Shown piece after piece: positions 1 to 64,000 of a DNA stretch of 64,000 nt. This DNA is from an uncultured Spirochaetota bacterium. GTDB taxonomy: Bacteria; Spirochaetota; Spirochaetia; SZUA-6; Fen-1364. The DNA lies in assembly GCA_963733835.1 (NCBI GenBank), contig CAVTER010000015.1, positions 561,988-625,987 of the forward strand. The letters run 5' to 3'. Positions within the stretch are counted from its first letter, which is position 1, and each line of letters opens with the position of its first letter. The notes beneath the pieces were generated by a model that saw nothing but the letters and a program-made list of their open reading frames with translations, did no database searches and was not told the DNA's origin. The position numbers were made by a program, and so were the translations under genes.

Positions 1-16
1 CTCATGCCGGTGCGCG

Positions 17-1072
17 CTACCAGGACAGGTTGTCCTCGACGACCTTGACCTCGGCCTTCTGGCGCAGGTCCTTGACGATCCCCTCCAGCGCACGGGTGAG
101 GGCGTCGCTCTGCGCCTGCCCGGTGAGGTTCTGGCGGATCAGCTCCTTCACCGTCACCTGCATGGTCGGCGGTACCTTCTCGTCGAATCCCAGGAGCTTG
201 GCGTCGAAGCGCTCGTCGACCCGCACGACGTGCAAGCCGATGCTCGACTGCAGCACGCCGCTGGTCTCGCCCTTCTTCAGGCGGAACACGGAGTCGATGA
301 AATCCTTGCCCAGCAGCTGCCGGCGCTGCTCGTCCACGCGGGAGATGTAGCCGTAGTCTCCCTGGCGGTACTTCGAGGCCTGGTCGTCGGAGTACTTCAG
401 CACGAGGTCCTCGAAGGCGGTCCCGCCGCGCAGCTCCTTCAGGATGTCGTCGGCCCGTCGCGCCGCCTTGTCCCTGTCGTCCTTGGCGGTCAGCGATCGG
501 GTGTCCACGAAGATGTGGCGGATCCTGAGGTAGTCGTCAATGAAGAAGTCCTTCTTGTTCGCGTCGTAGTAGGAACGCACCTGCTCCTCCGTGGGCGGCT
601 TCACGGCATCCAGCTCCGCCTTCTTCTTTGCGCGGGCGTAGCTGGTCAGCAGGATCTGGTACTTCATGTTCTTGATGTACTCGTCCCACGTCACGCCCGT
701 GCTCGCAACAAGCTGCCGCAGGTCGGCGTCCGACAGGTCCCGGCCCAGGCCGAGGGACTGGGCGGTGCTCTTCTTCATCTGGTCGACGCGCGCGTTCACC
801 TCCGCGTCGGAGACGACGATCTTGTCCCGCTCGGAGGCCTGCTCGATCAGGGCGCGGGCGATCAGGCCGTCCAGGACCATGCGCCTCTCGTCCTTCGACA
901 GGGCCCTGCGGGCCTGCGTCTCCAGGGGGTCGATCTGGCGGCGGAGCTGCAGCACCGTGATGACCTGCGGCCGGGTCAGGCGCACCGTCGCCACCGTCTT
1001 GTCGATGGGGTCTGCACCGGCCGCGGACACCGCCGCGGCCATGATGATGAGGGGGACGATGAGCCTTTTCAT
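17..1072 (-). CDS. SurA-like / PpiC-type peptidyl-prolyl cis-trans isomerase, secreted
   Basis: 351 aa ORF with an N-terminal signal peptide (MKRLIVPLIIMAAAVSAAGA). The SurA N-domain-like region is followed by a parvulin/PpiC-like domain (..GDYGYISRVD..). Confidence 0.6.
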   Translation of the reverse strand: MKRLIVPLIIMAAAVSAAGADPIDKTVATVRLTRPQVITVLQLRRQIDPLETQARRALSKDERRMVLDGLIARALIEQASERDKIVVSDAEVNARVDQMKKSTAQSLGLGRDLSDADLRQLVASTGVTWDEYIKNMKYQILLTSYARAKKKAELDAVKPPTEEQVRSYYDANKKDFFIDDYLRIRHIFVDTRSLTAKDDRDKAARRADDILKELRGGTAFEDLVLKYSDDQASKYRQGDYGYISRVDEQRRQLLGKDFIDSVFRLKKGETSGVLQSSIGLHVVRVDERFDAKLLGFDEKVPPTMQVTVKELIRQNLTGQAQSDALTRALEGIVKDLRQKAEVKVVEDNLSW

Positions 1073-1153
1073 GCGGATGTGCGCTCCTCTGCGCTCCCCG
1101 GGAGAGCGGCGGCGGGCCGCCCGCGCACGGGCGTTGTCAGTAAACTGAAGCGC

Positions 1154-1964
1154 TCAGGGATTGTCAAGGCACACGGCGCAGCCGATCCTTTCGGAGAGCT
1201 TTTTCACCCCCGGCAGCTTCCTGTCCAATTGTAGCCCCTTGCGCAGGTATTCCAAGGCCGCCTCACGGCGGCCCGCGGTCGCGTGAACCTCGGCGAGCTT
1301 CTTGTAGAAGAACGCGTTGTCCTTGCGGGAGAAATCCAGCCCTATCAGCTCCTCGAGGCAGGCGATGGCCGGGCCTGGCTCGAGGGCGGCGAGCATCCGG
1401 GTGCACAGCAGCGCGCGCAGCCTGTCCACGACTTCTTCCACGAAGTGTCGGAAGTAGGGGCGCTCCATCTCCCACCTGTACAGCTTCGTGTACAGCGCGT
1501 AGGCCTGGGCGAGGTCCCCGCGCGCCTCCATCTGCTCGGCGAGCAGGAACGCACAGTCCATGTAGTCTTCCCGGGACAGGTACCTTTCCAGTGGGAGTCC
1601 CCGCGCCCCGGTGAAGTCGCCGGTACAGCTCCAGGGCTTCGTCACGGTGATTCGTGAGCAGGTCGTGGAAGATGAGCGTGGCCTGGCTGGAGGGGTCGTT
1701 CGTCCGGGCGCGGAGAAACTCCCGGTAGTCGAAGCGGGGGCGCGTGTCCGCTCTGCCCATCGACCTGTCGTACTCGGCCCGCTTCTCCTGGTCGCCCAGC
1801 ACGCCGTACGCCGCCAGGAGCAGGCGCATCGCCTCCTGCGTGTGCGCGTCCTGGCTGCCCACGAGGTCCGGGTGCAGCTCCTTGGCCCGCCGCCGGAAGG
1901 TCCTGCGAATCTCCTCGGCCGTCGACCCCTGTCGGACTCCGAGAACCTCATAGTAGTTCGTCAT
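1154..1964 (-). CDS. J-domain (DnaJ-like) protein with a TPR-like C-terminus; apparent frameshift near 1620
   Basis: N-terminal J domain (YYEVLGV...HPD motif) in ORF 1263-1964. The coding-like helical C-terminus (ORF 1154-1951) continues in a second frame. Confidence 0.5.
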
Positions 1965-2035
1965 CGTCGGGTAATCCTGTGATGATAGTATCCCGACCCT
2001 TGCATGTCAAGGCGCAGGGGTGGTACGGTGGCCGC

Positions 2036-2812
2036 ATGCTCGGATTCGTGATCAAGAAGACATTCTTCGACATGTGGGACAACATGTTCCGCATCCTCCT
2101 GATGAACCTCGGTTTCCTTGCCGTGCTCGCCATCCTGTTCGTGCTGGCCCCGCTCGCCGGCCGGATCGTCCCCCTGGCAGCCGCCATCGCCGGGGTGGGC
2201 GTCGCCGCCCTCGCCGTCTACGCCGGTGCCGCCAGCCGCATGTGTGCCGACATGTCCGACTACAAGCAGCCCGGCGTCGCCGACTTCTGGACCTATCTCA
2301 AGGACAGCGCGCCCTCCAGCCTGCTCCTCGTCCTGAGCCTGGCTGTCTACGGGGGAGTCGTGTTCGTTGTCGACTTCCCGTTCTTCGCCAGCGTGAAGAG
2401 CTTCCCGGCCTGGCTCGCCTTCGCGCTCCTGTTCTGGGTCACCGTCGCCGTGGTCCTCGCCCTGCAGTACTTCTTCCCCGTCCGGGCCCGCCTCGACCGG
2501 AAGTTCCGCAAGGTCGTGAAGAAGTCGTTCCTCCTGCTTCTCGACAATCCCGGGCATACCCTTGCGCAGTTCCTGGGCGGCCTGCTCATCGTCGTGATAT
2601 CAGTGTTCACCGCCCTGCTGCTTCCCGGGCCGGCCACGCTGTTTCTCTGGTGGAACACCGCCTTCAAGCTGCGGATGTACAAGTACGACTGGCTGGAGAA
2701 GAACCCGGGCGCCGACCGGCGGAAGATCCCCTGGGATGCCCTGCTCGTGGAGGACCGGGAGCGGGTCGGAAAGCGATCGCTGAAGGGGATGATCTTCCCC
2801 TGGAAGGAATAG
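2036..2812 (+). CDS. Integral membrane protein, hypothetical
   Basis: ORF 1979-2812 with multiple hydrophobic helices. The first ATG (MLGFVIKK) is at 2036; the start is uncertain. Confidence 0.5.
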   Translation: MLGFVIKKTFFDMWDNMFRILLMNLGFLAVLAILFVLAPLAGRIVPLAAAIAGVGVAALAVYAGAASRMCADMSDYKQPGVADFWTYLKDSAPSSLLLVLSLAVYGGVVFVVDFPFFASVKSFPAWLAFALLFWVTVAVVLALQYFFPVRARLDRKFRKVVKKSFLLLLDNPGHTLAQFLGGLLIVVISVFTALLLPGPATLFLWWNTAFKLRMYKYDWLEKNPGADRRKIPWDALLVEDRERVGKRSLKGMIFPWKE

Positions 2813-2819
2813 CTGCCGT

Positions 2820-3233
2820 CTACGAGATGCGCAGCCGCCTGCCGATCTCCTCTGCCTCGGTGGGCGAGCGAAGGATGTCGGAGCTCCTGAGGAACATCCC
2901 CTCCCCCTCCATGCACTTCATCAGGGCTGCCAGGGACTTCGCGGCCCCGAAGGCGGCCTTCGACACGAAGGCGTAGCACTTGCGGCCCGCCACCGCGCCG
3001 GCGGCCGCGAGGAAAGGCCTCACCCCCTCGGGCAGCTTCCCCCCCAGTGGGCCTGACGGCTCCGCACCGATCGCCACGTACTGGTACATGGTGAGCTTCA
3101 CGCTGGTGTCCCTGGTCCCGTCGAACACGTCGACGATCGTGCCCTGCTTCTCGATGCCCTTCCCGAGCGCGCGGGAGAGCGCCATCATCCCGTCACGATT
3201 CCTGCCAGAGAAGAAGACTACCGCCACTCTCAT
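2820..3233 (-). CDS. Flavodoxin-like fold protein (hypothetical)
   Basis: 137 aa. The N-terminus MRVAVVFFSGRNRDGMMALSRALGKG resembles the flavodoxin/NADPH-dependent FMN reductase P-loop-like start. Confidence 0.4.
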   Translation of the reverse strand: MRVAVVFFSGRNRDGMMALSRALGKGIEKQGTIVDVFDGTRDTSVKLTMYQYVAIGAEPSGPLGGKLPEGVRPFLAAAGAVAGRKCYAFVSKAAFGAAKSLAALMKCMEGEGMFLRSSDILRSPTEAEEIGRRLRIS

Positions 3234-3919
3234 CGCGTTTCCTGCCTTCCGACTTGGTCTCCGTGAAAAGGTTCTGCAGAATGATGCGCGTCCGGCTCAC
3301 GCAGAAATACGCGGTGATCTGCGCGGGCATCGCGCCCCCCGCCCGCCCCGCCCCGCCCGCGGCCACCGCGCTCACCTCGGCGCGCTCCAGGCGCACTGTA
3401 GCATACCGGGGCCTTCCCTTTCTACTTTTGGCCACGGTGAGCTCCAGGAAGCGCTCGTCGGCAGGACGGAACAGCGGTATGCTCTCGTGCACGACGCTGT
3501 TCCTGATCCACCGGATCTCGTGCGCAAGGAGCAGGACCCGCCCCGAGTGCAGCGCCCCTTCCGCCTTTGCCAGCTCCAGCATGTCCACCAGCTCCAGGTC
3601 CAGGAGGTCGTGGCGGTCGGACAGCCACGCGCGGCGGCCGTTTCGGACAAACGCGAGGGGGCCGCGCAGACCCTGCAGCGACTCCAGCCTGTGGATCAAC
3701 GCCTGCTCGACCACCGTCCCCGCGAGGATGCACGCGCTTTCTGCGAAGCCGAGGTAGTACGCCTGGTGCATCTGGGCGAGGAGCAGCTTGACCCGGCCGC
3801 TGCCAGAGGCGGCGCCGATCGCGATGCGCTGGCAGTCGAGATGCGCCCTGCGGGAAGCGGCTTCGCGCAGGCGCCGCTCGTCGTAGCGGCGCTTGAGCGT
3901 CGCCAGGTGCTTCTCTGTA
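3193..3919 (-). CDS. Hypothetical protein with a HEPN-like R-x4-H motif (DUF4145/Swt1-like)
   Basis: Coding-like part of ORF 3193-4341, lying downstream of the divergent lipoprotein start at 3959. Motif LAHEIRWIRNSVVHES (IRxxRNxxxH). The start was taken as the GTG (VDGECTEK) and is uncertain. Confidence 0.35.
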
Positions 3920-3958
3920 CACTCCCCGTCCACCTCGGTAGTATAGGGTTCCCGGAAA

Positions 3959-5091
3959 ATGATGGTCAAGACAATCGCACTCCCCGTCGCCTGCGTGCTG
4001 GGTCTCTGCCTTGCCGGCTGCGCCGGCACCCGCAGGGGGCTTCCCGCGCGCGTGCAGTCCGCCGTCCTCGCGCCCGGCCGGCTCGCCGGCCCCGTCTCGC
4101 TGCTGCCCGCCGAGGGCGGCCCGTGGGCCGTTTTCTCCGACCGGGAAACCACGTCCCTTGCCCTCGCTCGGGTGCCGGACGGGCCTTTGCCCGCCTCCTT
4201 CCCGCCCGCGCGGCTCCTGGACAAGACCGACGCGGCCCCTCCCCTGTCGCCCATGTTCGGGGAGCATGCCGCGGCAGCCTCGGGCGCATCGGTCGCAGCC
4301 CTGTACCTGGACCGTGAGCGCGAAGACCACGTCGTGCTCAAGCTCGCCGGCCGGCCCGGGGGAATCCCCTGACTGGCGCCTGGATATCCTTGACCCCACG
4401 GGCCGCCCCGTCGCAGTCATCCCCCTGGCCGACGGGCGGTTCGGCTGCGTCTGGGCAACCTCATCCTCCCTGCTGTACAGGCCTCCCACGGGTCCCGACC
4501 AGGTTCTGCGCGCCGACGTCCAGCTTGAGGGGAGGAGCTGCTCGATCGATGCAGGCCGCGGCTTCACGGTGTTCGACCGGGTCTCGGCGAAGCTGCTGTG
4601 GTTCAGCCTGCACGGCGAGACTTTCGAGTCCGGAGAGATCGACGGCCCGGGGCCCATCCACGCCTCCGTTCTCCTCGCCGGGGGGAGCGGGCGGGACCGG
4701 ACCAGCCTCCGGGGGACGGCTCGCCGTCGCCTCGTACGACCCGGCATCGCGGCGGATGTTCCTGGACGAGCAGCAGGAGTCGGGGAGCTGGCAGCGCACG
4801 ACCGTGACCGTGTGCGACGGGACCACCTGGGTGTTCCTCGCGCCATGGGGAACGGGCTACCTGTTCCTCTATGACGAGGTGCGGCCCATGGGAGGAGGCA
4901 GGACGCTCCGCGAGCTCAGCCTGCTGGCCCCCGACGGTCCCCGCTACCGGCGGAAGGTCGTCTCCAGCGGGGAGGAGCCGCTCGGGGGTGCTGCCGCGAT
5001 CGCGGGGGACGGGGTCCTGACCGTCGCGGTGCTCCGCGGGAGCCTCGCCGTCCTGCGCATCGCGCCGCCCCCGCCCGCGGGCCGCAGGTGA
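3959..5091 (+). CDS. Lipoprotein, hypothetical; two apparent frameshifts (~4370 and ~4710)
   Basis: Signal peptide plus lipobox (LCLAGCAG). Coding-like sequence continues through ORFs 3959-4372, 4011-4874 and 4390-5091 in three frames. Confidence 0.45.
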
Positions 5092-5104
5092 GGCAGGGGC
5101 CTGC

Positions 5105-5587
5105 CTACAGCTTCCTGTAGCGGAAGTCGACGTCCGGGTCCTTGACGACGAGGATCGAGCAGCGGGAGTTCCTGAGTATGTCGCGGTGCTGCCTGCTCAG
5201 CGCATCGCGGAAGCTCTCCTTCTCCTCGAAGCCCCCGAGCAGGATGAGGTCGGCCTCGCAGTCCTGGGCAGCCTGGATGACCTCCGTGGCCACCGCGCCG
5301 CGGCGCAGGACCTTCTCCACGGCCACGCCCTTCTTCTGCGCCAGCTCCTCCACGTAGTTGAGGTAGCGCTGGCCGTTCTCCTCGAGGCTGGCCTCGTACT
5401 CCACGCTCTCGTCCTCGACGAAGATCTTCGAGATCAGAAGCTCGCGCAGCGTGGCGGTGTCGACGACGTAGACGGCCACGAGCCTGCAGCGGTACAGGCG
5501 GGCCATCGTGATCCCGTACTTTGCGGCGCCGATGGAGGCCTCCGACCCGCTCACCGCAACGACGACGGTCTGGAACAACGCTTTCAT
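5105..5587 (-). CDS. uspA: Universal stress protein (UspA family)
   Basis: 160 aa. Usp fold signature (…DLILLGG… and ATP-binding-like G-rich motif). Immediately downstream of V-ATPase D. Confidence 0.65.
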   Translation of the reverse strand: MKALFQTVVVAVSGSEASIGAAKYGITMARLYRCRLVAVYVVDTATLRELLISKIFVEDESVEYEASLEENGQRYLNYVEELAQKKGVAVEKVLRRGAVATEVIQAAQDCEADLILLGGFEEKESFRDALSRQHRDILRNSRCSILVVKDPDVDFRYRKL

Positions 5588-6213
5588 GCTCTTTCCCCCA
5601 GAAGGCGCGCCTTCAGGATCTTCTGCACGAAAAAGACCTCCCGCTCCCTCTCTTCCAGGACCCCCTCGATGAAAGCACGGATGTCCTCGACGTCGGGGAT
5701 CACGATCTTCTCGAGGGCGTTGACCCTGCGCTGGGTCTTGCGCACCTCCTTGGCCAGGCGCCAGACCATGGTGCGGATCTCGGCCATCCGCGCGATGAGC
5801 TTCAGCAGCTCGAAGAACTCGACCATCGTCGCGTCGCAGGTTCCCGATGTCCCCATGAAAGAGTACTTCAGCTCCATGCGGGGCACCTGCATGTCGATTG
5901 TCGGCAGCGGGATGCCCATGAGCCGTCCCTGCTTCTCCCGGACCGTGAACTCGAAGCGGATCCCCTCGCTGATCTCCGCGGCGGACTGCCGGCCCACCTG
6001 CACGATCATCCGCCGCAGCGACCCGTACGCCGTGGCCACCCGCCGGTCGAGGTCCCGTTCCAGCAGCTTCACCTGCTCGACCATGCGCATGAGCTCCATC
6101 ACGAGGATCTCCCGCTTCTGCTCCAGCAGGTCGAATCCCTCGCGCGCGATGGCCAGCTGCTCCTTGACGGCGAAAAGGGCCGACTTTGTCGGGGGAACGT
6201 CAGAGCGGGGCAT
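5584..6213 (-). CDS. atpD: V-type ATP synthase subunit D
   Basis: Coiled-coil D-subunit-like sequence (…LLEQKREILVMELMRM…). The start is set at the internal Met (MPRSDVPPTK) at 6213, 8 nt after the atpB stop. Confidence 0.8.
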   Translation of the reverse strand: MPRSDVPPTKSALFAVKEQLAIAREGFDLLEQKREILVMELMRMVEQVKLLERDLDRRVATAYGSLRRMIVQVGRQSAAEISEGIRFEFTVREKQGRLMGIPLPTIDMQVPRMELKYSFMGTSGTCDATMVEFFELLKLIARMAEIRTMVWRLAKEVRKTQRRVNALEKIVIPDVEDIRAFIEGVLEEREREVFFVQKILKARLLGERA

Positions 6214-6220
6214 GCCGCGC

Positions 6221-7621
6221 CTATGCTCCCCTGGCGCCCGCCGCACCGGCGCGGGGCAGGTACTTCTCTATCATCTCCTCGCGGATGCGGTACAGCTCGG
6301 GGCGGGGCAGCACCGTGAGGATCTTCCACCCCAGGTCGAGGGTCTGTTCGATGGTGCGGTTCTCTCTCTCCCCCTGGGCGAGGAACTCCCTCTCGAACCT
6401 GTCGCCGAACTTGAGGTAGCACTTGTCCAGGTCGGACAGCTCCTCCTCGCCGATCACGGCGGCAAGCGAGCGAATGCTCTTCACGCGCGAATAGCCCGCG
6501 AACAGCTGCGAGGCGAGCTCCTTGTGGTCGTCCCGGGTCATGCCTGGCCCGATCCCGTCCTTCATGAGCCGCGAGAGGGACGGCAGGCCAGCCACGGGCG
6601 GATAGATGCCCTTCTGGAACAGCTCCCGCTCCAAGACGATCTGGCCCTCCGTGATGTACCCCGACAGGTCCGGCACGGGGTGGGAGATGTCGTCGCTGGG
6701 CATCGTGAGGACGGGGATCTGGGTGATGGATCCCTTCGACCCCTCGATCTTGCCCGCCCGCTCGTACAGCGAGGCGAGGTCGGAGTACAGGTACCCGGGG
6801 TAGCCCTTGCGCGACGGGATCTCACCACGGATCGTCGACACCTCGCGCAGCGACTCACAGTAGTTGGTCATGTCCGTCATCACCACCAGGACGTGCATGT
6901 CGCACTGGAAGGCGAGGTACTCGGCCGCGGTGAGCGCGCAGCGCGGGGTGATCAGCCGCTCGATGGACGGGTCGTCGGCCAGCGAGAGGAACATGACGAC
7001 ATTGGCGAGGACGCCGCTCTCCTCGAAGGTGTCGATGAAGAACCGCGCCACGTCGTACTTCACGCCCATGGCCGCGAAGACCATGACGAACGGCTCCTGC
7101 GAGCCCAGGATCCGGGCCTGGCGGATGATCTGGGCAGCGAGCCGGTTGTGCGGAAGGCCGTTGCCCGAGAAGATGGGAAGCTTCTGCCCACGGATCAGCG
7201 TGTTCATCCCGTCGATGCACGACAGCCCCGTCTGGATGAAGTCGCGGGGATAGGTGCGCGCGTCGGGGTTGATGGGGATGCCGTTCACGTCCAGGCGCAG
7301 CGAGCTGAACGCCTCGGGAAACCCGTCGATGGGCTTGCCCAGGCCGTCGAAGATCCTGCCCAGCATGTCGCGCGACACGCGCATCTCCATCGGTGTGCCC
7401 CGGAACTCCACGGCCGAGGCGTCGCTGGACAGCCCCGTGTTCGTGCCGAAGATCTGCACGGCGACCGCCTGCTCGGAGATCTCGATGATCCTGCCGGACC
7501 TCTGCCCGCCGTCCCTGTCGCTCACGACGACGAGCTCTCCGAGGCCCACGTCCTCCGTGCGGGCCAGGACGACGATCGGGCCGTCGACCTTCGTGAGGCC
7601 CCTCCACTCCAGACCCTTCAT
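6221..7621 (-). CDS. atpB: V-type ATP synthase subunit B
   Basis: 466 aa non-catalytic B subunit with conserved blocks (GQKLPIFSG…, …[22 protein letters not shown]). Confidence 0.9.
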
Positions 7622-9390
7622 CGCTTGTAGCTCCTCTCGAGCTCGGCCATTTCCGTGCCCATGAGAGCGTCGATCGCGGCGAGGGACGCGAGGTCGTCAT
7701 TCTTCACTGCCGTCTTCGCGCGCACGATCCGCTCCCTGCAGGAGAGGTCGCGGATCTTCAGAAGCGGGGCCCCCATCTGGATAATGGAGAGGGAGCGCGC
7801 GTAGAAGTCCATTATCAGCTTGAGGATCCGCACCTGCTTGTCCGGCACGCTGAACATGTCCACCTCGTCGTACGCGTTCTGCTGGAGGAACCCGTTCTTT
7901 ATCATCTCCGCCACCAGCAGCACCAGGCGCTGGTTGTCCGGCAGGGCGTCCGGCCCGATCAGCTTCACGATCTGCGAGAGCCTCTGCTCTCTCTTCAGGA
8001 GTTCGATCGCGCTCTCGCGCGCTGCTGCCCAGTCAGGGTTCACCTTCTGCCACCAGCCCCGGATCTCCTCGGCGTACTCGCTGTAGGAGTCGATCCACGA
8101 GATGGCCGGGTAGTGGCGGGCGTTCGCAAGCTCCCTGTCCAGGGCCCAGAAGCAGCGGATGAAGCGCTTCGTGTGCTGCGTCACCGGCTCGGAGAAGTCG
8201 CCCCCGGGAGGAGAGACGGCGCCGATCACGGAGATCGAGCCGCGCCTGCCGCCCAGCGTCGTCACCCGGCCCGCCCGTTCGTAGAACTCCGCCAGCCGCG
8301 TGGGCAGGTAGGCCGGGAAGCCCTCGTCGGCAGGCATCTCCTCCAGCCGCCCCGACAGTTCGCGCAGCGCCTCCGCCCAGCGGGAGGTGGAGTCGGCCAT
8401 GATCGCCACGTCGTAGCCCATGTCCCGGTAGTACTCGGCCAGGGTGATGCCCGTGTAGATGGACACCTCGCGCGCGGCCACCGGCATGTTGGAGGTGTTG
8501 GCGATGAGGATCGTGCGCTCCATGAGCGACTTCCCCGTGCGGGGGTCCTGGATGCGGGGGAACTCGGTGAGCACGTCGGTCATCTCGTTGCCCCGCTCGC
8601 CGCAGCCGATGTAGACGATGATGTCCGCGTTGCACCACTTTGCCAGGGCCTGCTGCATCATCGTCTTTCCGGTCCCGAACCCGCCGGGGATGGCCGCCGT
8701 GCCGCCCCGCGACAGCGGGAAGAAGACATCGATCACCCGCTGGCCGGTGACCAGCGGCTCGTCCATGCTCAGCTTCTGGAGGTAGGGCCGCGGCTTTCGA
8801 ACGGGCCAGTGGTGCGACAGGGTCATGTCGGTGCCCCGGGCCGCGGCGCCCGCCCCGGCGAACCGCACGATCACCTCGGAGACCGTGTAGTCGCCCTCGG
8901 GGGCGACCCACTCGATCGTGGAGGAGGCCATCATGGGGAACGGCATCACCTTGTGCATGATGGTTGCCGATTCCCTCACCTCGCCGAGAATCGCGCCGGG
9001 TGCCGCCGTGTCACCCCGCTTGCACGAGGGGACAAAGTGCCACTTCTTTTCGAGGGGAATGGGCGGGATCTTGATCCCGGGGGCGATGAAGCCGCCGGAC
9101 ATCCTCTTGATCTCCTCCAGGGGCCTCTGGATGCCGTCGTAGATCTCGCCCAGCAGCCCCGGACCCAGGTGGACGGAGAGGGGCCGCTCGAGGGACACCG
9201 CGGTCTCGCCCACCCGCATGCCCGTGTTGTCTTCGTAAATCTGGATCGTCGCCAAATCGCCTTCGAGGCGGATGATCTCGCCGATCAACCGCTTCTCGCC
9301 GATCTCGACAACGTCGTACAGCCCGCTGCCCCCGAGGCCGCTCGCCTTGATGATGGGGCCGTTGATGCGGGTCACCTTGCCTTCGATCAT
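7618..9390 (-). CDS. atpA: V-type ATP synthase catalytic subunit A
   Basis: Walker A GGFGTGKT and the A-subunit insert. The start at [14 protein letters not shown] (9390) makes an ATGA overlap with atpB. Confidence 0.9.
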
Positions 9391-9397
9391 GAGGCTC

Positions 9398-10027
9398 TCA
9401 CTGTCCCTTCCCGCCGCCCAGGAGCGCGGCGACGAGCTCCTCGCGCCGTTCCTCGAGCAGCCGCGCTGCAAGCTCGTCGAGAGTCGCGCGGCAGCGGATA
9501 CGGCCGTCGACTGTCGCCACGACAACGCCGCGCGAGGCTGCCCCCCCGAGGGGTCCAGGGCCCGCGGCATCCTCGTGCACGTCCTCGACAACAGCCCGGG
9601 GAAGTGCCGCCTCGACAATCCCGCGCGCGGCGCCGGCATCGATGCCCCGCCAGCCCACCGACACGCGCGCTTCCCCGAAGGCCTGTGCCGCCCTGGACAG
9701 CAGCGCGCCGAGTACCCGGGCCAGCTCCGCGGGGCTCAGCGCCGCGAACAGCTCGTCGAGCGCTCCGCGCAGTGCTTCCTCGGTCGCCGACAGGCGCGTG
9801 CGCATGAAGTCCAGCGGCAGCGAGGATTCCAGCTCCTGCCGCAGGCCGCGGACCTTCTCCTCCGCCTCTGCCGCGATGCGTCCGCCATCGTCGCGTCGCT
9901 TCGCCTCCCACTGGGCTGCGATCGACCGGGCGTCCTTCTCCGCGGCCTCGAGGATGCGGCTGGCCTTCCTGCGCGCGTCCTCCAGGATCTGCTGTTCCAG
10001 CGTTTCGCTGGTCTTCAGGATCTCCAC
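9398..10027 (-). CDS. atpE: V-type ATP synthase subunit E
   Basis: 209 aa charged coiled-coil N-terminus typical of subunit E. Confidence 0.7.
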
Positions 10028-10039
10028 CTGCCCCCTCCC

Positions 10040-10345
10040 CTAGACGTGGACGCCCACCGCTTCGCGGATCGCGTCGACGAGGCCGCGCCTGTTCTCGAGG
10101 TGGCCCTCGATGCCGGGGATCTCGACGACCAGGGGGTAGGAGCCGCTGAGCTGCCACTCCATCACCAGGTCCGCGATCATCGCGGAAACCTGCTCCGTGA
10201 TGATCAGCACCCGGGCCGCCCCGGACGAGGTCGCCCGTCGGAAGGCCTCCTCGGCCTCGGGCTTCGAATACACGGCAGTGCCCGGCACGCCGACGAAACG
10301 GAAGCCGATGACCAGCTCCTCGTCGCCGATGACGGTGAACTCCAC
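10040..10345 (-). CDS. atpF: V-type ATP synthase subunit F
   Basis: 101 aa (MEFTVIGDEELVIGFRFVG…), typical F subunit. Confidence 0.75.
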   Translation of the reverse strand: MEFTVIGDEELVIGFRFVGVPGTAVYSKPEAEEAFRRATSSGAARVLIITEQVSAMIADLVMEWQLSGSYPLVVEIPGIEGHLENRRGLVDAIREAVGVHV

Positions 10346-10361
10346 GCGGGACTCCGCGGCC

Positions 10362-10667
10362 CTATGCCGCCGAGAGGATCATCAGCGCCACGATGAACCC
10401 CCAGAGGCAGATGCCCTCGGCCATGCCGACGAAGGGCAGCGCCTTCCCCGACAGCTCGGGGTTCTCGCTCATCGCGGCCATGGCCGCCGCGCCGATCTGG
10501 CCCACGGCGATGCCGCCGCCCAGCGTGGCAAGACCCACGGCGATCGCGGCGGCGATGTACTTGATCGTCGGCGCGGTGGCGGCCGCGGGTGCCGCGGCCT
10601 GGGCAAACAGGGCGGGAGCGGCGCATGCCACCAGCAGCGCCGCGGACAGGAACAGTCTCTTCTTCAC
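10362..10667 (-). CDS. atpK: V-type ATP synthase subunit K (proteolipid)
   Basis: About 101 aa, two hydrophobic helices with a Gly/Ala-rich motif (IAVGLATLGGGIAVGQIGAAA). GTG start with a GGGAGG RBS. Confidence 0.8.
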   Translation of the reverse strand: MKKRLFLSAALLVACAAPALFAQAAAPAAATAPTIKYIAAAIAVGLATLGGGIAVGQIGAAAMAAMSENPELSGKALPFVGMAEGICLWGFIVALMILSAA

Positions 10668-12697
10668 CTCGTACCTCCCGAATGCAGCTTGAACGGCTTG
10701 AACTCTTCCCCCGACTCCACGAAGAACTTGGAGAAGAACTCGTAGTACTCCAGCCTGACCACCTGGATGGTCACGATGAGTCCCTCGAGCAGGATGATGA
10801 TCGCGTTGCCCACGAGGATGATGGCGATGCGGCCGGCGATCCCGCCGGGGGCGCTGCCCACCATGCCGGCGAGCAGGAACACGATGCCGCTGAGAACCGT
10901 GTGCGCGAGGGCGAAGGCGGCCACGCGCAGGAAGCTCACCGAGTTGGACACGTAGTAGATCGCCGATTCCATGAGCTCGACGATCCCTTCCATCACGAAC
11001 CCGAAGACCCCGTCCTTCAGGAGCGGCCTCTTGCCGCCGGCCAGCCGGGCGATCGGCTCGCGGAAGAACAGGACCAGCAGGGGGAACGCAACGAGGGCCA
11101 CGTCCACCCCGTGCAGCCGGCCTCCGAAGACCAGCCGCACGGCGATGGACAGCACGTACCAGAAGAAGAACGCCCCCGCGAGGCCCGTCTTCGACAGCAG
11201 CGCGCGTTCCCAGTTGCGCATGCGCACGTTGTTTATCATGTTGATCACGAGGCCCACCGAGTTGATGACGGCGCCGATCGCCAGCGTGACCCCGAAGAAC
11301 AGGGTGATCTTCTGGAAACCGCCGAGCTCGATGATCCTGTCGACGGGGCGCCCGGTGAGGACCCCTGTCACCCAGCGGACCACGGGCACGAGAAGCTCCT
11401 CGTTGGCGAACACGGAGCCGTAGAGGAACCCCGAGACCATGCAGGCAATCCCCACCACCACGAACACCGTCCCGAAGTTCTTGCGCCGGTAGGTCTCGAA
11501 GGATTTCACCCGCCCGCTTCCGATGAGCAGGCCCACGACAAGGCCCACGAATCCCTGGCCCACGTCCCCGAACATGATGGCAAACAGGACCACGAACATG
11601 ACGGCGACGAAGGGGGTCGGGTCGATCGTCCCGTACAACGGCACGCTGTACGAGAAGACCATCCGCTCGAAGGAGCGCACGATGCGCCCGTGCGCGACAG
11701 ACACCGGCACCCGGGTCTTCCCCGAACGCACGTCGGGCAGCTCTTCCGGCTCGTAGGAGCGGATCGCGACACGGCCCTGGGTGATCTGCTCGAGGCCCGC
11801 CACGACTTCCTTGAACCTTCGGCGGGGGACCCAGCCGCTCACGCGCTGCACGCTTCCCGTCGCAGCCAGGCCCTGTTTGACCGCGTCGATGGACACGTCC
11901 AGGTCCAGCTCGTACAGCAGGGCGCGCACCTCCGCCTCGCGCAGGTCGCGGAAGCGCCTCTTCTCTGCGTCGATGCCGGCGAGCAGGTCGTCCACCTCGG
12001 CGAGCCTCCCCTGCACGGACGGGAGCACCTCCGCGGGAATCCCCTTCAGGTCGGCGGGAAAGGCGGCCTCCTGGAAAGCGAACTTCTTCAGCTCCGTGTC
12101 CAGCGCCCAGCGGCCCTTCTTCGGGGCGATGGCCATGAGGAAGCCGGGCCTGCCCAGCGGGACGATGAGCGCGCGCTTCTCCAGCAGGAGGCGCAGCTCC
12201 TCCATCCGTCCCGGTGCGATGGTGCCCAGCCGGAAGCTGAGGTAGGTCAGGTGCTCCAGCTCCGTGAAAGCGACCTTGAGATGCGCGAAGGCGGACAGCT
12301 CGTCGACCGTCTGCTTGAGGCTCAGCCGCTGCTGCAGCAGCTCGCCCTCCGTCCCGACCAGGTCCTTCAGCTCCTCGATCAGCGAGTTGGCCCTGTCGCG
12401 GAGGGCGTCGCGCGAGGGGGCGGGGGCCGCGGGAACGGCCGGGGCTCCCGCCCCGGTCGAGGCAGGCGGGGCCGCCTCCGTGCGCGGCCCCGGGCCGATG
12501 CCGAGGAAGCGGGCCAGGGCGTCGACCTTGCCCTTCAGGTCCGCGATCTCCCGCTCCTCGGCGGTGAGCTCGCGCTGCTCTTTCGTGTCCGCGATGAGCT
12601 GCACGCACCCGGCAAAGCCGAGGTAGCGCAGCACGTCGTCGACGTCCCGCTTCAGCACGAGGAGCTCCAGCTTCTTCATCCGCTCTGTGGAAAACAT
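10664..12697 (-). CDS. atpI: V-type ATP synthase subunit I (116 kDa a-subunit)
   Basis: 677 aa with a hydrophilic N-half and a polytopic C-half. GTGA overlap with atpK. Confidence 0.85.
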   Translation of the reverse strand: MFSTERMKKLELLVLKRDVDDVLRYLGFAGCVQLIADTKEQRELTAEEREIADLKGKVDALARFLGIGPGPRTEAAPPASTGAGAPAVPAAPAPSRDALRDRANSLIEELKDLVGTEGELLQQRLSLKQTVDELSAFAHLKVAFTELEHLTYLSFRLGTIAPGRMEELRLLLEKRALIVPLGRPGFLMAIAPKKGRWALDTELKKFAFQEAAFPADLKGIPAEVLPSVQGRLAEVDDLLAGIDAEKRRFRDLREAEVRALLYELDLDVSIDAVKQGLAATGSVQRVSGWVPRRRFKEVVAGLEQITQGRVAIRSYEPEELPDVRSGKTRVPVSVAHGRIVRSFERMVFSYSVPLYGTIDPTPFVAVMFVVLFAIMFGDVGQGFVGLVVGLLIGSGRVKSFETYRRKNFGTVFVVVGIACMVSGFLYGSVFANEELLVPVVRWVTGVLTGRPVDRIIELGGFQKITLFFGVTLAIGAVINSVGLVINMINNVRMRNWERALLSKTGLAGAFFFWYVLSIAVRLVFGGRLHGVDVALVAFPLLVLFFREPIARLAGGKRPLLKDGVFGFVMEGIVELMESAIYYVSNSVSFLRVAAFALAHTVLSGIVFLLAGMVGSAPGGIAGRIAIILVGNAIIILLEGLIVTIQVVRLEYYEFFSKFFVESGEEFKPFKLHSGGTR

Positions 12698-12698
12698 C

Positions 12699-13739
12699 TC
12701 ACTGCGCTCCCACGAGGGCGAGGACGTCCTGCTCGCTCACGGAGAGCCGCAGCGCCTCGACGGCGGTGTTCAGGAAGGCGACCTCGTATTTCTTGAGCTT
12801 GAAGAACGCCACCAGGGGGGTCAGCGTGAAAGGATCCTGGTGGAACAGGTGGTGGGCCTTCGCGTACAGCCGACGCGTCGCCTTCTGCTCGGCACGGACC
12901 GGGTCCGGCGCCTTGAACGACTCGCTGAGCTGGTCCTCCACCAGCCAGCCGAAGCGCCACTTCCGCCAGCCCTCGATAGAGTCGGCGGGTATGTCGAAAG
13001 CCTGCTCCACGGCGCGACGGTCCGCGTCCAGGAGACCCGGCACGAGCAGCTCGCGCGCCTTCTCGGCGTCAAGGCCGAAGGCAAAACGCAGCCGCAGCGC
13101 CCAGACGGCGTCGGCCAGCGCGATCTCCATCCCCACGAGGCGCGATACACCCGCACGGTCTTTCCGAGGCAGCGCCCGGGTGAGCTCGAGAAGGCGGCGG
13201 TAGTACTGCTGGTCGATCATGTTCTCGACCCTGGCAGCCGGGGTCGTGGCGAGGAGCGGGACAACCCACGCGTAGGGGGTTGCCTCCAGGGCCTCCACGG
13301 ACCCGATAGACGCGAAGTCCACGGTGCCGTAGCGGCCGAGGTCCGGGGCAAGGGCCCCGACCTGCCCGCCGCGGGGACCGGACGAGGCAGCCATCGGCTG
13401 CCCCTCCCCGACCCGCGGAAGGGCCGCGGTCCGCAGGAGCGATTTCACGCCCTGGTACTCGAAGGAGCGCAGGATGTGCACCAGGATCTCCGGCGGGTCG
13501 CCGAGGCTGTCCAGGACGTAGGTCATGGAGGCGATCCCTGCCTGCGCGACGCGCGTCTCCAGGTCGGCCGTGAGCTGGTGCTCGGGCTTCTCCGCCCTCT
13601 CGCCGGGGAACAGCCTGTCGTACAGGTCCTGGACCTTGCGCAGGCGCAGGATGTCGCGGAAATTGGCGCCCACGTAGGTGCGGGCGAGCATCCCGTAGAT
13701 CTTCGCGAGGATGAAGGAATAGCGGAAAGTGCGGATCAT
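12699..13739 (-). CDS. atpC: V-type ATP synthase subunit C (V0 d-like)
   Basis: 346 aa with similarity pattern to the V-ATPase C/AC39 family. Confidence 0.7.
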   Translation of the reverse strand: MIRTFRYSFILAKIYGMLARTYVGANFRDILRLRKVQDLYDRLFPGERAEKPEHQLTADLETRVAQAGIASMTYVLDSLGDPPEILVHILRSFEYQGVKSLLRTAALPRVGEGQPMAASSGPRGGQVGALAPDLGRYGTVDFASIGSVEALEATPYAWVVPLLATTPAARVENMIDQQYYRRLLELTRALPRKDRAGVSRLVGMEIALADAVWALRLRFAFGLDAEKARELLVPGLLDADRRAVEQAFDIPADSIEGWRKWRFGWLVEDQLSESFKAPDPVRAEQKATRRLYAKAHHLFHQDPFTLTPLVAFFKLKKYEVAFLNTAVEALRLSVSEQDVLALVGAQ

Positions 13740-14041
13740 CGAAGGCCCTTGTCGACGAAATCCATCACGACCCGTCGAAGGGCCTCCCTGTCCCGGGGCC
13801 GGGATGACAGGCTCTCCCGGAAAGCGCGGTTCTTCTCGTCCCGCTCGGCCGCGATCCTTTCCCTCTCGGCTGCCACGCGGGCCGCCGCCTCGGTCGCGGC
13901 CGTCTTCAGCGCCTCGCCGTGGCGGACCTGCGCGTCGGCCTGCGCGGCTGCGCGGCGGCGCCCCGCCTCGGTCTCCGCGCTGGCCACCAGCACCGATGCG
14001 TCTTTCTCGACGCCCAGAAGCCTCTCGAGGATGTCGGACAT
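13736..14041 (-). CDS. V-type ATPase small coiled-coil subunit (G/H-like)
   Basis: 101 aa Ala/Arg/Glu-rich coiled coil, first gene of the operon. Confidence 0.5.
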   Translation of the reverse strand: MSDILERLLGVEKDASVLVASAETEAGRRRAAAQADAQVRHGEALKTAATEAAARVAAERERIAAERDEKNRAFRESLSSRPRDREALRRVVMDFVDKGLR

Positions 14042-14051
14042 GGCCCCTCCC

Positions 14052-14534
14052 CTACGCGTCCTGGGAGTCCAGGACCTCCTCGAAGGAGCGGATGACCTTG
14101 CTGACCTTGTCCGGCCCGTCGGCCTTCATGACCTGCCCGTAGAAATCGGGGCTCTCGACCAGCAGGGCGATCTTCTTCAGCACGGCCAGATGCGACCCCG
14201 CATCTTCCTCGGAGCTCACCAGGAGGAACAGCAGGTGCACGGGCTCCCCGTCCAGGCTCTCGTAGTCGATGCCCTGCGGCGAGATGCCGAGCACGCCGAT
14301 CACCCCCTTCGTGAAGGGCGTCTTGGCGTGCGGTATCGCGATGCCCCTCTTGATGCCTGTCGACATCTTCTCTTCCCGGCGGCGGATCGCCTCCAGGATG
14401 GCGTCGCGGCTGTCGAGTCCGTACTGCGACACCAGCAGGTCGACCAGCTCCTCGAAGACCTCCGCCTTGTCCTCCGCCTCCAGGCGGCACTTGATGCGGG
14501 AGGGGGCAAAGAGGTCCTGGAGCCGCAGGGCCAC
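14052..14534 (-). CDS. ptsN: PTS EIIA (fructose/nitrogen type, PtsN-like) regulatory protein
   Basis: 160 aa. EIIA-2 fold with the conserved His region (GIAIPHAKT). Confidence 0.65.
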   Translation of the reverse strand: MALRLQDLFAPSRIKCRLEAEDKAEVFEELVDLLVSQYGLDSRDAILEAIRRREEKMSTGIKRGIAIPHAKTPFTKGVIGVLGISPQGIDYESLDGEPVHLLFLLVSSEEDAGSHLAVLKKIALLVESPDFYGQVMKADGPDKVSKVIRSFEEVLDSQDA

Positions 14535-14909
14535 TTACTGGCCTCCGGCCTGCTGCGCCGGCTCGGGCTGGGGGGCCTGCTCTGCCGCCGGAGCAGGGGT
14601 CTGCACCCACCAGTCCTGGCTCGTCGTCGTCTGCAGCTGCTGTTCACGCGCCTTGCCGATGACGTTGCCGGACTCGGGAGTACGGTTCAGCCATGCGAGC
14701 ACGAACGCGCACACCAGGAACACGGCGGCGAGCCCTGCCGTGAGCCGCGTGAGCACGTTCCCCGCCCGCGAGCCGAACGGCGTCGTGCTGCCGCCGCCGA
14801 AGATGCCCCCGACACCCTCCCCGCTCTCGTCCTGGATCAGCACCAGGAGCACGAGGAGCACCGCGCTCAGCACCAGCGCGACGAGAATCACGATTGCGAT
14901 CGCAGACAT
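14535..14909 (-). CDS. secG: Preprotein translocase subunit SecG
   Basis: 124 aa. Two TM segments and a Gly-rich loop (GGIFGGGSTTPFGS), in the classic pgk-tpiA-secG context. Confidence 0.8.
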   Translation of the reverse strand: MSAIAIVILVALVLSAVLLVLLVLIQDESGEGVGGIFGGGSTTPFGSRAGNVLTRLTAGLAAVFLVCAFVLAWLNRTPESGNVIGKAREQQLQTTTSQDWWVQTPAPAAEQAPQPEPAQQAGGQ

Positions 14910-14924
14910 TGCTGCCGTCCCCCC

Positions 14925-15680
14925 TTAGCGGTCGTACTGCACGATGGGCAGGAAGGTCTCGGCCTTGAGCGAGGCTCCCCCGACCAGCGCACCGTCGATA
15001 TTCTTCATCTTCATAAGGTCACGGATGTTGTCCGGCTTCACCGACCCGCCGTACTGGATTGTCGTCTCCTCGGCCGCGGTGCCGTGGAAGAGCCTGCGCA
15101 GGACGCCGCGGATCTCCGCGTGCACCGCGTCCGCGTCGCCCGGCGTGGCGTTCTTGCCCGTCCCGATCGCCCACACCGGCTCGTAAGCGATGGTGACACG
15201 GGCGAGGTCGGCGGCTGCCACCCCTGCCAGTCCCTGCGTCACCTGGGTCTCCACCACCCGGGCCGTGACACCGGCCTGGCGCTCGTCCAGCGTCTCGCCC
15301 ACGCACAGGATAACCTCGAAGCCCTCCGCCAGCGCGAGGCGCACCTTCCTGTTGACGAGGGCGTCGGTCTCCCCGTAGACGTGGCGGCGCTCGGAGTGCC
15401 CGAGGATGACCACCGTCACCCCGGCGTCGCGCAGCATCCGAAGCGAGATCTCACCCGTGTGGGCGCCCTCCAGCTCCGCGGCCGCGTTCTGCGCGCCCAG
15501 GAGGATCCGCGAGCCCTCCAGCGCCCTGCGCACTGCATGCAGCGCCGTGAAGGGCGGGGCGAGCATGACCTTCCTGTCCGTCTCGCCCACGAGGGCCGCC
15601 GCGAGCCGGCCGGCGAGATCGGCGGCCTCCGCCGCCGTCTTGTACATCTTCCAGTTGCCTGCGATATACGGGCGTCTCAT
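14925..15680 (-). CDS. tpiA: Triosephosphate isomerase
   Basis: IAGNWKMY N-terminus, catalytic motifs (GHSERR, AYEPVWAIGTG). Start verified at 15680. Confidence 0.92.
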   Translation of the reverse strand: MRRPYIAGNWKMYKTAAEAADLAGRLAAALVGETDRKVMLAPPFTALHAVRRALEGSRILLGAQNAAAELEGAHTGEISLRMLRDAGVTVVILGHSERRHVYGETDALVNRKVRLALAEGFEVILCVGETLDERQAGVTARVVETQVTQGLAGVAAADLARVTIAYEPVWAIGTGKNATPGDADAVHAEIRGVLRRLFHGTAAEETTIQYGGSVKPDNIRDLMKMKNIDGALVGGASLKAETFLPIVQYDR

Positions 15681-15687
15681 CTGCGGC

Positions 15688-16869
15688 CTACTTCTCCTGC
15701 AGCGCCGCGACGCCGGGCAGCTGCTTGCCCTCCAGGAGCTCCAGGGAGGCGCCGCCACCGGTGGACACGTGCGTGATCTTCGCGGCAAGGCCGAACTGGT
15801 TCACGGCGGCCACCGAGTCCCCGCCGCCGACCACCGTCGTGCCCCTGCAGTCGGACACGGCCTTCGCCACGTCCTGCGTCCCCTTCGCGAAGCCCGGGAA
15901 CTCGAACACGCCCATGGGCCCGTTCCACACCACGGTCTTCGCCTTCAGGATCCTGTCGCGGAACAGGGACACGGACTTCGGCCCGATGTCCATGGCGACC
16001 TTGCCCTCGGGCACCGCGGCGGAGTCCACTGGCTCGGGGGTCGCGGTCTCGGCGAATTGCGCCGCCACCACGTGGTCGACCGGAAGGAGCACTTCGACCT
16101 TCGCCTCCTTCGCCCTGGAGAGGAACGCCGAGGCCGTTGCACTGAGCTCTTCCTCCACCAGGGACTTGCCCACGGCGATGCCCTGGACCTTGAGGAAGGT
16201 GTACGCCATGCCTCCCCCGATGATCATGGTGGTCACCCGGGGCAGAAGAGACTCGAGCACGGCGATCTTGGTGGAGACCTTCGCACCGCCGATGACGGCG
16301 ACGAACGGCTTTGCCGGGTTCTCGAACACCCCGCCGAGGAACTTGATTTCCTTTTCCATCAGGAAGCCGGCCACGCCGGGCAGGATGCGCGCCACACCCT
16401 CCGTGGACGCGTGGGCCCTGTGGGCCGTGCCGAAAGCGTCGTTGACGTACACGTCTCCCAGGGCGGCAAGTGACTTCGCGAACTGCGGCTCGTTCTTCTC
16501 CTCCTCGGGGTGAAAGCGCACGTTCTCGAGGAGCACCACGTCCCCCGCCTTCATCGCCTTCACGACAGCCTCGGCGGCGGGGCCGACGCAGTCGGGCGCG
16601 AGGGTCACGGTCCTTCCCAGGAGCTGGCCGAGCCTCTCGGCCACGGGGGCGAGGCTGTTCTCCTTGTCCGGCTTCTTCGGCCTTCCGAGGTGGCTCATGA
16701 GGATGAGCGAGGCGCCCTTCTGGTCGAGGATATAGCGCAGAGTGGGAAGCGCCGCGGTGATCCTCGTGTCGTCGGTGATCTTCCCCTCCTTGAGGGGAAC
16801 GTTGAAGTCGACGCGGACGAGCACCTTCTTGTTCTTCAGGTCGATGTCGCGGACAGTCTTTTTCGCCAT
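15688..16869 (-). CDS. pgk: Phosphoglycerate kinase
   Basis: Conserved PGK blocks ([20 protein letters not shown]). Start verified at 16869. Confidence 0.92.
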
Positions 16870-16992
16870 GCCCTTGCTCCTTCTTCGGGGTGTGTGACGA
16901 GGGGTGAGACCGCCCGCCAATGTACGGAAAAGGCCCCCCCGTGTCAACAGTTCGCGGGGACGGCGGCGGCCCGGCAGGGAGGAGGCGCGACC

Positions 16993-18991
16993 TCAGCTTC
17001 GCGGTGGGCGACGGGTCACGGCGCTCCACACGCGTGCGAGAAGTCCTGCCGGGGCGGGGGTTGCCGCCGTCGCGGGGGCTGTCGTCGGCAGGTCGAAGAG
17101 GACCTGGTCGGACACGTTCACCGTGTCGAACCAGCCCTTGCGCGTGAGAGTCCCCTCTGCGACGCCCTCGTCAACCGCGGTGAGCTCGACCTGGCCCAGC
17201 ACGTCGCCCGGCTCCCAGGCAAGTGCAATCCCCGTGTTGGAGAGCTTCACGCCGCCCTTGCGAACGACCAGGAGGGTATCGCCCTTTTTCATGCCCTGGA
17301 AGCTTCCCAGGTCGACAAGGCCCCGGTCCACCTCCCGCGCGATGAGCGTGCCGCGGACGGGAAGGCGGGCCGCGATGTCAGCGCAGACACGGAGGAACGA
17401 ATCCCGCACCCTGTCGTTGCCCGTGCGAAAGACGGCGAAGCGGGCAACGCGGACCCCCGTGCGGGCCAGGTGCAGGTCCGCGACGGCCGAGAAGCTGCGC
17501 TCGCTCTCCTCGAGCCCGAGCACCACGAACCAGTCCGACCCCGATCCCCGTGCGGCGCGGAAGGCCTGGTCGAAGCCGGCCGCGAGCCTGCTCGCGTCGG
17601 GCACGGAGACCGAGTCGACGCGCGAGAGCATCGCCGCGAACAGCCGGGCGAGGTCTTCGTCGGCCGAGGGATGGAGCAGCCGGTTGGCGGCGGGGATCGT
17701 GAACACGGGCACCGCGTAGCGCGCGCGGGGGAGGTTGTACTGGTCGTAGCCCCAGGAGATGGAGAGACGGTCGGCGAGCAGGCTCGAGAGGGCCTCGATC
17801 TCGTCGGACACCCGGGCGTCAGCCGACCCCAGCGAGGCGATCACCTTCAGCTCGCTCAGGTACTTGGCGGGGAAGCCCATCGCGTGGAACACGCCGGCGT
17901 ACGCCTTGCGGGCCTCCGCCCCCGTCGGGTCGAGGATCAGCGCCCTGCGGTATTCCGCCAGGGCCTGCTCGGTGGCATTGCGGCTCTCGAGGAGGCGGCC
18001 CTGCTGCACGTGGAAGGCCGCGGCCCTTCGCCGGGCCGGATCGTCGAGCTTGAGCGATTCCAGGACCGTGTTCTCCTGGCCCAGCCTGCACAGCTCGTCG
18101 CCGGGGCTTGCCGTCACGCCGCTCGCGAACGCCGCGATGGCCCGGGCAGGGTCCCCCGCCGCCCGGTAGGCCTGGCCCAGCGTGTACCAGGCCCTTGCGT
18201 CGTCCCTTTCGACGGCGACCACTTCGCGGAGCACCGCCGCGGCGTCGGCGGGGGCACCCCTGCGAAGAAGTATCCCGCCCAGGGCGACGCGGGCCCGGGT
18301 CATGGTCGGGGCCAGCGACAGCGCCGTGCGCGCGTGCGCCTCGGCCGCCTCCAGCCTCCCCCTGCCCGGCTTCCCACGCTGCGGCGGCCAGCCTCACCTC
18401 CGGGTCGGAGGGGTGGCTGCGCAGGGCGAGCTCGTAGGAGCGTGACGCACCCGCGGCGTCCCCTGTCGACTCGGAGAGCAGTGCCTGGGAGAGAAGCGCC
18501 GTGCGGCTCTCGGGAGCCAGGCGGAGGGTCCGCGCGTACTGCGCGAGGGCGCTTTTCGCCTTGCCCTCCGCGATGTCGCACTCCGCGAGGGCGAGCCTCG
18601 CCTCCAGGTCGTTGGGCAGCTGTTCGAGCACGGGCTGCAGGCGCCTGCGCGCATCCGCGGGCCTGCCCAGTCCGATCAGCGCTCGGGCCTGCAGAACGGC
18701 AAGCGCCGTGCTGGCACGGTCGTACTTCAGTGCTTCGCTCACCCAGCGCAGGGCCTCGTCGTACTCCTCCATCAGGAAGAAGCTCTCGGCCAGGCCCGCC
18801 ATGGGCTCGAGGTACGCCGGGTTGGCCTCGAGGGCGGCGATGTAGCTCTCCACCGCGAGGGGATAGTCCTCCGCGGCCTGGGCGGCGGCGCCCGCCCGGT
18901 AGAGGGTGCGCGCGTCCGCCGCGAAAAGTCCGGTCATGCCCGCCATCAGCACGGCAAATGCCGCGATCGCCCGCCTGCAGTTCGTGCTCAT
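16993..18991 (-). CDS. Secreted TPR-repeat protein; frameshift near 18330
   Basis: Signal peptide MSTNCRRAIAAFAVLMAG at 18991 (stop-start adjacent to ybeY). TPR repeats run across ORFs 17819-19561 and 16993-18303 in two frames. Confidence 0.55.
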
Positions 18992-19437
18992 CCGATGATC
19001 CGCTCCCCTCCCAGCTCCCGCGCGAGCGCGGCCTGGCGCCGCGCCATGGCGCGGCCCTTTCCCTTCCCGTGGTCCATTCCCGCAAGGTGCAGGATTCCGT
19101 GGATCGCGAGCCGCTTCAGCTCCTCGTCCAGGGTCACGCCCCAGGCAGCGGCGTTGCGGGCCAGGGTCTCGAGCGAGATGGCCAGGTCCCCCGCCAGGCG
19201 GCCAGGCTCCTCGCGGGAAAAGGAAAGAACGTCCGTGGGCTTGTCCAGGCCCCTGTAGCGGGCGTTCAGCTCGGTCATGCGCGCATCCCCGCAGAGGAGC
19301 ACCGACAGCTCCCAGGGGCCCTCCGCCGTCTTCTCCAGCACCGCCTGGCAGAACCGGGCGAACCGCGGCGTCCACCTCGGCCTGCGCACGCCCTGGACGA
19401 CGACCTCCACGCTCCCGCGGCGCGGCGCCGGTGTCAC
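18988..19437 (-). CDS. ybeY: rRNA maturation endoribonuclease YbeY
   Basis: HGILHLAGMDH metal-binding motif, 149 aa. Confidence 0.88.
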   Translation of the reverse strand: MTPAPRRGSVEVVVQGVRRPRWTPRFARFCQAVLEKTAEGPWELSVLLCGDARMTELNARYRGLDKPTDVLSFSREEPGRLAGDLAISLETLARNAAAWGVTLDEELKRLAIHGILHLAGMDHGKGKGRAMARRQAALARELGGERIIG

Positions 19438-21659
19438 TGGGGCATCCTCCGCTCCCTGCGCACCCGCGGGTACTCGATGCGGGTGTGGAAGTAGCCCTCC
19501 AGGATGTGCACGAAGCTGCGGCGGATCGCCTCCAGGTCGCGCAGCGTGAGGCTGCTCTCACCCAGCTCGCCGGTTGTGAACTTGTCCATGATGATCTGCT
19601 GCACGTCCCGCTCCAGGCGGGCCTCGGTGGGGCGCTTCAGCGTGCGCGTGGCTGCCTCCACTGCGTCTGCCAGCATCAGGACGGCCGCCTCGCGCGTGCG
19701 TGGGCGCACGCCGGGGTACGAGTAGTCGTCGCGCGAGAGGCGTGGATTCTTCCCCTCCGTCACGGCGCGGTGGTAGAAGTAGGTGATCAGGCCGCGGCCA
19801 TGGTGCTGGGCGATGATGTCGACGATGGCCTGGGGCAGCTTCAGGTCGCGTGCCTTCTCGATGCCGATGCGCACGTGGCTCTTGATCACCGCCGCCGACA
19901 GGCTGGGCTTCATCTCGTCGTGCCTGTTGAAGGCCTTCTGGTTCTCGATGAAGTAGTCGGCCTGGTCGATCTTGCCGATGTCGTGGTAGTACGCGCTCAC
20001 CCGGGCGAGCAGCGCGTTGGCGCCGATGGCCTCGCAGGCCGTCTCGGCGAGGTTCGCCACGCTGATGGAATGCGTGTAGGTGCCCGGCGCCTGCGAGAGC
20101 ATGCGCTTGAAGATCGGCGAGTTCAGGTCCGACAGCTCCATGAGCTTGAACCGGGTCGGCGCGTTCAGAAGCTCCTCGAAGATGGGCAGGAACCCGAGGG
20201 TGAGGATGCCGCAGAGAAAACCGTTGGCCGCGCTCCACGCGGCCGCCTGCAGGACGTGCCCCGGCTCCAGGTTGCCCAGCAGGCCCAGCACGACGAGGAT
20301 GAGCGCATCCAGGACGGCGAGGATCGCCCCCGCGCGCACCAGGTCGATCCTGCGCTCGGCTCCCAGCACCACCGCGGTCCCGGCCACCCCGCTCAGGAAC
20401 GCGAAGAGGAACGCGGTGACGCTCATGCCGCTCAGCAGGAGCATGGCGAGGGACGAGACGAGGCTGAAGGCGATGCCCACCGGCGTGGAGACCAGGATGG
20501 CGACGAGCATGGCCATCGCGCTGGTCGGCACCAGCACCGACACGGGCAGCCACCGCCCCCACGGTGCCAGGCGGGAGGCCAGCGCGCTCAGCGCGACATG
20601 GGCAAGCACCATGCCGAGGATCAGGAGCACCTGCCCGTGACGGGCGCCGATGGGCTGCGGCGCCAGGAGGACCAGGTACAGCCCGACGGCGAAGATGCCC
20701 AGCAGCAGGAGCGCGCTGCCGGCCATGCCGTTCAGGTCGACGGTCATCGAGTACTCGCTGAGGGCGCGGATCTTCTGCGCCGCGGCCTCGGTGACGATGT
20801 CACCCCGGCGCACCAGCACCTGCCCCTTCACCAGCTTCTCGGTGACCGGCTCCACCTCGGCGCGGGCGCGGTTGCGCTGCACACGTGTGTTCGGCGAGTC
20901 GTACCAGGCGTTCTCGACGGCGAATCCGACGGCGAGGCCGGCGAGCAGCCGGGCATCTGCCTCGGAGGCGCCCTCCGCGCGCCCCTGCCCCTGCAGCCGC
21001 TCGAGCAGGTTCTCCAGCGACAGCACGCCCGGGAGTGGGGCCTCCCGCTTCTCGACCTGGCCGTCGCGGGCGCGCCACACCTCGATCGCCCCGGCGGCGC
21101 GGGCCTCTTCACGGTGCCCCGTCAGGTCGACCACTCCCTGGGCGAGCGCCTGCTCCAGCATCACGCGCGCCCTGTCCAGCAGCCGCGCGCGGTCGGCCGC
21201 GCCCAGGAGCCGCCGCAGGTCGGCCTCGGGGACCCTCTCGGGGAAGTCGAGCTGGACACGCAGGATGATCCTGTCCACGGAGGTCCCCTGGGCGGCAAGC
21301 CGCTGCAGGGCCAGGGCGAACCTGTCGAACCTCTCCAGCGCGTCGGCGGCGATTGATTCGTTCAGGGCGAACACGGGGGGAACGAGCCTCTCGCGCGTCT
21401 CGCGCCGGATCTCCGTTGCATGCTCGTCCACCCAGGAGAAGTCCCGCCCGACGACGTAGTCCTTGTCCGCCACGTCCCCGGCAGGAAAGGTCTCGGGATT
21501 CGAGCGCAGTGACAGGCTGGGCAGCTGCGTCGAGGCGATGATGACAGCCAGTCCTGCCGCGAAGGTGACGGCCACGGCGGTGGCGGCCCGCTTCTGCAGG
21601 CGCACAGCCTGCCACGCCCGGGTCGCCGCCGCCCAGGCGCGGAGCTTTCTACTCCTCAT
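19434..21659 (-). CDS. 7TM receptor with intracellular HD hydrolase domain (7TMR-HD, HDIG)
   Basis: Polytopic N-half plus C-terminal HD domain (YYHDIGK…QHHG), in the conserved phoH-7TMHD-ybeY arrangement. Confidence 0.8.
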
Positions 21660-22608
21660 GCGCCGTCTCGTAGGCGTGCACGATCTTGCGCACCAGGGGG
21701 TTCCGCACGACGTCCTGCTCCTCGAAGAAGGTGAAGCTGATCTCGCGGATGGGACGAAGGATGGGTATGACCGACAGCAGGCCCGAATCGGACTTGCGGG
21801 GCAGGTCGATCTGCGTGATGTCTCCCGTGACCACGGTCGTCGAGCTCTCCCCGATGCGGGTCAGGAACATCTTCATCTGCTCGCGCGTCGTGTTCTGCGC
21901 CTCGTCCAGGATGATGAACGCCCCCGACAGCGTCCGTCCCCGCATGTAGGCGAGTGGCGCGATCTCCAGGATGCCGTTCTCCTCCAACCGGCGCACCGTC
22001 TCGCCGGGCACCAGAGACTCGATCGCGTCGTGCAGCGGCCGCAGGTAGGGGTCGATCTTCTGGGCCAGGTCGCCGGGGAGGAATCCCAGGCTTTCCCCCG
22101 CCTCCACCACGGGGCGGGTGATGATCAGCTTGCGCCGCCCCTGGGTGAGCACCTGCCGCAGCGCCTGGGCCACGGCAAGGTAGGTCTTGCCGGTGCCGCG
22201 CCGGCCCCACGCCGAAGCACAGCTCGGACCTCTCGATCGCCTGCAGGTAGACGGCCTGGTTGTAGGTGCGGGGGTAGACGGATCGGTAGCCGTTGGGAAT
22301 TGCGACGACGGTCTGCTTGAGCAGCTCGGCGCGCCCCGCGTCGCCCCCCGAGAGCGAGCCGTGGATCGAGCGGATCAGGTCGGGGCCGGGCAGCTGCCCC
22401 AGGCGGATGTGGTCCTCCATCTGGCGCAGCAGGAGAGTGAAGGTGCGGCCCGTGTCCCCGTCGCCGGAATCGAGCATGATCTCGTTTCCCCGCGAGAACA
22501 CGCGCGCCCCGAGCAGCTCCTCGATGATGCGAAGGTTCCCGTCGTTTGCCCCGCAGATCTCGGGCAGGATGGACTGATCGCTCACCACGACGGTCAGTGG
22601 TTTCTCCA
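21649..22608 (-). CDS. phoH: PhoH-like ATPase; frameshift in the Walker A region (~22185)
   Basis: N-part MEKPLTVVV… in one frame. Walker A reads GVGPA|RHRQ instead of [16 protein letters not shown], then continues in ORF 21649-22173. A single extra base is present. Confidence 0.8.
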
Positions 22609-22653
22609 TGCAGCTCACGTGGCTTTCATGGTAGTGCCTTTGCCCTGCATCCG

Positions 22654-25600
22654 TCAACACGGGGCGGCGCGGCGCCGCCCCCTCAGCCGCGCAGGTTGAG
22701 GCCGGTCGTGTCCTGGTGCACGCGGCTCTTGATCTCGGGGACCGGCGAGCCATTGCACCAGGATCGAGAAAGTAGGGGTCCACTGGTACTGGCGCTGGCC
22801 ACTGGCGAGGGTCACCAGCTGCGGGGTTCCCTGGTACTCGAAGGTGAGGTCCCAGTCGTGCAGGTGGTGCACCGCCTTGACAGCGAGGCTGCGGATCTTG
22901 AATCCCGACTTGTACCTGTCGGAGATGTTCCAGAAGTTGTACGAGGCCAGCAGGTCCGTGAGAGGGTTCACCCAGGTCTCCCCCACGGCCTCGGGCCAGC
23001 CCGGGATGTACCTGTAGGTCTTGCCGTTGCTCGACACGGATGTGAAGCTCAGCTCCAGCAGCCTGCTGACAGTGAGACCGAGCCTCAGCGAGAAGTCGAA
23101 CATGCTGTCCGTGTAGCGCTGCAGGTTCACGTTCCACGCCGTGCTCACCGTCGAGTCGAGGCGGATCCGATCCTTCCACCCCCAGCGCGGCACAGCCGTC
23201 GGCGCCCAGGCCAGCCGCAGCGTGGAGGGCAGCAGGACCTTGTCGGTGCCGGTCGTCTTCCACTGGTAGGCTCCCCCGTCCCACGCCACGGGCAGCAGCC
23301 GCTCGGCGGTGAATGCCGCCGTCGCCCCCCACCCGGAGAGCTGCGTCACCGACCTGTCCAGCCCCGGCGAGGCGGGGTCGGAGAGAAACTGCAGGTCCTC
23401 GCTGACCGTGACCAGCCCGCCCAGGAGCAGCGACGAGGAGAGGCTGAGCGGCTGGGCCTGCAGCACCCCGGCGGTCTCCTTCACACCCCCCTGCGCGCGG
23501 GCCTTCCAGGCACCCACGCCGAATGCAAGCTGGGCGGAGCCGACGGTTGCCAGCGGAGGCAGCTGCAGCGCCAGGGACAGCGTGTCGGTCTGGCCGAAGG
23601 CTGCGAGCTGGATCGTCGACTGCAGCGAATGCTCGGGCACCGTGGCCTGGTCCCACGTGAACACCGTCGGGGTGAACACGGGGGCGGCAACCGTCCCCGT
23701 GAAACCAAGCTGGTACAGCCTCCAGCCGAGCCGATACGACAGCGAGGAGCCCGCCATCGGGGCCACCGATTGCAGGGGGCGCAGCGTCGCGGCAAGGGTG
23801 GTGCGAAGCTCGAACCTGTCCTGCTGGTAGTCGCGCAGGAGCAGACCCTGCCAGTCGGGGGGAGTCACAGCCGACGGGTCGAAGCGGAGGCGGTAGTTTC
23901 CGTCGGCGCTGAGCGCCGCGGAGACCTCGGCCTGCCTGTCCAGCAGGAGGGCGGTGCCCGTCAGGCTCGAGGTGCCCCCCGTCTCAAGGGTCCTGTAGAG
24001 AATGGAGCTGTCCACGTCTTCCTTCGTGGTCCACGCCCTGCTGTCGAAGGTGTGCTCCAGGTTGGCGCGGGGCTGGACCTGGTAGGACAAGGTCAGCGTG
24101 GATTCCCCGGCCGCCGCGCTCACGGCGAGGTCCGCCTTCCGCGCTGGTTCGCGGACCGCGAAATCTCCCTGCGTCTCCACGTCCGGCGGGGACGGCTCCT
24201 GCGGGTACGGGGGACGGAGCTCCGCCGAGTTGGCCCCTGCCGCAGCAGCCCCTGCCGTCACGGCACCGGGCTTCTCTCCCGGCGGCTGTGGGCCGGCCGC
24301 CCCCGCGGGCGGCTGAGCCCCAACGGCGGCCGCGGCCGCCGGCCGTTTCGACAGGTCGAGCTTCAGAATGTCTCCAGAGAACGAGACAGAGGCGGTGGGC
24401 AGGGTCACGCTGGACGGGTAGTAGAACGTCTTGCCGGGGTCCCAGTACTCGGGCTGGGTGTACACGTAGGGCGCATCCCTGCTCTGCCAGGCCACCTTCG
24501 CGTTGAGGGTCGGCATGGTGAGGTTCACGCGCCGGAGGGCAGGCCCAGCAGCCTGCCCAGGTCCACGCTGCCGGCCAGGTCCCACGCCAGGGTCGTCTTC
24601 TTCGCGACCGTGGCCGCGGCGGCCGTCGGCGTGGTGAGGACGTCAGTGAGCGCGAGCCCCTCTGTCCTGTTGAAGTAGTCGCTGGTGAAGGACGGGTCGG
24701 AATAGTACTCGAACCGCCCGCTCAGCGAGTACCCCGTCCCTGCCTGCTTGATGGTGCCTTCCATCCCGAAGCGCATCGGGAGGGAGACCCCGCCGAAGCT
24801 CGAGCTGTTCCAATAGCTCTCTCCCTCCCAGAACTGGGACCAGGTCGTGGAAGTCGAGTTGGACGTGCTGTTGCCGAAGAGGCTGCGGCTCACCCCGATG
24901 CCGGCCTTGAAGCTGGCAAGGGGGGGAAACTCGCCTTCCAGCCCGGCAAGGATACCCAGGCGGGAGTAGGCATCCAGCAGCAGCTTCAACGTGTTCCCTT
25001 TCTGCGGGGCGGTTCCCTGGCCGCTCACTTTGCGCAGGAACAGCCCGTGCAGCTCGAGGGCGTAGTCCGTCGCACCCGCCTCCTCGAGCTTCAGGAAAGA
25101 CAGGGGGTTATCCTGCTCCTTCTCCTTGCGGCCGAGGAGGTACGTCGTGGTCTGCACGTAGGTCCCCTCCCGCTCCCGGTAGCCCAGCGCGGGGTTGAAG
25201 AACATGCTGTCGCCCGGCCAGAAGAAGACGGGCAGGTACAGCAGGGGCACCCGGCCAACGTACAGGACCGCGCTCTGGATGGCCCATTCGCCCGGGGCGA
25301 GGATCCACACCTTGCGGGCGCGGATCTGGTAGTGGGGGTCGGCAGGCTCGTCGCAGCTGGAGAAGCTCCCGTTCTCCATCACGACGGTGTCGTTGGCCAG
25401 GCGCGAGATCGTCTCGCCGGTGAAGAAGTAGGTGACGGCGACCCCGTTGCGGGAGGAGGTCTTCGAGCTGCGGCCGTCGTAGAACACGGCCTCGGAGGTC
25501 TCCATGTCGAAGGACAGGCTCGCTCCCTCGAAGTTCTCCGTCTTCCCCCCCCTGGTGAGCGAGTAGCTCACCCCGCCGTCGGCCGTCACGACGCCCAGGG

Positions 25601-26068
25601 TCTGGTTGTACAGGATGCGCGACGCGCGGATGGAATGCACCGCGCCGGTCTCCCCGTCGCGGACCTCCACCACCACGTCGCCCGTCAGGGTCACGTACTT
25701 CTCGTCGATGTCGGAAATGGTGAAGTACTGCGACTCCCTCGCGGAGCGCACCGTGACCGTCCTTCGGGGAGCAGGCCCGGGCTTCGGCAGCTCGACCTTC
25801 AGGGCCGCCGCAAGCCTCTGCTGCAGCTCCGTGCGGCTCCCTGCCTCGTCGAGGCCCAGCGTGCGGCACCAGGCGACAAGCTCGTAGTAGCTCGCCGATG
25901 CGATGTCCGAGGCCAGCGTGGCGGCGGCGAGCTCCCCGGCGGCCGTCGGGGCCTCCCCGACCGTCGGGGCCTCCTCGACCGTCGGGGCTGCGGCGCCGAC
26001 GGCGGCTCCTCCGCCCAGGCAGCAGGCACCAGGAGCAGCAGCATCGCGGCGAGCAGGGCGGCTGTCAC
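22654..26068 (-). CDS. lptD: LPS-assembly outer-membrane protein LptD-like (large), frameshifts ~26020 and ~24560
   Basis: GTG start overlapping the uvrA stop (GTGA), signal peptide [15 protein letters not shown](E/G)E repeats and a SAP-like helix ([30 protein letters not shown]). An OstA-like domain with the [20 protein letters not shown] motif is followed by a long beta-rich C-half ending …[10 protein letters not shown]. Confidence 0.6.
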
Positions 26069-28916
26069 GCGGGGGGCGCCCCCTTCCCGTTTCGCAGCGC
26101 CTTTCGCAGGTATCGGCCCGTGTACGACCGCTCGGCGCGCGCCACCTGCTCGGGGGTGCCCTCGGCCACGATCCTCCCCGCCCCCGTCGCCGCCCTCGGG
26201 CCCGAGGTCGATCACCCAGTCGGCGCACTTGATCACGTCGAGGTTGTGCTCGATCAGCACCACGGTGTTGCCGTTGTCCACGAGGCAGCTGCAGCACCTC
26301 CATGAGCTTCTTCACGTCGGCGAAGTGCAGCCCCGTGGTGGGCTCGTCCAGGATGTAGAAGGTGCGCCCCGTGCTGCGCCGCGAGAGCTCGAGGGACAGC
26401 TTGACCCGCTGCGCCTCCCCGCCCGAGAGGGTCAGCGCGGACTGGCCGAGCTTGACGTAGCCCAGGCCGACCTCCGACAGGGTCTTCAGCTTCCCCGCGA
26501 TCGGGGGGATCGCACGGAAGAAGGCGAGGCCCTCCTCGACCGTCATTTCGAGGACCTCGTGGATGTTCCTGCCCTTGTACCGCACCTCCAGGGTCTCGCG
26601 GTTGTAGCGCCTGCCCTTGCAGACGTCGCAGGTGATGTACACGTCGGGCAGGAAGTGCATCTCGATGCGGATGGTGCCGGCCCCGTCGCAGTTCTCGCAC
26701 CTGCCGCCCTTCACGTTGAAGGAGAACCGCCCCGACTTGTAGCCCCGCGCGCGATTCGGGCAGCTGGGCGTAGAGCGTCGCGCAGCGGGGCGAACATGCC
26801 GACGTAGGTGGCAGGGTTCGAGCGGGGCGTGCGGCCGATGGCGGCCTGGTCGATGTTGATGACCTTGTCGATCTGCTCTGCGCCCTCCAGGCCCGCGAAG
26901 CTGCCCTCGGGCAGGCGGCTGCGCATGATCCTGTTGGAGAGAGCCGGGAACAGGAGGTCCGAGAGCAGCGTCGACTTGCCCGACCCCGACACGCCCGTGA
27001 TCGCTGTGAGCGTCCCCAGCGGGAAGCGCACGTCGATGCCCTTGAGGTTGTGCTCCGCCGCCCCGCGCAGGGTGAGCCAGCTCCCGCTGCCCGGCCTTCG
27101 CGCGGCGGGCTTGGGGATCGCGAGACTTCCGCAGAGGAACTGACCGGTGAGCGACTTCGGGTTCGCCGCGACCTCCTCGGGCGTGCCCTCCGCCACCACG
27201 TGGCCCCCGTGCACGCCGGCCCCCGGGCCCAGGTCGACGATGTGGTCGGCGGTGCGCAGCGTCTGCTCGTCGTGCTCCACGACGATCAGCGTGTTGCCCG
27301 CGTCGCGCAGGCGCGTGAGGGTCTCGATCAGCATGGCGTTGTCGCGCTGGTGCAGCCCGATGGTCGGCTCGTCGAGGATGTACAGCACGCCGACCAGGGA
27401 CGAGCCGATCTGCGTGGCCAGGCGGATGCGCTGCGCCTCGCCGCCCGAGAGCGTGGACGCCTTCCGCTCCAGGGTGACGTACGACGAGCCCGACGTTGCG
27501 CAGGAACGCCAGGCGGGACTGGATCTCCTCAGGACCTGGCGCGCGATCTTCTGTGCCGTCGGCTCCAGTGCAAGCCCGTCGAGGAAGGCGAGCCCCTCGT
27601 CCACCGACAGCCGGGCCAGGTCGTGGATGTTCTTCCCGCCCACGGTGACGGCGAGCACCTCCGGCTTCAGTCGCTTCCCGCCGCAGGCAGCGCAGACCGT
27701 CTGCGTCATGAACCCTTCCAGCCACTCCTTCACCTGCTCGGAGCTGGACTCCAGGTAGCGGCGCTTCAGCTCGTTCAGCACCCCGCGGAAGCCCGACTCG
27801 TATTCCCACTTTCCCCGCCCGTCCCTGCTCACGTAGCGGAAGTCGATCTTCTCGCTCGTGCCGTTGAGCAGCGCCTCGAGAACTCCCGGGGGAAGGTCGC
27901 CCAGGGGCGTGTCGAGAGTGAAGCCGAAATGACGGGCGAGGGCCTCGAACTGGCTGCGGTACCAGTTGGCCTGCGGGTTGTAGGGCGCTATCCCGCCCTC
28001 GTTGAACGACAGGCCGAGGTCGGGGATGACGAGGTCGGGGTCGAAGTCGAGCGTCATGCCCAGCCCCGTGCACGAGGGGCAGGCCCCGAAGGGGTTGTTG
28101 AACGAGAACAGGCGCGGCTGCAACTCGGGCACGCTGATGCCGCAGACGGGGCAGCTGCTCTTCTGGGAGAACAGCAGCTCACGCTCTCCTTCCCTGTCTT
28201 TCACGAGCGCGACGAGAGTTCCGCCGGACGACGTCCAGGGCAGCCTCGACGGATTCGGAGAGGCGCCTGCGCAGCGTCGGGGGCCACGGTGAGCCGGTCC
28301 ACCACGACCTCGATGGAGTGCGTGCGCTTCTTGTCGAGGCTGATGGGCTCGTCGAGCGTCCGCACCTCGCCGTCCACGCGCACACGCACGTAGCCCAGCC
28401 GGCGCGCGTCGTCGAGGACCTTCTGGTGCTCGCCCTTCTTCCCGACCACGACGGGGGCGAGAAGCGAGAGCTTCGTCCCGGCCGGTAGCACGAGCAGCGC
28501 ATCGACGATCTGGTCGACCGACTGCTCCTGGATCTCCCTGCCGCACTGCGGGCAGTGCGGGATGCCCACCCGGGCGAACAGGAGACGCAGGTAGTCGTAG
28601 ATCTCGGTCACCGTGCCCACGGTGGAGCGCGGGTTCCTGTGCGTCGTCTTCTGCTCGATCGCGATGGCGGGCGACAGCCCCTCGATGGAGTCGACGTCGG
28701 GCTTGTCCAGCCTGCCGAGGAACTGCCGCGCGTAGGCCGAGAGCGACTCCACGTAGCGCCGCTGACCCTCGGCGAAGACGTGTCGAACGCGAGGGACGAC
28801 TTGCCCGATCCGCTGAGCCCCGACACCACGACCAGGGCGTCGCGCGGGATCTCGAGGTCGATGTTCTTGAGATTGTGCTCGCGGGCTCCCCGGATGATGA
28901 TGCTCTTCACGCGCAC
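26065..28916 (-). CDS. uvrA: Excinuclease ABC subunit UvrA; at least 5 frameshifts
   Basis: N-terminus [46 protein letters not shown], zinc-finger blocks, both ABC modules, C-terminus [10 protein letters not shown]… The sequence spreads over 6 ORFs in alternating frames. The reconstructed stop is at 26065. Confidence 0.85.
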
Positions 28917-29034
28917 GCTCCCGTCGAACGGGCGCGCGGCAGCCGCACGGGGAGTGGCACCTGCTGGGGGTCCGCGCTGTTCATCGCGCCATAGTAGCGG
29001 CGGGGACTGGCCGTGTCAGCCCCATCGAACACCG

Positions 29035-31371
<2,337 letters not shown>

Positions 31372-31379
<8 letters not shown>

Positions 31380-32277
31380 GGCGCAGCTCCCTGATGATCC
31401 GCCTGTAGCTTTCCAGCCGGTCGACGTGGATCTCGCCCCGGTCGGCCGCCGCCGCAACGGCGCAGCCGGGCTCCCCATCGTGCAGGCACGAGGGATGGCG
31501 GCACCGCGGCACGTGCCCGGCAAAGTCGCGGAAGTGCCCGGCCACCTCGGCGGGCACGATGTCCGCGAGCTCCAGCTCGCGGATGCCGGGCGTGTCGATG
31601 ATCCGCAGCCCCCGCGCAAGGAGCAGGAGCGCCGGGTAGTTTGTCGTGTGGTTTCCCCGGTCGTGCTTCACGGAGATGTTCCCGACCCTCTGCCCAAGGC
31701 CCGGCTCGAGCGCGTTGAGGAGGGAGGACTTGCCGACGCCCGACTGCCCCACGAAGACCGCCGTCGTGCCCGCGAGCCGGCCGGCCAGCGCGTCGATGCC
31801 GTCGCCCGTCCGCGCAGAGCAGCGCAGAACCTCGTACCCCATGTCCCTGTAGTGGTCGAGCCTCTCCTCGACCTCGGGCCCCGGCCCCAGGTCCTCCTTG
31901 TTCAGGAGGATCACGGGGACCATGCCGCCCGCCTCGGCGGCCACGATCAGCCTGTCGATGAACCGGGGGCGAAACGGGGGCGAGGCAGGCGAGGTCACGC
32001 ACACGGCGACCTGTGCGTTGGCCGCGAGGGCCTGGGGCGCCCTGCCCTTCTTGTTCCACCGTTCGAGCACCGTGCTGCGGGCAAGCAGGCGCACGATCCG
32101 TCCCTCGCGGCAGCTGAGCGCGTCGGGTTCGAACTCGACGGTGTCGCCCGCCGCGATGGGGTTCCACGCGCGGGCGTCGGCGCGCAGGACCTTTCCCTTT
32201 ATGCGGCACTGCACCCGGCGGCCGCCGGCGAGCACCGTGTAGATGGAATGCATGCCGAAGAGCACCTCGCCCGTCAT
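31372..32277 (-). CDS. rsgA: Ribosome small-subunit-dependent GTPase A
   Basis: 301 aa. Circularly permuted GTPase motifs (LLNKEDL, GQSGVGKSSLLNAL, DTPG) and a C-terminal zinc-binding Cys/His cluster. Confidence 0.85.
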
Positions 32278-33086
32278 GGCAGGAGACCGCCGAACTCCAG
32301 CCCGAAGCGCGCCGCCCACATCCTGTAGCGCTCCTCGACGGGTTGCTCCCCCGTCACGTACAGGACGCCCCCTGCCCGTTGCCCAACGTCCGGCTCCGCT
32401 CCCCCAGTCGGGGCAGCCTGCGCCGCGAGCATCCGCACCGCCTGCCGCGCCACCCCTTCGAGGGAGTCGATCACCGCGATGCCCCGTTCCGAGAGCACCT
32501 CGAGGAACTCGCCCTGCAGGTGCAGGAAGTGCGTGCAGCCCAGCACGAGGGTGTCGATCCCCGTGAACCGGGCAGCCTCCTCCTGCACGCGTGCCAGGCG
32601 CCCTGCCCGCGTGGAGCCCGGCAGCTCCCGTTCCACGTAGTCCACAAGGCCGGCCGCGGGCAGGCCCACCACCGTGCAGCCATCGGCAAAGCGGGAGACC
32701 AGCTGGCGCAGGTACTTTCCCTCGACGGTTCGCTGCGTGGCGAGGATCCCGAAGCGGCGTCCTCTCGAGGCCGCCGCAGCGGGCTTGACCGCCGGAACAA
32801 CGCCGACGAAAGGGATCGGGAACGCCGCCCGCAGCCGCTCCAGCGCGACGACCGAGGCGGTGTTGCACGCCACGACGACCAGCGCGGGGTCTTCAGCTTC
32901 GATGAGCCGCCCGGCCGCCGACTGGACGGCAGCGACGATCGTCGCGCGCGGCTTGCCGCCGTATGGGAAGTTCTCCCGGTCGGCGAGGTAGACGCAGCGA
33001 GTGTTCGGGGCGAGCTCACGCGTGCGTGCCAGGTAGGGCAGCCCCCCGATGCCGGAGTCGAGGAAGGCGACGGTCCTACGGCTCAT
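32274..33086 (-). CDS. murI: Glutamate racemase
   Basis: 270 aa. FDSGIGGL-like N-terminus (FLDSGIGGLPY) and catalytic Cys motifs (VVACNTAS, LGCTHF). Confidence 0.88.
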   Translation of the reverse strand: MSRRTVAFLDSGIGGLPYLARTRELAPNTRCVYLADRENFPYGGKPRATIVAAVQSAAGRLIEAEDPALVVVACNTASVVALERLRAAFPIPFVGVVPAVKPAAAASRGRRFGILATQRTVEGKYLRQLVSRFADGCTVVGLPAAGLVDYVERELPGSTRAGRLARVQEEAARFTGIDTLVLGCTHFLHLQGEFLEVLSERGIAVIDSLEGVARQAVRMLAAQAAPTGGAEPDVGQRAGGVLYVTGEQPVEERYRMWAARFGLEFGGLLP

Positions 33087-33381
33087 TCCCGAACAGCGCG
33101 TCCAGCTTCTTCTTCGCGTCGCTCGCGGCTCCCGTCCGGCGGGCCGCCTGTCCGGCGGCGGGCGCGCCGGCCCGGAAGGAGAAGAACGTGCAGAATGTGC
33201 GCCTCTCCTTGTCCGTCACCTGCTCCTCGACACTCTCCGCGCAGTCCCAGTGGGAGCCGGGGCTGTAGAACCTGCAGTTCCTGCAGACCTTCAGGTCCCG
33301 GCGGCACGAGGCGCAGGTGGAGTCGCGGAACACGGCGCGCGGGTCCTCGACCGGCGTGCCGCAGAAGTGACAGGCGAACAT
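33076..33381 (-). CDS. Small zinc-ribbon / Cys-rich protein, hypothetical
   Basis: About 101 aa with CHFCG…CASC…CRNC…C spacing. First gene of the murI-rsgA-mutS2 string. Confidence 0.4.
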   Translation of the reverse strand: MFACHFCGTPVEDPRAVFRDSTCASCRRDLKVCRNCRFYSPGSHWDCAESVEEQVTDKERRTFCTFFSFRAGAPAAGQAARRTGAASDAKKKLDALFGNEP

Positions 33382-33474
33382 GGGGTCAGGATACCCCAAT
33401 TCCGCGCCGGGGAACAGGCCCCGCGCCGGGTCGGCCCGTTGCGCCGGGCACGGCTTCGATTGTAGCGTGCGGCC

Positions 33475-34089
33475 ATGTTCACGGAGCTGCCCTGTCCCGT
33501 CCCGGGCTGCGACGGACGCCTTGTCACAGGCCTCGGCACCTGCGCCGCGCACCTGGCCGACGCCGGCGAACCCGGGCGGGTCCTCCTGGAGGCTGCCGCG
33601 GGGGCTGGACTGCGCGATGCGTTCATGGGGGGAGTCCGGCTCGCAGGGCTGGACCTCGCGGGTCTCGCCGTCTCGGGGTGCGACTTCAGCGGCGCGCGCT
33701 TCGAGCGGGTGATCCTCCGGGGAGCGACACTCGGCCTGTGCTTCTTCGACGGGGCGGAGTTCCTCGACTGCGACTTCAGCGGCTCGACGATCCAGAGCTG
33801 CGTGCTTGCCGGTTGCCTGCTGGAGCGTTGTCGTTTGGAGGACTGCGAGATCGTGCAGTGCAACCTCCTGGGCGCGCGGTGCACCGAGGTGCGCTTCGAC
33901 CATTCCAACCTGTACGATACCCGCTTCACCGGCTCGCTGCTGCGGGTGGTGAGCGCCCGCGACTGCAACCTGACCCGGGCGCGCTTCGACGCGGCGCACC
34001 TCGGGTCGGTGGATTTCAGGGCCTCCAACACCAACCAGGCCGTGTTCGTCGACCCCCGGGACGAGCGGCAGAACGGCGCCCGCGCGTGA
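33475..34089 (+). CDS. Pentapeptide-repeat protein
   Basis: 204 aa with repeated A(D/N)(L/F)xx-type pentapeptides (CDFSGARFERVILRGATLGLCFFDGAEFLDCDFSGS…). Confidence 0.7.
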   Translation: MFTELPCPVPGCDGRLVTGLGTCAAHLADAGEPGRVLLEAAAGAGLRDAFMGGVRLAGLDLAGLAVSGCDFSGARFERVILRGATLGLCFFDGAEFLDCDFSGSTIQSCVLAGCLLERCRLEDCEIVQCNLLGARCTEVRFDHSNLYDTRFTGSLLRVVSARDCNLTRARFDAAHLGSVDFRASNTNQAVFVDPRDERQNGARA

Positions 34090-34655
34090 GGTTCTTCTCG
34101 CTTTTCTCGCCGGTCGGCTTCTCGAACTCGTACCTCATCGGTCCCGACGGGGGTGGAGACGCCCTGCTCGTCGACCCGGGCGCATTCGGCGCGCAGCTTC
34201 TGCAGGCCGTGGAGGGACACGGCCTGTACGTGCGGACAATCTTCCTCACGCACGCCCACGATTCGCACGTCCACGCCGTGCGGAGCCTGCTCAAGGTCTA
34301 CCGGGCGACAGTCTACAGCAACCAGCCCAGTGTCCTGGACTTCCCGGCCCGGCACGTCGGCGACGGGGAAGAGGTGTCTGCCGGGGGCTTCACCGTGCGC
34401 GTCCTCGAGGTCCCCGGCCACTCCATCGACTCCGTCTGCTTCCTCGTGGGGTCGATGCTCTTCACCGGCGACGCGCTGAGCGCCGGTGCCGTGGGAAGCA
34501 CGCGGACGGGGTACGCGCGGGGGGTTCTCCTGTCGTCGATCAGGAAGAAGATCCTGTCGCTGCCCGACTCGACGCTCGTGTTCCCGGGCCACGGGCCGCC
34601 GTCCCGGGTCGGCATCGAGCGCAGGTACAATCCCTACCTCGGCGACAGGCTCTGA
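34086..34655 (+). CDS. MBL-fold metallo-hydrolase (glyoxalase-II-like)
   Basis: THAHDSH metal-binding motif and downstream His/Asp ligands. GTG start in frame within ORF 32343-34655. Confidence 0.65.
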   Translation: MRFFSLFSPVGFSNSYLIGPDGGGDALLVDPGAFGAQLLQAVEGHGLYVRTIFLTHAHDSHVHAVRSLLKVYRATVYSNQPSVLDFPARHVGDGEEVSAGGFTVRVLEVPGHSIDSVCFLVGSMLFTGDALSAGAVGSTRTGYARGVLLSSIRKKILSLPDSTLVFPGHGPPSRVGIERRYNPYLGDRL

Positions 34656-35570
34656 AGCTCTCTCAGGACGCCGCGGAATCGCGGGGGGAGCGGGGCCTCG
34701 AAGACCCGCGCCGCCGCCTCCCCCGGGCAGCACGATCTCGAGCGCCCGGGCGTGGAGCATCAGCCCGACGGCGGGAAAGCGCTCATCCGGGTGTCCGTAC
34801 AGCGGGTCGCCGAGGACCGGCGCCCGCAGGTGGCGCATGTGCACGCGCAGCTGGTGAGTGCGTCCCGTGCGCGGCCGCAGCGAGACCAGCGAGTAGCCGG
34901 GGTACTCCCGCAGCACGCGGTAGAAAGTGACTGCCAGCCGGCCGCCCGTCCGCACACAGGCGAAGCGCTTCCTGTCGCGGGGGTGGCGGCCCAGCAGTGT
35001 CTCGATCCGGCCCGACGGGGACGGCAGCTTCCCTTTCACAATGGCGATGTACCGCTTCTTCGCCGTGCGCGCCCGGAACTGGGCTGCCAGGTGTTCGAGG
35101 GCGCGCGGGTTCTTCGCCACGACGATGACGCCCGAGGTGTCCTTGTCCAGCCTGTGGACGATGCCGGGCCGCGCCTCGCCGGCGCCGAAGGCCTCGGCAA
35201 GCCCCGCGCAGTGCCCCAGCACCGCGTTCACGAGGGTCCCCGACCAGTTGCCGCTGCCGGGGTGCACCACCATGCCCTGGGGCTTGTCGATGACGAGGGC
35301 CTCGGCATCCTCGTACAGGATGGAAAGGGGGATCTCCTCGGCCGCGAGGGAGAGGGGCGGGGCATCGGACCATGTCACCCGCACGGCGTCGCCCGGCTTC
35401 AGCCTCCGGCCGAGTCGGGCTGCCTGGCCGTTCACCTCGGCCGCCACCACCCGTGCCCGGACCTGGCTGCGCGAGAACAACCCCATGCGGTCGGCGATGA
35501 ACACGTCCAGCCGGACCCCGGGGGGATCCTCGTCCCCCACCACGGCCTCAGCGGCGTGCGTGCTGCTCAT
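34634..35570 (-). CDS. rluD: RluA/RluD-family pseudouridine synthase; probable C-terminal frameshift at a G5 run (~34700)
   Basis: S4-like N-terminus followed by the catalytic HRLDKDTSG motif. With one G deleted in cccggggga, the C-terminus reads …FEAPLPPRFRGVLRELQSLSPR* and ends at 34634. Confidence 0.7.
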
Positions 35571-35988
35571 TGATGCGGCCGATCACCCAGTCGACACCGG
35601 CAATCAGGAGCGAGGCGGACAGCGACGAGACCACGAGCCAGGTCTTCTCGTTGGTGCTGTACTGCTGCGTGCTGCCGGGGCGGAACGGCCAGGGGGCGTA
35701 GGAGGGGTCAAGGCCGCTCGCCACGAAGCGGTACGTGTCGTAGGCCTCGAAGGTGAAGAACATGGAAAACGGGACCGATCCGATGAAGATGATCTCGGCC
35801 CTGCGCAGGCTGCGCACCCACGGGGGAAACTCATCCGTCCCGTACGGGGTGGGTGTGCGCTCGTCGGCCAGCAGCGACGCGCGCACGGCGGCTGACCAGT
35901 CCCAGCGCTCGTCGGCGCGGACAGGCCTGGCGGCGCATGCAAGGAGGCAGGCAAGGACCGCGGCCCCCGCCGTTCGCCAGGACCTCAC
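35548..35988 (-). CDS. Secreted hypothetical protein
   Basis: 146 aa, signal peptide (AAVLACLLACAARPVRA), no recognisable domain. Confidence 0.4.
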   Translation of the reverse strand: MRSWRTAGAAVLACLLACAARPVRADERWDWSAAVRASLLADERTPTPYGTDEFPPWVRSLRRAEIIFIGSVPFSMFFTFEAYDTYRFVASGLDPSYAPWPFRPGSTQQYSTNEKTWLVVSSLSASLLIAGVDWVIGRINEQHARR

Positions 35989-36695
35989 GGGCGCGTCCCC
36001 GGCGCAGGCCTGCTGCCGAAGAGAGCCGTGCCCAGCCGCACCAGGGTGGACCCCTCCTCGATCGCGATCTCGTAGTCCCCCGACATGCCCATGGAGAGGG
36101 TGTCGAAGACGGGGGAGCCCAGCCGCGCGGCGCAGGTCTCGAACTGGCTGCGCAGCGCCGCGAAGGCGCGGCGGACCTCCGCCGCGTCCGGGGTCAAAGG
36201 GCCGACGGTCATCAGGCCCCGCACCCGCAGGCTGCCCAGCCCGGCGACGGGCTCCAGGTCGCGCAGCAGCTCCTCGGCGCTCCTGTAGCCCGACTTCGTG
36301 TCCTCCCCGCTCGTGTTGACCTCGAGAAGCACATCGATCACCGTGCCCCTCTCCGCCGCGCAGCGGGCAAGGGCCTGCGCGGTGTCCAGCCTGTCGATGG
36401 ACTGGACGCAGCCGAACAGCGCCGAGGCGGCGCGGGCCTTGTTCCTCTGCAGGTGGCCGATGAGGTGCAGCTCCCAGTCCCCCGCCAGCCCGGTGTACTT
36501 CTGCTCAGCTTCCTGGACCCGGTTTTCTCCAAACAGCCGCAGCCCCGCGGCCAACGCCTCCTCCACCGTGGAGGCGGGACATGTCTTCGTGACGGCCATC
36601 AGGCGCACGCCGTCCGCCGGGCGCCCGGCGCGGGATGCCGCGCCTGCGATCCTCCCTCGCACCTCCGACAGCCTGCCCGGCAGCGACTCTACCAC
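35985..36695 (-). CDS. yggS: YggS-family pyridoxal-phosphate homeostasis protein
   Basis: …RLMAVTKTCP…FGENRVQE… conserved blocks. GTG start preceded by GGTGAGGA. Confidence 0.8.
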   Translation of the reverse strand: MVESLPGRLSEVRGRIAGAASRAGRPADGVRLMAVTKTCPASTVEEALAAGLRLFGENRVQEAEQKYTGLAGDWELHLIGHLQRNKARAASALFGCVQSIDRLDTAQALARCAAERGTVIDVLLEVNTSGEDTKSGYRSAEELLRDLEPVAGLGSLRVRGLMTVGPLTPDAAEVRRAFAALRSQFETCAARLGSPVFDTLSMGMSGDYEIAIEEGSTLVRLGTALFGSRPAPGTRP

Positions 36696-37213
36696 GAGTG
36701 GGTCCTCACCGGCGGGTAGGCGCGCGCCACGGCCAGCGAGAGAGGAAGGCCCAGCACGATTCCCGCCGCGCTCTGCACAAGGTTCCCCGGCGCCTCGGCG
36801 AGCGCCGGGCCCAGCCCGATGAGAAGCGCCCCGCCCGCGAAGTACCCGGCGGCCATCACCGCCATCCCCACGACGCCGGCGAGCACGCCCACCACCACGC
36901 TCCTGGGCCGCACGCGGGCAATGAGCCCGATGACCAAACCCTGCAGGCCGTGCACAAGCAACGAGATGGGGGACCACTGGGCAAATCCACCGATCAGGTC
37001 CGCCAGGGCGGTTCCCACGCCCCCTGCGATCATCGCGGAGATCGGGCCAAAGGTGTAGGCGGCAAAGGCAATGGCAACATCCCCCAGGTTGAAGTACCCG
37101 CGCGCCGGGGAGGGGATGCGCACAAACAGCGTGAACGCGGCGGTGACGCCGGCGAGCACGGCAATCGTCGAAATCCTGAACGCCGGAGAATCCAGAGGGC
37201 TGTGTTCTTTCAT
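36689..37213 (-). CDS. ECF transporter S (substrate-capture) component
   Basis: 174 aa with 5-6 TM helices and Gly/Ala-rich faces. Directly downstream of EcfT and the A-A' ATPase. Confidence 0.6.
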   Translation of the reverse strand: MKEHSPLDSPAFRISTIAVLAGVTAAFTLFVRIPSPARGYFNLGDVAIAFAAYTFGPISAMIAGGVGTALADLIGGFAQWSPISLLVHGLQGLVIGLIARVRPRSVVVGVLAGVVGMAVMAAGYFAGGALLIGLGPALAEAPGNLVQSAAGIVLGLPLSLAVARAYPPVRTHSW

Positions 37214-37264
37214 CGATGGGCTCCCTCGCCAGTATACGCGCGACGGTTCGGTTTGGAAAGAACG

Positions 37265-38044
37265 TCAGGCCCGGACCAGCAGCACCGCGAGCAGGCACAC
37301 CGCCGACAGCCCCGCCGCGACCGCGAGGTCCGCCGCGAGGGCGCCCCCCCTCTTCAGCTCGGCGAAGGAGCTGCGCGGGTTGGGTCGGCCGAACCCCCGG
37401 GACTCGAGCACCATCGCGAGCACGGGAATGCCCTTGACGGCCTGGATGAGTACCGAGGTCAGGATGGGCAGGAAAGTCTTTGCCGCCCCCCGCCATGCGT
37501 GTCGGGCCCCCGAGGCAGGCCCGCAGCGCAGCCTGTGCGCGTCCTGGACATTCCTGTAGGTGGAGGCGAGAGACGGGAGGGAGCGGAACGCGATGATCAC
37601 CACCAGGCACGCCGAGTAGGGCAGGCCGAACCACCGCAGCGCGAGCACGAGGTCGTCGAGCTCGATGCTGCGGAAGGCGGCAAAGAAGGCGAGGCTGATG
37701 CCCCCGAAGCGCAGGATCATGGCCAGGGCAGCACGCAGCCCGCCGCCGGTCACCAGGGCGAAACCCCGCACGGCGAGCAGCACCGTGCCGCTCCTGTGGA
37801 ACAACGGCGTGAGAAGCGCGATCAGGATCAGCACTGGCAGGATCGGCCGCAGCGGCACCGTGAGCTCTGACGGGCCGAACGCCGCCCCGATGACACCCAG
37901 GAGAAACGCGACGAGGCAGGCGCTCACGACGACGGGAGCGGGGATCAGGAGGCTCACTGTCACCGGTGCGAGGAGGAGGAGCTTCGCGCGCGGATCGAAC
38001 CTGTGCAGGAAGCTCGTTCCCGGTTTGAAGAAATCCACCGCCAC
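37265..38044 (-). CDS. ecfT: ECF transporter transmembrane (T) component EcfT
   Basis: C-terminal section of ORF 37265-39517 (…FLHRFDPRAKLLLL… CbiQ-like). GTG start overlapping the ATPase stop. Confidence 0.65.
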   Translation of the reverse strand: MAVDFFKPGTSFLHRFDPRAKLLLLAPVTVSLLIPAPVVVSACLVAFLLGVIGAAFGPSELTVPLRPILPVLILIALLTPLFHRSGTVLLAVRGFALVTGGGLRAALAMILRFGGISLAFFAAFRSIELDDLVLALRWFGLPYSACLVVIIAFRSLPSLASTYRNVQDAHRLRCGPASGARHAWRGAAKTFLPILTSVLIQAVKGIPVLAMVLESRGFGRPNPRSSFAELKRGGALAADLAVAAGLSAVCLLAVLLVRA

Positions 38045-39517
38045 TACGGACCCACCCCGTGCGGGGAAGCAGGGGAGACGGAGTCCCCGACCAGCCGCCC
38101 GCCCTCCATCGACACCACACGGTCGCAGACACCGGCGGCGTACTGCGCGTCGTGCGTGATGAGCAGGACACACGGGATGCGCGCGCACAGCTCGCGCGTC
38201 AGGTCCGCGAGCTCCCGGAATGACAGTCCCGAATCCACCTCGTCGAGAATCAGCATGTCCCGTTCGAGAAGCCAGTACGTCGCGGCCTGCAGCCGTCGGC
38301 GCGCGCCGTAGCTCATGAGCGCCGGGCTGTGCCAGAAGATCGGGAAGCGCAAAAAGCCGTGCTGCCTCCCGGACGAGGTCCTCAGCCTCGCGCCTGCCGA
38401 CCCCCCTCATCGCGAGCCCGAGCCCCAGCTCCTCCTGCACCGTGGGCAGGTAGATCTGGTGATCGGGATTCTGGAACAGGTAGCCGATCCTCCTGTTGAG
38501 CTCCTCGCCCCTGGCCGGGCGGAACCCTCCCCCGTCGTTGAGGGCGACCACGCCCGCTCGTGGGGTGAGCAGTCCGCAGAGCACCTTCCCGAGTGTCGAC
38601 TTCCCCGACCCGTTGGGTCCCACCAGGCCGCACACCGTGCCTTTCTCGACCACGAGGCTTTCCACATCGAGGGTGAAGCCATCGGAGTCGGGGAAGCTGT
38701 ACCGGATTCCCTCCGCCTTCAGGAATGGATCGCCGGCTGGCCTGGGGCCGCGCGCCGCTCTCTGGCCTGCACCGACAGCGATGCCATGCTCGCGCAGCCC
38801 CGAGCGCAGCTGGTCCGTGACCGGGCGACCCGAGACAGAGGAGACGGTGCCGGCAGACAGGATTCCGAAGCTGTCGCCCCTCTCTTCGAGCAGGGCTGCC
38901 CACCGGGAGTCAAGCACGAGGGTGGTCCGGCCCCTGTCGCGCAGGATGTCCATGATCCGGACCTTCCAGTCCGCATCCAGCTCTTCGAGGGACTCGTCCA
39001 GTACCCAGACGGCTGGATCGATCGCGGCAAGGCAGGCGAGGAGCAGCCGCTTCTTCTCCCCGCCCGAGAGAGTCGAGGGGTTTCTCTTCGTGAACGCCGC
39101 CAGGCCGACAAGCCGGAGGCTCTCCTCGATTCTGCGGGCGATCTCACCGCGCGGCACCCCGAGGGATTCCAGGGCGAAGGCGACCTCCGTGTCGCAGCGC
39201 GTCGTGAAGACCTGGCTGTCGGAATCCTGGAACACCAGCCCGATCGCCTCGACGAGATCCCAGGGCTGTGCGGCGCACACGTCGATCGCGCCGCACCGGA
39301 TCGCCCCATCCCGATCCCCGCCTGTGAACCGCGGAACCAGACCCACGAGCATGCGCGACAGGGTGGTCTTCCCGGCGTCGGCCGCCCCGAGGAGCACGCC
39401 GGTCTGCCCTGCATCGATGCGGAAGGTGAGGCCTTCGAACAGGCACCGCGGCGGCTCGTTTCCAAGGGGCGGATATGTGAAGCGCAGCCCGTCGACGCGA
39501 AGATCTGTGCAGATCAT
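38044..39517 (-). CDS. ECF transporter fused tandem ATPase (EcfA-EcfA'); frameshift ~38330
   Basis: Two ABC ATPase modules (Walker A GAADAGKTT and GPNGSGKST, signatures LSGGEKKR and LSYGARRR, Walker B MLILDEV, H-loop ITHD). The last 100 aa are in ORF 38044-38352. Confidence 0.75.
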
Positions 39518-39543
39518 GGGATCTCACCATCGTAGGGAGGGGG

Positions 39544-39557
39544 TTGACCTGCGTCAA
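39544..39557. promoter_or_regulatory. Perfect palindrome TTGAC-N4-GTCAA (CRP/FNR-family box, HcpR/DNR-like) upstream of the DUF438-flavodiiron operon
   Basis: ttgacctgcgtcaa, 84 bp upstream of the DUF438 start, in the divergent intergenic region shared with the ECF operon. Confidence 0.35.
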
Positions 39558-39640
39558 GGCCGGGGGGGCACTATGGTGGCATGTTCCTGGGTGTTGCGGC
39601 GGGTTCACACGACATCTGAGGCGACAAGGCGAATGGAGGC

Positions 39641-40834
39641 ATGACCATGGCGGGGATCGACGCACGCAAGAAGAAGGTGGTGGCGGATATCATCCGGCAG
39701 CTGCACGACGGGCTTGCCGTCGAGCAGGCGAAGGAGCGCATCCTGCGCGAGGTCGGCACGCTGAGCTCGGCGGACATCACCACGATCGAGCAGTCGCTCA
39801 TCGACGAGGGGGTGTCCCCCGACGAGATCAAGAGGTTCTGCAACGTGCACGCGCTCCTTTTCGAGGCGGCCCTCGAGGAGAAGGTGGCGACCCCCGAGTC
39901 CTCGTCGCACCCGGTCAACATGCTGCGAAGGGAAAACCGCGAGATCGAAACGCTCCTTGCCGGATTCAAGGCCGCCGTCCAGGAGCTTGCCGGCCCCGGG
40001 CGCGCGCATGCGCTGGCCGCCGTGAAGAGCCGCCTCGAGAAGCTGGCAGGCGTGGATACGCACTACGCCATCAAGGAGAACGCGATCTTCCCGTACCTCG
40101 AGAAAAACGGCTTCCCGGGGCCCTCCAAGGTCATGTGGGGAAAGCACAACGAGGTGCGCGCAATGATGAAGGACGCCTCTGCCGCGCTGGCCCGCGGCGA
40201 GGCGGACCCCGCGGCGCTCACCGCGCTGGCAACCGAGATCGAGGGGATGATCTTCAAGGAGGAGAACATCCTGTTCCCCGCCGCCCAGGAGCGCATCAGC
40301 GTGAAGGAGTGGGTCGAGATCCTCAAGGCCTGCGACGAGATCGGCTACCCGTACGTGCGCGGATCCGCGCTGCACGAGGCCCTCGTCGAAACGGGGAAGC
40401 TGGAGGAGCAGGCCGCGGCCCTCGGAGCGGGCGAGGTCGTCATGCCCAGCGGCAGGCTGTCGCTGGAGGAGCTGGTGTCCGCGCTCGACACTCTGCCCAT
40501 CGACATCACCTTCGTGGACGCCAACGACCGGGTCAAGTACTTCTCGCAGTCGAAGGAGCGGATCTTCGTCCGGGCAACGTCGGTGATCGGCAGGAACGTC
40601 GAGAACTGCCACCCGCCCCAGAGCGTCCACAAGGTCAAGGCCATCGTGGATGCCTTCCGGGCCGGAACCCGCGAGCACGCCGACTTCTGGATCCGGATGC
40701 ACGGCAGGTTCGTGTACATCCGCTACTTCGCCGTGCGCGGGGCCGAGGGCAGGTACCTGGGCACCCTGGAGGTGACGCAGGACCTCACCGAGATCATGAA
40801 GCTGGAAGGGGAGCGACGGCTCCTGGACGACTGA
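39641..40834 (+). CDS. DUF438 / hemerythrin-like plus PAS-like domain protein
   Basis: 397 aa. Architecture typical of DUF438 proteins commonly encoded next to NO/O2-detoxifying flavodiiron or hcp genes. Confidence 0.55.
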   Translation: MTMAGIDARKKKVVADIIRQLHDGLAVEQAKERILREVGTLSSADITTIEQSLIDEGVSPDEIKRFCNVHALLFEAALEEKVATPESSSHPVNMLRRENREIETLLAGFKAAVQELAGPGRAHALAAVKSRLEKLAGVDTHYAIKENAIFPYLEKNGFPGPSKVMWGKHNEVRAMMKDASAALARGEADPAALTALATEIEGMIFKEENILFPAAQERISVKEWVEILKACDEIGYPYVRGSALHEALVETGKLEEQAAALGAGEVVMPSGRLSLEELVSALDTLPIDITFVDANDRVKYFSQSKERIFVRATSVIGRNVENCHPPQSVHKVKAIVDAFRAGTREHADFWIRMHGRFVYIRYFAVRGAEGRYLGTLEVTQDLTEIMKLEGERRLLDD

Positions 40835-40861
40835 CAACCGCGGGCAGGAGGAGAGACGGTC

Positions 40862-42052
40862 ATGGTGACTGAGCTGGCGAAGGACGTCTTCTGGGTCGGA
40901 GTGGTGGACTGGGGCCTGCGCCACTTCCACGGCTGGGAGCTCTCCACGCATCGGGGCTCTACCTACAACGCCTACCTGGTGAAGGACAGGAAGATCGCCG
41001 TGGTGGACACCGTGTGGGGGCCTTTTGCCGACCGCTACATCGAGAACCTCCGCGAGGTGGTGGACCCCGCGCAGATCGAGTACGTGGTGGTGAACCACGC
41101 CGAGACCGACCACTCGGGCAGCCTGCCCGCGCTCATGCGCCTGTGCCCCGAGGCGACGGTGGTCGTCTCGCCGCGGGGAAAGGACAGCATCCCCGGGCAT
41201 TACCACCAGCAGTGGAAGCTGAAGGTCGTGAAGACCGGCGACTCGATCAGCCTGGGCGAGACCGAGCTGGTGTTCGTGGAGGCGCCGATGCTGCACTGGC
41301 CCGACAGCATGTTCACCTACGTCAAGGGGCGCAGCCTCCTGCTGTCCAACGACGCCTTCGGTCAGCACTACGCCACCTCGATGCGCTTCAACGACCAGGT
41401 GGACCAGGAGGAGCTGTACGAGGAAGCGGTGAAGTACTACGCCAACATCCTCACCCCTTTCAGCGAGCTGGTGCTCAGGAAGATCGACGAGGTGGTGGGC
41501 CTCAAGCTGCCCCTGGACATGATCTGCCCCAGCCACGGCGTGATCTGGCGCAGGGATCCCCTGCAGATCGTCACCGCCTACCAGCGGTGGGCCAGGCAGG
41601 AGCCCGCGCGCTCCGCGGTCATCCTGTACGCAACGATGTGGGAAGGGACCGGACGCATGGCGGGGGCGATCGGCACGGGGCTCGCCCGGGCCGGGGTTCC
41701 CTACAAGATCTTCAACATGGGAACGACGGACAGGAACGACGCGATCAAGGAGCTGTTCAAGGCCAGGGCGGTCCTCGTGGGGTCACCGACAGTGAACAGG
41801 GGGCCCCTGGCGACGCTGATGCCCGTGCTCGAGGACATGCGGGGGCTTCGCTTCAAGAACAAGATCGGCGCGGCCTTCGGCTCCTTCGGGTGGAGCGGCG
41901 AGGCCCTGGGCCTGCTGGAGGAGCACCTGAAGGCGGCGGGCATCCCCCTCGCAGCGCCGGGGGTCAAGGCCCCCTGGCAGCCCTCCACGGCCGACCTGGC
42001 GGCGTGCGAGGCGCTGGGCGCGGCGGTGGCGAAGGAGATCCTGAAAGCCTGA
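40862..42052 (+). CDS. Flavodiiron protein (A-type flavoprotein, FprA/NorV-like without rubredoxin domain)
   Basis: N-terminal MBL-like di-iron domain (HAETDHSG) plus C-terminal flavodoxin domain (AVILYATMWEGTGRMA). Confidence 0.85.
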   Translation: MVTELAKDVFWVGVVDWGLRHFHGWELSTHRGSTYNAYLVKDRKIAVVDTVWGPFADRYIENLREVVDPAQIEYVVVNHAETDHSGSLPALMRLCPEATVVVSPRGKDSIPGHYHQQWKLKVVKTGDSISLGETELVFVEAPMLHWPDSMFTYVKGRSLLLSNDAFGQHYATSMRFNDQVDQEELYEEAVKYYANILTPFSELVLRKIDEVVGLKLPLDMICPSHGVIWRRDPLQIVTAYQRWARQEPARSAVILYATMWEGTGRMAGAIGTGLARAGVPYKIFNMGTTDRNDAIKELFKARAVLVGSPTVNRGPLATLMPVLEDMRGLRFKNKIGAAFGSFGWSGEALGLLEEHLKAAGIPLAAPGVKAPWQPSTADLAACEALGAAVAKEILKA

Positions 42053-42066
42053 GCGGGTCCGGGGCC

Positions 42067-42237
42067 TTCAGCCCTGGCGCACGCCCCTGCCGTCCTCGCC
42101 GGTGGGGGCGTCCTTTTTCCGCGGCCCCTTGTACAGCTTGACGACCCAGTAGGCAAACCACAGGAGCGAGAAAAGCAGCGGGACGCCGACGATCACGATC
42201 TTGAGAAAGGCGGGGCTCACGGACTCACAGTAGCCCA
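42067..42237 (-). CDS. Small membrane protein (56 aa), hypothetical
   Basis: Hand-translated MGYCESVSPAFLKIVIVGVPLLFSLLWFAYWVVKLYKGPRKKDAPTGEDGRGVRQG*, single TM. Below the ORF-track length cut-off. Confidence 0.3.
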
Positions 42238-42305
42238 TCGCGGGCGCGCGTTCAACCCGGCACCGCCCTTTGCCCTCCGGGCTGATCCGGCGCTACATTG
42301 TGTGC

Positions 42306-42566
42306 ATGAGGAAGATGCAGGACGCTGACGGGGCACGGGTCGGGGTGTTCGACGTGAACGGCGCCACATGCCCGTCGTGCGCCTTCACGATCGAGCGGGC
42401 GGGCCTGCGGGTACCCGGCGTCAGCGACATCCGCGTGGACGTCAACTCCCGAGAGATCCGCGTCCGCTACGACGGCAGCCCCGCGGCCCTCGACGGGGTG
42501 AAGGACATCGTCCGGCGGCTTGGCTACCTCGCCACTCTCAAGTCCAGCGGGGCTCCCGGGGCGTGA
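42306..42566 (+). CDS. Heavy-metal-associated (HMA) domain protein, CopZ-like
   Basis: GATCPSCA metal-binding loop in a ferredoxin-like approximately 70 aa fold. The ORF-track start at 42270 is TTG; ATG at 42306 preferred. Confidence 0.55.
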   Translation: MRKMQDADGARVGVFDVNGATCPSCAFTIERAGLRVPGVSDIRVDVNSREIRVRYDGSPAALDGVKDIVRRLGYLATLKSSGAPGA

Positions 42567-42600
42567 AAAAGGCGCCCCGGGAGGTCCGGGGCGCCTTGTC
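42566..42600 (-). terminator. Rho-independent terminator after the small OMP gene (end of the polyprenyl-synthase/ndh2 operon)
   Basis: AAGGCGCCCCGG-GAGGT-CCGGGGCGCCTT 12-bp stem. On the minus strand it is followed by TTTTTCA. Confidence 0.65.
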
Positions 42601-42612
42601 AAAACACCGCGC

Positions 42613-43143
42613 TTACAGCTTGTAGAGAACCCCGATGCCGTAGTTCGAGGCCCAGCCGACGTAGCCGTAATCCAGCAGGAGGAACAGCTTCGGGTTGAGC
42701 TTCCACGCGAGGCCGTTGAACGAGGCGAAACCGAAGTTGACGCCGCTCCAGCCCCAGTAGGTGCCGGTGGTCCCATAGACCCCGAGGCCGAGGGAGACGT
42801 ACACGTCGAACTCCAGCGACTTGCCGAAATTGAACCCCGTGTGAAGGCTGGCAAGCGGAGCAACGCCCCAGTCCACCCACCCACCGCCGATGAAGAGCGG
42901 GAGCTGGACCACGCCCCTGCCCATGATACCCCACTCGAAGGGCATCGGGCCGAGGTTGAACTTCCCGACCACGTACTCGGCTCCCACCCCGAGGCTCAAT
43001 CCCGAGTAGCCGTACAGGCCAACCGAGCCGTACAGGTTCACATTGCCCGGCTTGTGGAAAGCCGCGAACGGGGCATCGGCGAATGCGCCGACAGCGCCGG
43101 CCAGCAGCAGCACTGCAACCAGCACGACAACAATTCTCTTCAC
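42613..43143 (-). CDS. Small outer-membrane beta-barrel protein (OmpW/OmpA-N-like)
   Basis: AAGGAGG RBS plus GTG start. Signal peptide VKRIVVVLVAVLLLAGAVGAFA, then alternating aromatic/Gly beta-strands ending …GIGVLYKL. Confidence 0.6.
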   Translation of the reverse strand: MKRIVVVLVAVLLLAGAVGAFADAPFAAFHKPGNVNLYGSVGLYGYSGLSLGVGAEYVVGKFNLGPMPFEWGIMGRGVVQLPLFIGGGWVDWGVAPLASLHTGFNFGKSLEFDVYVSLGLGVYGTTGTYWGWSGVNFGFASFNGLAWKLNPKLFLLLDYGYVGWASNYGIGVLYKL

Positions 43144-43238
43144 AGTCGTCCTCCTTGCGTGAGTAGTCACTCGGTCAATTGTCCCCCAAACACGCGAAAA
43201 GTCAAGCGCCGGCCGCCGCGCCCGCGGTGCTCTCCCGC

Positions 43239-44206
43239 TCAATAGGTCCTGTGCAGCAGCCGGTCCGCCACCGCGTGCAGCGTCCGCCGCGCCCCGGTGT
43301 CCGGCGAGCCGGGCGATCTCGCGCAGCGACCTCTCGGTGTACGCCCTCGCGAGGCGGCGCGCGCCCTCCAGGCTCCCCCTCTCGGAGATCATCCCGACGA
43401 TGCCCGCCAGGCGCTCCGCCGTGTAGGGAGGATCGGCGAGCGCCGCGGCGAGGCTCCCGTCGTCGGCGCGCAGCCCGAGGACCACGGGGAGGGTGAAGAT
43501 GCCCTGCGCGAGGTCGGACCCCGTCGGCTTGCCCGTCTCCGCCGCCGTGCCCTCGAAGTCGAGGATGTCGTCGATGATCTGGAACCCCATGCCGAGGCTG
43601 TAGCCCAGCCTGACCAGCGTCTCCCGGACACCGGGGTCGCACCCGCTCTCGCGGGCGCCGACGTGGAAGCTCAGGGCGAAGAGCACGGCGGTCTTCCCGG
43701 CGATCGTGCGCAGGTAGCGCCGCAGGCTGGGGTCGACCCGGTAGCGGTCGCCAGCCTGGCGTATCTCGCCCGCGCAGATCTGTGCCACGAGCGCGGCCAT
43801 CGCCCGGGCAGTCCCCATGTCCGCGAACTCGGCGACGAGGGAGAAGGCGGCGGCGAACAGCCAGTCGCCCGTCAGGACAGCGGCCTTGTTGCCCGCGAGC
43901 GCGTGCAGCGTCTGGATGCCCCTGCGCACGGAGGCCTCGTCGATGATGTCGTCGTGCACGAGGGTGGCCAGGTGCAGCATCTCGACGGCCGCCGCGGCAC
44001 GACGCACGCGCCCGGATCCGGCGCGCCGAAGCTCGCGGCGAGCAGCACGAAAGCGGGCCGCAGCATCTTGCCATTCGACTCCACCAGCCGGCGCACGGCG
44101 GCCGCCACGGGGCCGTCGCCGCCTCCCGTCCTCGGGAGACGATCTCCCCGCGCACGCGCTCGAGCAGGTCCGACAGCTCCGGGTGGCCTTCCCAGAAGCT
44201 CCGCAT
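43239..44206 (-). CDS. Polyprenyl (hepta/octaprenyl) diphosphate synthase, DmkB/HepT-like; 3 frameshifts
   Basis: Both aspartate-rich motifs (LVHDDIIDEA, FQIIDDILDF). N-terminus MRSFWEGHPELSDL… and native-looking C-terminus …EIARLPDTGARRTLHAVADRLLHRTY* recovered in shifted frames. Confidence 0.75.
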
Positions 44207-44209
44207 CGG

Positions 44210-46144
44210 CTATTTCTTTTTCTTCTTCAGCGTCGGCTCGTCCACGTAGAGGTAGGTGCGCTGGGCAAGGCGCGTCCCGTTCCACCACTTCTGCAGCCAG
44301 GGCATGACCCAGTGGTCCAGCCCGAAGCCCCTGCCTGCCCCGCCGATCATGACGAGCGAGACGGCGATGTACCACAGGATCTCCTTGCCCGCCATGGCCC
44401 CGAGCAGGAACATGATGCTCAGGCCGATGGAAACGACGGCGGCGACCGCGGTGAAGAGGCCGCCCACGAGCGCGAGACCGATGAGGACCTCGGCGAGGAC
44501 GATCACGACCTGGAAGAAGAAGGGCGCCTTCGAGACCAGCGCGTCCACCAGCCAGGTGTACAGCCCGGCCGGCTGGCTCAGAAGCGCAGCCCCCGCGCCG
44601 CTTGCGGCCGCCGCGGAGGCGGCAGCCGTCGCGTCGGCAGCCTGGGCCACCGCGGCTGTGGCCGCCGCGGTCGCATCGGCGGCCTGCACCGCCGCCCCGG
44701 TGGCCGCGGCTGTCGCTTCCGCCGCCCCCTCGCCCCACCCCGCTGCCGAGGCCGAGGCAGTGCCCTCCGTGGCGATGATGAAGATCTTCCCGGGCGTCAG
44801 CCACCCCTTGGTGATCTTGCCGATGCCCTCGATCAGCCACATGACTCCGAGGAACACGCGCAGGACGGCCATCCAGTACCCGCGGGTGTTTGCAGCCGCG
44901 AGGCTGCCGAGCACGGAACGCCCGTTCTTGATGTCGAGGAACTCGTGCTTCAGGTACTCCCAGACCTGGTTGATCCCCGCAACGCCGAGGAAGTGGATCA
45001 CGTTGATCAGGTGCTTCGAGGCGATGGCAAAGATGCCCGTCAGCGGGATGCCCAGGACGTGCGCGACGCCCCAGCCGGCGCCCAGGGACACCATGTTGCC
45101 GTGGTAGCTCGAGCGGAAGGCCTTCTTCGGGGTGTCCTCGATCTCGGCGACGATGTTGTGCGCGGCGGTGTCGGCCGTCTGGACGGCGGTCTCGACGATC
45201 TGCGGCAGCATCTTCTCGCCCTCGGTGAAGCACACCACGTCCCCGACCACGTACACGTCGGGGTAGTCGGTGGTCTGCATGAACTCGTTGGTGTGCAGTC
45301 TCCCGTGCCTGCGCGCGATGGAGAGGCGCAGGCTCGAGGCGAACTTGCAGGCCTTGATCCCCGCTGTCCAGATGAATGTCTTCGTGGCGATGCTGCCCTT
45401 GCCCCCCAGCAGCACCTTGCCCGGCTCCGCTCCGGTGATCGGCGTGCCGAGGAGGAACTCCACTCCCCTCCTCTCGAGGTAGCGGCGGGCCTTCTTCTGC
45501 AGCTTCTCGGGCATGGTGGGAAGGATCTTGTCGACTGCCTCGATCACGACGATGCGGACCTCGGAGGGGTCGATGCCGTGGTCGCGGCACAGCTGCGCGC
45601 GCCAGTCCTTCAGCTCGCCGGCCAGCTCCATGCCCGTGAATCCCGCTCCCGCGATCGCGAAGGTCAGCAGCTCGGCCCGCTTCGCGGGGTCGGTCTGCTT
45701 GGAGGCCTGGCTGACCATGTCGTGGATGTGGCGGCGGATCGCCACCGCCTCGCCGAGGGACCACAGCGTGAAGGCGTTCTCCTTGATCCCGGGGATGTCG
45801 TAGAACTCCGGCTCGGCGCCCACGCCGATCACGAGGTAGTCGTAGGGGTATTCTCCCACGCTCCCGACCAGCTTACGGGCCTTGAAGTCGATGGTCGTGA
45901 TCCTGTCGGTGACGAGCGTGACCTTCTTGCCGCCGAAGATCTTGCGGAAGCTGATCTCCACGGCCCCCGGCTCCACGCGGCCACCGGCAACCTCGTGCAG
46001 CTCCGTCATGAAGGTGTGGTACGGGTTCTTGTCGACAAGGATGATCTCTATGTCACGGCGCTTCTTCAGCTTCCTGTACAGGCCCTTGACGGCCTCCACG
46101 CCGCCGTAGCCGCCGCCAAGTACAACGATGCGCGTGTGTGTCAT
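44210..46144 (-). CDS. ndh: Type-II NADH dehydrogenase (NDH-2) with about 240 aa C-terminal Ala/Thr-rich linker plus 2-3 TM extension (Ndh2-like)
   Basis: Two Rossmann motifs (VVLGGGYGG, IAGAGFTGMELAGEL). The C-terminus has the low-complexity AAEATAAATGAAVQAADATAAATAAVAQAADATAAAS segment and hydrophobic helices. Stop is 4 nt from the polyprenyl synthase start. Confidence 0.8.
   Translation of the reverse strand: MTHTRIVVLGGGYGGVEAVKGLYRKLKKRRDIEIILVDKNPYHTFMTELHEVAGGRVEPGAVEISFRKIFGGKKVTLVTDRITTIDFKARKLVGSVGEYPYDYLVIGVGAEPEFYDIPGIKENAFTLWSLGEAVAIRRHIHDMVSQASKQTDPAKRAELLTFAIAGAGFTGMELAGELKDWRAQLCRDHGIDPSEVRIVVIEAVDKILPTMPEKLQKKARRYLERRGVEFLLGTPITGAEPGKVLLGGKGSIATKTFIWTAGIKACKFASSLRLSIARRHGRLHTNEFMQTTDYPDVYVVGDVVCFTEGEKMLPQIVETAVQTADTAAHNIVAEIEDTPKKAFRSSYHGNMVSLGAGWGVAHVLGIPLTGIFAIASKHLINVIHFLGVAGINQVWEYLKHEFLDIKNGRSVLGSLAAANTRGYWMAVLRVFLGVMWLIEGIGKITKGWLTPGKIFIIATEGTASASAAGWGEGAAEATAAATGAAVQAADATAAATAAVAQAADATAAASAAAASGAGAALLSQPAGLYTWLVDALVSKAPFFFQVVIVLAEVLIGLALVGGLFTAVAAVVSIGLSIMFLLGAMAGKEILWYIAVSLVMIGGAGRGFGLDHWVMPWLQKWWNGTRLAQRTYLYVDEPTLKKKKK
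44600..44760 (-). repeat. Imperfect in-frame tandem repeats encoding an Ala/Thr-rich linker inside ndh2
   Basis: gccgccgcgg…ggcggc(c/a)tg(g/c)…accgc repeated units translate to AAVQAADATAAAT / AAVAQAADATAAAS. Confidence 0.5.
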
Positions 46145-46225
46145 GGGTGTCCTTCTCCGGGAAAAACTATTCGTGCCCGGCCCGCAACCGACCGGGACCT
46201 TTCATGTTCCATGGCCCGGGCAGGT

Positions 46226-46255
46226 TTGTCAAGGCGCCCCGACGCGTGGTATAAG
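46226..46255 (+). promoter_or_regulatory. Candidate sigma70-type promoter for apbE
   Basis: TTGTCA, 18 nt spacer, then TATAAG, ending 6 nt before the first ATG (46262) and 42 nt before the alternative ATG (46298). Confidence 0.35.
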
Positions 46256-46261
46256 CGCGGC

Positions 46262-47443
46262 ATGCGCCTTTTCCGCGGTTTTTGGCTCTGTCCGGCCATG
46301 TCCCTCGCCGTCTGCCTCCTCGCCGCCCCGGTCCCTGTCGCCGCGCGGGGAACCGCGGAGCAGCCGCGGTCACGGACCGAGGTCGGGCTGCTGGGCACTT
46401 CGTGCACCATCACCATCTACGGCGGGTACTCGGAAGCCGCCCTCGATGCCTCCTTCGCCCGCATCGCGCAGATCGAGCAGCGCATGACGGTGAACAGGGA
46501 GGACAGCGAGGTCGTCAGAGTGAACCGGGAAGCCGGAAAGCGTCCCGTCCAGGTGTCGGCCGACACCTTCGCGGTCATCTCCCGGGGCCTTGAGATCTCG
46601 CGCGCGGGTAACGGCGCCTTCGACATCACCGTCGGGCCGCTCGTGAAGCTCTGGGGCATCGGGACGGCCGCGGCCCGCGTCCCGTCAGCCGCCGAGATCC
46701 GCCGCGCACTCGCGCTCGTGGACTGGCGCGGCGTGACCCTGTCGCAGGCCGACTCCTCGGTGTTCCTCGAGCGGAAGGGAATGGCACTCGACCTGGGAGC
46801 GATCGCCAAGGGCTACGCGGCCGACGACGCCGTCCGCATCCTGCGGGAGCACGGGGTGAACAGCGCGCTTGTCGACCTGGGCGGCAACGTCCTCACCCTC
46901 GGCGCCAAGCCCGACCGGTCCCCCTGGAAGATCGGCGTGCAGAACCCCGAGGAGCCGCGCGGCACGCACATCGGGATCGTCGACGTCGGCGAAACGGCCG
47001 TGGTGACCTCGGGATCCTACGAGCGGTTCTTCGAAGCGGGCGGCCGGCGCTACCATCACCTCCTGGACACAACGACCGGCGCTCCCGTGGACAACGGCCT
47101 GACGGCGGTCATGATCATCTCGGCCAGCTCCACGACCGCGGACGGCTGGTCCACCCTCGCATTCGCTCTCGGCCTCGAGCGCGGTCGGGCAATGGTCGAG
47201 GGGTCGAAGGGAGAGGTGGAGGCGCTTTTCATCACGAAGGCCCGTGACGTTTTCGTGACGCCGGGGCTTCGAAAGCGCTTCCGGCTCGACAGACCCGCGC
47301 TTCACGCTCAGGGAGTGACGGGCCCCCCCGCCTGCCGTGGGGCCTGCCAGCGGCACACCCTGCGCTGCAGCGCGTCGATGAGCAGGAACAGGAGCAGCCC
47401 GGCCAGCCCGAGGGCGAGGATGCCCGCATACATGTCAGGATAG
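46262..47443 (+). CDS. apbE: ApbE-family FAD:protein FMN transferase (FmnB-like), secreted
   Basis: Signal peptide plus ApbE blocks (…LDLGAIAKGYAADDAV…, …TSGSYERFF…HHLLD…). The in-frame stop is at 47443, but the last approximately 45 codons look non-native and overlap the convergent permease. A +1 shift would end at ~47309. Confidence 0.8.
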   Translation: MRLFRGFWLCPAMSLAVCLLAAPVPVAARGTAEQPRSRTEVGLLGTSCTITIYGGYSEAALDASFARIAQIEQRMTVNREDSEVVRVNREAGKRPVQVSADTFAVISRGLEISRAGNGAFDITVGPLVKLWGIGTAAARVPSAAEIRRALALVDWRGVTLSQADSSVFLERKGMALDLGAIAKGYAADDAVRILREHGVNSALVDLGGNVLTLGAKPDRSPWKIGVQNPEEPRGTHIGIVDVGETAVVTSGSYERFFEAGGRRYHHLLDTTTGAPVDNGLTAVMIISASSTTADGWSTLAFALGLERGRAMVEGSKGEVEALFITKARDVFVTPGLRKRFRLDRPALHAQGVTGPPACRGACQRHTLRCSASMSRNRSSPASPRARMPAYMSG

Positions 47444-48093
47444 GCAAGCCGCATCCAGCTTTCGACGACGAAGTATCCCAGCCCCCGACGCGTCCCGAAA
47501 GTCTCCGCGAAGAACAGGACCGCCAGTGCCGTCCCTGTTCCCACGCGCAGGGCGGACAGCACCTGCGGCAGCACGGCCGGCCAGGTCACGAAGCGCGCAG
47601 TCTGCCATCTGTTCGCGCCCAGGGAGCGAAGCGAGACGAAATACTGTCCCGGGATGTCCCTTGCCGCGTCGCGGACCGACACCAGGACCTGGAAGAACAG
47701 CACGAGAAAGACGATCGACACTTTGGACGCGTCAGCAAGTCCGAACAGCAGCATGACGACGGGCAGGAGCGCGATCTTCGGCACGGGGTACAGGAGGTAG
47801 GTAGCGGGCGAGAGCGCCCTCCCGACTGCACGCGAACGGCCCATGACAAGACCGAGCGGTACCGCGGTCAGCAGGGCGAGGGCCAGCCCCGCGGCGATCC
47901 GGGCGAGGCTCGAAAGGGCGTGCAGGCCAAGGAGCCGGGGCGCAAGCTCGACGAAACGGAGAAGAACCGGCCAGGGGCCTGGAACCACAACCCCACCCGT
48001 GGCGACCGACAGGAGCCACCAGGCAGGAAGTAAGGAGAGAGCAACCGCAATTCCAGCCAGATTCCACTTGAATCTGTATCTTTCAGTGCTCAT
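47308..48093 (-). CDS. ABC transporter permease (NitT/TauT / SsuC family)
   Basis: 6 TM helices and EAA-like loop region. Start MSTERYRFKWN at 48093. Confidence 0.75.
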   Translation of the reverse strand: MSTERYRFKWNLAGIAVALSLLPAWWLLSVATGGVVVPGPWPVLLRFVELAPRLLGLHALSSLARIAAGLALALLTAVPLGLVMGRSRAVGRALSPATYLLYPVPKIALLPVVMLLFGLADASKVSIVFLVLFFQVLVSVRDAARDIPGQYFVSLRSLGANRWQTARFVTWPAVLPQVLSALRVGTGTALAVLFFAETFGTRRGLGYFVVESWMRLAYPDMYAGILALGLAGLLLFLLIDALQRRVCRWQAPRQAGGPVTP

Positions 48094-48838
48094 TTGGGAC
48101 AACCCTGTGCTTTTCCAGTGAACTTCGTATCTTTCTCTCAAGCTCGAAGAAATCACTTGAAGTTCTGAACCCACGCGATCCTCTCCCAGGATTTTCGAAA
48201 TGCTCCACGATCCGTGCCGGCCTGCCAGCAAGCAGGGAAATGGAGTCGCCAAGGAACGCCGCCTCCTCAATGCTGTGTGTCACGACCACGCAGCTCACGG
48301 GGCGCTCCCGTAGCAGGCCCACGAGCAGGTCCTGGAGCGTTTCCCGGGTCATCGCGTCCAGTGCCGAGAAAGGCTCGTCCAGGAGCAGCAGGTGAGGCTG
48401 AAGGGAAAGACTCCTTGCGATGGCGAGTCTCTGCTGTTCGCCCCCGCTGAGCTCGGCGGGAAAGCTCCCCGCGCGGCTGGAGAGCCCGACATGGCCGAGC
48501 AGTGCGGCTGCGGCAGCCATCCGCTCGCGCCTCCCCGCGCCCCTGATCCGCAGGCCGAGGGCGGCGTTTTCCGCCGCAGTGAACCAGGGGAAGAGACCGT
48601 ACTGCTGGTGCACCAGGCTGATCCGCGTGTCCCCCGCGGCGACTGCTGACCCATGGAGCAGGGCATCGCCCGCGTCCGGGGCCTTCAGCCCGGCGGCGAC
48701 CACCAGGAGCGTGGTCTTCCCGCATCCAGAGGGCCCGATGATGCACTCGGTACGGCCCGCGGGGACCTGGATCGAGACACCCTCGATGACCCGCCCCCTG
48801 CCGGGATAGGAGGCACAGAGGTCACGGAGTTCGAGCAT
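48083..48838 (-). CDS. ABC transporter ATP-binding protein (NitT/TauT family)
   Basis: Walker A GPSGCGKTT, signature LSGGEQQR, Walker B LLLLDEPFSALD. Confidence 0.85.
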   Translation of the reverse strand: MLELRDLCASYPGRGRVIEGVSIQVPAGRTECIIGPSGCGKTTLLVVAAGLKAPDAGDALLHGSAVAAGDTRISLVHQQYGLFPWFTAAENAALGLRIRGAGRRERMAAAAALLGHVGLSSRAGSFPAELSGGEQQRLAIARSLSLQPHLLLLDEPFSALDAMTRETLQDLLVGLLRERPVSCVVVTHSIEEAAFLGDSISLLAGRPARIVEHFENPGRGSRGFRTSSDFFELERKIRSSLEKHRVVPNEH

Positions 48839-49766
48839 TGCCGCTTACGAAGGAGCCGAGGACGATGTCGTCCCACGCCGGGAGCTTTTCGATGAGCCCC
48901 TTCTGTTTCATCCACGACGCCACGTCCGCCACGTCGGCAGCCGTCGGCACAAAAGCCCGTCGGTACCGGGGGAACCGAAGGCTCTCGCGCACGGAGGCGG
49001 GAAACTCGCATCGCAGGGCGACCGGAGTGCGAAAGGCGTCGGGCCGGGCATGCAGGTCGGCCACAGCACGGTCGTAGGCGCGGTAGAAAGCGGCGATCTC
49101 CGCCGGCTTCTCGGCGAGCGCCCTGCCCGTGAAGAGGATGACTCCCACCGTCCGGTCGAGCCCGGAAGAGTCGGCCAGGAGTCGCGCGCCCCGCTGCACG
49201 GCTGCCGTCGAAAGCGGCTCTGGGAGGCACGCTGCCTCCACCTGGCCTGCCAGCAGCATCTCCATGCGCACGGGCACCTGCACGATGGGCACGAGCTGCA
49301 CGGAGGCGGGATCGGCCCCGGCTGCCTGCAGGAGCCGCTCGGTGACGTAGAACACGATGCTCGCCTCCAGGAGCCCCGTGGGCACTTTCCGCGTCCCGAC
49401 GGCCTTCCAGCCGGCGAGATCGCCCAGCGCCGATCTCGGCGCGGCGAGCAGCCCGAAGTCCCCCTGCGACGCCGAGGTCACCATGGTGCCGGCGCTCCGG
49501 TTCCACCCCTGGATGGCGTTGATGAGGTCGGAAACCGTCCCGTCGATCGCGTTCGACTGCAGCGCGGCCTCCCTGTACATCTGGCTCTGGAACAGGGTGA
49601 GCGTCACCCGGACTCCCTCGGCCTCGAAGTACCCCCTCTCCTCGGCAGCCACGAGGGGCGCTGAGTTGAGCGCGGGCATGAGGCCGACTGCAAGGTCTGC
49701 GCGGGCGGAGGCGGCCGCGACCAGCGCGGCGAGGGAGCAGGCAAGGAGTCTTTTCACCGGGGACAC
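48822..49766 (-). CDS. ABC transporter periplasmic substrate-binding protein (NMT1/THI5-like, NitT/TauT family)
   Basis: GTG start, signal peptide, SsuA/ThiY-like fold indicators. Confidence 0.65.
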   Translation of the reverse strand: MSPVKRLLACSLAALVAAASARADLAVGLMPALNSAPLVAAEERGYFEAEGVRVTLTLFQSQMYREAALQSNAIDGTVSDLINAIQGWNRSAGTMVTSASQGDFGLLAAPRSALGDLAGWKAVGTRKVPTGLLEASIVFYVTERLLQAAGADPASVQLVPIVQVPVRMEMLLAGQVEAACLPEPLSTAAVQRGARLLADSSGLDRTVGVILFTGRALAEKPAEIAAFYRAYDRAVADLHARPDAFRTPVALRCEFPASVRESLRFPRYRRAFVPTAADVADVASWMKQKGLIEKLPAWDDIVLGSFVSGNARTP

Positions 49767-49767
49767 C

Positions 49768-50691
49768 TCATGGGCGGGGCAGGAGCCAGGCGGCGCAGTA
49801 CAGCGCGCCGTACACCAGGTGGTGAAGCATGACCAGGGGAATCAGAGAGCGGGGACGCTGCAGGTGGCGGACGACGACCAGGGTCGCCGGGACGGCCGCG
49901 GGCATCGCGGCCAGCGTGAGCCAGGGGCGCGGGAAAAGACCCGCCGCGGCCAGGACCCAGGGACCGGCATAGGCCAGCAGGAGGAGGGAGACGTACAGAC
50001 CCGCGGCGGCCCGGTAGCCGATGCGCACGCTCAGCGTCCGGATCCCGTGGCGACGGTCGGCACCGAAGTCACGGATCTCGTTCGTCAGCAGGATCAGAGA
50101 CACCAGGATGCTCACCGGGATCGAGATCCACAGGGCGGGGACCGAGAGAACCCCCGCTGTCGCGTAGTAGGAGCCCTCCACCATCAGCACGCCCATGAGG
50201 AAGAAGACAAACGCCACGCCGAGGCCGCGGCGCTTGTAGTTGAACGGCTCCCCGGTGTAGAAGTACCCGCCGACAAAACCGACCGCGCCCAGGGCGACGA
50301 GCCCCCACCCCGTCCGCCACGCGAGGAAAAGGCCGACGGGCGCCACCAGCGCGAAACAGGCCAGCCCCGACAGGAAGATGAACCACTCCAGCGCGTCCCG
50401 CTCGGCACCGAACACGGCGAGGTGCGCGATCTTGTCGTCAAGTCTCCGCTGCTTGAACTCGAAGAAGTCGTTGACCAGGTTCACGCCGGCCTGCAGGGCG
50501 ATGCCGGCCGCGAGCACGAGGACCGAGTGCAGGAGGCTGCCCCGGCCGTCCCGCCAGGCCAGCGCCACCCCCAGGAAGCACGAGAAGGCGGCGATGACCA
50601 GCGAGGCGGGCCGCAGGGCCTTCACCCACGCCCGTAACGTGCGGGCATCGAACGCTGTCCGCGCGAGGGCGGGGATGCTCGGCAGGGTCAT
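49768..50691 (-). CDS. UbiA-family prenyltransferase, MenA paralog (DmkA-like 1,4-dihydroxy-2-naphthoate polyprenyltransferase)
   Basis: 8-9 TM helices. Asp-rich prenyl-diphosphate motif (GVNLVNDFFEFKQRRLDD) and a second D-rich region. ATG verified at 50691. Confidence 0.75.
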   Translation of the reverse strand: MTLPSIPALARTAFDARTLRAWVKALRPASLVIAAFSCFLGVALAWRDGRGSLLHSVLVLAAGIALQAGVNLVNDFFEFKQRRLDDKIAHLAVFGAERDALEWFIFLSGLACFALVAPVGLFLAWRTGWGLVALGAVGFVGGYFYTGEPFNYKRRGLGVAFVFFLMGVLMVEGSYYATAGVLSVPALWISIPVSILVSLILLTNEIRDFGADRRHGIRTLSVRIGYRAAAGLYVSLLLLAYAGPWVLAAAGLFPRPWLTLAAMPAAVPATLVVVRHLQRPRSLIPLVMLHHLVYGALYCAAWLLPRP

Positions 50692-50755
50692 GACGGGAGA
50701 ACAGTAGCAGAATCGAAAGCGCGGCGCAAGAAAACCGCGACGGCCGAGGCGGGAG

Positions 50756-51392
50756 CTACCAGAGGGGGTGCGGCCTGAGCAGGGTGTACACGAGCGCGGC
50801 CCAGGGGACGGCCACGATGGCGAGAAGCGCCAGCGCCCCGGCCCACGTGGTGCGGCTGGCCAGCGCATCGTGCGGCCCCTGGTCCTCGGCCCCCGCCTGC
50901 ACCTCTTCCAGGAGCCGGTCGATGCTGCCGATCAGGTCCCTGCGCTCGACCTTCGCGCGCAACCCCATGATCCGCTGGAAGTAGAAGAGCGATCTGCCTA
51001 TCAGCCCGCCCACGCGGCCCGGGATCTGCAGGTCCTCGCGCAGGCTGAACTGGGATATCGCGATCATCCCGACCAGCGCGGTAGCCTTGGCCACGCCGTT
51101 TCGCAGCGCCGCCTCCGTGATCGGCCTGCCGGCCACGGTCAGGAGGACCCTGCCCGTCGGGACAAGGAGGTTGAAGAGCACGATCCCCACGGTGACGACG
51201 ATCGTCTGCACAGCCCGGACCCTGCGGCCCCCTGCCGCATTCAGGCCGATGAAGAACAGGATCTCCAGCGCGCGGATACCCGCGTCCTGCTGGAAGAGGA
51301 ACGCCGGCAGAAGGAGCGCTCCCGCGGCGAACAGCGCGCGGGCGGACACAGCGCCCCGCAGCAGCCCGCCGCGCGGGGGCCGCGTGCCGCTC
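50756..51392 (-). CDS. EcfT-like polytopic membrane protein (FmnA-type candidate), hypothetical
   Basis: GTG start overlapping the stop of the upstream Gx transporter (GTGA). About 212 aa with 4-5 TM helices and an EcfT-like loop (…GRPITEAALRNGVAKATALVGMIAISQFS…). Confidence 0.45.
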
Positions 51393-51960
51393 ACAGCCGC
51401 TCCCGGAGCGCGGCCAGCCACCGCGACCTGGCGCTGAACCGCTCCGCGAAGACTCCCAGGAGCGCCGCGGTCGCCGTCCCGAGGGCGAGAAACGGCGGCG
51501 CGATGAGCCACGCCCCCTCCCCGAAGATGAGGAGGCGTGCCAGCACGACCTGGGAGGCGTTGCTGAACAGGGCCCCCAGGACGCTCACTCCGAGCAGCGA
51601 GACCCGGGTCTTGAGCAGGCGTCGGGCCGCGAGCATGGCCAGGCCGCTCGCGAAGGACCCCACGGCCGAGAAGAGGAAGACGTACGAGACGAGGGTCCCG
51701 CTCACCAGGCCCTGCCCGACCACCTTCAGGAACACGACGCCCAGGACGGCCGACGCCGGCAGCAGGTCAACGGCCAGGAGGATCGGCAGGTTCGCGATGC
51801 CCACGCGCAGGAAGGGAACCGGCTTGGGAATCAGGAACTCCAGCGTGGAGAGGAACAGGCACAGTGCGCCCAGGAACGCCACGAGGTCCTGCCGGCCGGA
51901 CAGCCTGCCCGGCAGGAGGCCGACTTCTTCCGACCGGACCGCCCTACCAGGAGCTGTCAT
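51391..51960 (-). CDS. Gx transporter family protein (Pfam Hpt_synt_1 / ECF-S-like, EetB-type)
   Basis: 189 aa, 5 TM helices, motif …LEFLIPKPVPFLRVGIANLPILLAV… Overlaps the upstream NusG-II gene by 17 nt. Confidence 0.6.
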   Translation of the reverse strand: MTAPGRAVRSEEVGLLPGRLSGRQDLVAFLGALCLFLSTLEFLIPKPVPFLRVGIANLPILLAVDLLPASAVLGVVFLKVVGQGLVSGTLVSYVFLFSAVGSFASGLAMLAARRLLKTRVSLLGVSVLGALFSNASQVVLARLLIFGEGAWLIAPPFLALGTATAALLGVFAERFSARSRWLAALRERL

Positions 51961-52309
51961 CGAGCTTCTCCCCCGTTGTGCCGCGCACCCGCACGAAGAC
52001 CCTGTTCGGCAGGCAGGCGATCCACTGCCCCGGTTTCGACACGGCAGCCATGGCGACGCAGAGCTTGTCGGGGCACGGCGAGTCCACGACGCGGGCCCCG
52101 CCCGCGTCAATGACAACGATCGTGTCGCCCAGTGGACCTGCAACGGGCAGGCGGCGCTCCGCCGAGAGAGGGTATATCCATTGCTTTCCAGAGGCCTCCA
52201 CCACGACGTCGCCTGCCCGGGAGGGTCCCGCGTACGCGAACCACGCGGAGGTCCCCACCACGACGGCCGAGAGGATGATCGCGAGGTAGTCGAACAGCCG
52301 CAGCTTCAT
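51944..52309 (-). CDS. NusG-domain-II (DUF1312) single-pass membrane protein
   Basis: 121 aa. N-terminal TM helix, then a beta domain with the signature SPCPDKLCVAMAAVSKPGQWIACLPNRVFVRVRG. The longer ORF start (MPRGTLFF…) merely translates the upstream terminator hairpin. Confidence 0.7.
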   Translation of the reverse strand: MKLRLFDYLAIILSAVVVGTSAWFAYAGPSRAGDVVVEASGKQWIYPLSAERRLPVAGPLGDTIVVIDAGGARVVDSPCPDKLCVAMAAVSKPGQWIACLPNRVFVRVRGTTGEKLDDSSW

Positions 52310-52321
52310 CGGCGCATTCCC

Positions 52322-52353
52322 CGGCAAAAAAAAGAGGGTGCCGCGAGGCACCC
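52322..52353 (-). terminator. Rho-independent terminator downstream of tRNA-Val
   Basis: On the minus strand, GGGTGCC-TCGC-GGCACCC hairpin followed by T8. Confidence 0.7.
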
Positions 52354-52358
52354 TGAAA

Positions 52359-52433
52359 TGGGCGGCACAAGAGTTGAACTTGTGACCCCTAGCGTGTCGA
52401 GCTAGTGCTCTAACCAGACTGAGCTAGCCGCCC
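52359..52433 (-). tRNA. tRNA-Val (anticodon GAC)
   Basis: Hand-folded cloverleaf: acceptor GGGCGGC/GCCGCCC, D-arm GCTC-AGTCTGGTTA-GAGC, anticodon arm CTAGC-UCGACAC-GCTAG, 5-nt variable loop, T-arm ACAAG-TTCAACT-CTTGT, discriminator A. Position 33 is C (unusual). Confidence 0.7.
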
Positions 52434-52529
52434 CGGACGGCAGTCCGACCGTGCCGCAAAAATAGCCAAAGACTCTGCCGCTGTCAAGCCGGCGGCACCT
52501 CCTGTGCCCCTGGCAGGCGCGGCGTCGCC

Positions 52530-52919
52530 TCAGCGCGCCGTGAAGTCCCCCGGCTGGATGAACACGATGGTCGAGGAACCGCGCACGTCCATCGAAAGAA
52601 AGGAGATCGCATCGCGGAACCGCTTCACCTTGTACACGTAGGTGATGGGAGGGTCCAGCCTGCGCAGGGCAGCGTTCGTCGGTTTCCAGGACTCGATGAC
52701 GAAAGTCCAGGTGTCGCCCTTCTCTGTGAGCACGCCGGAGAACACGGCAGTTCCATCAGAGGACTCGCGCTGGAGGCGGAACGCCCCTCGCGAGAAGGAA
52801 AGCGTGTCGGTCAGGTCGGTGCTCTGCCAGCTCCATGCGCGCGTGTACACCGTGCCCGCGCAGGACGCCAGGAGCAGCACGGTCGCGGCAACGGCTGTCA
52901 GCAGGACATTCCTCTTCAT
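52530..52919 (-). CDS. Lipoprotein, hypothetical
   Basis: 129 aa, signal peptide with lipobox LLLASC. Confidence 0.5.
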   Translation of the reverse strand: MKRNVLLTAVAATVLLLASCAGTVYTRAWSWQSTDLTDTLSFSRGAFRLQRESSDGTAVFSGVLTEKGDTWTFVIESWKPTNAALRRLDPPITYVYKVKRFRDAISFLSMDVRGSSTIVFIQPGDFTAR

Positions 52920-53827
52920 CTCTGCACACCTCCCTCTTCACGGGCCCAGGCCTTGCGGACGAGCCGGGCCGGGTCGAGAACGATCACCGCTGAGCCATCC
53001 TCCGCGACCCCTCCCCCGGCCGCCCAGGGGCGGCACTCCCCGCCAGTGCGGACGAGCGTGACGGTGCGCACCCCGCCGTGCTCATCCCCGGCGAGGCACG
53101 CGCGCCTGCGGCCCGCGCGCACGATGACACCCGCCAGCTCGGGCTGGCCAGCCCCTTGCCGCGGCGCGGAGGGCGCGAAAAGGCTCTCCAGGAGAAGCAC
53201 GGGAACTGTCTTCCCGTCGCGCGAGACCGCGGTGCTCCGCCTCACGTTCATGCACTCGACGACCGCGGCGCCGGGAATCCCGTACCACCGTCCCCCCGCC
53301 CGCAGGAGCAGGCAGCGCGACGCCCCCGGGAGAACCGGAACCTTCACCTCGGCGGCCGCCCCGCGGCCGACTTTTCCGCCAACCCTGGCCAGGCGTCGAC
53401 CCGCCTCCTCGACGGCGGCGGCAGCCGACCCGGTCCGCTGCGGCCTGCCGCCTGAGAGCGTGAAGGTCACCCAGTCGTCCTGCTGTCGTGCGTCAAGCGA
53501 CAATTTCGCAGAGCCACGCCGCGCGTTGCGGCCCGGCAGGCGGGCTTCCGCCAGGGCGACCAGCGCAGCGCGGACCTCGCTCACGAGGGAGGAGTCGATC
53601 TCCACGTCCAGCCCCGACACCTCCACCGTCGCGCGGGGCGCGAGCGCACGGGACACCGTGCGGAAGACGGGGCCGACCGGAACGAGCCGCGCGCGCGCGG
53701 CCGCGTCGCGGACCTCGCGGGCCGCACCCGCGCAGGCCGAGGCGGCGTCGGTCACCTGCCGCCCGGCGGAGGCGAGGCCGTCCTGCAGCCGGGCCACGAG
53801 CCCCTCGGCTGCGGCGAACCTTTCCAT
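52916..53827 (-). CDS. CheA-like protein C-terminal portion: dimerisation-like region, degenerate kinase core, CheW-like domain
   Basis: …LVPVGPVFRTVSR…VEVSGLDVEIDSSLV… parallels the CheA P3/P4 junction, but the N-box/G1/G2 ATP-binding motifs are missing. The C-terminal 140 aa are CheW-like. Confidence 0.5.
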   Translation of the reverse strand: MERFAAAEGLVARLQDGLASAGRQVTDAASACAGAAREVRDAAARARLVPVGPVFRTVSRALAPRATVEVSGLDVEIDSSLVSEVRAALVALAEARLPGRNARRGSAKLSLDARQQDDWVTFTLSGGRPQRTGSAAAAVEEAGRRLARVGGKVGRGAAAEVKVPVLPGASRCLLLRAGGRWYGIPGAAVVECMNVRRSTAVSRDGKTVPVLLLESLFAPSAPRQGAGQPELAGVIVRAGRRRACLAGDEHGGVRTVTLVRTGGECRPWAAGGGVAEDGSAVIVLDPARLVRKAWAREEGGVQR

Positions 53828-53864
53828 GACCGAGCGCGCCGCCTCGGTTGCGGCAGCCCCCGAA

Positions 53865-54470
53865 CTACACGGAGTCGAGAAGCCCCGGCATCTCCCGTGC
53901 AGCTGTCGCCATCACCTCGTGAAAGCGCAGGGCAGCCTCGCGCGCCTCCCCGAGGAGGGCGCCGGGCGAACGGGCGCCGGCCGTGAGCGCGGCGGCGGAT
54001 CGCTCCGCCTCCAGGGCTGCCCGGGTCACTGCCTCAAGCCGCGACGGCTGCACCCGCAGCAGCCTGCGTCCCGGCGGAAGCAGGGCGGCGGGCGCTGCCC
54101 GTCCCCGCAGCTCGCCGAGGAGCGCGTTCGCGGCCGTGAGGTCGGCCTCCCCACCCTGCGCGGCGCGCGCCGCAGCGCGTGCCGCCTCGGCGAGCATCAC
54201 CGCGGGCCCTTCGCCCGCCCCCCCGTCCCGCATCGCAGCCGCCGCCTCGCGGATGAGTCCCGCAAGCTCGCCCAGGCCGACCAGGCCTGCCGCCTCGGCC
54301 TCGGCGCGGAGCGAGTGGGCAGTGCGGAACACCTCGTCCAGCGCGTCGACGGGAACGGAGGACCCCCGAAGGCCGTCCGCGTGCGCCGCGAGCGCGTCGG
54401 CGAGCCGGCGGGCCTCCGAGAGGCTCCCCTCGAGGAGGCTCGTGTTCTCGGTATCGAGGTAGTCGCTCAT
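53865..54470 (-). CDS. Hpt (histidine phosphotransfer, CheA P1-like) domain protein
   Basis: 201 aa four-helix Hpt with FRTAHSLRAEAEAAG (phospho-His context). Lies 38 nt upstream of the CheA-like C-portion and may be one gene split by an indel. Confidence 0.5.
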   Translation of the reverse strand: MSDYLDTENTSLLEGSLSEARRLADALAAHADGLRGSSVPVDALDEVFRTAHSLRAEAEAAGLVGLGELAGLIREAAAAMRDGGAGEGPAVMLAEAARAAARAAQGGEADLTAANALLGELRGRAAPAALLPPGRRLLRVQPSRLEAVTRAALEAERSAAALTAGARSPGALLGEAREAALRFHEVMATAAREMPGLLDSV

Positions 54471-54590
54471 CCGAGGGGTATTGTACGCGACCTGCCCTCC
54501 AAGTCAAGGCTGGAGGCTGCGGCGGGGGCGCAGGCCGCCTCCTCGTTGACCACGGCCACCGGTCCCGTGTAGTATGGGCGGCCGAGGGAG

Positions 54591-55310
54591 GTGACTGTGA
54601 GCATCCTCGTGGTCGAGAGTTCCCCGTCGACGCGGGAATCTCTCTGCTACACCCTTCTCTCGTTCGGCGTGAAGGGCATCCCGGCCGCCTCGCGGAGGGC
54701 GGCGTTGGACATGGTCCACGCCACCGCCGACCTCGAGGCAGCAATCATCGACATCGACAACCGCGATGTCGAGGGCTCCGCCCTGGTCGAGGAGCTGCGC
54801 GGCAGCGAGAAGACCCGCGGGATCGCCGTCATCGTCCACACTGTGCAGTCGGGCAAGGACTTCGTCATGACAATGATCGAGTCCGGGGTGGCCGGTTACC
54901 TGCTGAAGCCCTACGATCCCGCCCGGGCACGCGACAAGCTCGGCACAATCCTTTCCAAGCTCGCGACTCATGATGGCCAGAGGAAGCATTTCCGGGTCCG
55001 ACCCGACCCCGACGACCTCGCCCGAGCGCACTTCCGTCTCACCCCCGGGGCACCCCTGTACTCCGGCAGGATCGTCGACGTCAGCCTGGGCGGCATGGCA
55101 ATGGAGCTGCTCACGCCCCCGGCCGAGGGCCTGCTGCAGCCGGGCACCCGCATCCCGCGCCTGGAGTTCGCGCTGGGAGGCAGGGAGCTCGCCCCGCAGG
55201 CCGCTGTGGTGCTGCTCAAGGCGCGGGTTCTTGCCCTGCGCTTCGAGCCCATGGCACCGGCAGACACGAAGTCCCTCGAGAGGTATATTTTCAAGAAGAT
55301 ATCGTCCTGA
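54591..55310 (+). CDS. Response regulator receiver (REC) plus PilZ domain protein
   Basis: N-terminal CheY-like receiver (ILVVESSPSTRE…D…LLKP). C-terminal PilZ motifs (RKHFRV…, DVSLGGMAMEL). Confidence 0.65.
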   Translation: MTVSILVVESSPSTRESLCYTLLSFGVKGIPAASRRAALDMVHATADLEAAIIDIDNRDVEGSALVEELRGSEKTRGIAVIVHTVQSGKDFVMTMIESGVAGYLLKPYDPARARDKLGTILSKLATHDGQRKHFRVRPDPDDLARAHFRLTPGAPLYSGRIVDVSLGGMAMELLTPPAEGLLQPGTRIPRLEFALGGRELAPQAAVVLLKARVLALRFEPMAPADTKSLERYIFKKISS

Positions 55311-55327
55311 AAGAGGAGGACCCTGGC

Positions 55328-56455
55328 ATGGCGACACGCGGGCGTTCTGTGGTGCGGGCAACCTGCCTGCTCGTTTTCCTGCTGGCCGCCGGCCTCGCCG
55401 GCGCCGCGAATGTCAACGTCGCTCTGGACCTGCTGACCCACGGGTACTCCAGCTCGGGCTTCAAGCTGCAGAGCGTCGGGCAGATCGACCTGACCGTCGA
55501 CGGCGGGTACAAGTTCGGCGGCCTCATCGGGCTGACCCTCCAGGAGGGCACCAGCCTGGAGTCGCCTACTGCGGCGCTGGATTTTGACAGGGTCAATGTC
55601 GGCATTCGTGACCTTTTCGGACTGCCCCTCGACTTTGCCTTCTTCATCGGGGGAAGCGACGTGCTGGCCCGCGGCGACGCCTTTCCCGCGGTCTTCGGCA
55701 CAGTCCCCATCGGGACAGACTACCGGGGCCTGATGTACTTCCCCGCCATGACCCTCTCGACGGTCTACAACGGGGGCATCCACGCGGTCCGGGGCACGGG
55801 AATCAAGATCGACTTCTACCCGAAGCGCGAGACGACCCGCCTGAGCCTGTACGCGTACGAGGACACGGCCGCCGCCTTCGGCGGGGCTCTTGGGAACTAC
55901 TCGGCTGACCTGCGCTACATGGGGAGCTACGGCGCCCTGGCGGTCGAGGGCTTCGCGGGGTGGACCTTCGCCCCCTCCCTTGCGGCGATGGGCTATTTCC
56001 GCGGCGGCGCCATGGTCCATTTCGAGACCAGGAATATCGAGGTGCTCGCCCAGGCAGGCCTCCCCAAGTACGATCCCGCATCCACGCCGTTCGGGATGGA
56101 GCTCTTCTACCTCCTGTTTGAGCCCAGCCTCCACCTTGGCCAGTTCTCGATCGTCCCGACCTTCTTCTGGCACCCCGCGGCCTACCTGCAGCAGGACAAC
56201 CCGGGCGAGGAAGGGGCCTTCGACGTGAACCTGAACCTCTTCTTCGGCGACCTGGTCAAGACGAGCGTCCGCGCTGGCCTCGAAGGCAACTTCTCCATCC
56301 TGACGTCCACGGGAGTGTTCGAGGTCCACGCCGCCCCCTATGTCGGCTTCACGACGCCGGGGGTCCTCTGGACCGTCCGCCTGAACGCCAGGCTGTGGCC
56401 CTTCGCCTGGGCCGACATGTTCGACGGATTCGTGGGACTGCGCGCCGAACTCTGA
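55328..56455 (+). CDS. Secreted beta-rich protein, probable outer-membrane beta-barrel
   Basis: Signal peptide ending LAGA-ANV, 375 aa with amphipathic beta-strand periodicity and aromatic-rich turns. Confidence 0.4.
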   Translation: MATRGRSVVRATCLLVFLLAAGLAGAANVNVALDLLTHGYSSSGFKLQSVGQIDLTVDGGYKFGGLIGLTLQEGTSLESPTAALDFDRVNVGIRDLFGLPLDFAFFIGGSDVLARGDAFPAVFGTVPIGTDYRGLMYFPAMTLSTVYNGGIHAVRGTGIKIDFYPKRETTRLSLYAYEDTAAAFGGALGNYSADLRYMGSYGALAVEGFAGWTFAPSLAAMGYFRGGAMVHFETRNIEVLAQAGLPKYDPASTPFGMELFYLLFEPSLHLGQFSIVPTFFWHPAAYLQQDNPGEEGAFDVNLNLFFGDLVKTSVRAGLEGNFSILTSTGVFEVHAAPYVGFTTPGVLWTVRLNARLWPFAWADMFDGFVGLRAEL

Positions 56456-56556
56456 GGCTCTCGCGCCCGCGCGGGCACACGCTGGCCCGTGCAGGGCACG
56501 CTGGCCCCTGAGTGCATGGACGGCCCAGGTCCCACCGGGGCAGGCAACAATCGCGC

Positions 56557-56597
56557 AAAAGAGAAGGCTCCCCAGGCGGGGAGCCTTCTTCGTTTCC
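56557..56597. terminator. Bidirectional rho-independent terminator between the convergent 55328-56455 gene and flaA
   Basis: GAAGGCTCCCC-AGGC-GGGGAGCCTTC perfect 11-bp stem, with T-rich tracts on both sides (TTCGTTTCC on the plus side, TCTTTTGCG on the minus side). Confidence 0.7.
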
Positions 56598-56619
56598 GTG
56601 CTGTATCGTGCGAGCGGCT

Positions 56620-57645
56620 TTACTTCTTGGGGGCTGCCTCGACGTGCATCTTCTGCTTCTCGAGGTAGCGGAGGACCTGGATGTTGCCCAGGCGCTTGAG
56701 CTCCGCGAGCCTGCGCGCCTCGTAGCGCTTCTGGAGGATGTTCCAGATCGCCTCGTCGTTGATGTCGCGCTCGGTCTCGATGATCGCCTTGTCGTAGGTG
56801 ATCTTGATGTCCTTGATGTAGGTGACGAAGTCGCCGCCCTCCTGCTGGGAGTCCCTGTAGACGATGATTCCCATCAGCTTCAGGTGCGGCGTGCTCTTCG
56901 GGTACAGGGGGTACTTGCGCAGCTCCCTGTTCCTCACCTCGACGACGTAGTTGGGGTTGTTCCACGTGAGAGTCCGCCAGCCGTCGAACTCGAGGTAGTC
57001 CATGAACATGACCTGCTCGTTCCCGTCCTGGTCGGCGACCACGACGCCCAGCCCGTTGGGGAAGTTGGCGCCGTACACGGTGATCGACAGGCTCTTCACG
57101 ACGCCCACGTTCTTGACGACGCCGTAGCCGTTGAACTTCTCGCCCCTGCCGAGGTCCTTTGCGTCCGTCCTGAGCTGGTCGCCCTGGAGGGTCTGCTTGT
57201 CCGCGTAGGCGGGGATGTCGAAGGGCGGCTTGATGATCGCCCACGAGTTGAACGACTCCACCGGGAAGTGGATCCGCACGCCGAGCACCTTCTTGTTGGC
57301 GATCTCCTCGCCGTTGAGGGGCTTGGCCTTCGCGGAGACGGGTGACTCGCGCGTGGTGGTATCGCTCTGGTTTTTCACCGAGCGGGCAGACGATGCGAGG
57401 GTCACTTCCCAGTTGTTGAGGGCCAGGGAGGTCTTCATCGCGGCCTTCTCCTCGTCTGTGAAGGTCGCACCGGCGACGTTGCTGAAATCAACGAGCGTCG
57501 CCGCGTTCTCGGTCGGGACCTTGCTGTTCCCGAGCGCCTGGTCGGCCGCCAGCTTGGTGAAGTCGATGAGCACCGACTCGTCGGCGAACAAGGCAACCCC
57601 TCCGAGGAGAAGCCCGACGACAACGATGAAATACAGCCGCTTCAT
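56620..57645 (-). CDS. flaA: Flagellar filament outer-layer (sheath) protein FlaA-like
   Basis: 341 aa. Signal peptide then ESVLIDF… N-terminal block and overall resemblance to spirochete FlaA family proteins. ATG verified at 57645. Confidence 0.55.
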   Translation of the reverse strand: MKRLYFIVVVGLLLGGVALFADESVLIDFTKLAADQALGNSKVPTENAATLVDFSNVAGATFTDEEKAAMKTSLALNNWEVTLASSARSVKNQSDTTTRESPVSAKAKPLNGEEIANKKVLGVRIHFPVESFNSWAIIKPPFDIPAYADKQTLQGDQLRTDAKDLGRGEKFNGYGVVKNVGVVKSLSITVYGANFPNGLGVVVADQDGNEQVMFMDYLEFDGWRTLTWNNPNYVVEVRNRELRKYPLYPKSTPHLKLMGIIVYRDSQQEGGDFVTYIKDIKITYDKAIIETERDINDEAIWNILQKRYEARRLAELKRLGNIQVLRYLEKQKMHVEAAPKK

Positions 57646-57718
57646 GCATTGCTCCTTTCGATCAATAATGGGCAATCCGCGTGTTCCGAAGACAAGTATA
57701 GCGATGCACCCGGCGTTG

Positions 57719-58222
57719 TCAAATTTTTTTCTTTTCCCGGGCGCGTGGAACCTGTCCGTCGATAGTGACGGACAGCTCGCGCAGGCGGGGGAAATTGACG
57801 CGCAGCGAGCGCGCAAGCCCTTCCAGCGCGGCGGCCCCTTCCAGCGGGGTCTCCGGGTCAGGCAGCGCCGCCGCGGGGGAAAGGTCCAGGAACAGGGTCC
57901 CCTCGCGCACCACGAGCCCCTGGACGGACACGCCGCGGGGGAAGAGGCGTGCCAGGTCGGGCCGCATCGGCCCCAGCAGCGCCCCGTCGACGACCTCCCG
58001 CACGCCTTCCTCGAACGAGCGATGCCGCGGCACCGCCCTCTGCTCGGCCACCAGGCGCGTGCCAAGGTGGTCCGGGAAGAAGAGGACCCTGCTGACCTTC
58101 CCGTTGCCCAGCAGCAGGAACAGCAGCAGGGAGAGGGCGGCGGCGCCCAGGAACACGGCGCCGGCGATGGCGGCCCTGCCGCGCACGCGGGCCTGGAGAA
58201 TGAAGTCGAGTCTACTGAACAC
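57719..58222 (-). CDS. GerMN-like / hypothetical exported protein
   Basis: 167 aa, N-terminal TM/signal, downstream partner of the amidase (a common amidase-GerMN pairing). Confidence 0.35.
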   Translation of the reverse strand: MFSRLDFILQARVRGRAAIAGAVFLGAAALSLLLFLLLGNGKVSRVLFFPDHLGTRLVAEQRAVPRHRSFEEGVREVVDGALLGPMRPDLARLFPRGVSVQGLVVREGTLFLDLSPAAALPDPETPLEGAAALEGLARSLRVNFPRLRELSVTIDGQVPRAREKKKI

Positions 58223-59276
58223 GGGGACTCCCGCCGCGTTCGAATCGCGAGATGAACGCGCGCACCCCAGAGTATATGCCCTCGGCCAGGTCGTTCAAGT
58301 ACGCCGGCTGCGCCAGGCGCGCGGCCTCCTCGGGGGTGGAGATGAAACCCACTTCGATCAGAACGGCCGGCATCTTGGTGTTGCGTACCACGTACCAGGA
58401 CTCCTCCTTCAGCCCCCGCGACGGGGACACCCCCCCCACCGACCTTTCCAGCCCGGCAAGGATGTCCCGGGCGAGGACGATGCTCTCGACGGTGATCTCC
58501 TCCTCCAGCATGCTGTTCAGGATCGGGATCATCTCCTCGTCCACGCCGTCCTTCCCGCCCTCCAGGAGGTTGCGCTTGTACTCGGGCGGGAGGTACCACA
58601 CCTCGAAGCCCGTCGGCTTCGAGGCCCGGTTCAGCGTCGCGTTGGCGTGCACCGAGATGTACAGCACCGTGTCGGCGGTCTTCGCGAGCAGGGCGTTTGC
58701 CATGTCCGCGCGGTCCTCCAGGGAGATATAGGTGTCGTCGCCGCGGGTGAAAAGGATCTGCTTGTCGGGGTATTCCTCCGCGAGCCGCCTGCCCAGTGTC
58801 TTCGACACCGCCAGCACCACGTCCTTCTCGCGCACATCGACTGGAGGCTTCCTCGAGGCGTCCCTGCCCACGGCACCGGGGTCCTTCCCCCCGTGCCCCG
58901 GGTCGATGAGCACCGATCCGATGCGCAGGCGTTCCATGGCCCGCGCCAGGCGCTGTCTGCCCACCGCGTCGCTCACGGCCGCCACCGCCTCGGCGGTCAG
59001 GAACACCGCCCCGTCCCGCAGCGTCGGCGCGTCGATGTTCACCTTGACCGCATAGTCCACGACGACGAAGGGCACGCCGACCTGGAGGGCGATCCTGTCA
59101 TCACCGGCCTCGATCACCCCGAGCCCGCGAAGCGGGTCCCACTCGAGGCTCCCGCCCAGCTCAGCAACGAGGGCGAGGAGTTCCTGCTCCTGCGCCTCGA
59201 GAAGGGGGGGAACGGCCGTCCCCAGCAGGAACAGCAGCAGCAGACATGGCAGCGCGACAGGACGTCTCAGCCGCAT
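58212..59276 (-). CDS. N-acetylmuramoyl-L-alanine amidase (Amidase_3, AmiC-like)
   Basis: Signal peptide, AMIN-like N-terminal region, catalytic domain (VLIDPGHGGKDPGAVG…ISVHANA…). ATG verified at 59276. Confidence 0.8.
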   Translation of the reverse strand: MRLRRPVALPCLLLLFLLGTAVPPLLEAQEQELLALVAELGGSLEWDPLRGLGVIEAGDDRIALQVGVPFVVVDYAVKVNIDAPTLRDGAVFLTAEAVAAVSDAVGRQRLARAMERLRIGSVLIDPGHGGKDPGAVGRDASRKPPVDVREKDVVLAVSKTLGRRLAEEYPDKQILFTRGDDTYISLEDRADMANALLAKTADTVLYISVHANATLNRASKPTGFEVWYLPPEYKRNLLEGGKDGVDEEMIPILNSMLEEEITVESIVLARDILAGLERSVGGVSPSRGLKEESWYVVRNTKMPAVLIEVGFISTPEEAARLAQPAYLNDLAEGIYSGVRAFISRFERGGSPRVQ

Positions 59277-60868
59277 ACCCGCCCGAGGTACGCGGCCAGT
59301 TGCCCCTTCGCCGCCGCGGCGCGCACGCTGTCGGCGAGGTACAGTGCCCCTTGCCGTGAGCCGCGCAGCAGCGCCCGCCAGAAGAGGCGGCCGAGGGCGA
59401 AACCCGGCCCGACGGGGCCCGCGCGAAGCCGCGCTCCACACTCCGCGAGTGACAGGCGCACCGCCTCGGCGAAACCCGCCCCGTGCCAGTCCAGCTCGGC
59501 GATATCCTCCCAGCCCTGCAGGGAAATCACGGCGATTTCGTCCGCCGGGTGGAAGGCAGAGGGGTCGCCCGTCCATGCGGGCAGCCCGGCAAGACGGGCG
59601 GACGAAGATCCCGCGGCCGCGGGAAAGGCGTCCGTGCCGCCGGCGAACAGGAAGCCGTCGGTGCGGTCGTCCAGGGGCTCCAGCTGGACCGAGATGCACG
59701 AAATCGCGGCACGGGCGGCCGCGATTGCCCCCTGCCTCTCCTCGTGCACGCTGATGACGTTGCCGCACTTCTGCACGTTGTTGCGCGGGAAGACTACCGC
59801 CGACCCCGGCCGCACGCGCAGGAAGACCTCCGCGACACCGTCTCCCGCCCGTGCCCTGTCGACGCCCCTCACCTCCCGCACCGTGCCCGGCAGCGAGATG
59901 AAGGCGCGTTCGGCCGACACCCGCTTCACGCGCGGGGACAGGTCGCCCGGAGGAAGCCCCACGGCGATGTTCAGCGCGGCTCCTGTCACGTCCACGCCCG
60001 AGGACAGGGGGAAGGTCCACCCCGACATGTAGCCCCCCGAGAGCCTGGCCGCGATCTCGCCGATCATTGCTCCCCGCGGGGTGATCTTGATGTCGCCCTT
60101 GGCGGCGCCCGTGTGGATCCCCAGGGCACGGATACCGGCGCGGAAGACTTCGCAGGCCTCCCCGACCGTGCGCGACCCGAGGTCGGTGGGCATCGTGTGC
60201 CCCAGCTCGACGAAGCAGGGAGGGAAGAAGATGTGGCGGTCGGCAACTCCGCAGACGGTGGCCTCCCCCCTGGAGACGACGGCATCGAGGCTGAGCTCTT
60301 CCCCCTCCATGAACTCTTCCACGATGACGCGCGAGGAACGGGACAGCGGCAGCGCCTCGCGGCATGCCGCCTCCAGGTCGGAGATCTCATCGACCCTGCG
60401 CACCCCCCGCGCGCCCATGTTGTCAACCGGCTTCACGACGAGCGGGAAGGAGAACCCCCGCACGCAGACCGACGGCTCGCCGTCTCCCGACCAGCAGGCG
60501 AAGCGCGGGCTGGGCACCCCTGCGGCGGCAAAAGCTTCGCGCATCAGTGCCTTGTCGGTCGCCTTGAGGGCGGTTTCGTAGGGGATGCCCGGCAGGCCCA
60601 GCTTCTCCGCCACCCACGCGACGGATGCCGAAAAGTCCGTTCCCGCGGTGAACACGCCGTCCAGCCCGCCCTGGCGCCCGCAGTCGCGTGCCAGCGACAC
60701 CAGGCCGTCCAGGTCCTTGAGGTCGACGTGGGCAAACCGGTCGCAGAGGCCCTTCCCTTCAGCTTCCGGGTTTCCGTCGGCGACAACGACCCGCCACCCC
60801 CTCCCCTTCGCGATGCGGATGGCAGGGATCTGCATGATGCCCGCGCCCAGGATCAACACGGTTCTCAT
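59267..60868 (-). CDS. ATP-grasp domain enzyme (carboxylate-amine ligase-like)
   Basis: 533 aa. Rossmann-like N-terminus (LILGAGIMQIPAI), ATP-grasp core (PLVVKPVDNMGARGV…EEFMEGEELSLDAV). Confidence 0.6.
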   Translation of the reverse strand: MRTVLILGAGIMQIPAIRIAKGRGWRVVVADGNPEAEGKGLCDRFAHVDLKDLDGLVSLARDCGRQGGLDGVFTAGTDFSASVAWVAEKLGLPGIPYETALKATDKALMREAFAAAGVPSPRFACWSGDGEPSVCVRGFSFPLVVKPVDNMGARGVRRVDEISDLEAACREALPLSRSSRVIVEEFMEGEELSLDAVVSRGEATVCGVADRHIFFPPCFVELGHTMPTDLGSRTVGEACEVFRAGIRALGIHTGAAKGDIKITPRGAMIGEIAARLSGGYMSGWTFPLSSGVDVTGAALNIAVGLPPGDLSPRVKRVSAERAFISLPGTVREVRGVDRARAGDGVAEVFLRVRPGSAVVFPRNNVQKCGNVISVHEERQGAIAAARAAISCISVQLEPLDDRTDGFLFAGGTDAFPAAAGSSSARLAGLPAWTGDPSAFHPADEIAVISLQGWEDIAELDWHGAGFAEAVRLSLAECGARLRAGPVGPGFALGRLFWRALLRGSRQGALYLADSVRAAAAKGQLAAYLGRVCG

Positions 60869-61860
60869 CCGCGCGCCTTTCCGCCCTTTCTCCTGACAGG
60901 GGAGGAAGCACCCCCGCCCTGCCGCCTCGGGGCAGCCCCGGATCCCCAGCGCGTCGCGGTAAGCCCGGCCGCAGCCGCACCGACCCCGAAAGCCAACAGG
61001 CCGAAGCCGACTGCCGTCGAACCGGCGCGGCGTCGGGCGTCCTGCATCGCAAGCTCGAGCGACGAGGTCTCGACGGCCACCCGCACCATGCCATTGCAGA
61101 AATACGAGACCGAGGGGTCGAAGAAGACTATTGGAGAGTAGAAGACATACGAGCCTGCCCGCTGCGCAGGGTCAAAGGCGGGGTAGCTGCGCACCGGCCC
61201 GAGAGCCTCCACCTCGGCGGAGAGCGCCTGGTCGATCTCCCGCCCCAGCGCGAAGAGGGCCTGCCGGGCTTCTGACAGCTGCGGAGGGATCCGCCCCCGT
61301 GGGCCTGCCCGTGCGGCATTCAGCGCCGCCCGCCCCTCCGCGTACCTGTTCACCCTGTCTCCGAGGGCTGCCCGCAGCCGCTCTTCCACCTCCCGCTGGA
61401 AATCTCCGATGACGCCCTTGCGGCCCAGCTCGTCCCCGGCAGACTCCTCCGCGGGGCGGAAGGCGCCGCTCTCGCGCACGCTCTGCCAGGCCTCCTCGTC
61501 GCTCGCCAGCACGTAGTCGCGCACCGAGCAGCGCTCCGAGTTGTAGATCTCGTCCTGGTGGGGACCGGTGATCGTCACCGACGTCGCCTCGGGCATGGAG
61601 CGCCTTGCCGCCGTCAGGTCACGGATCGTCGCGTAGCCCTCGGCGCGGAGCGCGACCTGGCCGGCTGCAACGGAGGCGAGAGACCGGGTCAGCACCTCCG
61701 CGCGACCCCGAAAGGCCTCGGCAGCGGCGCGCTCGCCTCTCCTGGCGGCAAGGATGCCCGGGGGGACTGCCGCGACACCGGCCACGACGAGCCCGATCGC
61801 GCTCACGAGCAGGATCCGTGTCGCACGGGGATGCCTCTGCCGCCGCGCAGCTTCTCTCAT
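60865..61860 (-). CDS. Membrane-anchored hypothetical protein
   Basis: About 331 aa, N-terminal and C-terminal TM helices, no recognised domain. Confidence 0.35.
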   Translation of the reverse strand: MREAARRQRHPRATRILLVSAIGLVVAGVAAVPPGILAARRGERAAAEAFRGRAEVLTRSLASVAAGQVALRAEGYATIRDLTAARRSMPEATSVTITGPHQDEIYNSERCSVRDYVLASDEEAWQSVRESGAFRPAEESAGDELGRKGVIGDFQREVEERLRAALGDRVNRYAEGRAALNAARAGPRGRIPPQLSEARQALFALGREIDQALSAEVEALGPVRSYPAFDPAQRAGSYVFYSPIVFFDPSVSYFCNGMVRVAVETSSLELAMQDARRRAGSTAVGFGLLAFGVGAAAAGLTATRWGSGAAPRRQGGGASSPVRRKGGKARG

Positions 61861-63654
61861 CGACCTACCCTCCTGTTGCCGCGCACCCGCACTGCATACG
61901 CCTCGAAGGTGTCGCCGAGCCGCAGTGCCCGACTGACGGCAAGAACCATCGCTCTGCCCGCCCGTCCCCGTGCGGCGAGCCGACCGAGCAGGCCGGGGAA
62001 CCGCTCGGGGTGATGCCCCGTGATCCGCACGCGCACGAGCCGGAAGCCGCGCCGCCCCAGAAGCGGCCCCAGCGCACCGGGCGAGAAGATCGTCGCGTGG
62101 TCGAAGGGGCTTCGCTCGAGGAACCGGCGCCGATCGGCGAGAGCAGTGATTCCCCTCCCGTTGGGCGTCGAGAAAGCGAGCACGCCCCCGGGAGGCAGCA
62201 GCCCCGCGGCCTTGTCCAGGGCAGCCCCCGCGTCCTGGAAGTGCTCGATGACGTACCACATCGTGACCGCCGCGATCCTCCGGGGCAGCGCCTGCCGCGG
62301 GAGGCTCTCGAAAGCCCCGCGCACCGCAGGCATCCCCAGCCTCTTGCGAACGTGCCTCACCGCGTGGGCCGAGACATCGACCCCGATACCCTCAAGCCCC
62401 GCTTCCCGCAGCGCCGCGAGGAAAGGGCCGTAGGCGCATCCCACGTCGACCACCGCGCCGCGGGGACCAGCCTGCAGGAGCCGCTGCACCTCGCGCACCC
62501 TCGGTGCGCACAGCAGGCGGATGGCGTCGAAATCCTCGAGGTAGGTCCGCCCGTACTGTGACCGGTATTCCGAGAAGAAGTACTCCCTGCCGTACCTGCC
62601 CCCCCGGTGAACGAAGTCCTGCAGGAAGAACACCCGGCAGGCAGAGCAGCGGCGGTACGTCCTGTCCGAGAACCGCGCGAGCACCCTGCCTCCCGGGGTC
62701 CCGCAGACCGGGCAGGTCTCCCGGGCACCCACAACCAGGGCCGACAGCAGCCCCGCGAGGCTCGTGTTTCGGCGGCCCGCGATCTCCGTGTTGAACCTCT
62801 CGACACAGGCGTGCAGCACATCCGGGTCGCGCAGCAGCTGGCGCAGCTTCCCCGCGCGTGGCTTGCGCCGGCCACAGTCAGGGATGCCGGCTGTCCGTCC
62901 CAGCAGCCGGTGATAGCTGCTGGGATGCGCGAGTATGACCGGCGTGCCTGAAGCGAGTGCCTCGAAGGCCGTGACCCCGAAGTGGGTGAACACCAGGTCG
63001 TGCTTCCACAGCTCGCCGCGCAGCTCGCCGCCCGCTTGACGGACACGGACGCCCTTCGGCCATTCGCGCGCGGCAAAGAGCGCCCCCTGCACGACCGTCA
63101 CGCAGGAAGGGTCCCACAGCCCCGACGTGACCAGCGCATCGAGCAGGGCGCCTGTCAGGTTCTCCCGGTCCTCCCCGCCGAAGGTGACAAGGATGCGGCG
63201 CAGCTCTCCCGCGTGGCGGCGTCGGCGGGCAGGCAGCTCGAGCAGCGCGGGGGAGGCGGCGTTCGCGGGCGACCGACCGGGGGGGCCCGGCAGGGTGTCG
63301 ATGAGGAAAGACGCCGATTCACGAGCGCCTCCGCCCTCGTCCACGAACACGCAGGGGCCCAGCCGGGCAAGATGATCTGCCTCCTGCGGCGTGGTGGACC
63401 TCTTGTCCACCACGACCATGTCCCAGCGGCGGCTTCCCTCCCCCGCCCCGACGAGGCCGGGGCCTGCTCGTTCCCTTCCACCGGCTGATCTCGCCGGCCA
63501 GGTACTCACGGGCCGGTTCGTCCATGGCCGTGGTCAGGAACCAGGAGTGGCCGTCCAGGCCCCGCGCGAGACGCAGGCACCTCTTCAGGTGGCCCACGCC
63601 ATCGCCCGCCCCGGCCGCTGGCACGAGCAGGTACCTCCGCGCACCCGTGCTCAT
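61857..63654 (-). CDS. PseG/SpsG-like UDP-sugar hydrolase/glycosyltransferase fused to SAM-dependent methyltransferase with Zn-ribbon; frameshift ~63440
   Basis: N-terminus MSTGARRYLLVPAAGAGDGVGHLKRCLRLARGL (PseG motif) in ORF 63319-63654, continuing in ORF 61857-63509. CxxC…CxxC ribbon plus class-I methyltransferase motifs (VVDVGCAYGPF). Confidence 0.6.
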
Positions 63655-64000
63655 GCCTCCCTCCCCCGGTTTCCCGGGCCGGAGAGCCAGCGGACGACAG
63701 CCTCGACCTCGATGGGCGATCCGGTGTACAGGTCCTCGAAGAGCCTCTTCATCCGCTGGTAATCCTGCGGGGTGTCCACCGTGACCCTGCCGTCCGGCAT
63801 GAAAGCCCAGGCCGGGGGCCGCTCCTCCACGATGCGGAACAGGTCCCTGTGCCGGTAGTGGTACGTCGTGATGTGCTCGCGCTCGGCCTTGTCTACGGCG
63901 TCACGCTCGGCACGGAAGAGCGCCCCGGTCTCCACGGCCTCGACGCCCATCCCCCAGGGCAGGTCCAGGTAGTGGCTGAGGTCGGCGCGGGCCTCGTCGT
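63651..64000 (-). CDS. Acylneuraminate/pseudaminate cytidylyltransferase-family protein (SpsF/PseF-like), C-terminal part; continues beyond the window
   Basis: …VDTPQDYQRMKRLFE… C-terminal block typical of CMP-nonulosonic-acid synthetases. The coding frame runs to the window end. Confidence 0.5.
   Translation of the reverse strand, partial: DEARADLSHYLDLPWGMGVEAVETGALFRAERDAVDKAEREHITTYHYRHRDLFRIVEERPPAWAFMPDGRVTVDTPQDYQRMKRLFEDLYTGSPIEVEAVVRWLSGPGNRGREA

Follow-up and report, generated by a model that had tools for sequence, protein, structure and literature searches.

A lid-less CheA descendant, predicted to be a pseudokinase, at the place of the F2-class cheA in uncultured Spirochaetia

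The core of the chemotaxis kinase CheA associates a P1 Hpt domain, a P3 dimerisation domain, a P4 HATPase_c domain and a P5 CheW domain (PMC10782961). Departures from this organization have been described. CheA3 of R. sphaeroides (Cereibacter) begins with an Hpt domain whose His can be phosphorylated and ends with a CheW-like domain, but its dimerisation domain is cryptic, its HATPase_c domain lacks helices and the Mg/ATP-binding residues, and the protein does not autophosphorylate (PMC10782961; PMC3591291). CheA3, which arose by duplication and whose partner CheA4 is encoded in the same operon, also possesses extra degenerate Hpt and P2 domains and a phosphatase activity. Furthermore, the recurrent CheA.XI and CheA.XII architectures, which run from Hpt to CheW without any Pfam HATPase_c domain, have been read as 'split' CheAs (bioRxiv 10.1101/2022.05.07.491035). 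In spirochaetes, the F2 class, to which CheA2 of T. denticola and Borrelia belongs, is characterized by a P3 elongated by ~50 residues and by a gene set including cheA-cheWR-cheX-cheY, and the surveyed genomes have at most one CheA-F2 each (PMC7666581). Finally, PixA of Myxococcus xanthus, which is implicated in motility regulation, carries a receiver and a PilZ domain on one polypeptide (PMC8316039).

The locus described here lies in a window of 64,000 nucleotides (the whole stretch of DNA that was analysed) from an uncultured Spirochaetota bacterium. It includes a CheA-like gene, hereafter pseudo-cheA, divergent from a gene encoding a receiver fused to a PilZ domain, hereafter REC-PilZ (Table 1). 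A literature search returned no relevant match for CheA pseudokinase or REC-PilZ spellings.

Table 1. Coordinates of the features of the locus in the window
Feature	Position	Strand	Description and basis
129-aa lipoprotein-like gene	52530..52919	-	4-nt overlap with the pseudo-cheA stop codon
Whole pseudo-cheA	52916..54470	-	Order P1, extended P3, lid-less P4 remnant, P5; homologues, profile, AlphaFold2/Foldseek
P5, CheW-like domain	52934..53323	-	Pfam CheW; profile match to CheA P5
P4 remnant	53336..53689	-	Residues ~261-378; Bergerat-type alpha/beta fold without ATP lid
Extended P3 dimerisation hairpin, spirochaete F2 type	53690..54062	-	Residues ~137-260
One-base insertion site	53864-53867	-	Three-frame translation; DNA alignment with L002 and L003; 3n+1 length
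P1/Hpt	54096..54470	-	Residues 1-125; Pfam, profile, AlphaFold2
Divergent intergenic region	54471..54590		120 bp, back-to-back sigma-70-like promoter matches
REC-PilZ response regulator, 239 aa	54591..55310	+	REC ~54603-54935; PilZ ~54978-55292
375-aa protein gene	55328..56455	+	Signal peptide; no Pfam match
flaA, flagellar filament sheath protein	56620..57645	-	Pfam FlaA, 252 bits

Two consecutive ORFs of the minus strand, encoding products of 201 aa (53865-54470) and 303 aa (52916-53827), were suspected in the initial annotation of being a single gene split by an indel. Indeed, they are one gene, divided into two ORFs by one inserted base: its length of 1555 nt is 3n+1, i.e. 517 codons with one base removed, and at least 10 relatives carry pseudo-cheA as an intact ORF of 511-580 aa, the homologues of 511-518 aa running uninterrupted across the split junction. 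In the sequence 'GTG TAGT TCG', 'TAGT' replaces one codon, mostly Arg in relatives; the extra base creates the TAG stop that ends the upstream ORF and shifts the frame. Deletion of one base in silico leads to ...LLDSVSSGAAATEAARSVM..., in agreement with the homologues, and none of the remaining family members carries a frameshift. Placement of the insertion in the adjacent run of five G is ruled out, the in-frame TAG being upstream of the run. Programmed +1 frameshifting at 'GUG UAG U' was also rejected: tRNA-Val cannot re-pair on UGU, relatives have neither stop nor shift there and uvrA reveals an error-prone assembly.

An assembly artefact is the probable origin of the split: uvrA, at 26250-29015 of the window, suffers from repeated frameshifts too, with at least four frame changes and at least five frame segments. 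Similar defects are found in sister assemblies: the near-identical L006 and L007 differ by one-base indels, one of which lies outside any homopolymer and another of which splits cheW-cheR, and L002 includes truncated genes. If the frameshift were real, the strain would make two polypeptides (P1 with one half of P3; the other half of P3 with the P4 remnant and P5) or neither of them. The non-homopolymer context of 'TAGT' and the start of the downstream ORF at an ATG that corresponds to a conserved Met of the homologues point in this direction; however, the state of uvrA, the indels outside homopolymers and truncated genes of the sister assemblies, and the integrity of every other family member make a real frameshift rather unlikely. 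The split genes of this assembly should not be taken as biology.

The family profile matches E. coli CheA with an E value of 1.1e-45, collinearly through P1, P3/P4 and P5, and the alignment with the CheA P3-P4 junction noticed initially corresponds to E. coli residues 311-436. BLASTP of P0018 against the syntenic CheA of L006 gives an E value of 1e-43, the MSDYLD N-terminus being common to both. The AlphaFold2 model has a mean pLDDT of 82, and its best Foldseek matches are CheA P3-P4-P5 structures (E ~1e-15). The CheW-like domain at the C-terminus, also recognized at the outset, exceeds its Pfam cut-off (32.1 versus 23.5 bits). The description of the N-terminal product as a clean Hpt/P1 domain was overstated, since its single-sequence Pfam score (16.7 bits) is below the cut-off of 24.6, but its identity as P1 holds: CheA P1 structures are matched by the family profile with E values of 6e-7 to 4e-6, the phospho-accepting His does not vary among 18 sequences (His52 in the window, codon 54315-54317) and AlphaFold2 predicts five helices across residues 10-125. 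P3, which escapes Pfam H-kinase_dim in pseudo-CheA, is recognized by the family profile, whose match to 6y1y, a structure of P3 from T. denticola CheA, spans the entire chain (residues 2-129 of 129, E 1.1e-8); it is predicted by AlphaFold2 to form long, paired helices (142-166, 168-202 and 207-260) and, at ~120 residues, displays the elongation typical of F2. The P4 remnant matches isolated P4 structures in Foldseek (E ~5e-5). Thus, P1 with its His, the P3 hairpin and P5 of the CheA core are all present, while a P4 HATPase_c domain carrying the four boxes (N, G1, F, G2) is absent. Distant family members were found by an exhaustive HMMER search but escaped a word-indexed search of proteins based on the family alignment; a profile scan of genome contigs gave a single match, in a Geobacter contig, at 21% identity.

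The initial annotation had claimed that the boxes needed for ATP binding are missing, and the comparison with the syntenic canonical CheA of 820 aa bears this out. Relative to this protein, two stretches are deleted, one of 201 aa that comprises P2 and linkers and one of 42 aa that corresponds to the ATP lid and its F and G2 boxes; both deletions are found in all eight family loci for which DNA is available (8/8). Residues 437-476 of E. coli CheA are passed over in the alignments with the E. coli and T. maritima proteins. The window protein additionally has other residues in place of the N-box Asn/His and of the G1 DxGxG, so that none of the four boxes is found by motif alignment; Pfam HATPase_c has no match in the pseudo-CheA products and correction of the indel does not restore this domain. 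We infer from the lid deletion, the loss of the N-box Asn/His and the replacement of P1 Glu70 that pseudo-CheA is a genuine pseudokinase that can neither bind ATP nor autophosphorylate. In canonical CheA, Glu70 is important for the reactivity of His48. The window P1 carries Arg at the Glu70 equivalent and Gly at the His67 equivalent; across the family, Gln or Arg stands at the position of Glu70 and Arg or Gly at that of His67. Most of the family has Gln at the Glu70 position, as generic HPt domains do. As a result of the loss of Glu70, the P1 His may not be phosphorylated at all.

Compared with CheA2 of T. denticola and Borrelia, with which it shares the extended P3, pseudo-CheA therefore lacks P2, the ATP lid and the N-box Asn, and has no Pfam HATPase_c match; the sub-clade of the window is also devoid of the G1 box, cheWR, cheX and cheY. 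The resemblance to CheA3 is of independent origin, CheA3 being found in Alphaproteobacteria and pseudo-CheA belonging to the F2 class of Spirochaetia. Moreover, CheA3 is much longer, whereas pseudo-CheA has no P2 and, unlike CheA3, also lacks P1 Glu70. Lastly, the survey that defined CheA.XI and CheA.XII was conducted at the level of Pfam architectures and does not describe a lid-less P4 remnant, a spirochaete family or the erosion of an operon.

Such an erosion is revealed by the related loci. In all of them, the flanks are constant: one is made up of flaA, the 375-aa gene and REC-PilZ, the other of the 129-aa gene. The latter, whose product has an N-terminus reading ...LLLASCAG, is conserved as the final gene of the che operon and is 50% identical to the gene following cheY in L006; the 375-aa gene is always downstream of REC-PilZ and is 42% identical to its L006 counterpart. 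flaA, which was correctly placed 1.3 kb past the end of REC-PilZ, occupies an equal position in every related locus, thus providing a conserved synteny anchor, and marks the host as a spirochaete. Between these flanks, L006 and L007 carry a full operon, i.e. the canonical cheA-cheWR-cheX-cheY typical of F2. As in F2 systems, a cheW-cheR-like gene directly follows in L005, L009 and the canonical L007, and flaA places these relatives in a spirochaete context; no such gene adjoins pseudo-cheA in the window, L002, L003, L008 and L011. In L010, pseudo-cheA is gone and REC-PilZ is kept without any CheA-like neighbour. Therefore, the states observed among relatives range from the full operon to pseudo-cheA with cheW-cheR, pseudo-cheA alone and nothing. 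Transposases adjoin pseudo-cheA in L005 and L008.

Judging from this synteny, pseudo-cheA is orthologous by position to the F2-class cheA of spirochaetes and is not an extra scaffold: it occupies the place of cheA in an eroding operon. Unlike CheA3, it has no partner nearby, and no other CheA was found in the 64-kb window. A tblastn search of the window with the E. coli CheA core gave zero matches but also missed pseudo-CheA and is therefore too insensitive; an Rfam scan of the window gave no matches.

Both domains of REC-PilZ, whose relatives start at 54597 (237 aa), exceed their Pfam cut-offs (Response_reg, 38.2 bits; PilZ, 32.2 bits), in keeping with its first description as a CheY-like receiver fused to PilZ. 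In 20 homologues, E9, D54, T84 and K106 of the receiver are invariant, as are R131, R135, D163, S165 and G168 of the PilZ motifs RxxxR (R131-K-H-F-R135) and DxSxxG (D163-V-S165-L-G-G168). The divergent arrangement is thus established and the c-di-GMP motifs are intact, c-di-GMP binding itself being predicted. PixA belongs to a different phylum and the likeness is at the level of domains; unlike receivers with an Asp-Asp metal-binding pair, the spirochaete protein has Glu9-Ser10, in which S10 is not invariant. The intergenic region contains matches to promoter consensus, and to consensus only, on the minus strand (54507 to 54480, 10/12) and on the plus strand (54546 to 54575, 9/12); five promoter-like sites were found in the scanned region versus 0.0 expected from shuffles.

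A 539-aa ORF lies antisense to pseudo-cheA, and long spurious ORFs are common at ~70% GC. For this reason, ORF integrity was given little weight as evidence of selection, which was judged instead from the collinear protein alignment and dN/dS. The ratio is 0.26 between the window and L002 and 0.26-0.40 within the sub-clade of the window, values that are rough because dS (1.1-2.1) is near saturation. Selection on pseudo-cheA thus appears relaxed yet purifying (dN/dS ~0.26, with the same reservation about dS). Its dN is 0.29 versus 0.03-0.10 for the neighbouring genes, a 3-10-fold faster evolution. Between the window and distant loci, the identity is 24-28% for the pseudokinase versus 59-61% for REC-PilZ, and His52 is invariant at 25-29% overall identity. 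Since L010 has lost pseudo-cheA altogether, any function of this gene is dispensable.

Several interpretations of the locus have to be weighed. According to the initial annotation, the pseudokinase and REC-PilZ would form a dedicated module linking chemoreceptor input to c-di-GMP control of periplasmic flagella. In favour of it, 120 bp separate the divergent genes, promoter-like sites face both ways, the genes stay adjacent wherever a locus has CheA or pseudo-CheA, the receiver retains D54, T84 and K106, the PilZ motifs are complete and flaA is nearby. However, the same REC-PilZ gene adjoins, also divergently, the operon of L006 and L007, which has the canonical cheA of 820 aa and its own cheY, and REC-PilZ persists in L010. 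As REC-PilZ is kept both beside canonical cheA and without any CheA, the adjacency is ancestral and independent of the pseudokinase: REC-PilZ is present in every state of the locus and is not a dedicated partner. It is also far better conserved than the pseudokinase and has the acidic pair Glu-Ser instead of Asp-Asp, which makes the module improbable. A split kinase of the CheA3/CheA4 type, in which P1 would be charged by a separate active CheA core encoded elsewhere and would feed a response regulator, perhaps with a phosphatase activity, has a precedent in R. sphaeroides, where CheA3 (P1, cryptic degenerate P3/P4, P5) works with CheA4 (PMC10782961, PMC3591291); the His is invariant and the family profile weakly matches the P1 of CheA3 (3kyi, E 1e-4). 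It is nevertheless doubtful, since no partner gene for an active P3-P4-P5 core was found within 6-8 kb in 11 loci or in the 64-kb window, the Glu70 that canonical P1 needs for its phosphorylation by P4 is replaced, and pseudo-cheA occupies the locus of CheA-F2, of which surveyed genomes have at most one each (PMC7666581).

The gene could also be a functionless relic, reflecting a slow decay of the cheA operon toward deletion and amounting to a true pseudogene in this genome. The erosion series, the transposases of L005 and L008, the loss of catalytic residues from both P1 and P4, the elevated dN and the frameshift of the window copy would all fit. This is unlikely all the same: collinear ORFs free of frameshifts are kept in more than 15 lineages despite the dS values given above, whereas a neutral sequence would be unrecognisable at a near-saturated synonymous distance; moreover, dN/dS is 0.26-0.40 within the sub-clade, conservation extends to the His and the core of P5, and the fold is predicted with confidence. 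The best overall explanation, to which we assign a probability of roughly 0.6, is that the protein is a lid-less F2 CheA descendant retained as a non-catalytic scaffold in an eroding operon.

The comparison of the loci shows that the cheA of an ancestor of these uncultured Spirochaetia lost P2 and linkers (~200 aa) together with the ATP lid of 42 aa that carries F/G2. Later losses in particular lineages affected Asn and His of the N box, the G1 box (sub-clade of the window) and Glu70 and His67 of P1, while the rest of the operon (cheW-cheR, cheX and cheY) was deleted stepwise in relatives, pseudo-cheA also disappearing in one of them. According to the preferred explanation, the protein would survive as a non-catalytic dimer (P1, P3, P4 remnant, P5) that attaches by P5 to assemblies of receptor and CheW. 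The invariant His would serve, if it serves at all, as a simple Hpt site of a phosphorelay; its phosphoryl group would come in trans from another kinase, or by back-transfer from some receiver, for example that of REC-PilZ, and not from the protein's own P4. A bolder version, which we consider very improbable, is that the sole F2 CheA of the clade has become an ATP-independent phosphorelay scaffold, in which P5 and the extended P3 dock to the array and P1 exchanges phosphoryl groups with REC-PilZ. If true, a flagellar regulator sensitive to c-di-GMP would be gated by the state of the receptors, with no chemotaxis kinase, CheY or CheX involved.

These genes are labelled 'chemotaxis protein histidine kinase CheA' by JGI. 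A recent large survey reported HATPase_c in every CheA but collected only proteins already recognised as CheA, and lid-less descendants were therefore invisible to it. In these Spirochaetia, the F2 cheA orthologue would have been a pseudokinase over a time sufficient for synonymous sites to become saturated, thus providing a second, independent case beside CheA3 of R. sphaeroides. The family would also offer a natural series indicating which parts of CheA remain useful once catalysis is gone, i.e. the P1 His, P3 and P5, and not P2, the lid or Glu70.

The initial annotation regarded two minus-strand ORFs of the window as a CheA pseudokinase, possibly one gene split by an indel. The two-ORF locus, the divergent REC-PilZ gene and the nearby flaA are all confirmed (coordinates in the table), and the single gene (hereafter pseudo-cheA) is borne out by intact homologues, by length and by DNA alignment. 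Indeed, the nearest relatives in the protein collection are unbroken 517-aa proteins that also span the 201-aa ORF and show 75% and 73% identity to the 303-aa ORF, and other intact family members have 511, 516, 518 or about 468 aa. The window gene measures 1555 nt (3n+1), and its two frames meet at 'GTG TAGT TCG', where alignment with two related loci (L002 and L003) gives one codon. Removal of one base yields ...LLDSVSSGAAATEAARSVM..., in agreement with the homologues. Among the domains initially proposed, CheW and REC-PilZ were right, but 'clean Hpt' was too strong for the 201-aa ORF alone, which scores below the gathering threshold.

The split is most likely an assembly error, since uvrA of the same window shifts frame at least four times, giving at least five frame segments, and since the sister assemblies L006 and L007 (99.8% identity) show one-base indels relative to each other, of which one lies away from any homopolymer and another breaks up cheW-cheR. 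A genuine frameshift, in favour of which the extra base does not lie within a homopolymer, is thus rather unlikely. The uvrA gene has its full set of two Walker A, two signature and two Walker B motifs, scattered across three frames, and this breakage points to either many assembly indel errors or massive decay. The cheW-cheR split of L006, caused by a one-base deletion adjoining a C-run, is a second case of an indel-split che gene among these assemblies.

Coordinates of the features in the window and in related loci
Feature	Locus	Coordinates	Strand	Remarks
Upstream ORF, 201 aa	window	53865-54470	-	Pfam Hpt 16.7 bits, under gathering score 24.6
Downstream ORF, 303 aa	window	52916-53827	-	other frame; Pfam CheW 32.1 bits, gathering score 23.5
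pseudo-cheA	window	52916-54470	-	
Junction of frames	window	53870-53861	-	
Promoter-like match	window	54480-54507	-	-10 TACAAT ends 9 nt before pseudo-cheA ATG
REC-PilZ gene, 239 aa	window	54591-55310	+	Pfam Response_reg and PilZ, both past threshold
375-aa gene	window	55328-56455	+	directly 3' of REC-PilZ; signal peptide; no Pfam match
flaA	window	56620-57645	-	next to 375-aa gene
129-aa gene	window	52530-52919	-	lipoprotein-type N-terminus (...LLLASCAG); no Pfam family
129-aa gene	L006	2684-3073	-	
tRNA-Val(GAC)	window	52359-52433	-	between 129-aa and NusG_II genes
sigma-70-like match of tRNA	window	52487 to 52459		
Hairpin and T-run of tRNA	window	52354 to 52335		terminator-like
uvrA	window	29015 to ~26250	-	
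UvrA_inter, UvrA_DNA-bind	window	26250-29015	-	in separate ORFs
750-aa ORF	window	37265-39517	-	two ABC_tran stretches, C-terminal CbiQ domain
V/A-type ATPase cluster	window	5100-14900	-	
A subunit, 673 aa	window	7618-9639		
I subunit, 677 aa	window	10664-12697		
cheW-cheR-like, 453 aa	L007	1619-2980		single gene
cheW-cheR-like, 220 aa + 230 aa	L006	4745-5407, 4047-4739		two genes
DDE transposase	L005	11318-11509		just past pseudo-cheA and cheWR
DDE transposase	L008	4319-5182		just past pseudo-cheA

Frame correction does not restore a kinase, because the N and G1 boxes are replaced, the ATP lid is absent and P1 residues are changed. An 18-member family profile aligns to E. coli CheA (E 1.1e-45) in three collinear pieces, covering P1 (profile 17-134, E. 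coli 13-131), the end of P3 with the first half of P4 (259-381, 311-436) and the last part of P4 with P5 (381-534, 477-644). The skipped E. coli residues 437-476 presumably comprise the two boxes of the ATP lid, F (FAPGFST) and G2 (GRGVGMD), and their length fits the numbering gap exactly. Motif alignment places ALAEARLPG of the window protein opposite the E. coli N box (HLVRNSLDHG) and S-GGRP opposite G1 (DDGAG). The distant members P0016, P0018 and L009 still carry DDGAG, DDGGG or DDGKG at G1; the N-box Asn and the lid are absent from them too. In the AlphaFold2 model of the family protein P0002, computed with the family alignment (mean pLDDT 82), P1 consists of five helices and is followed by a long hairpin of helices, a small domain of alpha/beta type and a P5 rich in beta structure. 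Its best Foldseek matches in the PDB are CheA P3-P4-P5 structures (8c5v, 1b3q, 6s1k; E about 1e-15); P4 domains on their own are matched with E about 5e-5. On these sequence grounds the gene is a pseudokinase, and the name holds. It lacks the HATPase_c that defines CheA, and therefore the label 'histidine kinase CheA', carried by family members at JGI, should not be used for it.

In P1, the phospho-acceptor His is invariant across the family. The equivalent of His67 is Arg or Gly; Glu70 is replaced by Arg in the clade of the window and by Gln in the distant one, whereas the syntenic canonical CheA retains H48, K51, GG, H67 and E70. Gln at the Glu70 position is usual for generic HPt domains and would be in keeping with a P1 that has turned from a kinase substrate into a relay.

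An exhaustive HMMER search retrieved proteins 540-610 aa long, with 25-29% identity in end-to-end alignments; in these, Pfam detects just Hpt and CheW, or else a HATPase_c below threshold. The window and its relatives share flanking genes that run divergently from the CheA-like gene (amidase, Germane-domain gene, flaA, an unannotated 375-397-aa gene and REC-PilZ). A search with the much better conserved REC-PilZ led to the near-identical loci L006 and L007, where the same position is occupied by a canonical 820-aa CheA with Hpt, P2, H-kinase_dim, HATPase_c and CheW, followed by cheW-cheR, cheX, cheY (146 aa) and a 129-aa gene. The N-terminus MSDYLD is common to the canonical CheA and the pseudo-CheAs, and their alignment is collinear (P0018 versus L006 CheA: E 1e-43, 28% identity across 534 aa). 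Relative to the 820-aa protein, all eight pseudo-CheAs with available DNA display two identical deletions (residues 159-359 and 593-634), which points to a single ancestral event. Furthermore, the extended P3 gives a whole-chain match to T. denticola 6y1y. The F2 class of Spirochaetia is characterised by an extended P3 and by a cheW-cheR-like neighbour, and surveyed genomes never carry more than one CheA-F2 copy (PMC7666581). Synteny and alignment thus identify pseudo-cheA as the positional orthologue of the spirochaete F2-class cheA.

With REC-PilZ as fixed point, locus comparison indicates that the che operon is visibly eroding in relatives. The full operon stands opposite REC-PilZ in L006/L007; L009 and L005 carry pseudo-cheA and cheW-cheR, cheX and cheY being absent; L004 carries pseudo-cheA and a 362-aa gene (outside the Pfam scan) at the contig end; the window, L002, L003 and the contigs of P0002 and P0003 carry pseudo-cheA and the 129-aa gene; pseudo-cheA is alone in L011 and adjoins a transposase gene in L008; L010 has zero che genes, REC-PilZ abutting a NusG_II gene. 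Insertion sequences may have played a part in the loss of the distal che genes.

The 129-aa gene closes the operon and is conserved in that place, behind cheY in L006/L007; in the window, where its product is 50% identical to that of L006, it was kept after the deletion of cheWR, cheX and cheY and overlaps the pseudo-cheA stop by 4 nt. In each of the 11 loci examined, the 375-aa gene follows REC-PilZ directly and adjoins flaA (42-90% identity; 42% between the window product and its 397-aa L006/L007 counterpart); its product may be a so far unrecognised protein of the periplasm or outer membrane that is associated with motility. REC-PilZ, whose search yielded more than 340 homologues, some labelled 'Spirochaetia bacterium', appears to be a large, well-conserved family of uncultured Spirochaetia, of which our literature search found no published description. 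It retains D54, T84, K106 and the RxxxR and DxSxxG c-di-GMP-binding motifs; the receiver Asp-Asp pair is Glu-Ser, the Glu being invariant and the Ser usual. Elsewhere in the window, the 750-aa ORF looks like an ECF-transporter A-A-T fusion, or could be a lost-stop-codon artefact.

Nei-Gojobori dN/dS was computed for the window and L002, the closest pair for which DNA was available; it is 0.26 for pseudo-cheA (dN 0.29, dS 1.12), 0.15 for REC-PilZ (0.10, 0.68), 0.09 for the 375-aa gene (0.06, 0.66) and 0.08 for flaA (0.03, 0.36), ratios that are rough and, if anything, overestimated because synonymous sites are near saturation. The higher dS of pseudo-cheA would agree with a pseudokinase that is expressed at a low level or whose codon usage is weakly constrained. 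The protein alignments of all other family members are collinear and free of frameshifts, and both strands of the 120-bp intergenic region carry a good match of sigma-70 type (consensus matches only); if the -10 element nearest to pseudo-cheA is used, its mRNA would be leaderless or almost so. Together with the invariant His and the confident predicted fold, these data support purifying selection on pseudo-cheA, best described as relaxed yet real. The gene is dispensable in at least one lineage, and that it is a functionless relic is unlikely.

The nearest precedent is CheA3 of R. sphaeroides, in which a degenerate dimerisation domain and a HATPase_c devoid of helices and of Mg/ATP residues are hidden between Hpt and CheW, and which works with CheA4 (Berry, Andrianova, Zhulin; PMC10782961; PMC3591291); CheA-lineage architectures without detectable HATPase_c are already catalogued as 'split' CheAs (bioRxiv 10.1101/2022.05.07.491035). 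However, pseudo-CheA is of independent origin, inside the spirochaete F2 class, and is encoded by a positional orthologue of cheA, whereas CheA3 is one half of a duplicated pair. Unlike CheA3 with CheA4, it has no partner core nearby at its loci, where the operon is eroding, and a strict split kinase of this type with a partner out of view is very unlikely. The initial annotation had also proposed a purpose-built pseudokinase/REC-PilZ module. This is undercut, since REC-PilZ, the 375-397-aa gene and flaA are kept in every operon state: the adjacency of REC-PilZ is older than the catalytic loss, as it lies beside canonical cheA in L006/L007, and it outlives the loss of pseudo-cheA in L010. Such a dedicated module is very unlikely, and only its nearness makes REC-PilZ a candidate partner.

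Pseudo-CheA thus reads best as a lid-less CheA. As the lid and the Mg/ATP-binding residues are missing, it would be unable to bind ATP or to autophosphorylate. It may persist as a P3-mediated dimer that would dock via P5 into receptor/CheW(-CheR) assemblies, and its P1 His, if used, would relay phosphoryl groups received in trans.

Follow-up and report, generated by a model that had tools for sequence, protein, structure and literature searches.

A conserved flaA-linked locus of nucleotide-sugar-type enzymes in Spirochaetia and its possible role in flagellar filament modification

The 64,000-nucleotide stretch of DNA analysed here (the window) contains the downstream two-thirds of a locus that is ancient and conserved across Spirochaetia, in which nucleotide-sugar-type enzymes, a cell-wall amidase pair and the flagellar sheath gene flaA follow one another on a single strand. 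The locus is ancestral and encodes an uncharacterised, spirochaete-specific pathway. We consider it best explained as an ancient two-part locus whose enzymes would form a tailoring pathway, with the periplasmic flagellar filament as its most probable destination, and we give this reading a probability of about 0.4. The enzymes may plausibly take part in flagellar glycosylation. The original prediction of a flagellar glycosylation island thus survives in part: nucleotide-sugar-type enzymes are tied to flaA in nearly every genome examined, but the pse pathway, the PseG and PseF identities and the island itself do not hold.

Gene order and conservation around flaA

Seven genes lie on the minus strand from position 56620 to the edge of the window (64000+), and, as predicted, everything upstream of flaA is co-oriented with it. 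Running towards flaA, they encode a cytidylyltransferase, a GT-B/zinc-ribbon/methyltransferase fusion, a membrane protein, an ATP-grasp ligase, an amidase and a GerMN protein. Successive junctions from the cytidylyltransferase gene to the GerM gene overlap by 4, 4, 4, 10 and 11 nt, with the ATP-grasp gene coupled most tightly to the amidase gene (the 10-nt overlap) and not to flaA; the sole intergenic gap, of 73 nt, separates the GerM gene from flaA.

flaA itself (56620..57645, minus strand) encodes a 341-aa periplasmic flagellar filament sheath protein with a signal peptide, which scores 252.1 bits against the PF04620 gathering cut-off of 25 (E = 6.7e-75). Its product is 96% identical to FlaA of the related locus L001, compared with 58–81% for the products of the neighbouring genes. 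We predict that flaA is transcribed from its own consensus sigma-70 promoter, TTGACA-16-TATACT (57695..57722, minus strand), which matches the consensus at 11 of 12 positions (0.2 expected by shuffling) and whose −35 hexamer contains the GerM stop codon. In 57 of 64 loci the same motif precedes flaA at a distance of 33–60 nt, and co-orientation is therefore no proof of co-regulation.

To survey conservation we used 80 loci, the best matches to the GT-B/methyltransferase fusion protein, and the counts given here hold within that set. All seven detectable genes were collinear on one strand in 49 of the 52 species-level genome loci with enough flanking sequence, while the upstream block was intact in 60 of 62 loci and the downstream one in 59 of 62. 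This collinearity spans families whose proteins share only 30–50% identity, and the complete genomes of cultured T. parvum show the same order, including the divergent xseAB. Cultured species carrying the locus include T. parvum, T. brennaborense, T. bryantii and Alkalispirochaeta alkalica. Order kept so widely indicates an ancestral locus rather than a genomic island, and we rejected the latter: no mobility genes were found at the locus and no transposase in this part of the window, and GC is 0.70–0.71 as elsewhere, the only compositional break being flaA (GC 0.62, GC3 0.94).

A T. denticola-like contig (L084) departs from this arrangement. It keeps amidase, GerM and flaA, along with the promoter motif before flaA, but a glyoxalase-family gene and a phosphoglycerate kinase gene (pgk), not sugar enzymes, stand upstream of the amidase gene in place of the enzyme block. 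The proposed comparison with the T. denticola locus therefore went against the prediction, as the enzymes are missing beside flaA there.

Enzymes of the block and their neighbours

Sequence evidence supports viewing the cytoplasmic genes as nucleotide-sugar-type enzymes: an SpsF/KdsB-like protein, a GT-B domain, a TcaB9/KijD1-like methyltransferase and an amide-forming ATP-grasp enzyme. Of an SpsF-like cytidylyltransferase (CTP_transf_3; 63651..64000+, minus strand), whose gene exits the window, the last ~115 residues are present. Aligned with the complete 228-aa protein of L001, this fragment covers the C-terminal half at 68% identity and contains the invariant motifs EREH and VTVDT. The L001 protein matches PF02348 (E = 5.5e-23), yet among NCBIfam models it resembles only KdsB subfamilies, at no more than 37.5 bits against cut-offs of 155–281. 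In PDB comparisons the family profile retrieved the Leptospira cytidylyltransferase 6oew (3e-39) and then only CMP-Kdo synthetases (KdsB, 1e-11). The predicted C-terminus of a CMP-nonulosonate cytidylyltransferase is accordingly SpsF-like, but PseF orthology fails at curated cut-offs; identity as a PseF or CMP-nonulosonate synthetase was rejected, with no PseF-, NeuA- or LegF-type model or structure matched.

As predicted, the cluster continues past the window edge, yet in close relatives it extends upstream by only two further genes, encoding a GT2-like protein and a spiro-SPASM radical-SAM enzyme, before the divergent xseAB. Both would lie just past the window edge, and we infer a spiro-SPASM copy in the window's own genome from these relatives, where it is the first gene of the operon. 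The L001 radical-SAM protein scores 505.7 bits against the spiro-SPASM model TIGR04321 (cut-off 250). It combines a cytidylyltransferase-fold domain with a BtrN/anSME/DesII-like core, both by sequence (6oew, 5e-4; BtrN, 2e-10) and by fold (pLDDT 87; anSME, BtrN, DesII, 6oew and IspD). The GT2-like protein gave weak GT2 and NTP_transf_3 matches.

The fusion gene (61857..63654, minus strand) encodes a GT-B (SpsG/PseG-like) domain, a Cys4 zinc ribbon and a class I SAM methyltransferase (Methyltransf_23, E = 9e-22). Its frame is broken at a G5 run (63440–63444), with the first ~65 codons in another frame, a break that the prediction had missed; removing one G yields a 598-aa ORF, compared with 590–607 aa for homologues, and the break is probably an assembly error. 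While the predicted architecture was borne out, PseG is a matter of resemblance: the two window frames score 20.2 and 16 bits, and the intact L001 protein 24.5 bits, against a TIGR03590 cut-off of 153.55, and the GT-B profile retrieved no PseG structure from the PDB even at E = 10. Its best solved relatives were instead a GT28-type processive diacylglycerol glucosyltransferase (5e-4) and MGDG synthase, and the modelled GT-B part resembles GtfA, YjiC and SnogD. PseG has an N-terminal G-x-G-H-x-x-R motif whose His is the catalytic base; a possible counterpart is formed by G28, H29 and R32, which are invariant in the fusion family, and a window frame aligns to positions 8–38 of the PseG model. 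JGI annotations give homologues names such as 'spore coat polysaccharide biosynthesis protein SpsF/SpsG'.

The ribbon cysteines C320, C323, C342 and C345 are invariant in the fusion family, and in the structure model (pLDDT 80) the ribbon and methyltransferase resemble KijD1, TcaB9 and MtmC (TcaB9/KijD1-type likeness 2e-7 by sequence and 5e-10 by fold, TM(target) ~0.47). These C-methyltransferases, and the radical-SAM enzymes BtrN and DesII for the spiro-SPASM core, are the closest solved structures, which suggests keto-sugar oxidation followed by methylation on a nucleotide-linked substrate. Identity to such antibiotic NDP-sugar tailoring enzymes is only 13–20%, and unlike them the spirochaete proteins are fused to cytidylyltransferase-fold or GT-B domains; the nucleotide here is probably CMP/CDP rather than dTDP. 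Treponema species go further, fusing the cytidylyltransferase to the GT-B/methyltransferase in one protein of 815–896 aa, and together with the cytidylyltransferase-fold domain of spiro-SPASM this points to functional coupling of the enzymes.

The predicted ATP-grasp ligase was confirmed. This 533-aa protein of the L-amino-acid-ligase type (59267..60868, minus strand), with a ~130-aa C-terminal extension, exceeds the cut-offs of LAL_C2 (63.3 bits versus 29.4, E = 2.6e-17), ATP-grasp_4 (52.4 versus 27, E = 5.9e-14) and ATP-grasp_3. Its profile matched 4dim (7e-41), the L-amino-acid ligase 3vot (3e-38) and BacD (3e-20) in the PDB, and we consider it a putative amide ligase on the strength of its resemblance to amide-forming L-amino-acid ligases. 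An independent Logan assembly contains the identical protein in the same gene order.

Between the fusion and the ATP-grasp gene lies the gene for a 331-aa membrane protein (60865..61860, minus strand; GC3 0.82, coding-like), which gave no matches in Pfam or NCBIfam. It had been called bitopic; a membrane protein it is, but with two hydrophobic segments (residues ~11–40 and 279–303), which make it a two-TM protein. Apart from the window, only L001 and L002 have the gene at this site. Its 67 homologues are mostly residues ~800–1110 of ~1500-aa proteins bearing HAMP and SpoIIE/PP2C domains, and the protein is thus a free-standing version of a periplasmic sensor module, its insertion here being confined to this clade.

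Downstream of the ligase, the predicted amidase and GerMN partner both exceed gathering cut-offs in adjacent, overlapping genes. The secreted N-acetylmuramoyl-L-alanine amidase (Amidase_3; 58212..59276, minus strand) has an N-terminal Cu_amine_oxidN1-like domain and scores 149.9 bits for PF01520 (cut-off 27, E = 9.6e-44), with CwlD, AmiB, AmiC and AmiA as its best NCBIfam resemblances, all below cut-off. The membrane-anchored GerMN (Germane) protein (57719..58222, minus strand) scores 33.7 bits for PF10646 (cut-off 23, E = 6e-8); its start overlaps the amidase stop by 11 nt, and a GerMN gene follows the amidase gene in 54 of 80 loci by tblastn, and likewise in L084. By analogy with the Borrelia bb0665–bb0667 operon, which includes the amidase BB0666 and is described as promoting cell division rather than being tied to glycosylation (PMC11863449), the most likely task of the pair is to split septal peptidoglycan, outside any glycosylation chemistry.

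Flagellar and other possible roles

The locus has two parts, as its gene content, order, coupling and conservation and the promoter motif show: a translationally coupled operon of spiro-SPASM, GT2-like protein, cytidylyltransferase, GT-B/methyltransferase, the clade-only membrane protein, ATP-grasp, amidase and GerMN, and then flaA on its own sigma-70 promoter. Under the flagellar reading, the five cytoplasmic enzymes would form one pathway, in which an acidic sugar is cytidylyl-activated, then tailored through oxidation by the radical-SAM enzyme, methylation and amide ligation at the expense of ATP, and transferred by the GT-A or GT-B domain. Its likeliest destination would be an O-linked nonulosonic-type glycan on the FlaB core contacted by the FlaA sheath, and the genes for the core sugar would lie elsewhere in the genome. 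Only one spirochaete flagellin glycan is chemically defined; found on T. denticola FlaB, it is a nonulosonic acid with a 2-methoxy-4,5,6-trihydroxyhexanoyl amide (PMC13439194), and its methoxy and N-acyl amide groups call for a methyltransferase and an amide-forming step. The original suggestion of the ATP-grasp enzyme and the methyltransferase as decoration candidates is therefore sensible, apart from its PseG component. In T. denticola, filament assembly and sheath contact reportedly depend on glycosylation of the flagellar core, for which it is essential, and the literature searched named no genes for the acyl and methyl decorations of its glycan.

More specifically, the five-enzyme block could be a spirochaete-specific pathway that builds the unusual acyl/methyl decoration and installs it on the nonulosonic-acid glycan of flagellin, or one that modifies the FlaA sheath, a tentative proposal that we would not bet on. 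If true, it would explain why the block has stayed joined to flaA since before Treponema and Spirochaeta diverged, and spiro-SPASM proteins would gain a first assigned function. Spirochaete motility relies on periplasmic flagella, and the locus offers a concrete, phylum-wide candidate set for flagellin acyl/methyl decoration; even if it acted on the cell wall or on another target, the pathway would be a conserved unknown of an important phylum, including a curated radical-SAM family without a function. Two observations run against the flagellar reading: flaA has its own promoter, and the block is absent beside flaA in L084, from the species with the defined glycan.

It is also conceivable, though on balance unlikely, that the block serves the cell envelope together with the amidase–GerMN pair, supplying peptidoglycan or a glycolipid with a modified sugar or an aminoacylated precursor, and that the adjacency of flaA is an inherited accident. 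The overlaps joining ATP-grasp, amidase and GerM, set against the gap and separate promoter of flaA, argue for this, as do the GT28-type lipid glycosyltransferases among the closest relatives of the GT-B domain and the reported cell-division role of the Borrelia amidase operon. ATP-grasp ligases, moreover, build peptidoglycan side chains. However, L084 retains amidase and GerM without the block, which shows the block to be no more firmly tied to the amidase than to flaA, and no membrane transferase or flippase is conserved within it. We know of no spirochaete envelope component that needs a cytidylyl-activated, methylated and aminoacylated sugar.

The same low odds apply to the idea that the block has nothing to do with either neighbour, its product being for instance a cofactor, some soluble metabolite or a glycan attached to a different cytoplasmic protein, and that only ancient operon structure keeps it in place. 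The spiro-SPASM family is curated without an assigned function and found no mention in the literature searched, unk328 and the ATP-grasp C-terminal extension gave no informative matches, and a few rearranged loci (L031, L065 and L083) have the block without flaA. Against this, collinearity in 49 of 52 loci at such protein divergence would be unusually strong for unrelated functions.

Very improbable is a complete pse/leg flagellar island with pseB/C/H/I or neuB just past the window. In favour of it are the SpsF-like/SpsG-like pair and the JGI names, and the pse/leg loci of Campylobacter and Helicobacter (pse, ptm) and B. subtilis spsC-G do share features with this one: a CTP_transf_3 cytidylyltransferase adjoining a PseG/SpsG-like GT-B protein, an accessory methyltransferase with amide-forming enzymes of the kind that decorates nonulosonic acids, and a physical tie to a flagellar filament gene. 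Extension of the cluster in relatives nevertheless ended at GT2-like, spiro-SPASM and xseAB: pseB/C/H/I, neuB and Maf were found neither beside the block in 80+ related loci nor among the window's Pfam-scanned ORFs, and the conserved flanks showed no NeuB, DegT or epimerase families. The locus thus differs from pse/leg systems in having no dehydratase, aminotransferase, acetyltransferase, NeuB-type synthase or Maf/FlmG transferase, in a cytidylyltransferase closer to KdsB and 6oew, in its radical-SAM/SPASM enzyme and GT2-like protein, and in being ancestral and invariant where pse/leg islands are variable. A locus for surface or capsular polysaccharide, exported by a Wzx/Wzy-type route, is the outcome named as refuting the prediction and is just as remote, having nothing beyond the 'sps' resemblance for it, whereas neither Wzx/Wzy nor any other polytopic transporter or polymerase appeared in the block or the conserved flanks of relatives and the sole membrane protein is the clade-specific sensor-module copy.

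In the T. denticola flaA operon (TDE1716–TDE1712), flaA has been called an 'orphan flagellar gene' that shares a transcript with the ORFs upstream of it (PMC9481697); as in our loci, amidase, GerM and flaA are followed by a RelA_SpoT/TPR gene, and TTGACA-16-TATACT precedes flaA. In Borrelia burgdorferi, the amidase BB0666 likewise lies next to flaA (BB0668), judged by locus-tag number, and cheA and cheW follow flaA in ~25 of our loci, as in the Borrelia flaA-che operon.

Gene content upstream of flaA and two frame breaks

Seven minus-strand genes occupy positions 56620–64000 of the window and read towards flaA. From the window's edge inwards, these are the 3′ end (~115 codons) of a gene for a CTP_transf_3 cytidylyltransferase (63651–64000), a fusion gene encoding a GT-B (SpsG/PseG-like) domain, a Cys4 zinc ribbon and a class I SAM methyltransferase (61857–63654), a gene for a 331-aa membrane protein without family matches (60865–61860), an ATP-grasp ligase gene with a LAL_C2 domain (59267–60868), and genes for a secreted Amidase_3 protein (58212–59276, E = 1e-43), a membrane-anchored GerMN protein (57719–58222, PF10646 above cut-off) and FlaA (56620–57645, PF04620, E = 6.7e-75). 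Adjacent genes overlap by 4–11 nt; only the GerMN gene and flaA stand apart, by 73 nt. An independent 4-kb Logan contig encodes an identical ATP-grasp protein and carries, in order, a partial fusion gene, the 331-aa gene, the ATP-grasp gene and a partial amidase gene. With all seven genes found in the window and the same order in this second assembly, the gene list of the original prediction was correct; the membrane protein it called bitopic has two hydrophobic segments, not one.

The remainder of the window is housekeeping in content (V-type ATPase, pgk, mutS2, ECF transporter and prenyl-quinone genes). Convergent on flaA from the plus strand are a response-regulator/PilZ gene (54591–55310) and a gene for a 375-aa secreted protein without a family match (55328–56455). 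In ~25 loci the secreted protein is conserved beside flaA, and the PilZ regulator is so less often; the pair may connect motility with c-di-GMP signalling.

Homologues of the fusion protein are 590–607 aa long and begin with RYLLVPAGGAGEGVGHLKRC. In the window, this N-terminus (63654 to ~63470) is out of frame with the rest of the gene. A second frame change lies 10 kb away, at ~53865 in a conserved CheW-domain gene (52916–54470) that is split into 201-aa and 303-aa ORFs in the window and is a single 511-aa ORF in the relative L003. Because a single-G deletion in the G5 run (63440–63444) restores a 598-aa fusion ORF with the expected sequence, because a second gene within 12 kb is split, and because split genes also occur in the related metagenome-assembled genomes of L002 and L003, the break in the fusion gene is probably a homopolymer assembly error rather than a real frameshift. 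The two breaks together suggest indel errors in these assemblies, not pseudogenes.

An ancestral gene order across Spirochaetota

For the content beyond the window's edge we used close relatives whose fusion proteins are 66–71% identical to the window's and which share its downstream neighbours, the 375-aa protein and PilZ genes convergent on flaA. Upstream of the fusion gene, these relatives encode a 228-aa CTP_transf_3 protein, then a protein of ~328 aa that matches GT2 and NTP_transf_3 weakly and showed no relation to the cytidylyltransferase family in a profile comparison, and then a ~500-aa radical-SAM/SPASM protein, followed by divergent xseA-xseB. This radical-SAM protein scores 505.7 bits on the model of TIGR04321, "spiro-SPASM", where 250 bits suffice for full membership; the family is curated but without assigned function. 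The original prediction had proposed looking upstream for pseB/C/H/I or neuB, and had named Wzx/Wzy as marks of a surface polysaccharide; the close relatives' clusters contain no pseB/C/H/I, neuB, Maf, Wzx or Wzy, and the GT2-like and spiro-SPASM genes stand in this position. Literature searches on spiro-SPASM, T. denticola pse genes and T. pallidum TP0245–TP0248 yielded nothing useful.

Scanning with the fusion protein, one genome per species, recovered at least 454 loci. The best 80, which we examined, are all from Spirochaetota (Spirochaetaceae, Treponemataceae, Sediminispirochaetaceae, Rectinemataceae, Alkalispirochaeta, Oceanispirochaeta and Brevinematales). Among those of the 80 with sufficient flank, and at protein identities down to ~30%, the order radical-SAM, GT2-like, cytidylyltransferase, fusion was collinear on one strand in 60 of 62 loci; fusion, ATP-grasp, amidase, flaA in 59 of 62; and all seven genes in 49 of 52. 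The few exceptions are rearrangements involving IS200 or transporters, with no pse genes among them. Two loci suspected of carrying pse genes beside the fusion copy (L083 and L031) proved instead to be rearranged, with IS200, transporter and housekeeping genes in the place of the suspected ones. Given a gene order conserved across Spirochaetota families, housekeeping surroundings in the window and exceptions that are rearrangements, the locus is ancestral and not an island. Thus the predicted anatomy of the cluster held, its conservation is far greater than was visible from the sequence alone, and the island label fell.

Complete T. parvum genomes have the same gene order, xseAB included. Divergent exonuclease VII genes upstream of spiro-SPASM (1563–3048 in the close relative L001, 5153–6620 in L003, 8420–9940 in T. 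parvum L085) are common to the window's high-GC relatives and T. parvum, and the conserved neighbourhood therefore reaches past the operon. In Treponema, cytidylyltransferase and GT-B/methyltransferase form a single protein of three domains and 815–896 aa (L055, L076, L065, L085, L086), which NCBI names variously "bifunctional glycosyltransferase/methyltransferase" or "acylneuraminate cytidylyltransferase". Beyond the core, flanks vary. The gene immediately after flaA encodes a RelA_SpoT and TPR protein (a putative small alarmone synthetase) in ~24 loci (including L049, L055, L076, the T. denticola-like L084 and the T. parvum locus L085), cheA-cheW follows flaA in ~25 others, and DUF192, ribonucleotide reductase or PEGA proteins are found elsewhere; the window has neither the RelA_SpoT/TPR gene nor cheA-cheW after flaA.

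The 331-aa membrane gene overlaps the fusion and ATP-grasp genes by ATGA at either end. Outside the window, only its closest relatives L001 and L002 have the gene at this site. Most of the 67 homologues of the encoded protein correspond to the TM-sensor-TM part of HAMP and SpoIIE/PP2C signalling proteins of ~1500 aa. The protein is no enzyme of the pathway but a sensor module, a copy of which was inserted in this clade.

Enzyme relationships and a predicted cytidylyl-sugar pathway

The names PseG and PseF in the original prediction turn out to be mere resemblances. The cytidylyltransferase family matches the Leptospira cytidylyltransferase 6oew (3e-39) and then CMP-Kdo synthetases only (~1e-11), with no PseF or NeuA matches. 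The GT-B domain, in which a G-H-x-x-R motif is invariant, reaches 16–24.5 bits where the PseG model demands 153.55; its profile matches GT28-type lipid glycosyltransferases (5e-4) and, compared with structures, found no PseG even at E = 10. With no pse genes in the relatives and the locus ancestral, "nonulosonic-acid island" is not supported as a description.

The ribbon and methyltransferase resemble the NDP-sugar C-methyltransferases KijD1, TcaB9 and MtmC in sequence (2e-7) and in fold (model pLDDT 80), and the ATP-grasp protein matches L-amino-acid ligases (3vot, 3e-38; BacD, 3e-20). The spiro-SPASM model (pLDDT 87, pTM 0.86) combines an N-terminal cytidylyltransferase-fold domain (6oew, IspD, GlmU) with a core resembling anSME, BtrN and DesII. 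These nearest characterised relatives point to a cytoplasmic pathway on a predicted cytidylyl-linked sugar, in which the sugar would be activated by cytidylylation, oxidised by radical chemistry, methylated, joined to a further group by amide ligation, and transferred via the GT-A or GT-B domain.

The enzyme block and the flagellum

In favour of a flagellar role, the enzyme block adjoins flaA near-invariantly. The only defined flagellin glycan known from spirochaetes, that of T. denticola FlaB, is a nonulosonic acid of pseudaminic configuration bearing a 2-methoxy-4,5,6-trihydroxyhexanoyl amide, and FlaB contacts the FlaA sheath (PMC13439194). Because of its methoxy and amide groups, such a glycan needs a methylation and an amide-forming step.

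Against it, flaA has its own conserved consensus sigma-70 promoter, TTGACA-16-TATA(A/C)T, 33–60 nt before the start codon. The window's copy occupies 57722–57695 (−), and its −35 hexamer contains the GerM stop codon. Of 64 related loci, 57 have this promoter, and so does L084, a T. denticola-like oral-metagenome contig (ODVE01000336.1), at ~5395–5430 (−), so that a perfect or near-perfect copy spans from the 70%-GC window organism to this 37%-GC contig.

A published RT-PCR primer, searched against metagenome contigs, led to L084. [quoted passage not shown] Where the window's relatives have the five-enzyme block, L084 thus has a glyoxalase-family gene and pgk; in the window, pgk is 40 kb away (15688–16992). 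Also against the flagellar role, the amidase gene of Borrelia (BB0666) is two locus tags away from flaA (BB0668), and its operon is described as promoting cell division (PMC11185795 and PMC11863449). Amidase-GerM-flaA is thus the invariant core, from which the enzyme block can come apart. The best 120 matches of two Treponema-seeded searches, a best-match list and so no proof of absence, included no T. denticola, T. pallidum or Borrelia.

Candidate flagellar glycosylation genes remain the best single hypothesis, at a probability of roughly 40%, and to that extent the original prediction survives its nonulosonic-acid island. It is rather unlikely that the block acts on the envelope, and equally unlikely that its product is unrelated to the neighbours. 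This uncharacterised pathway extends across the phylum, counts the spiro-SPASM family among its members and can be tested in cultured Treponema.

In the window, flaA has a GC content of 0.62 against ~0.70 around it and the highest GC3 (0.94), and FlaA is 96% identical to that of L001, against 58–81% for its neighbours. These values fit a gene that is expressed at a very high level and held under strong constraint.
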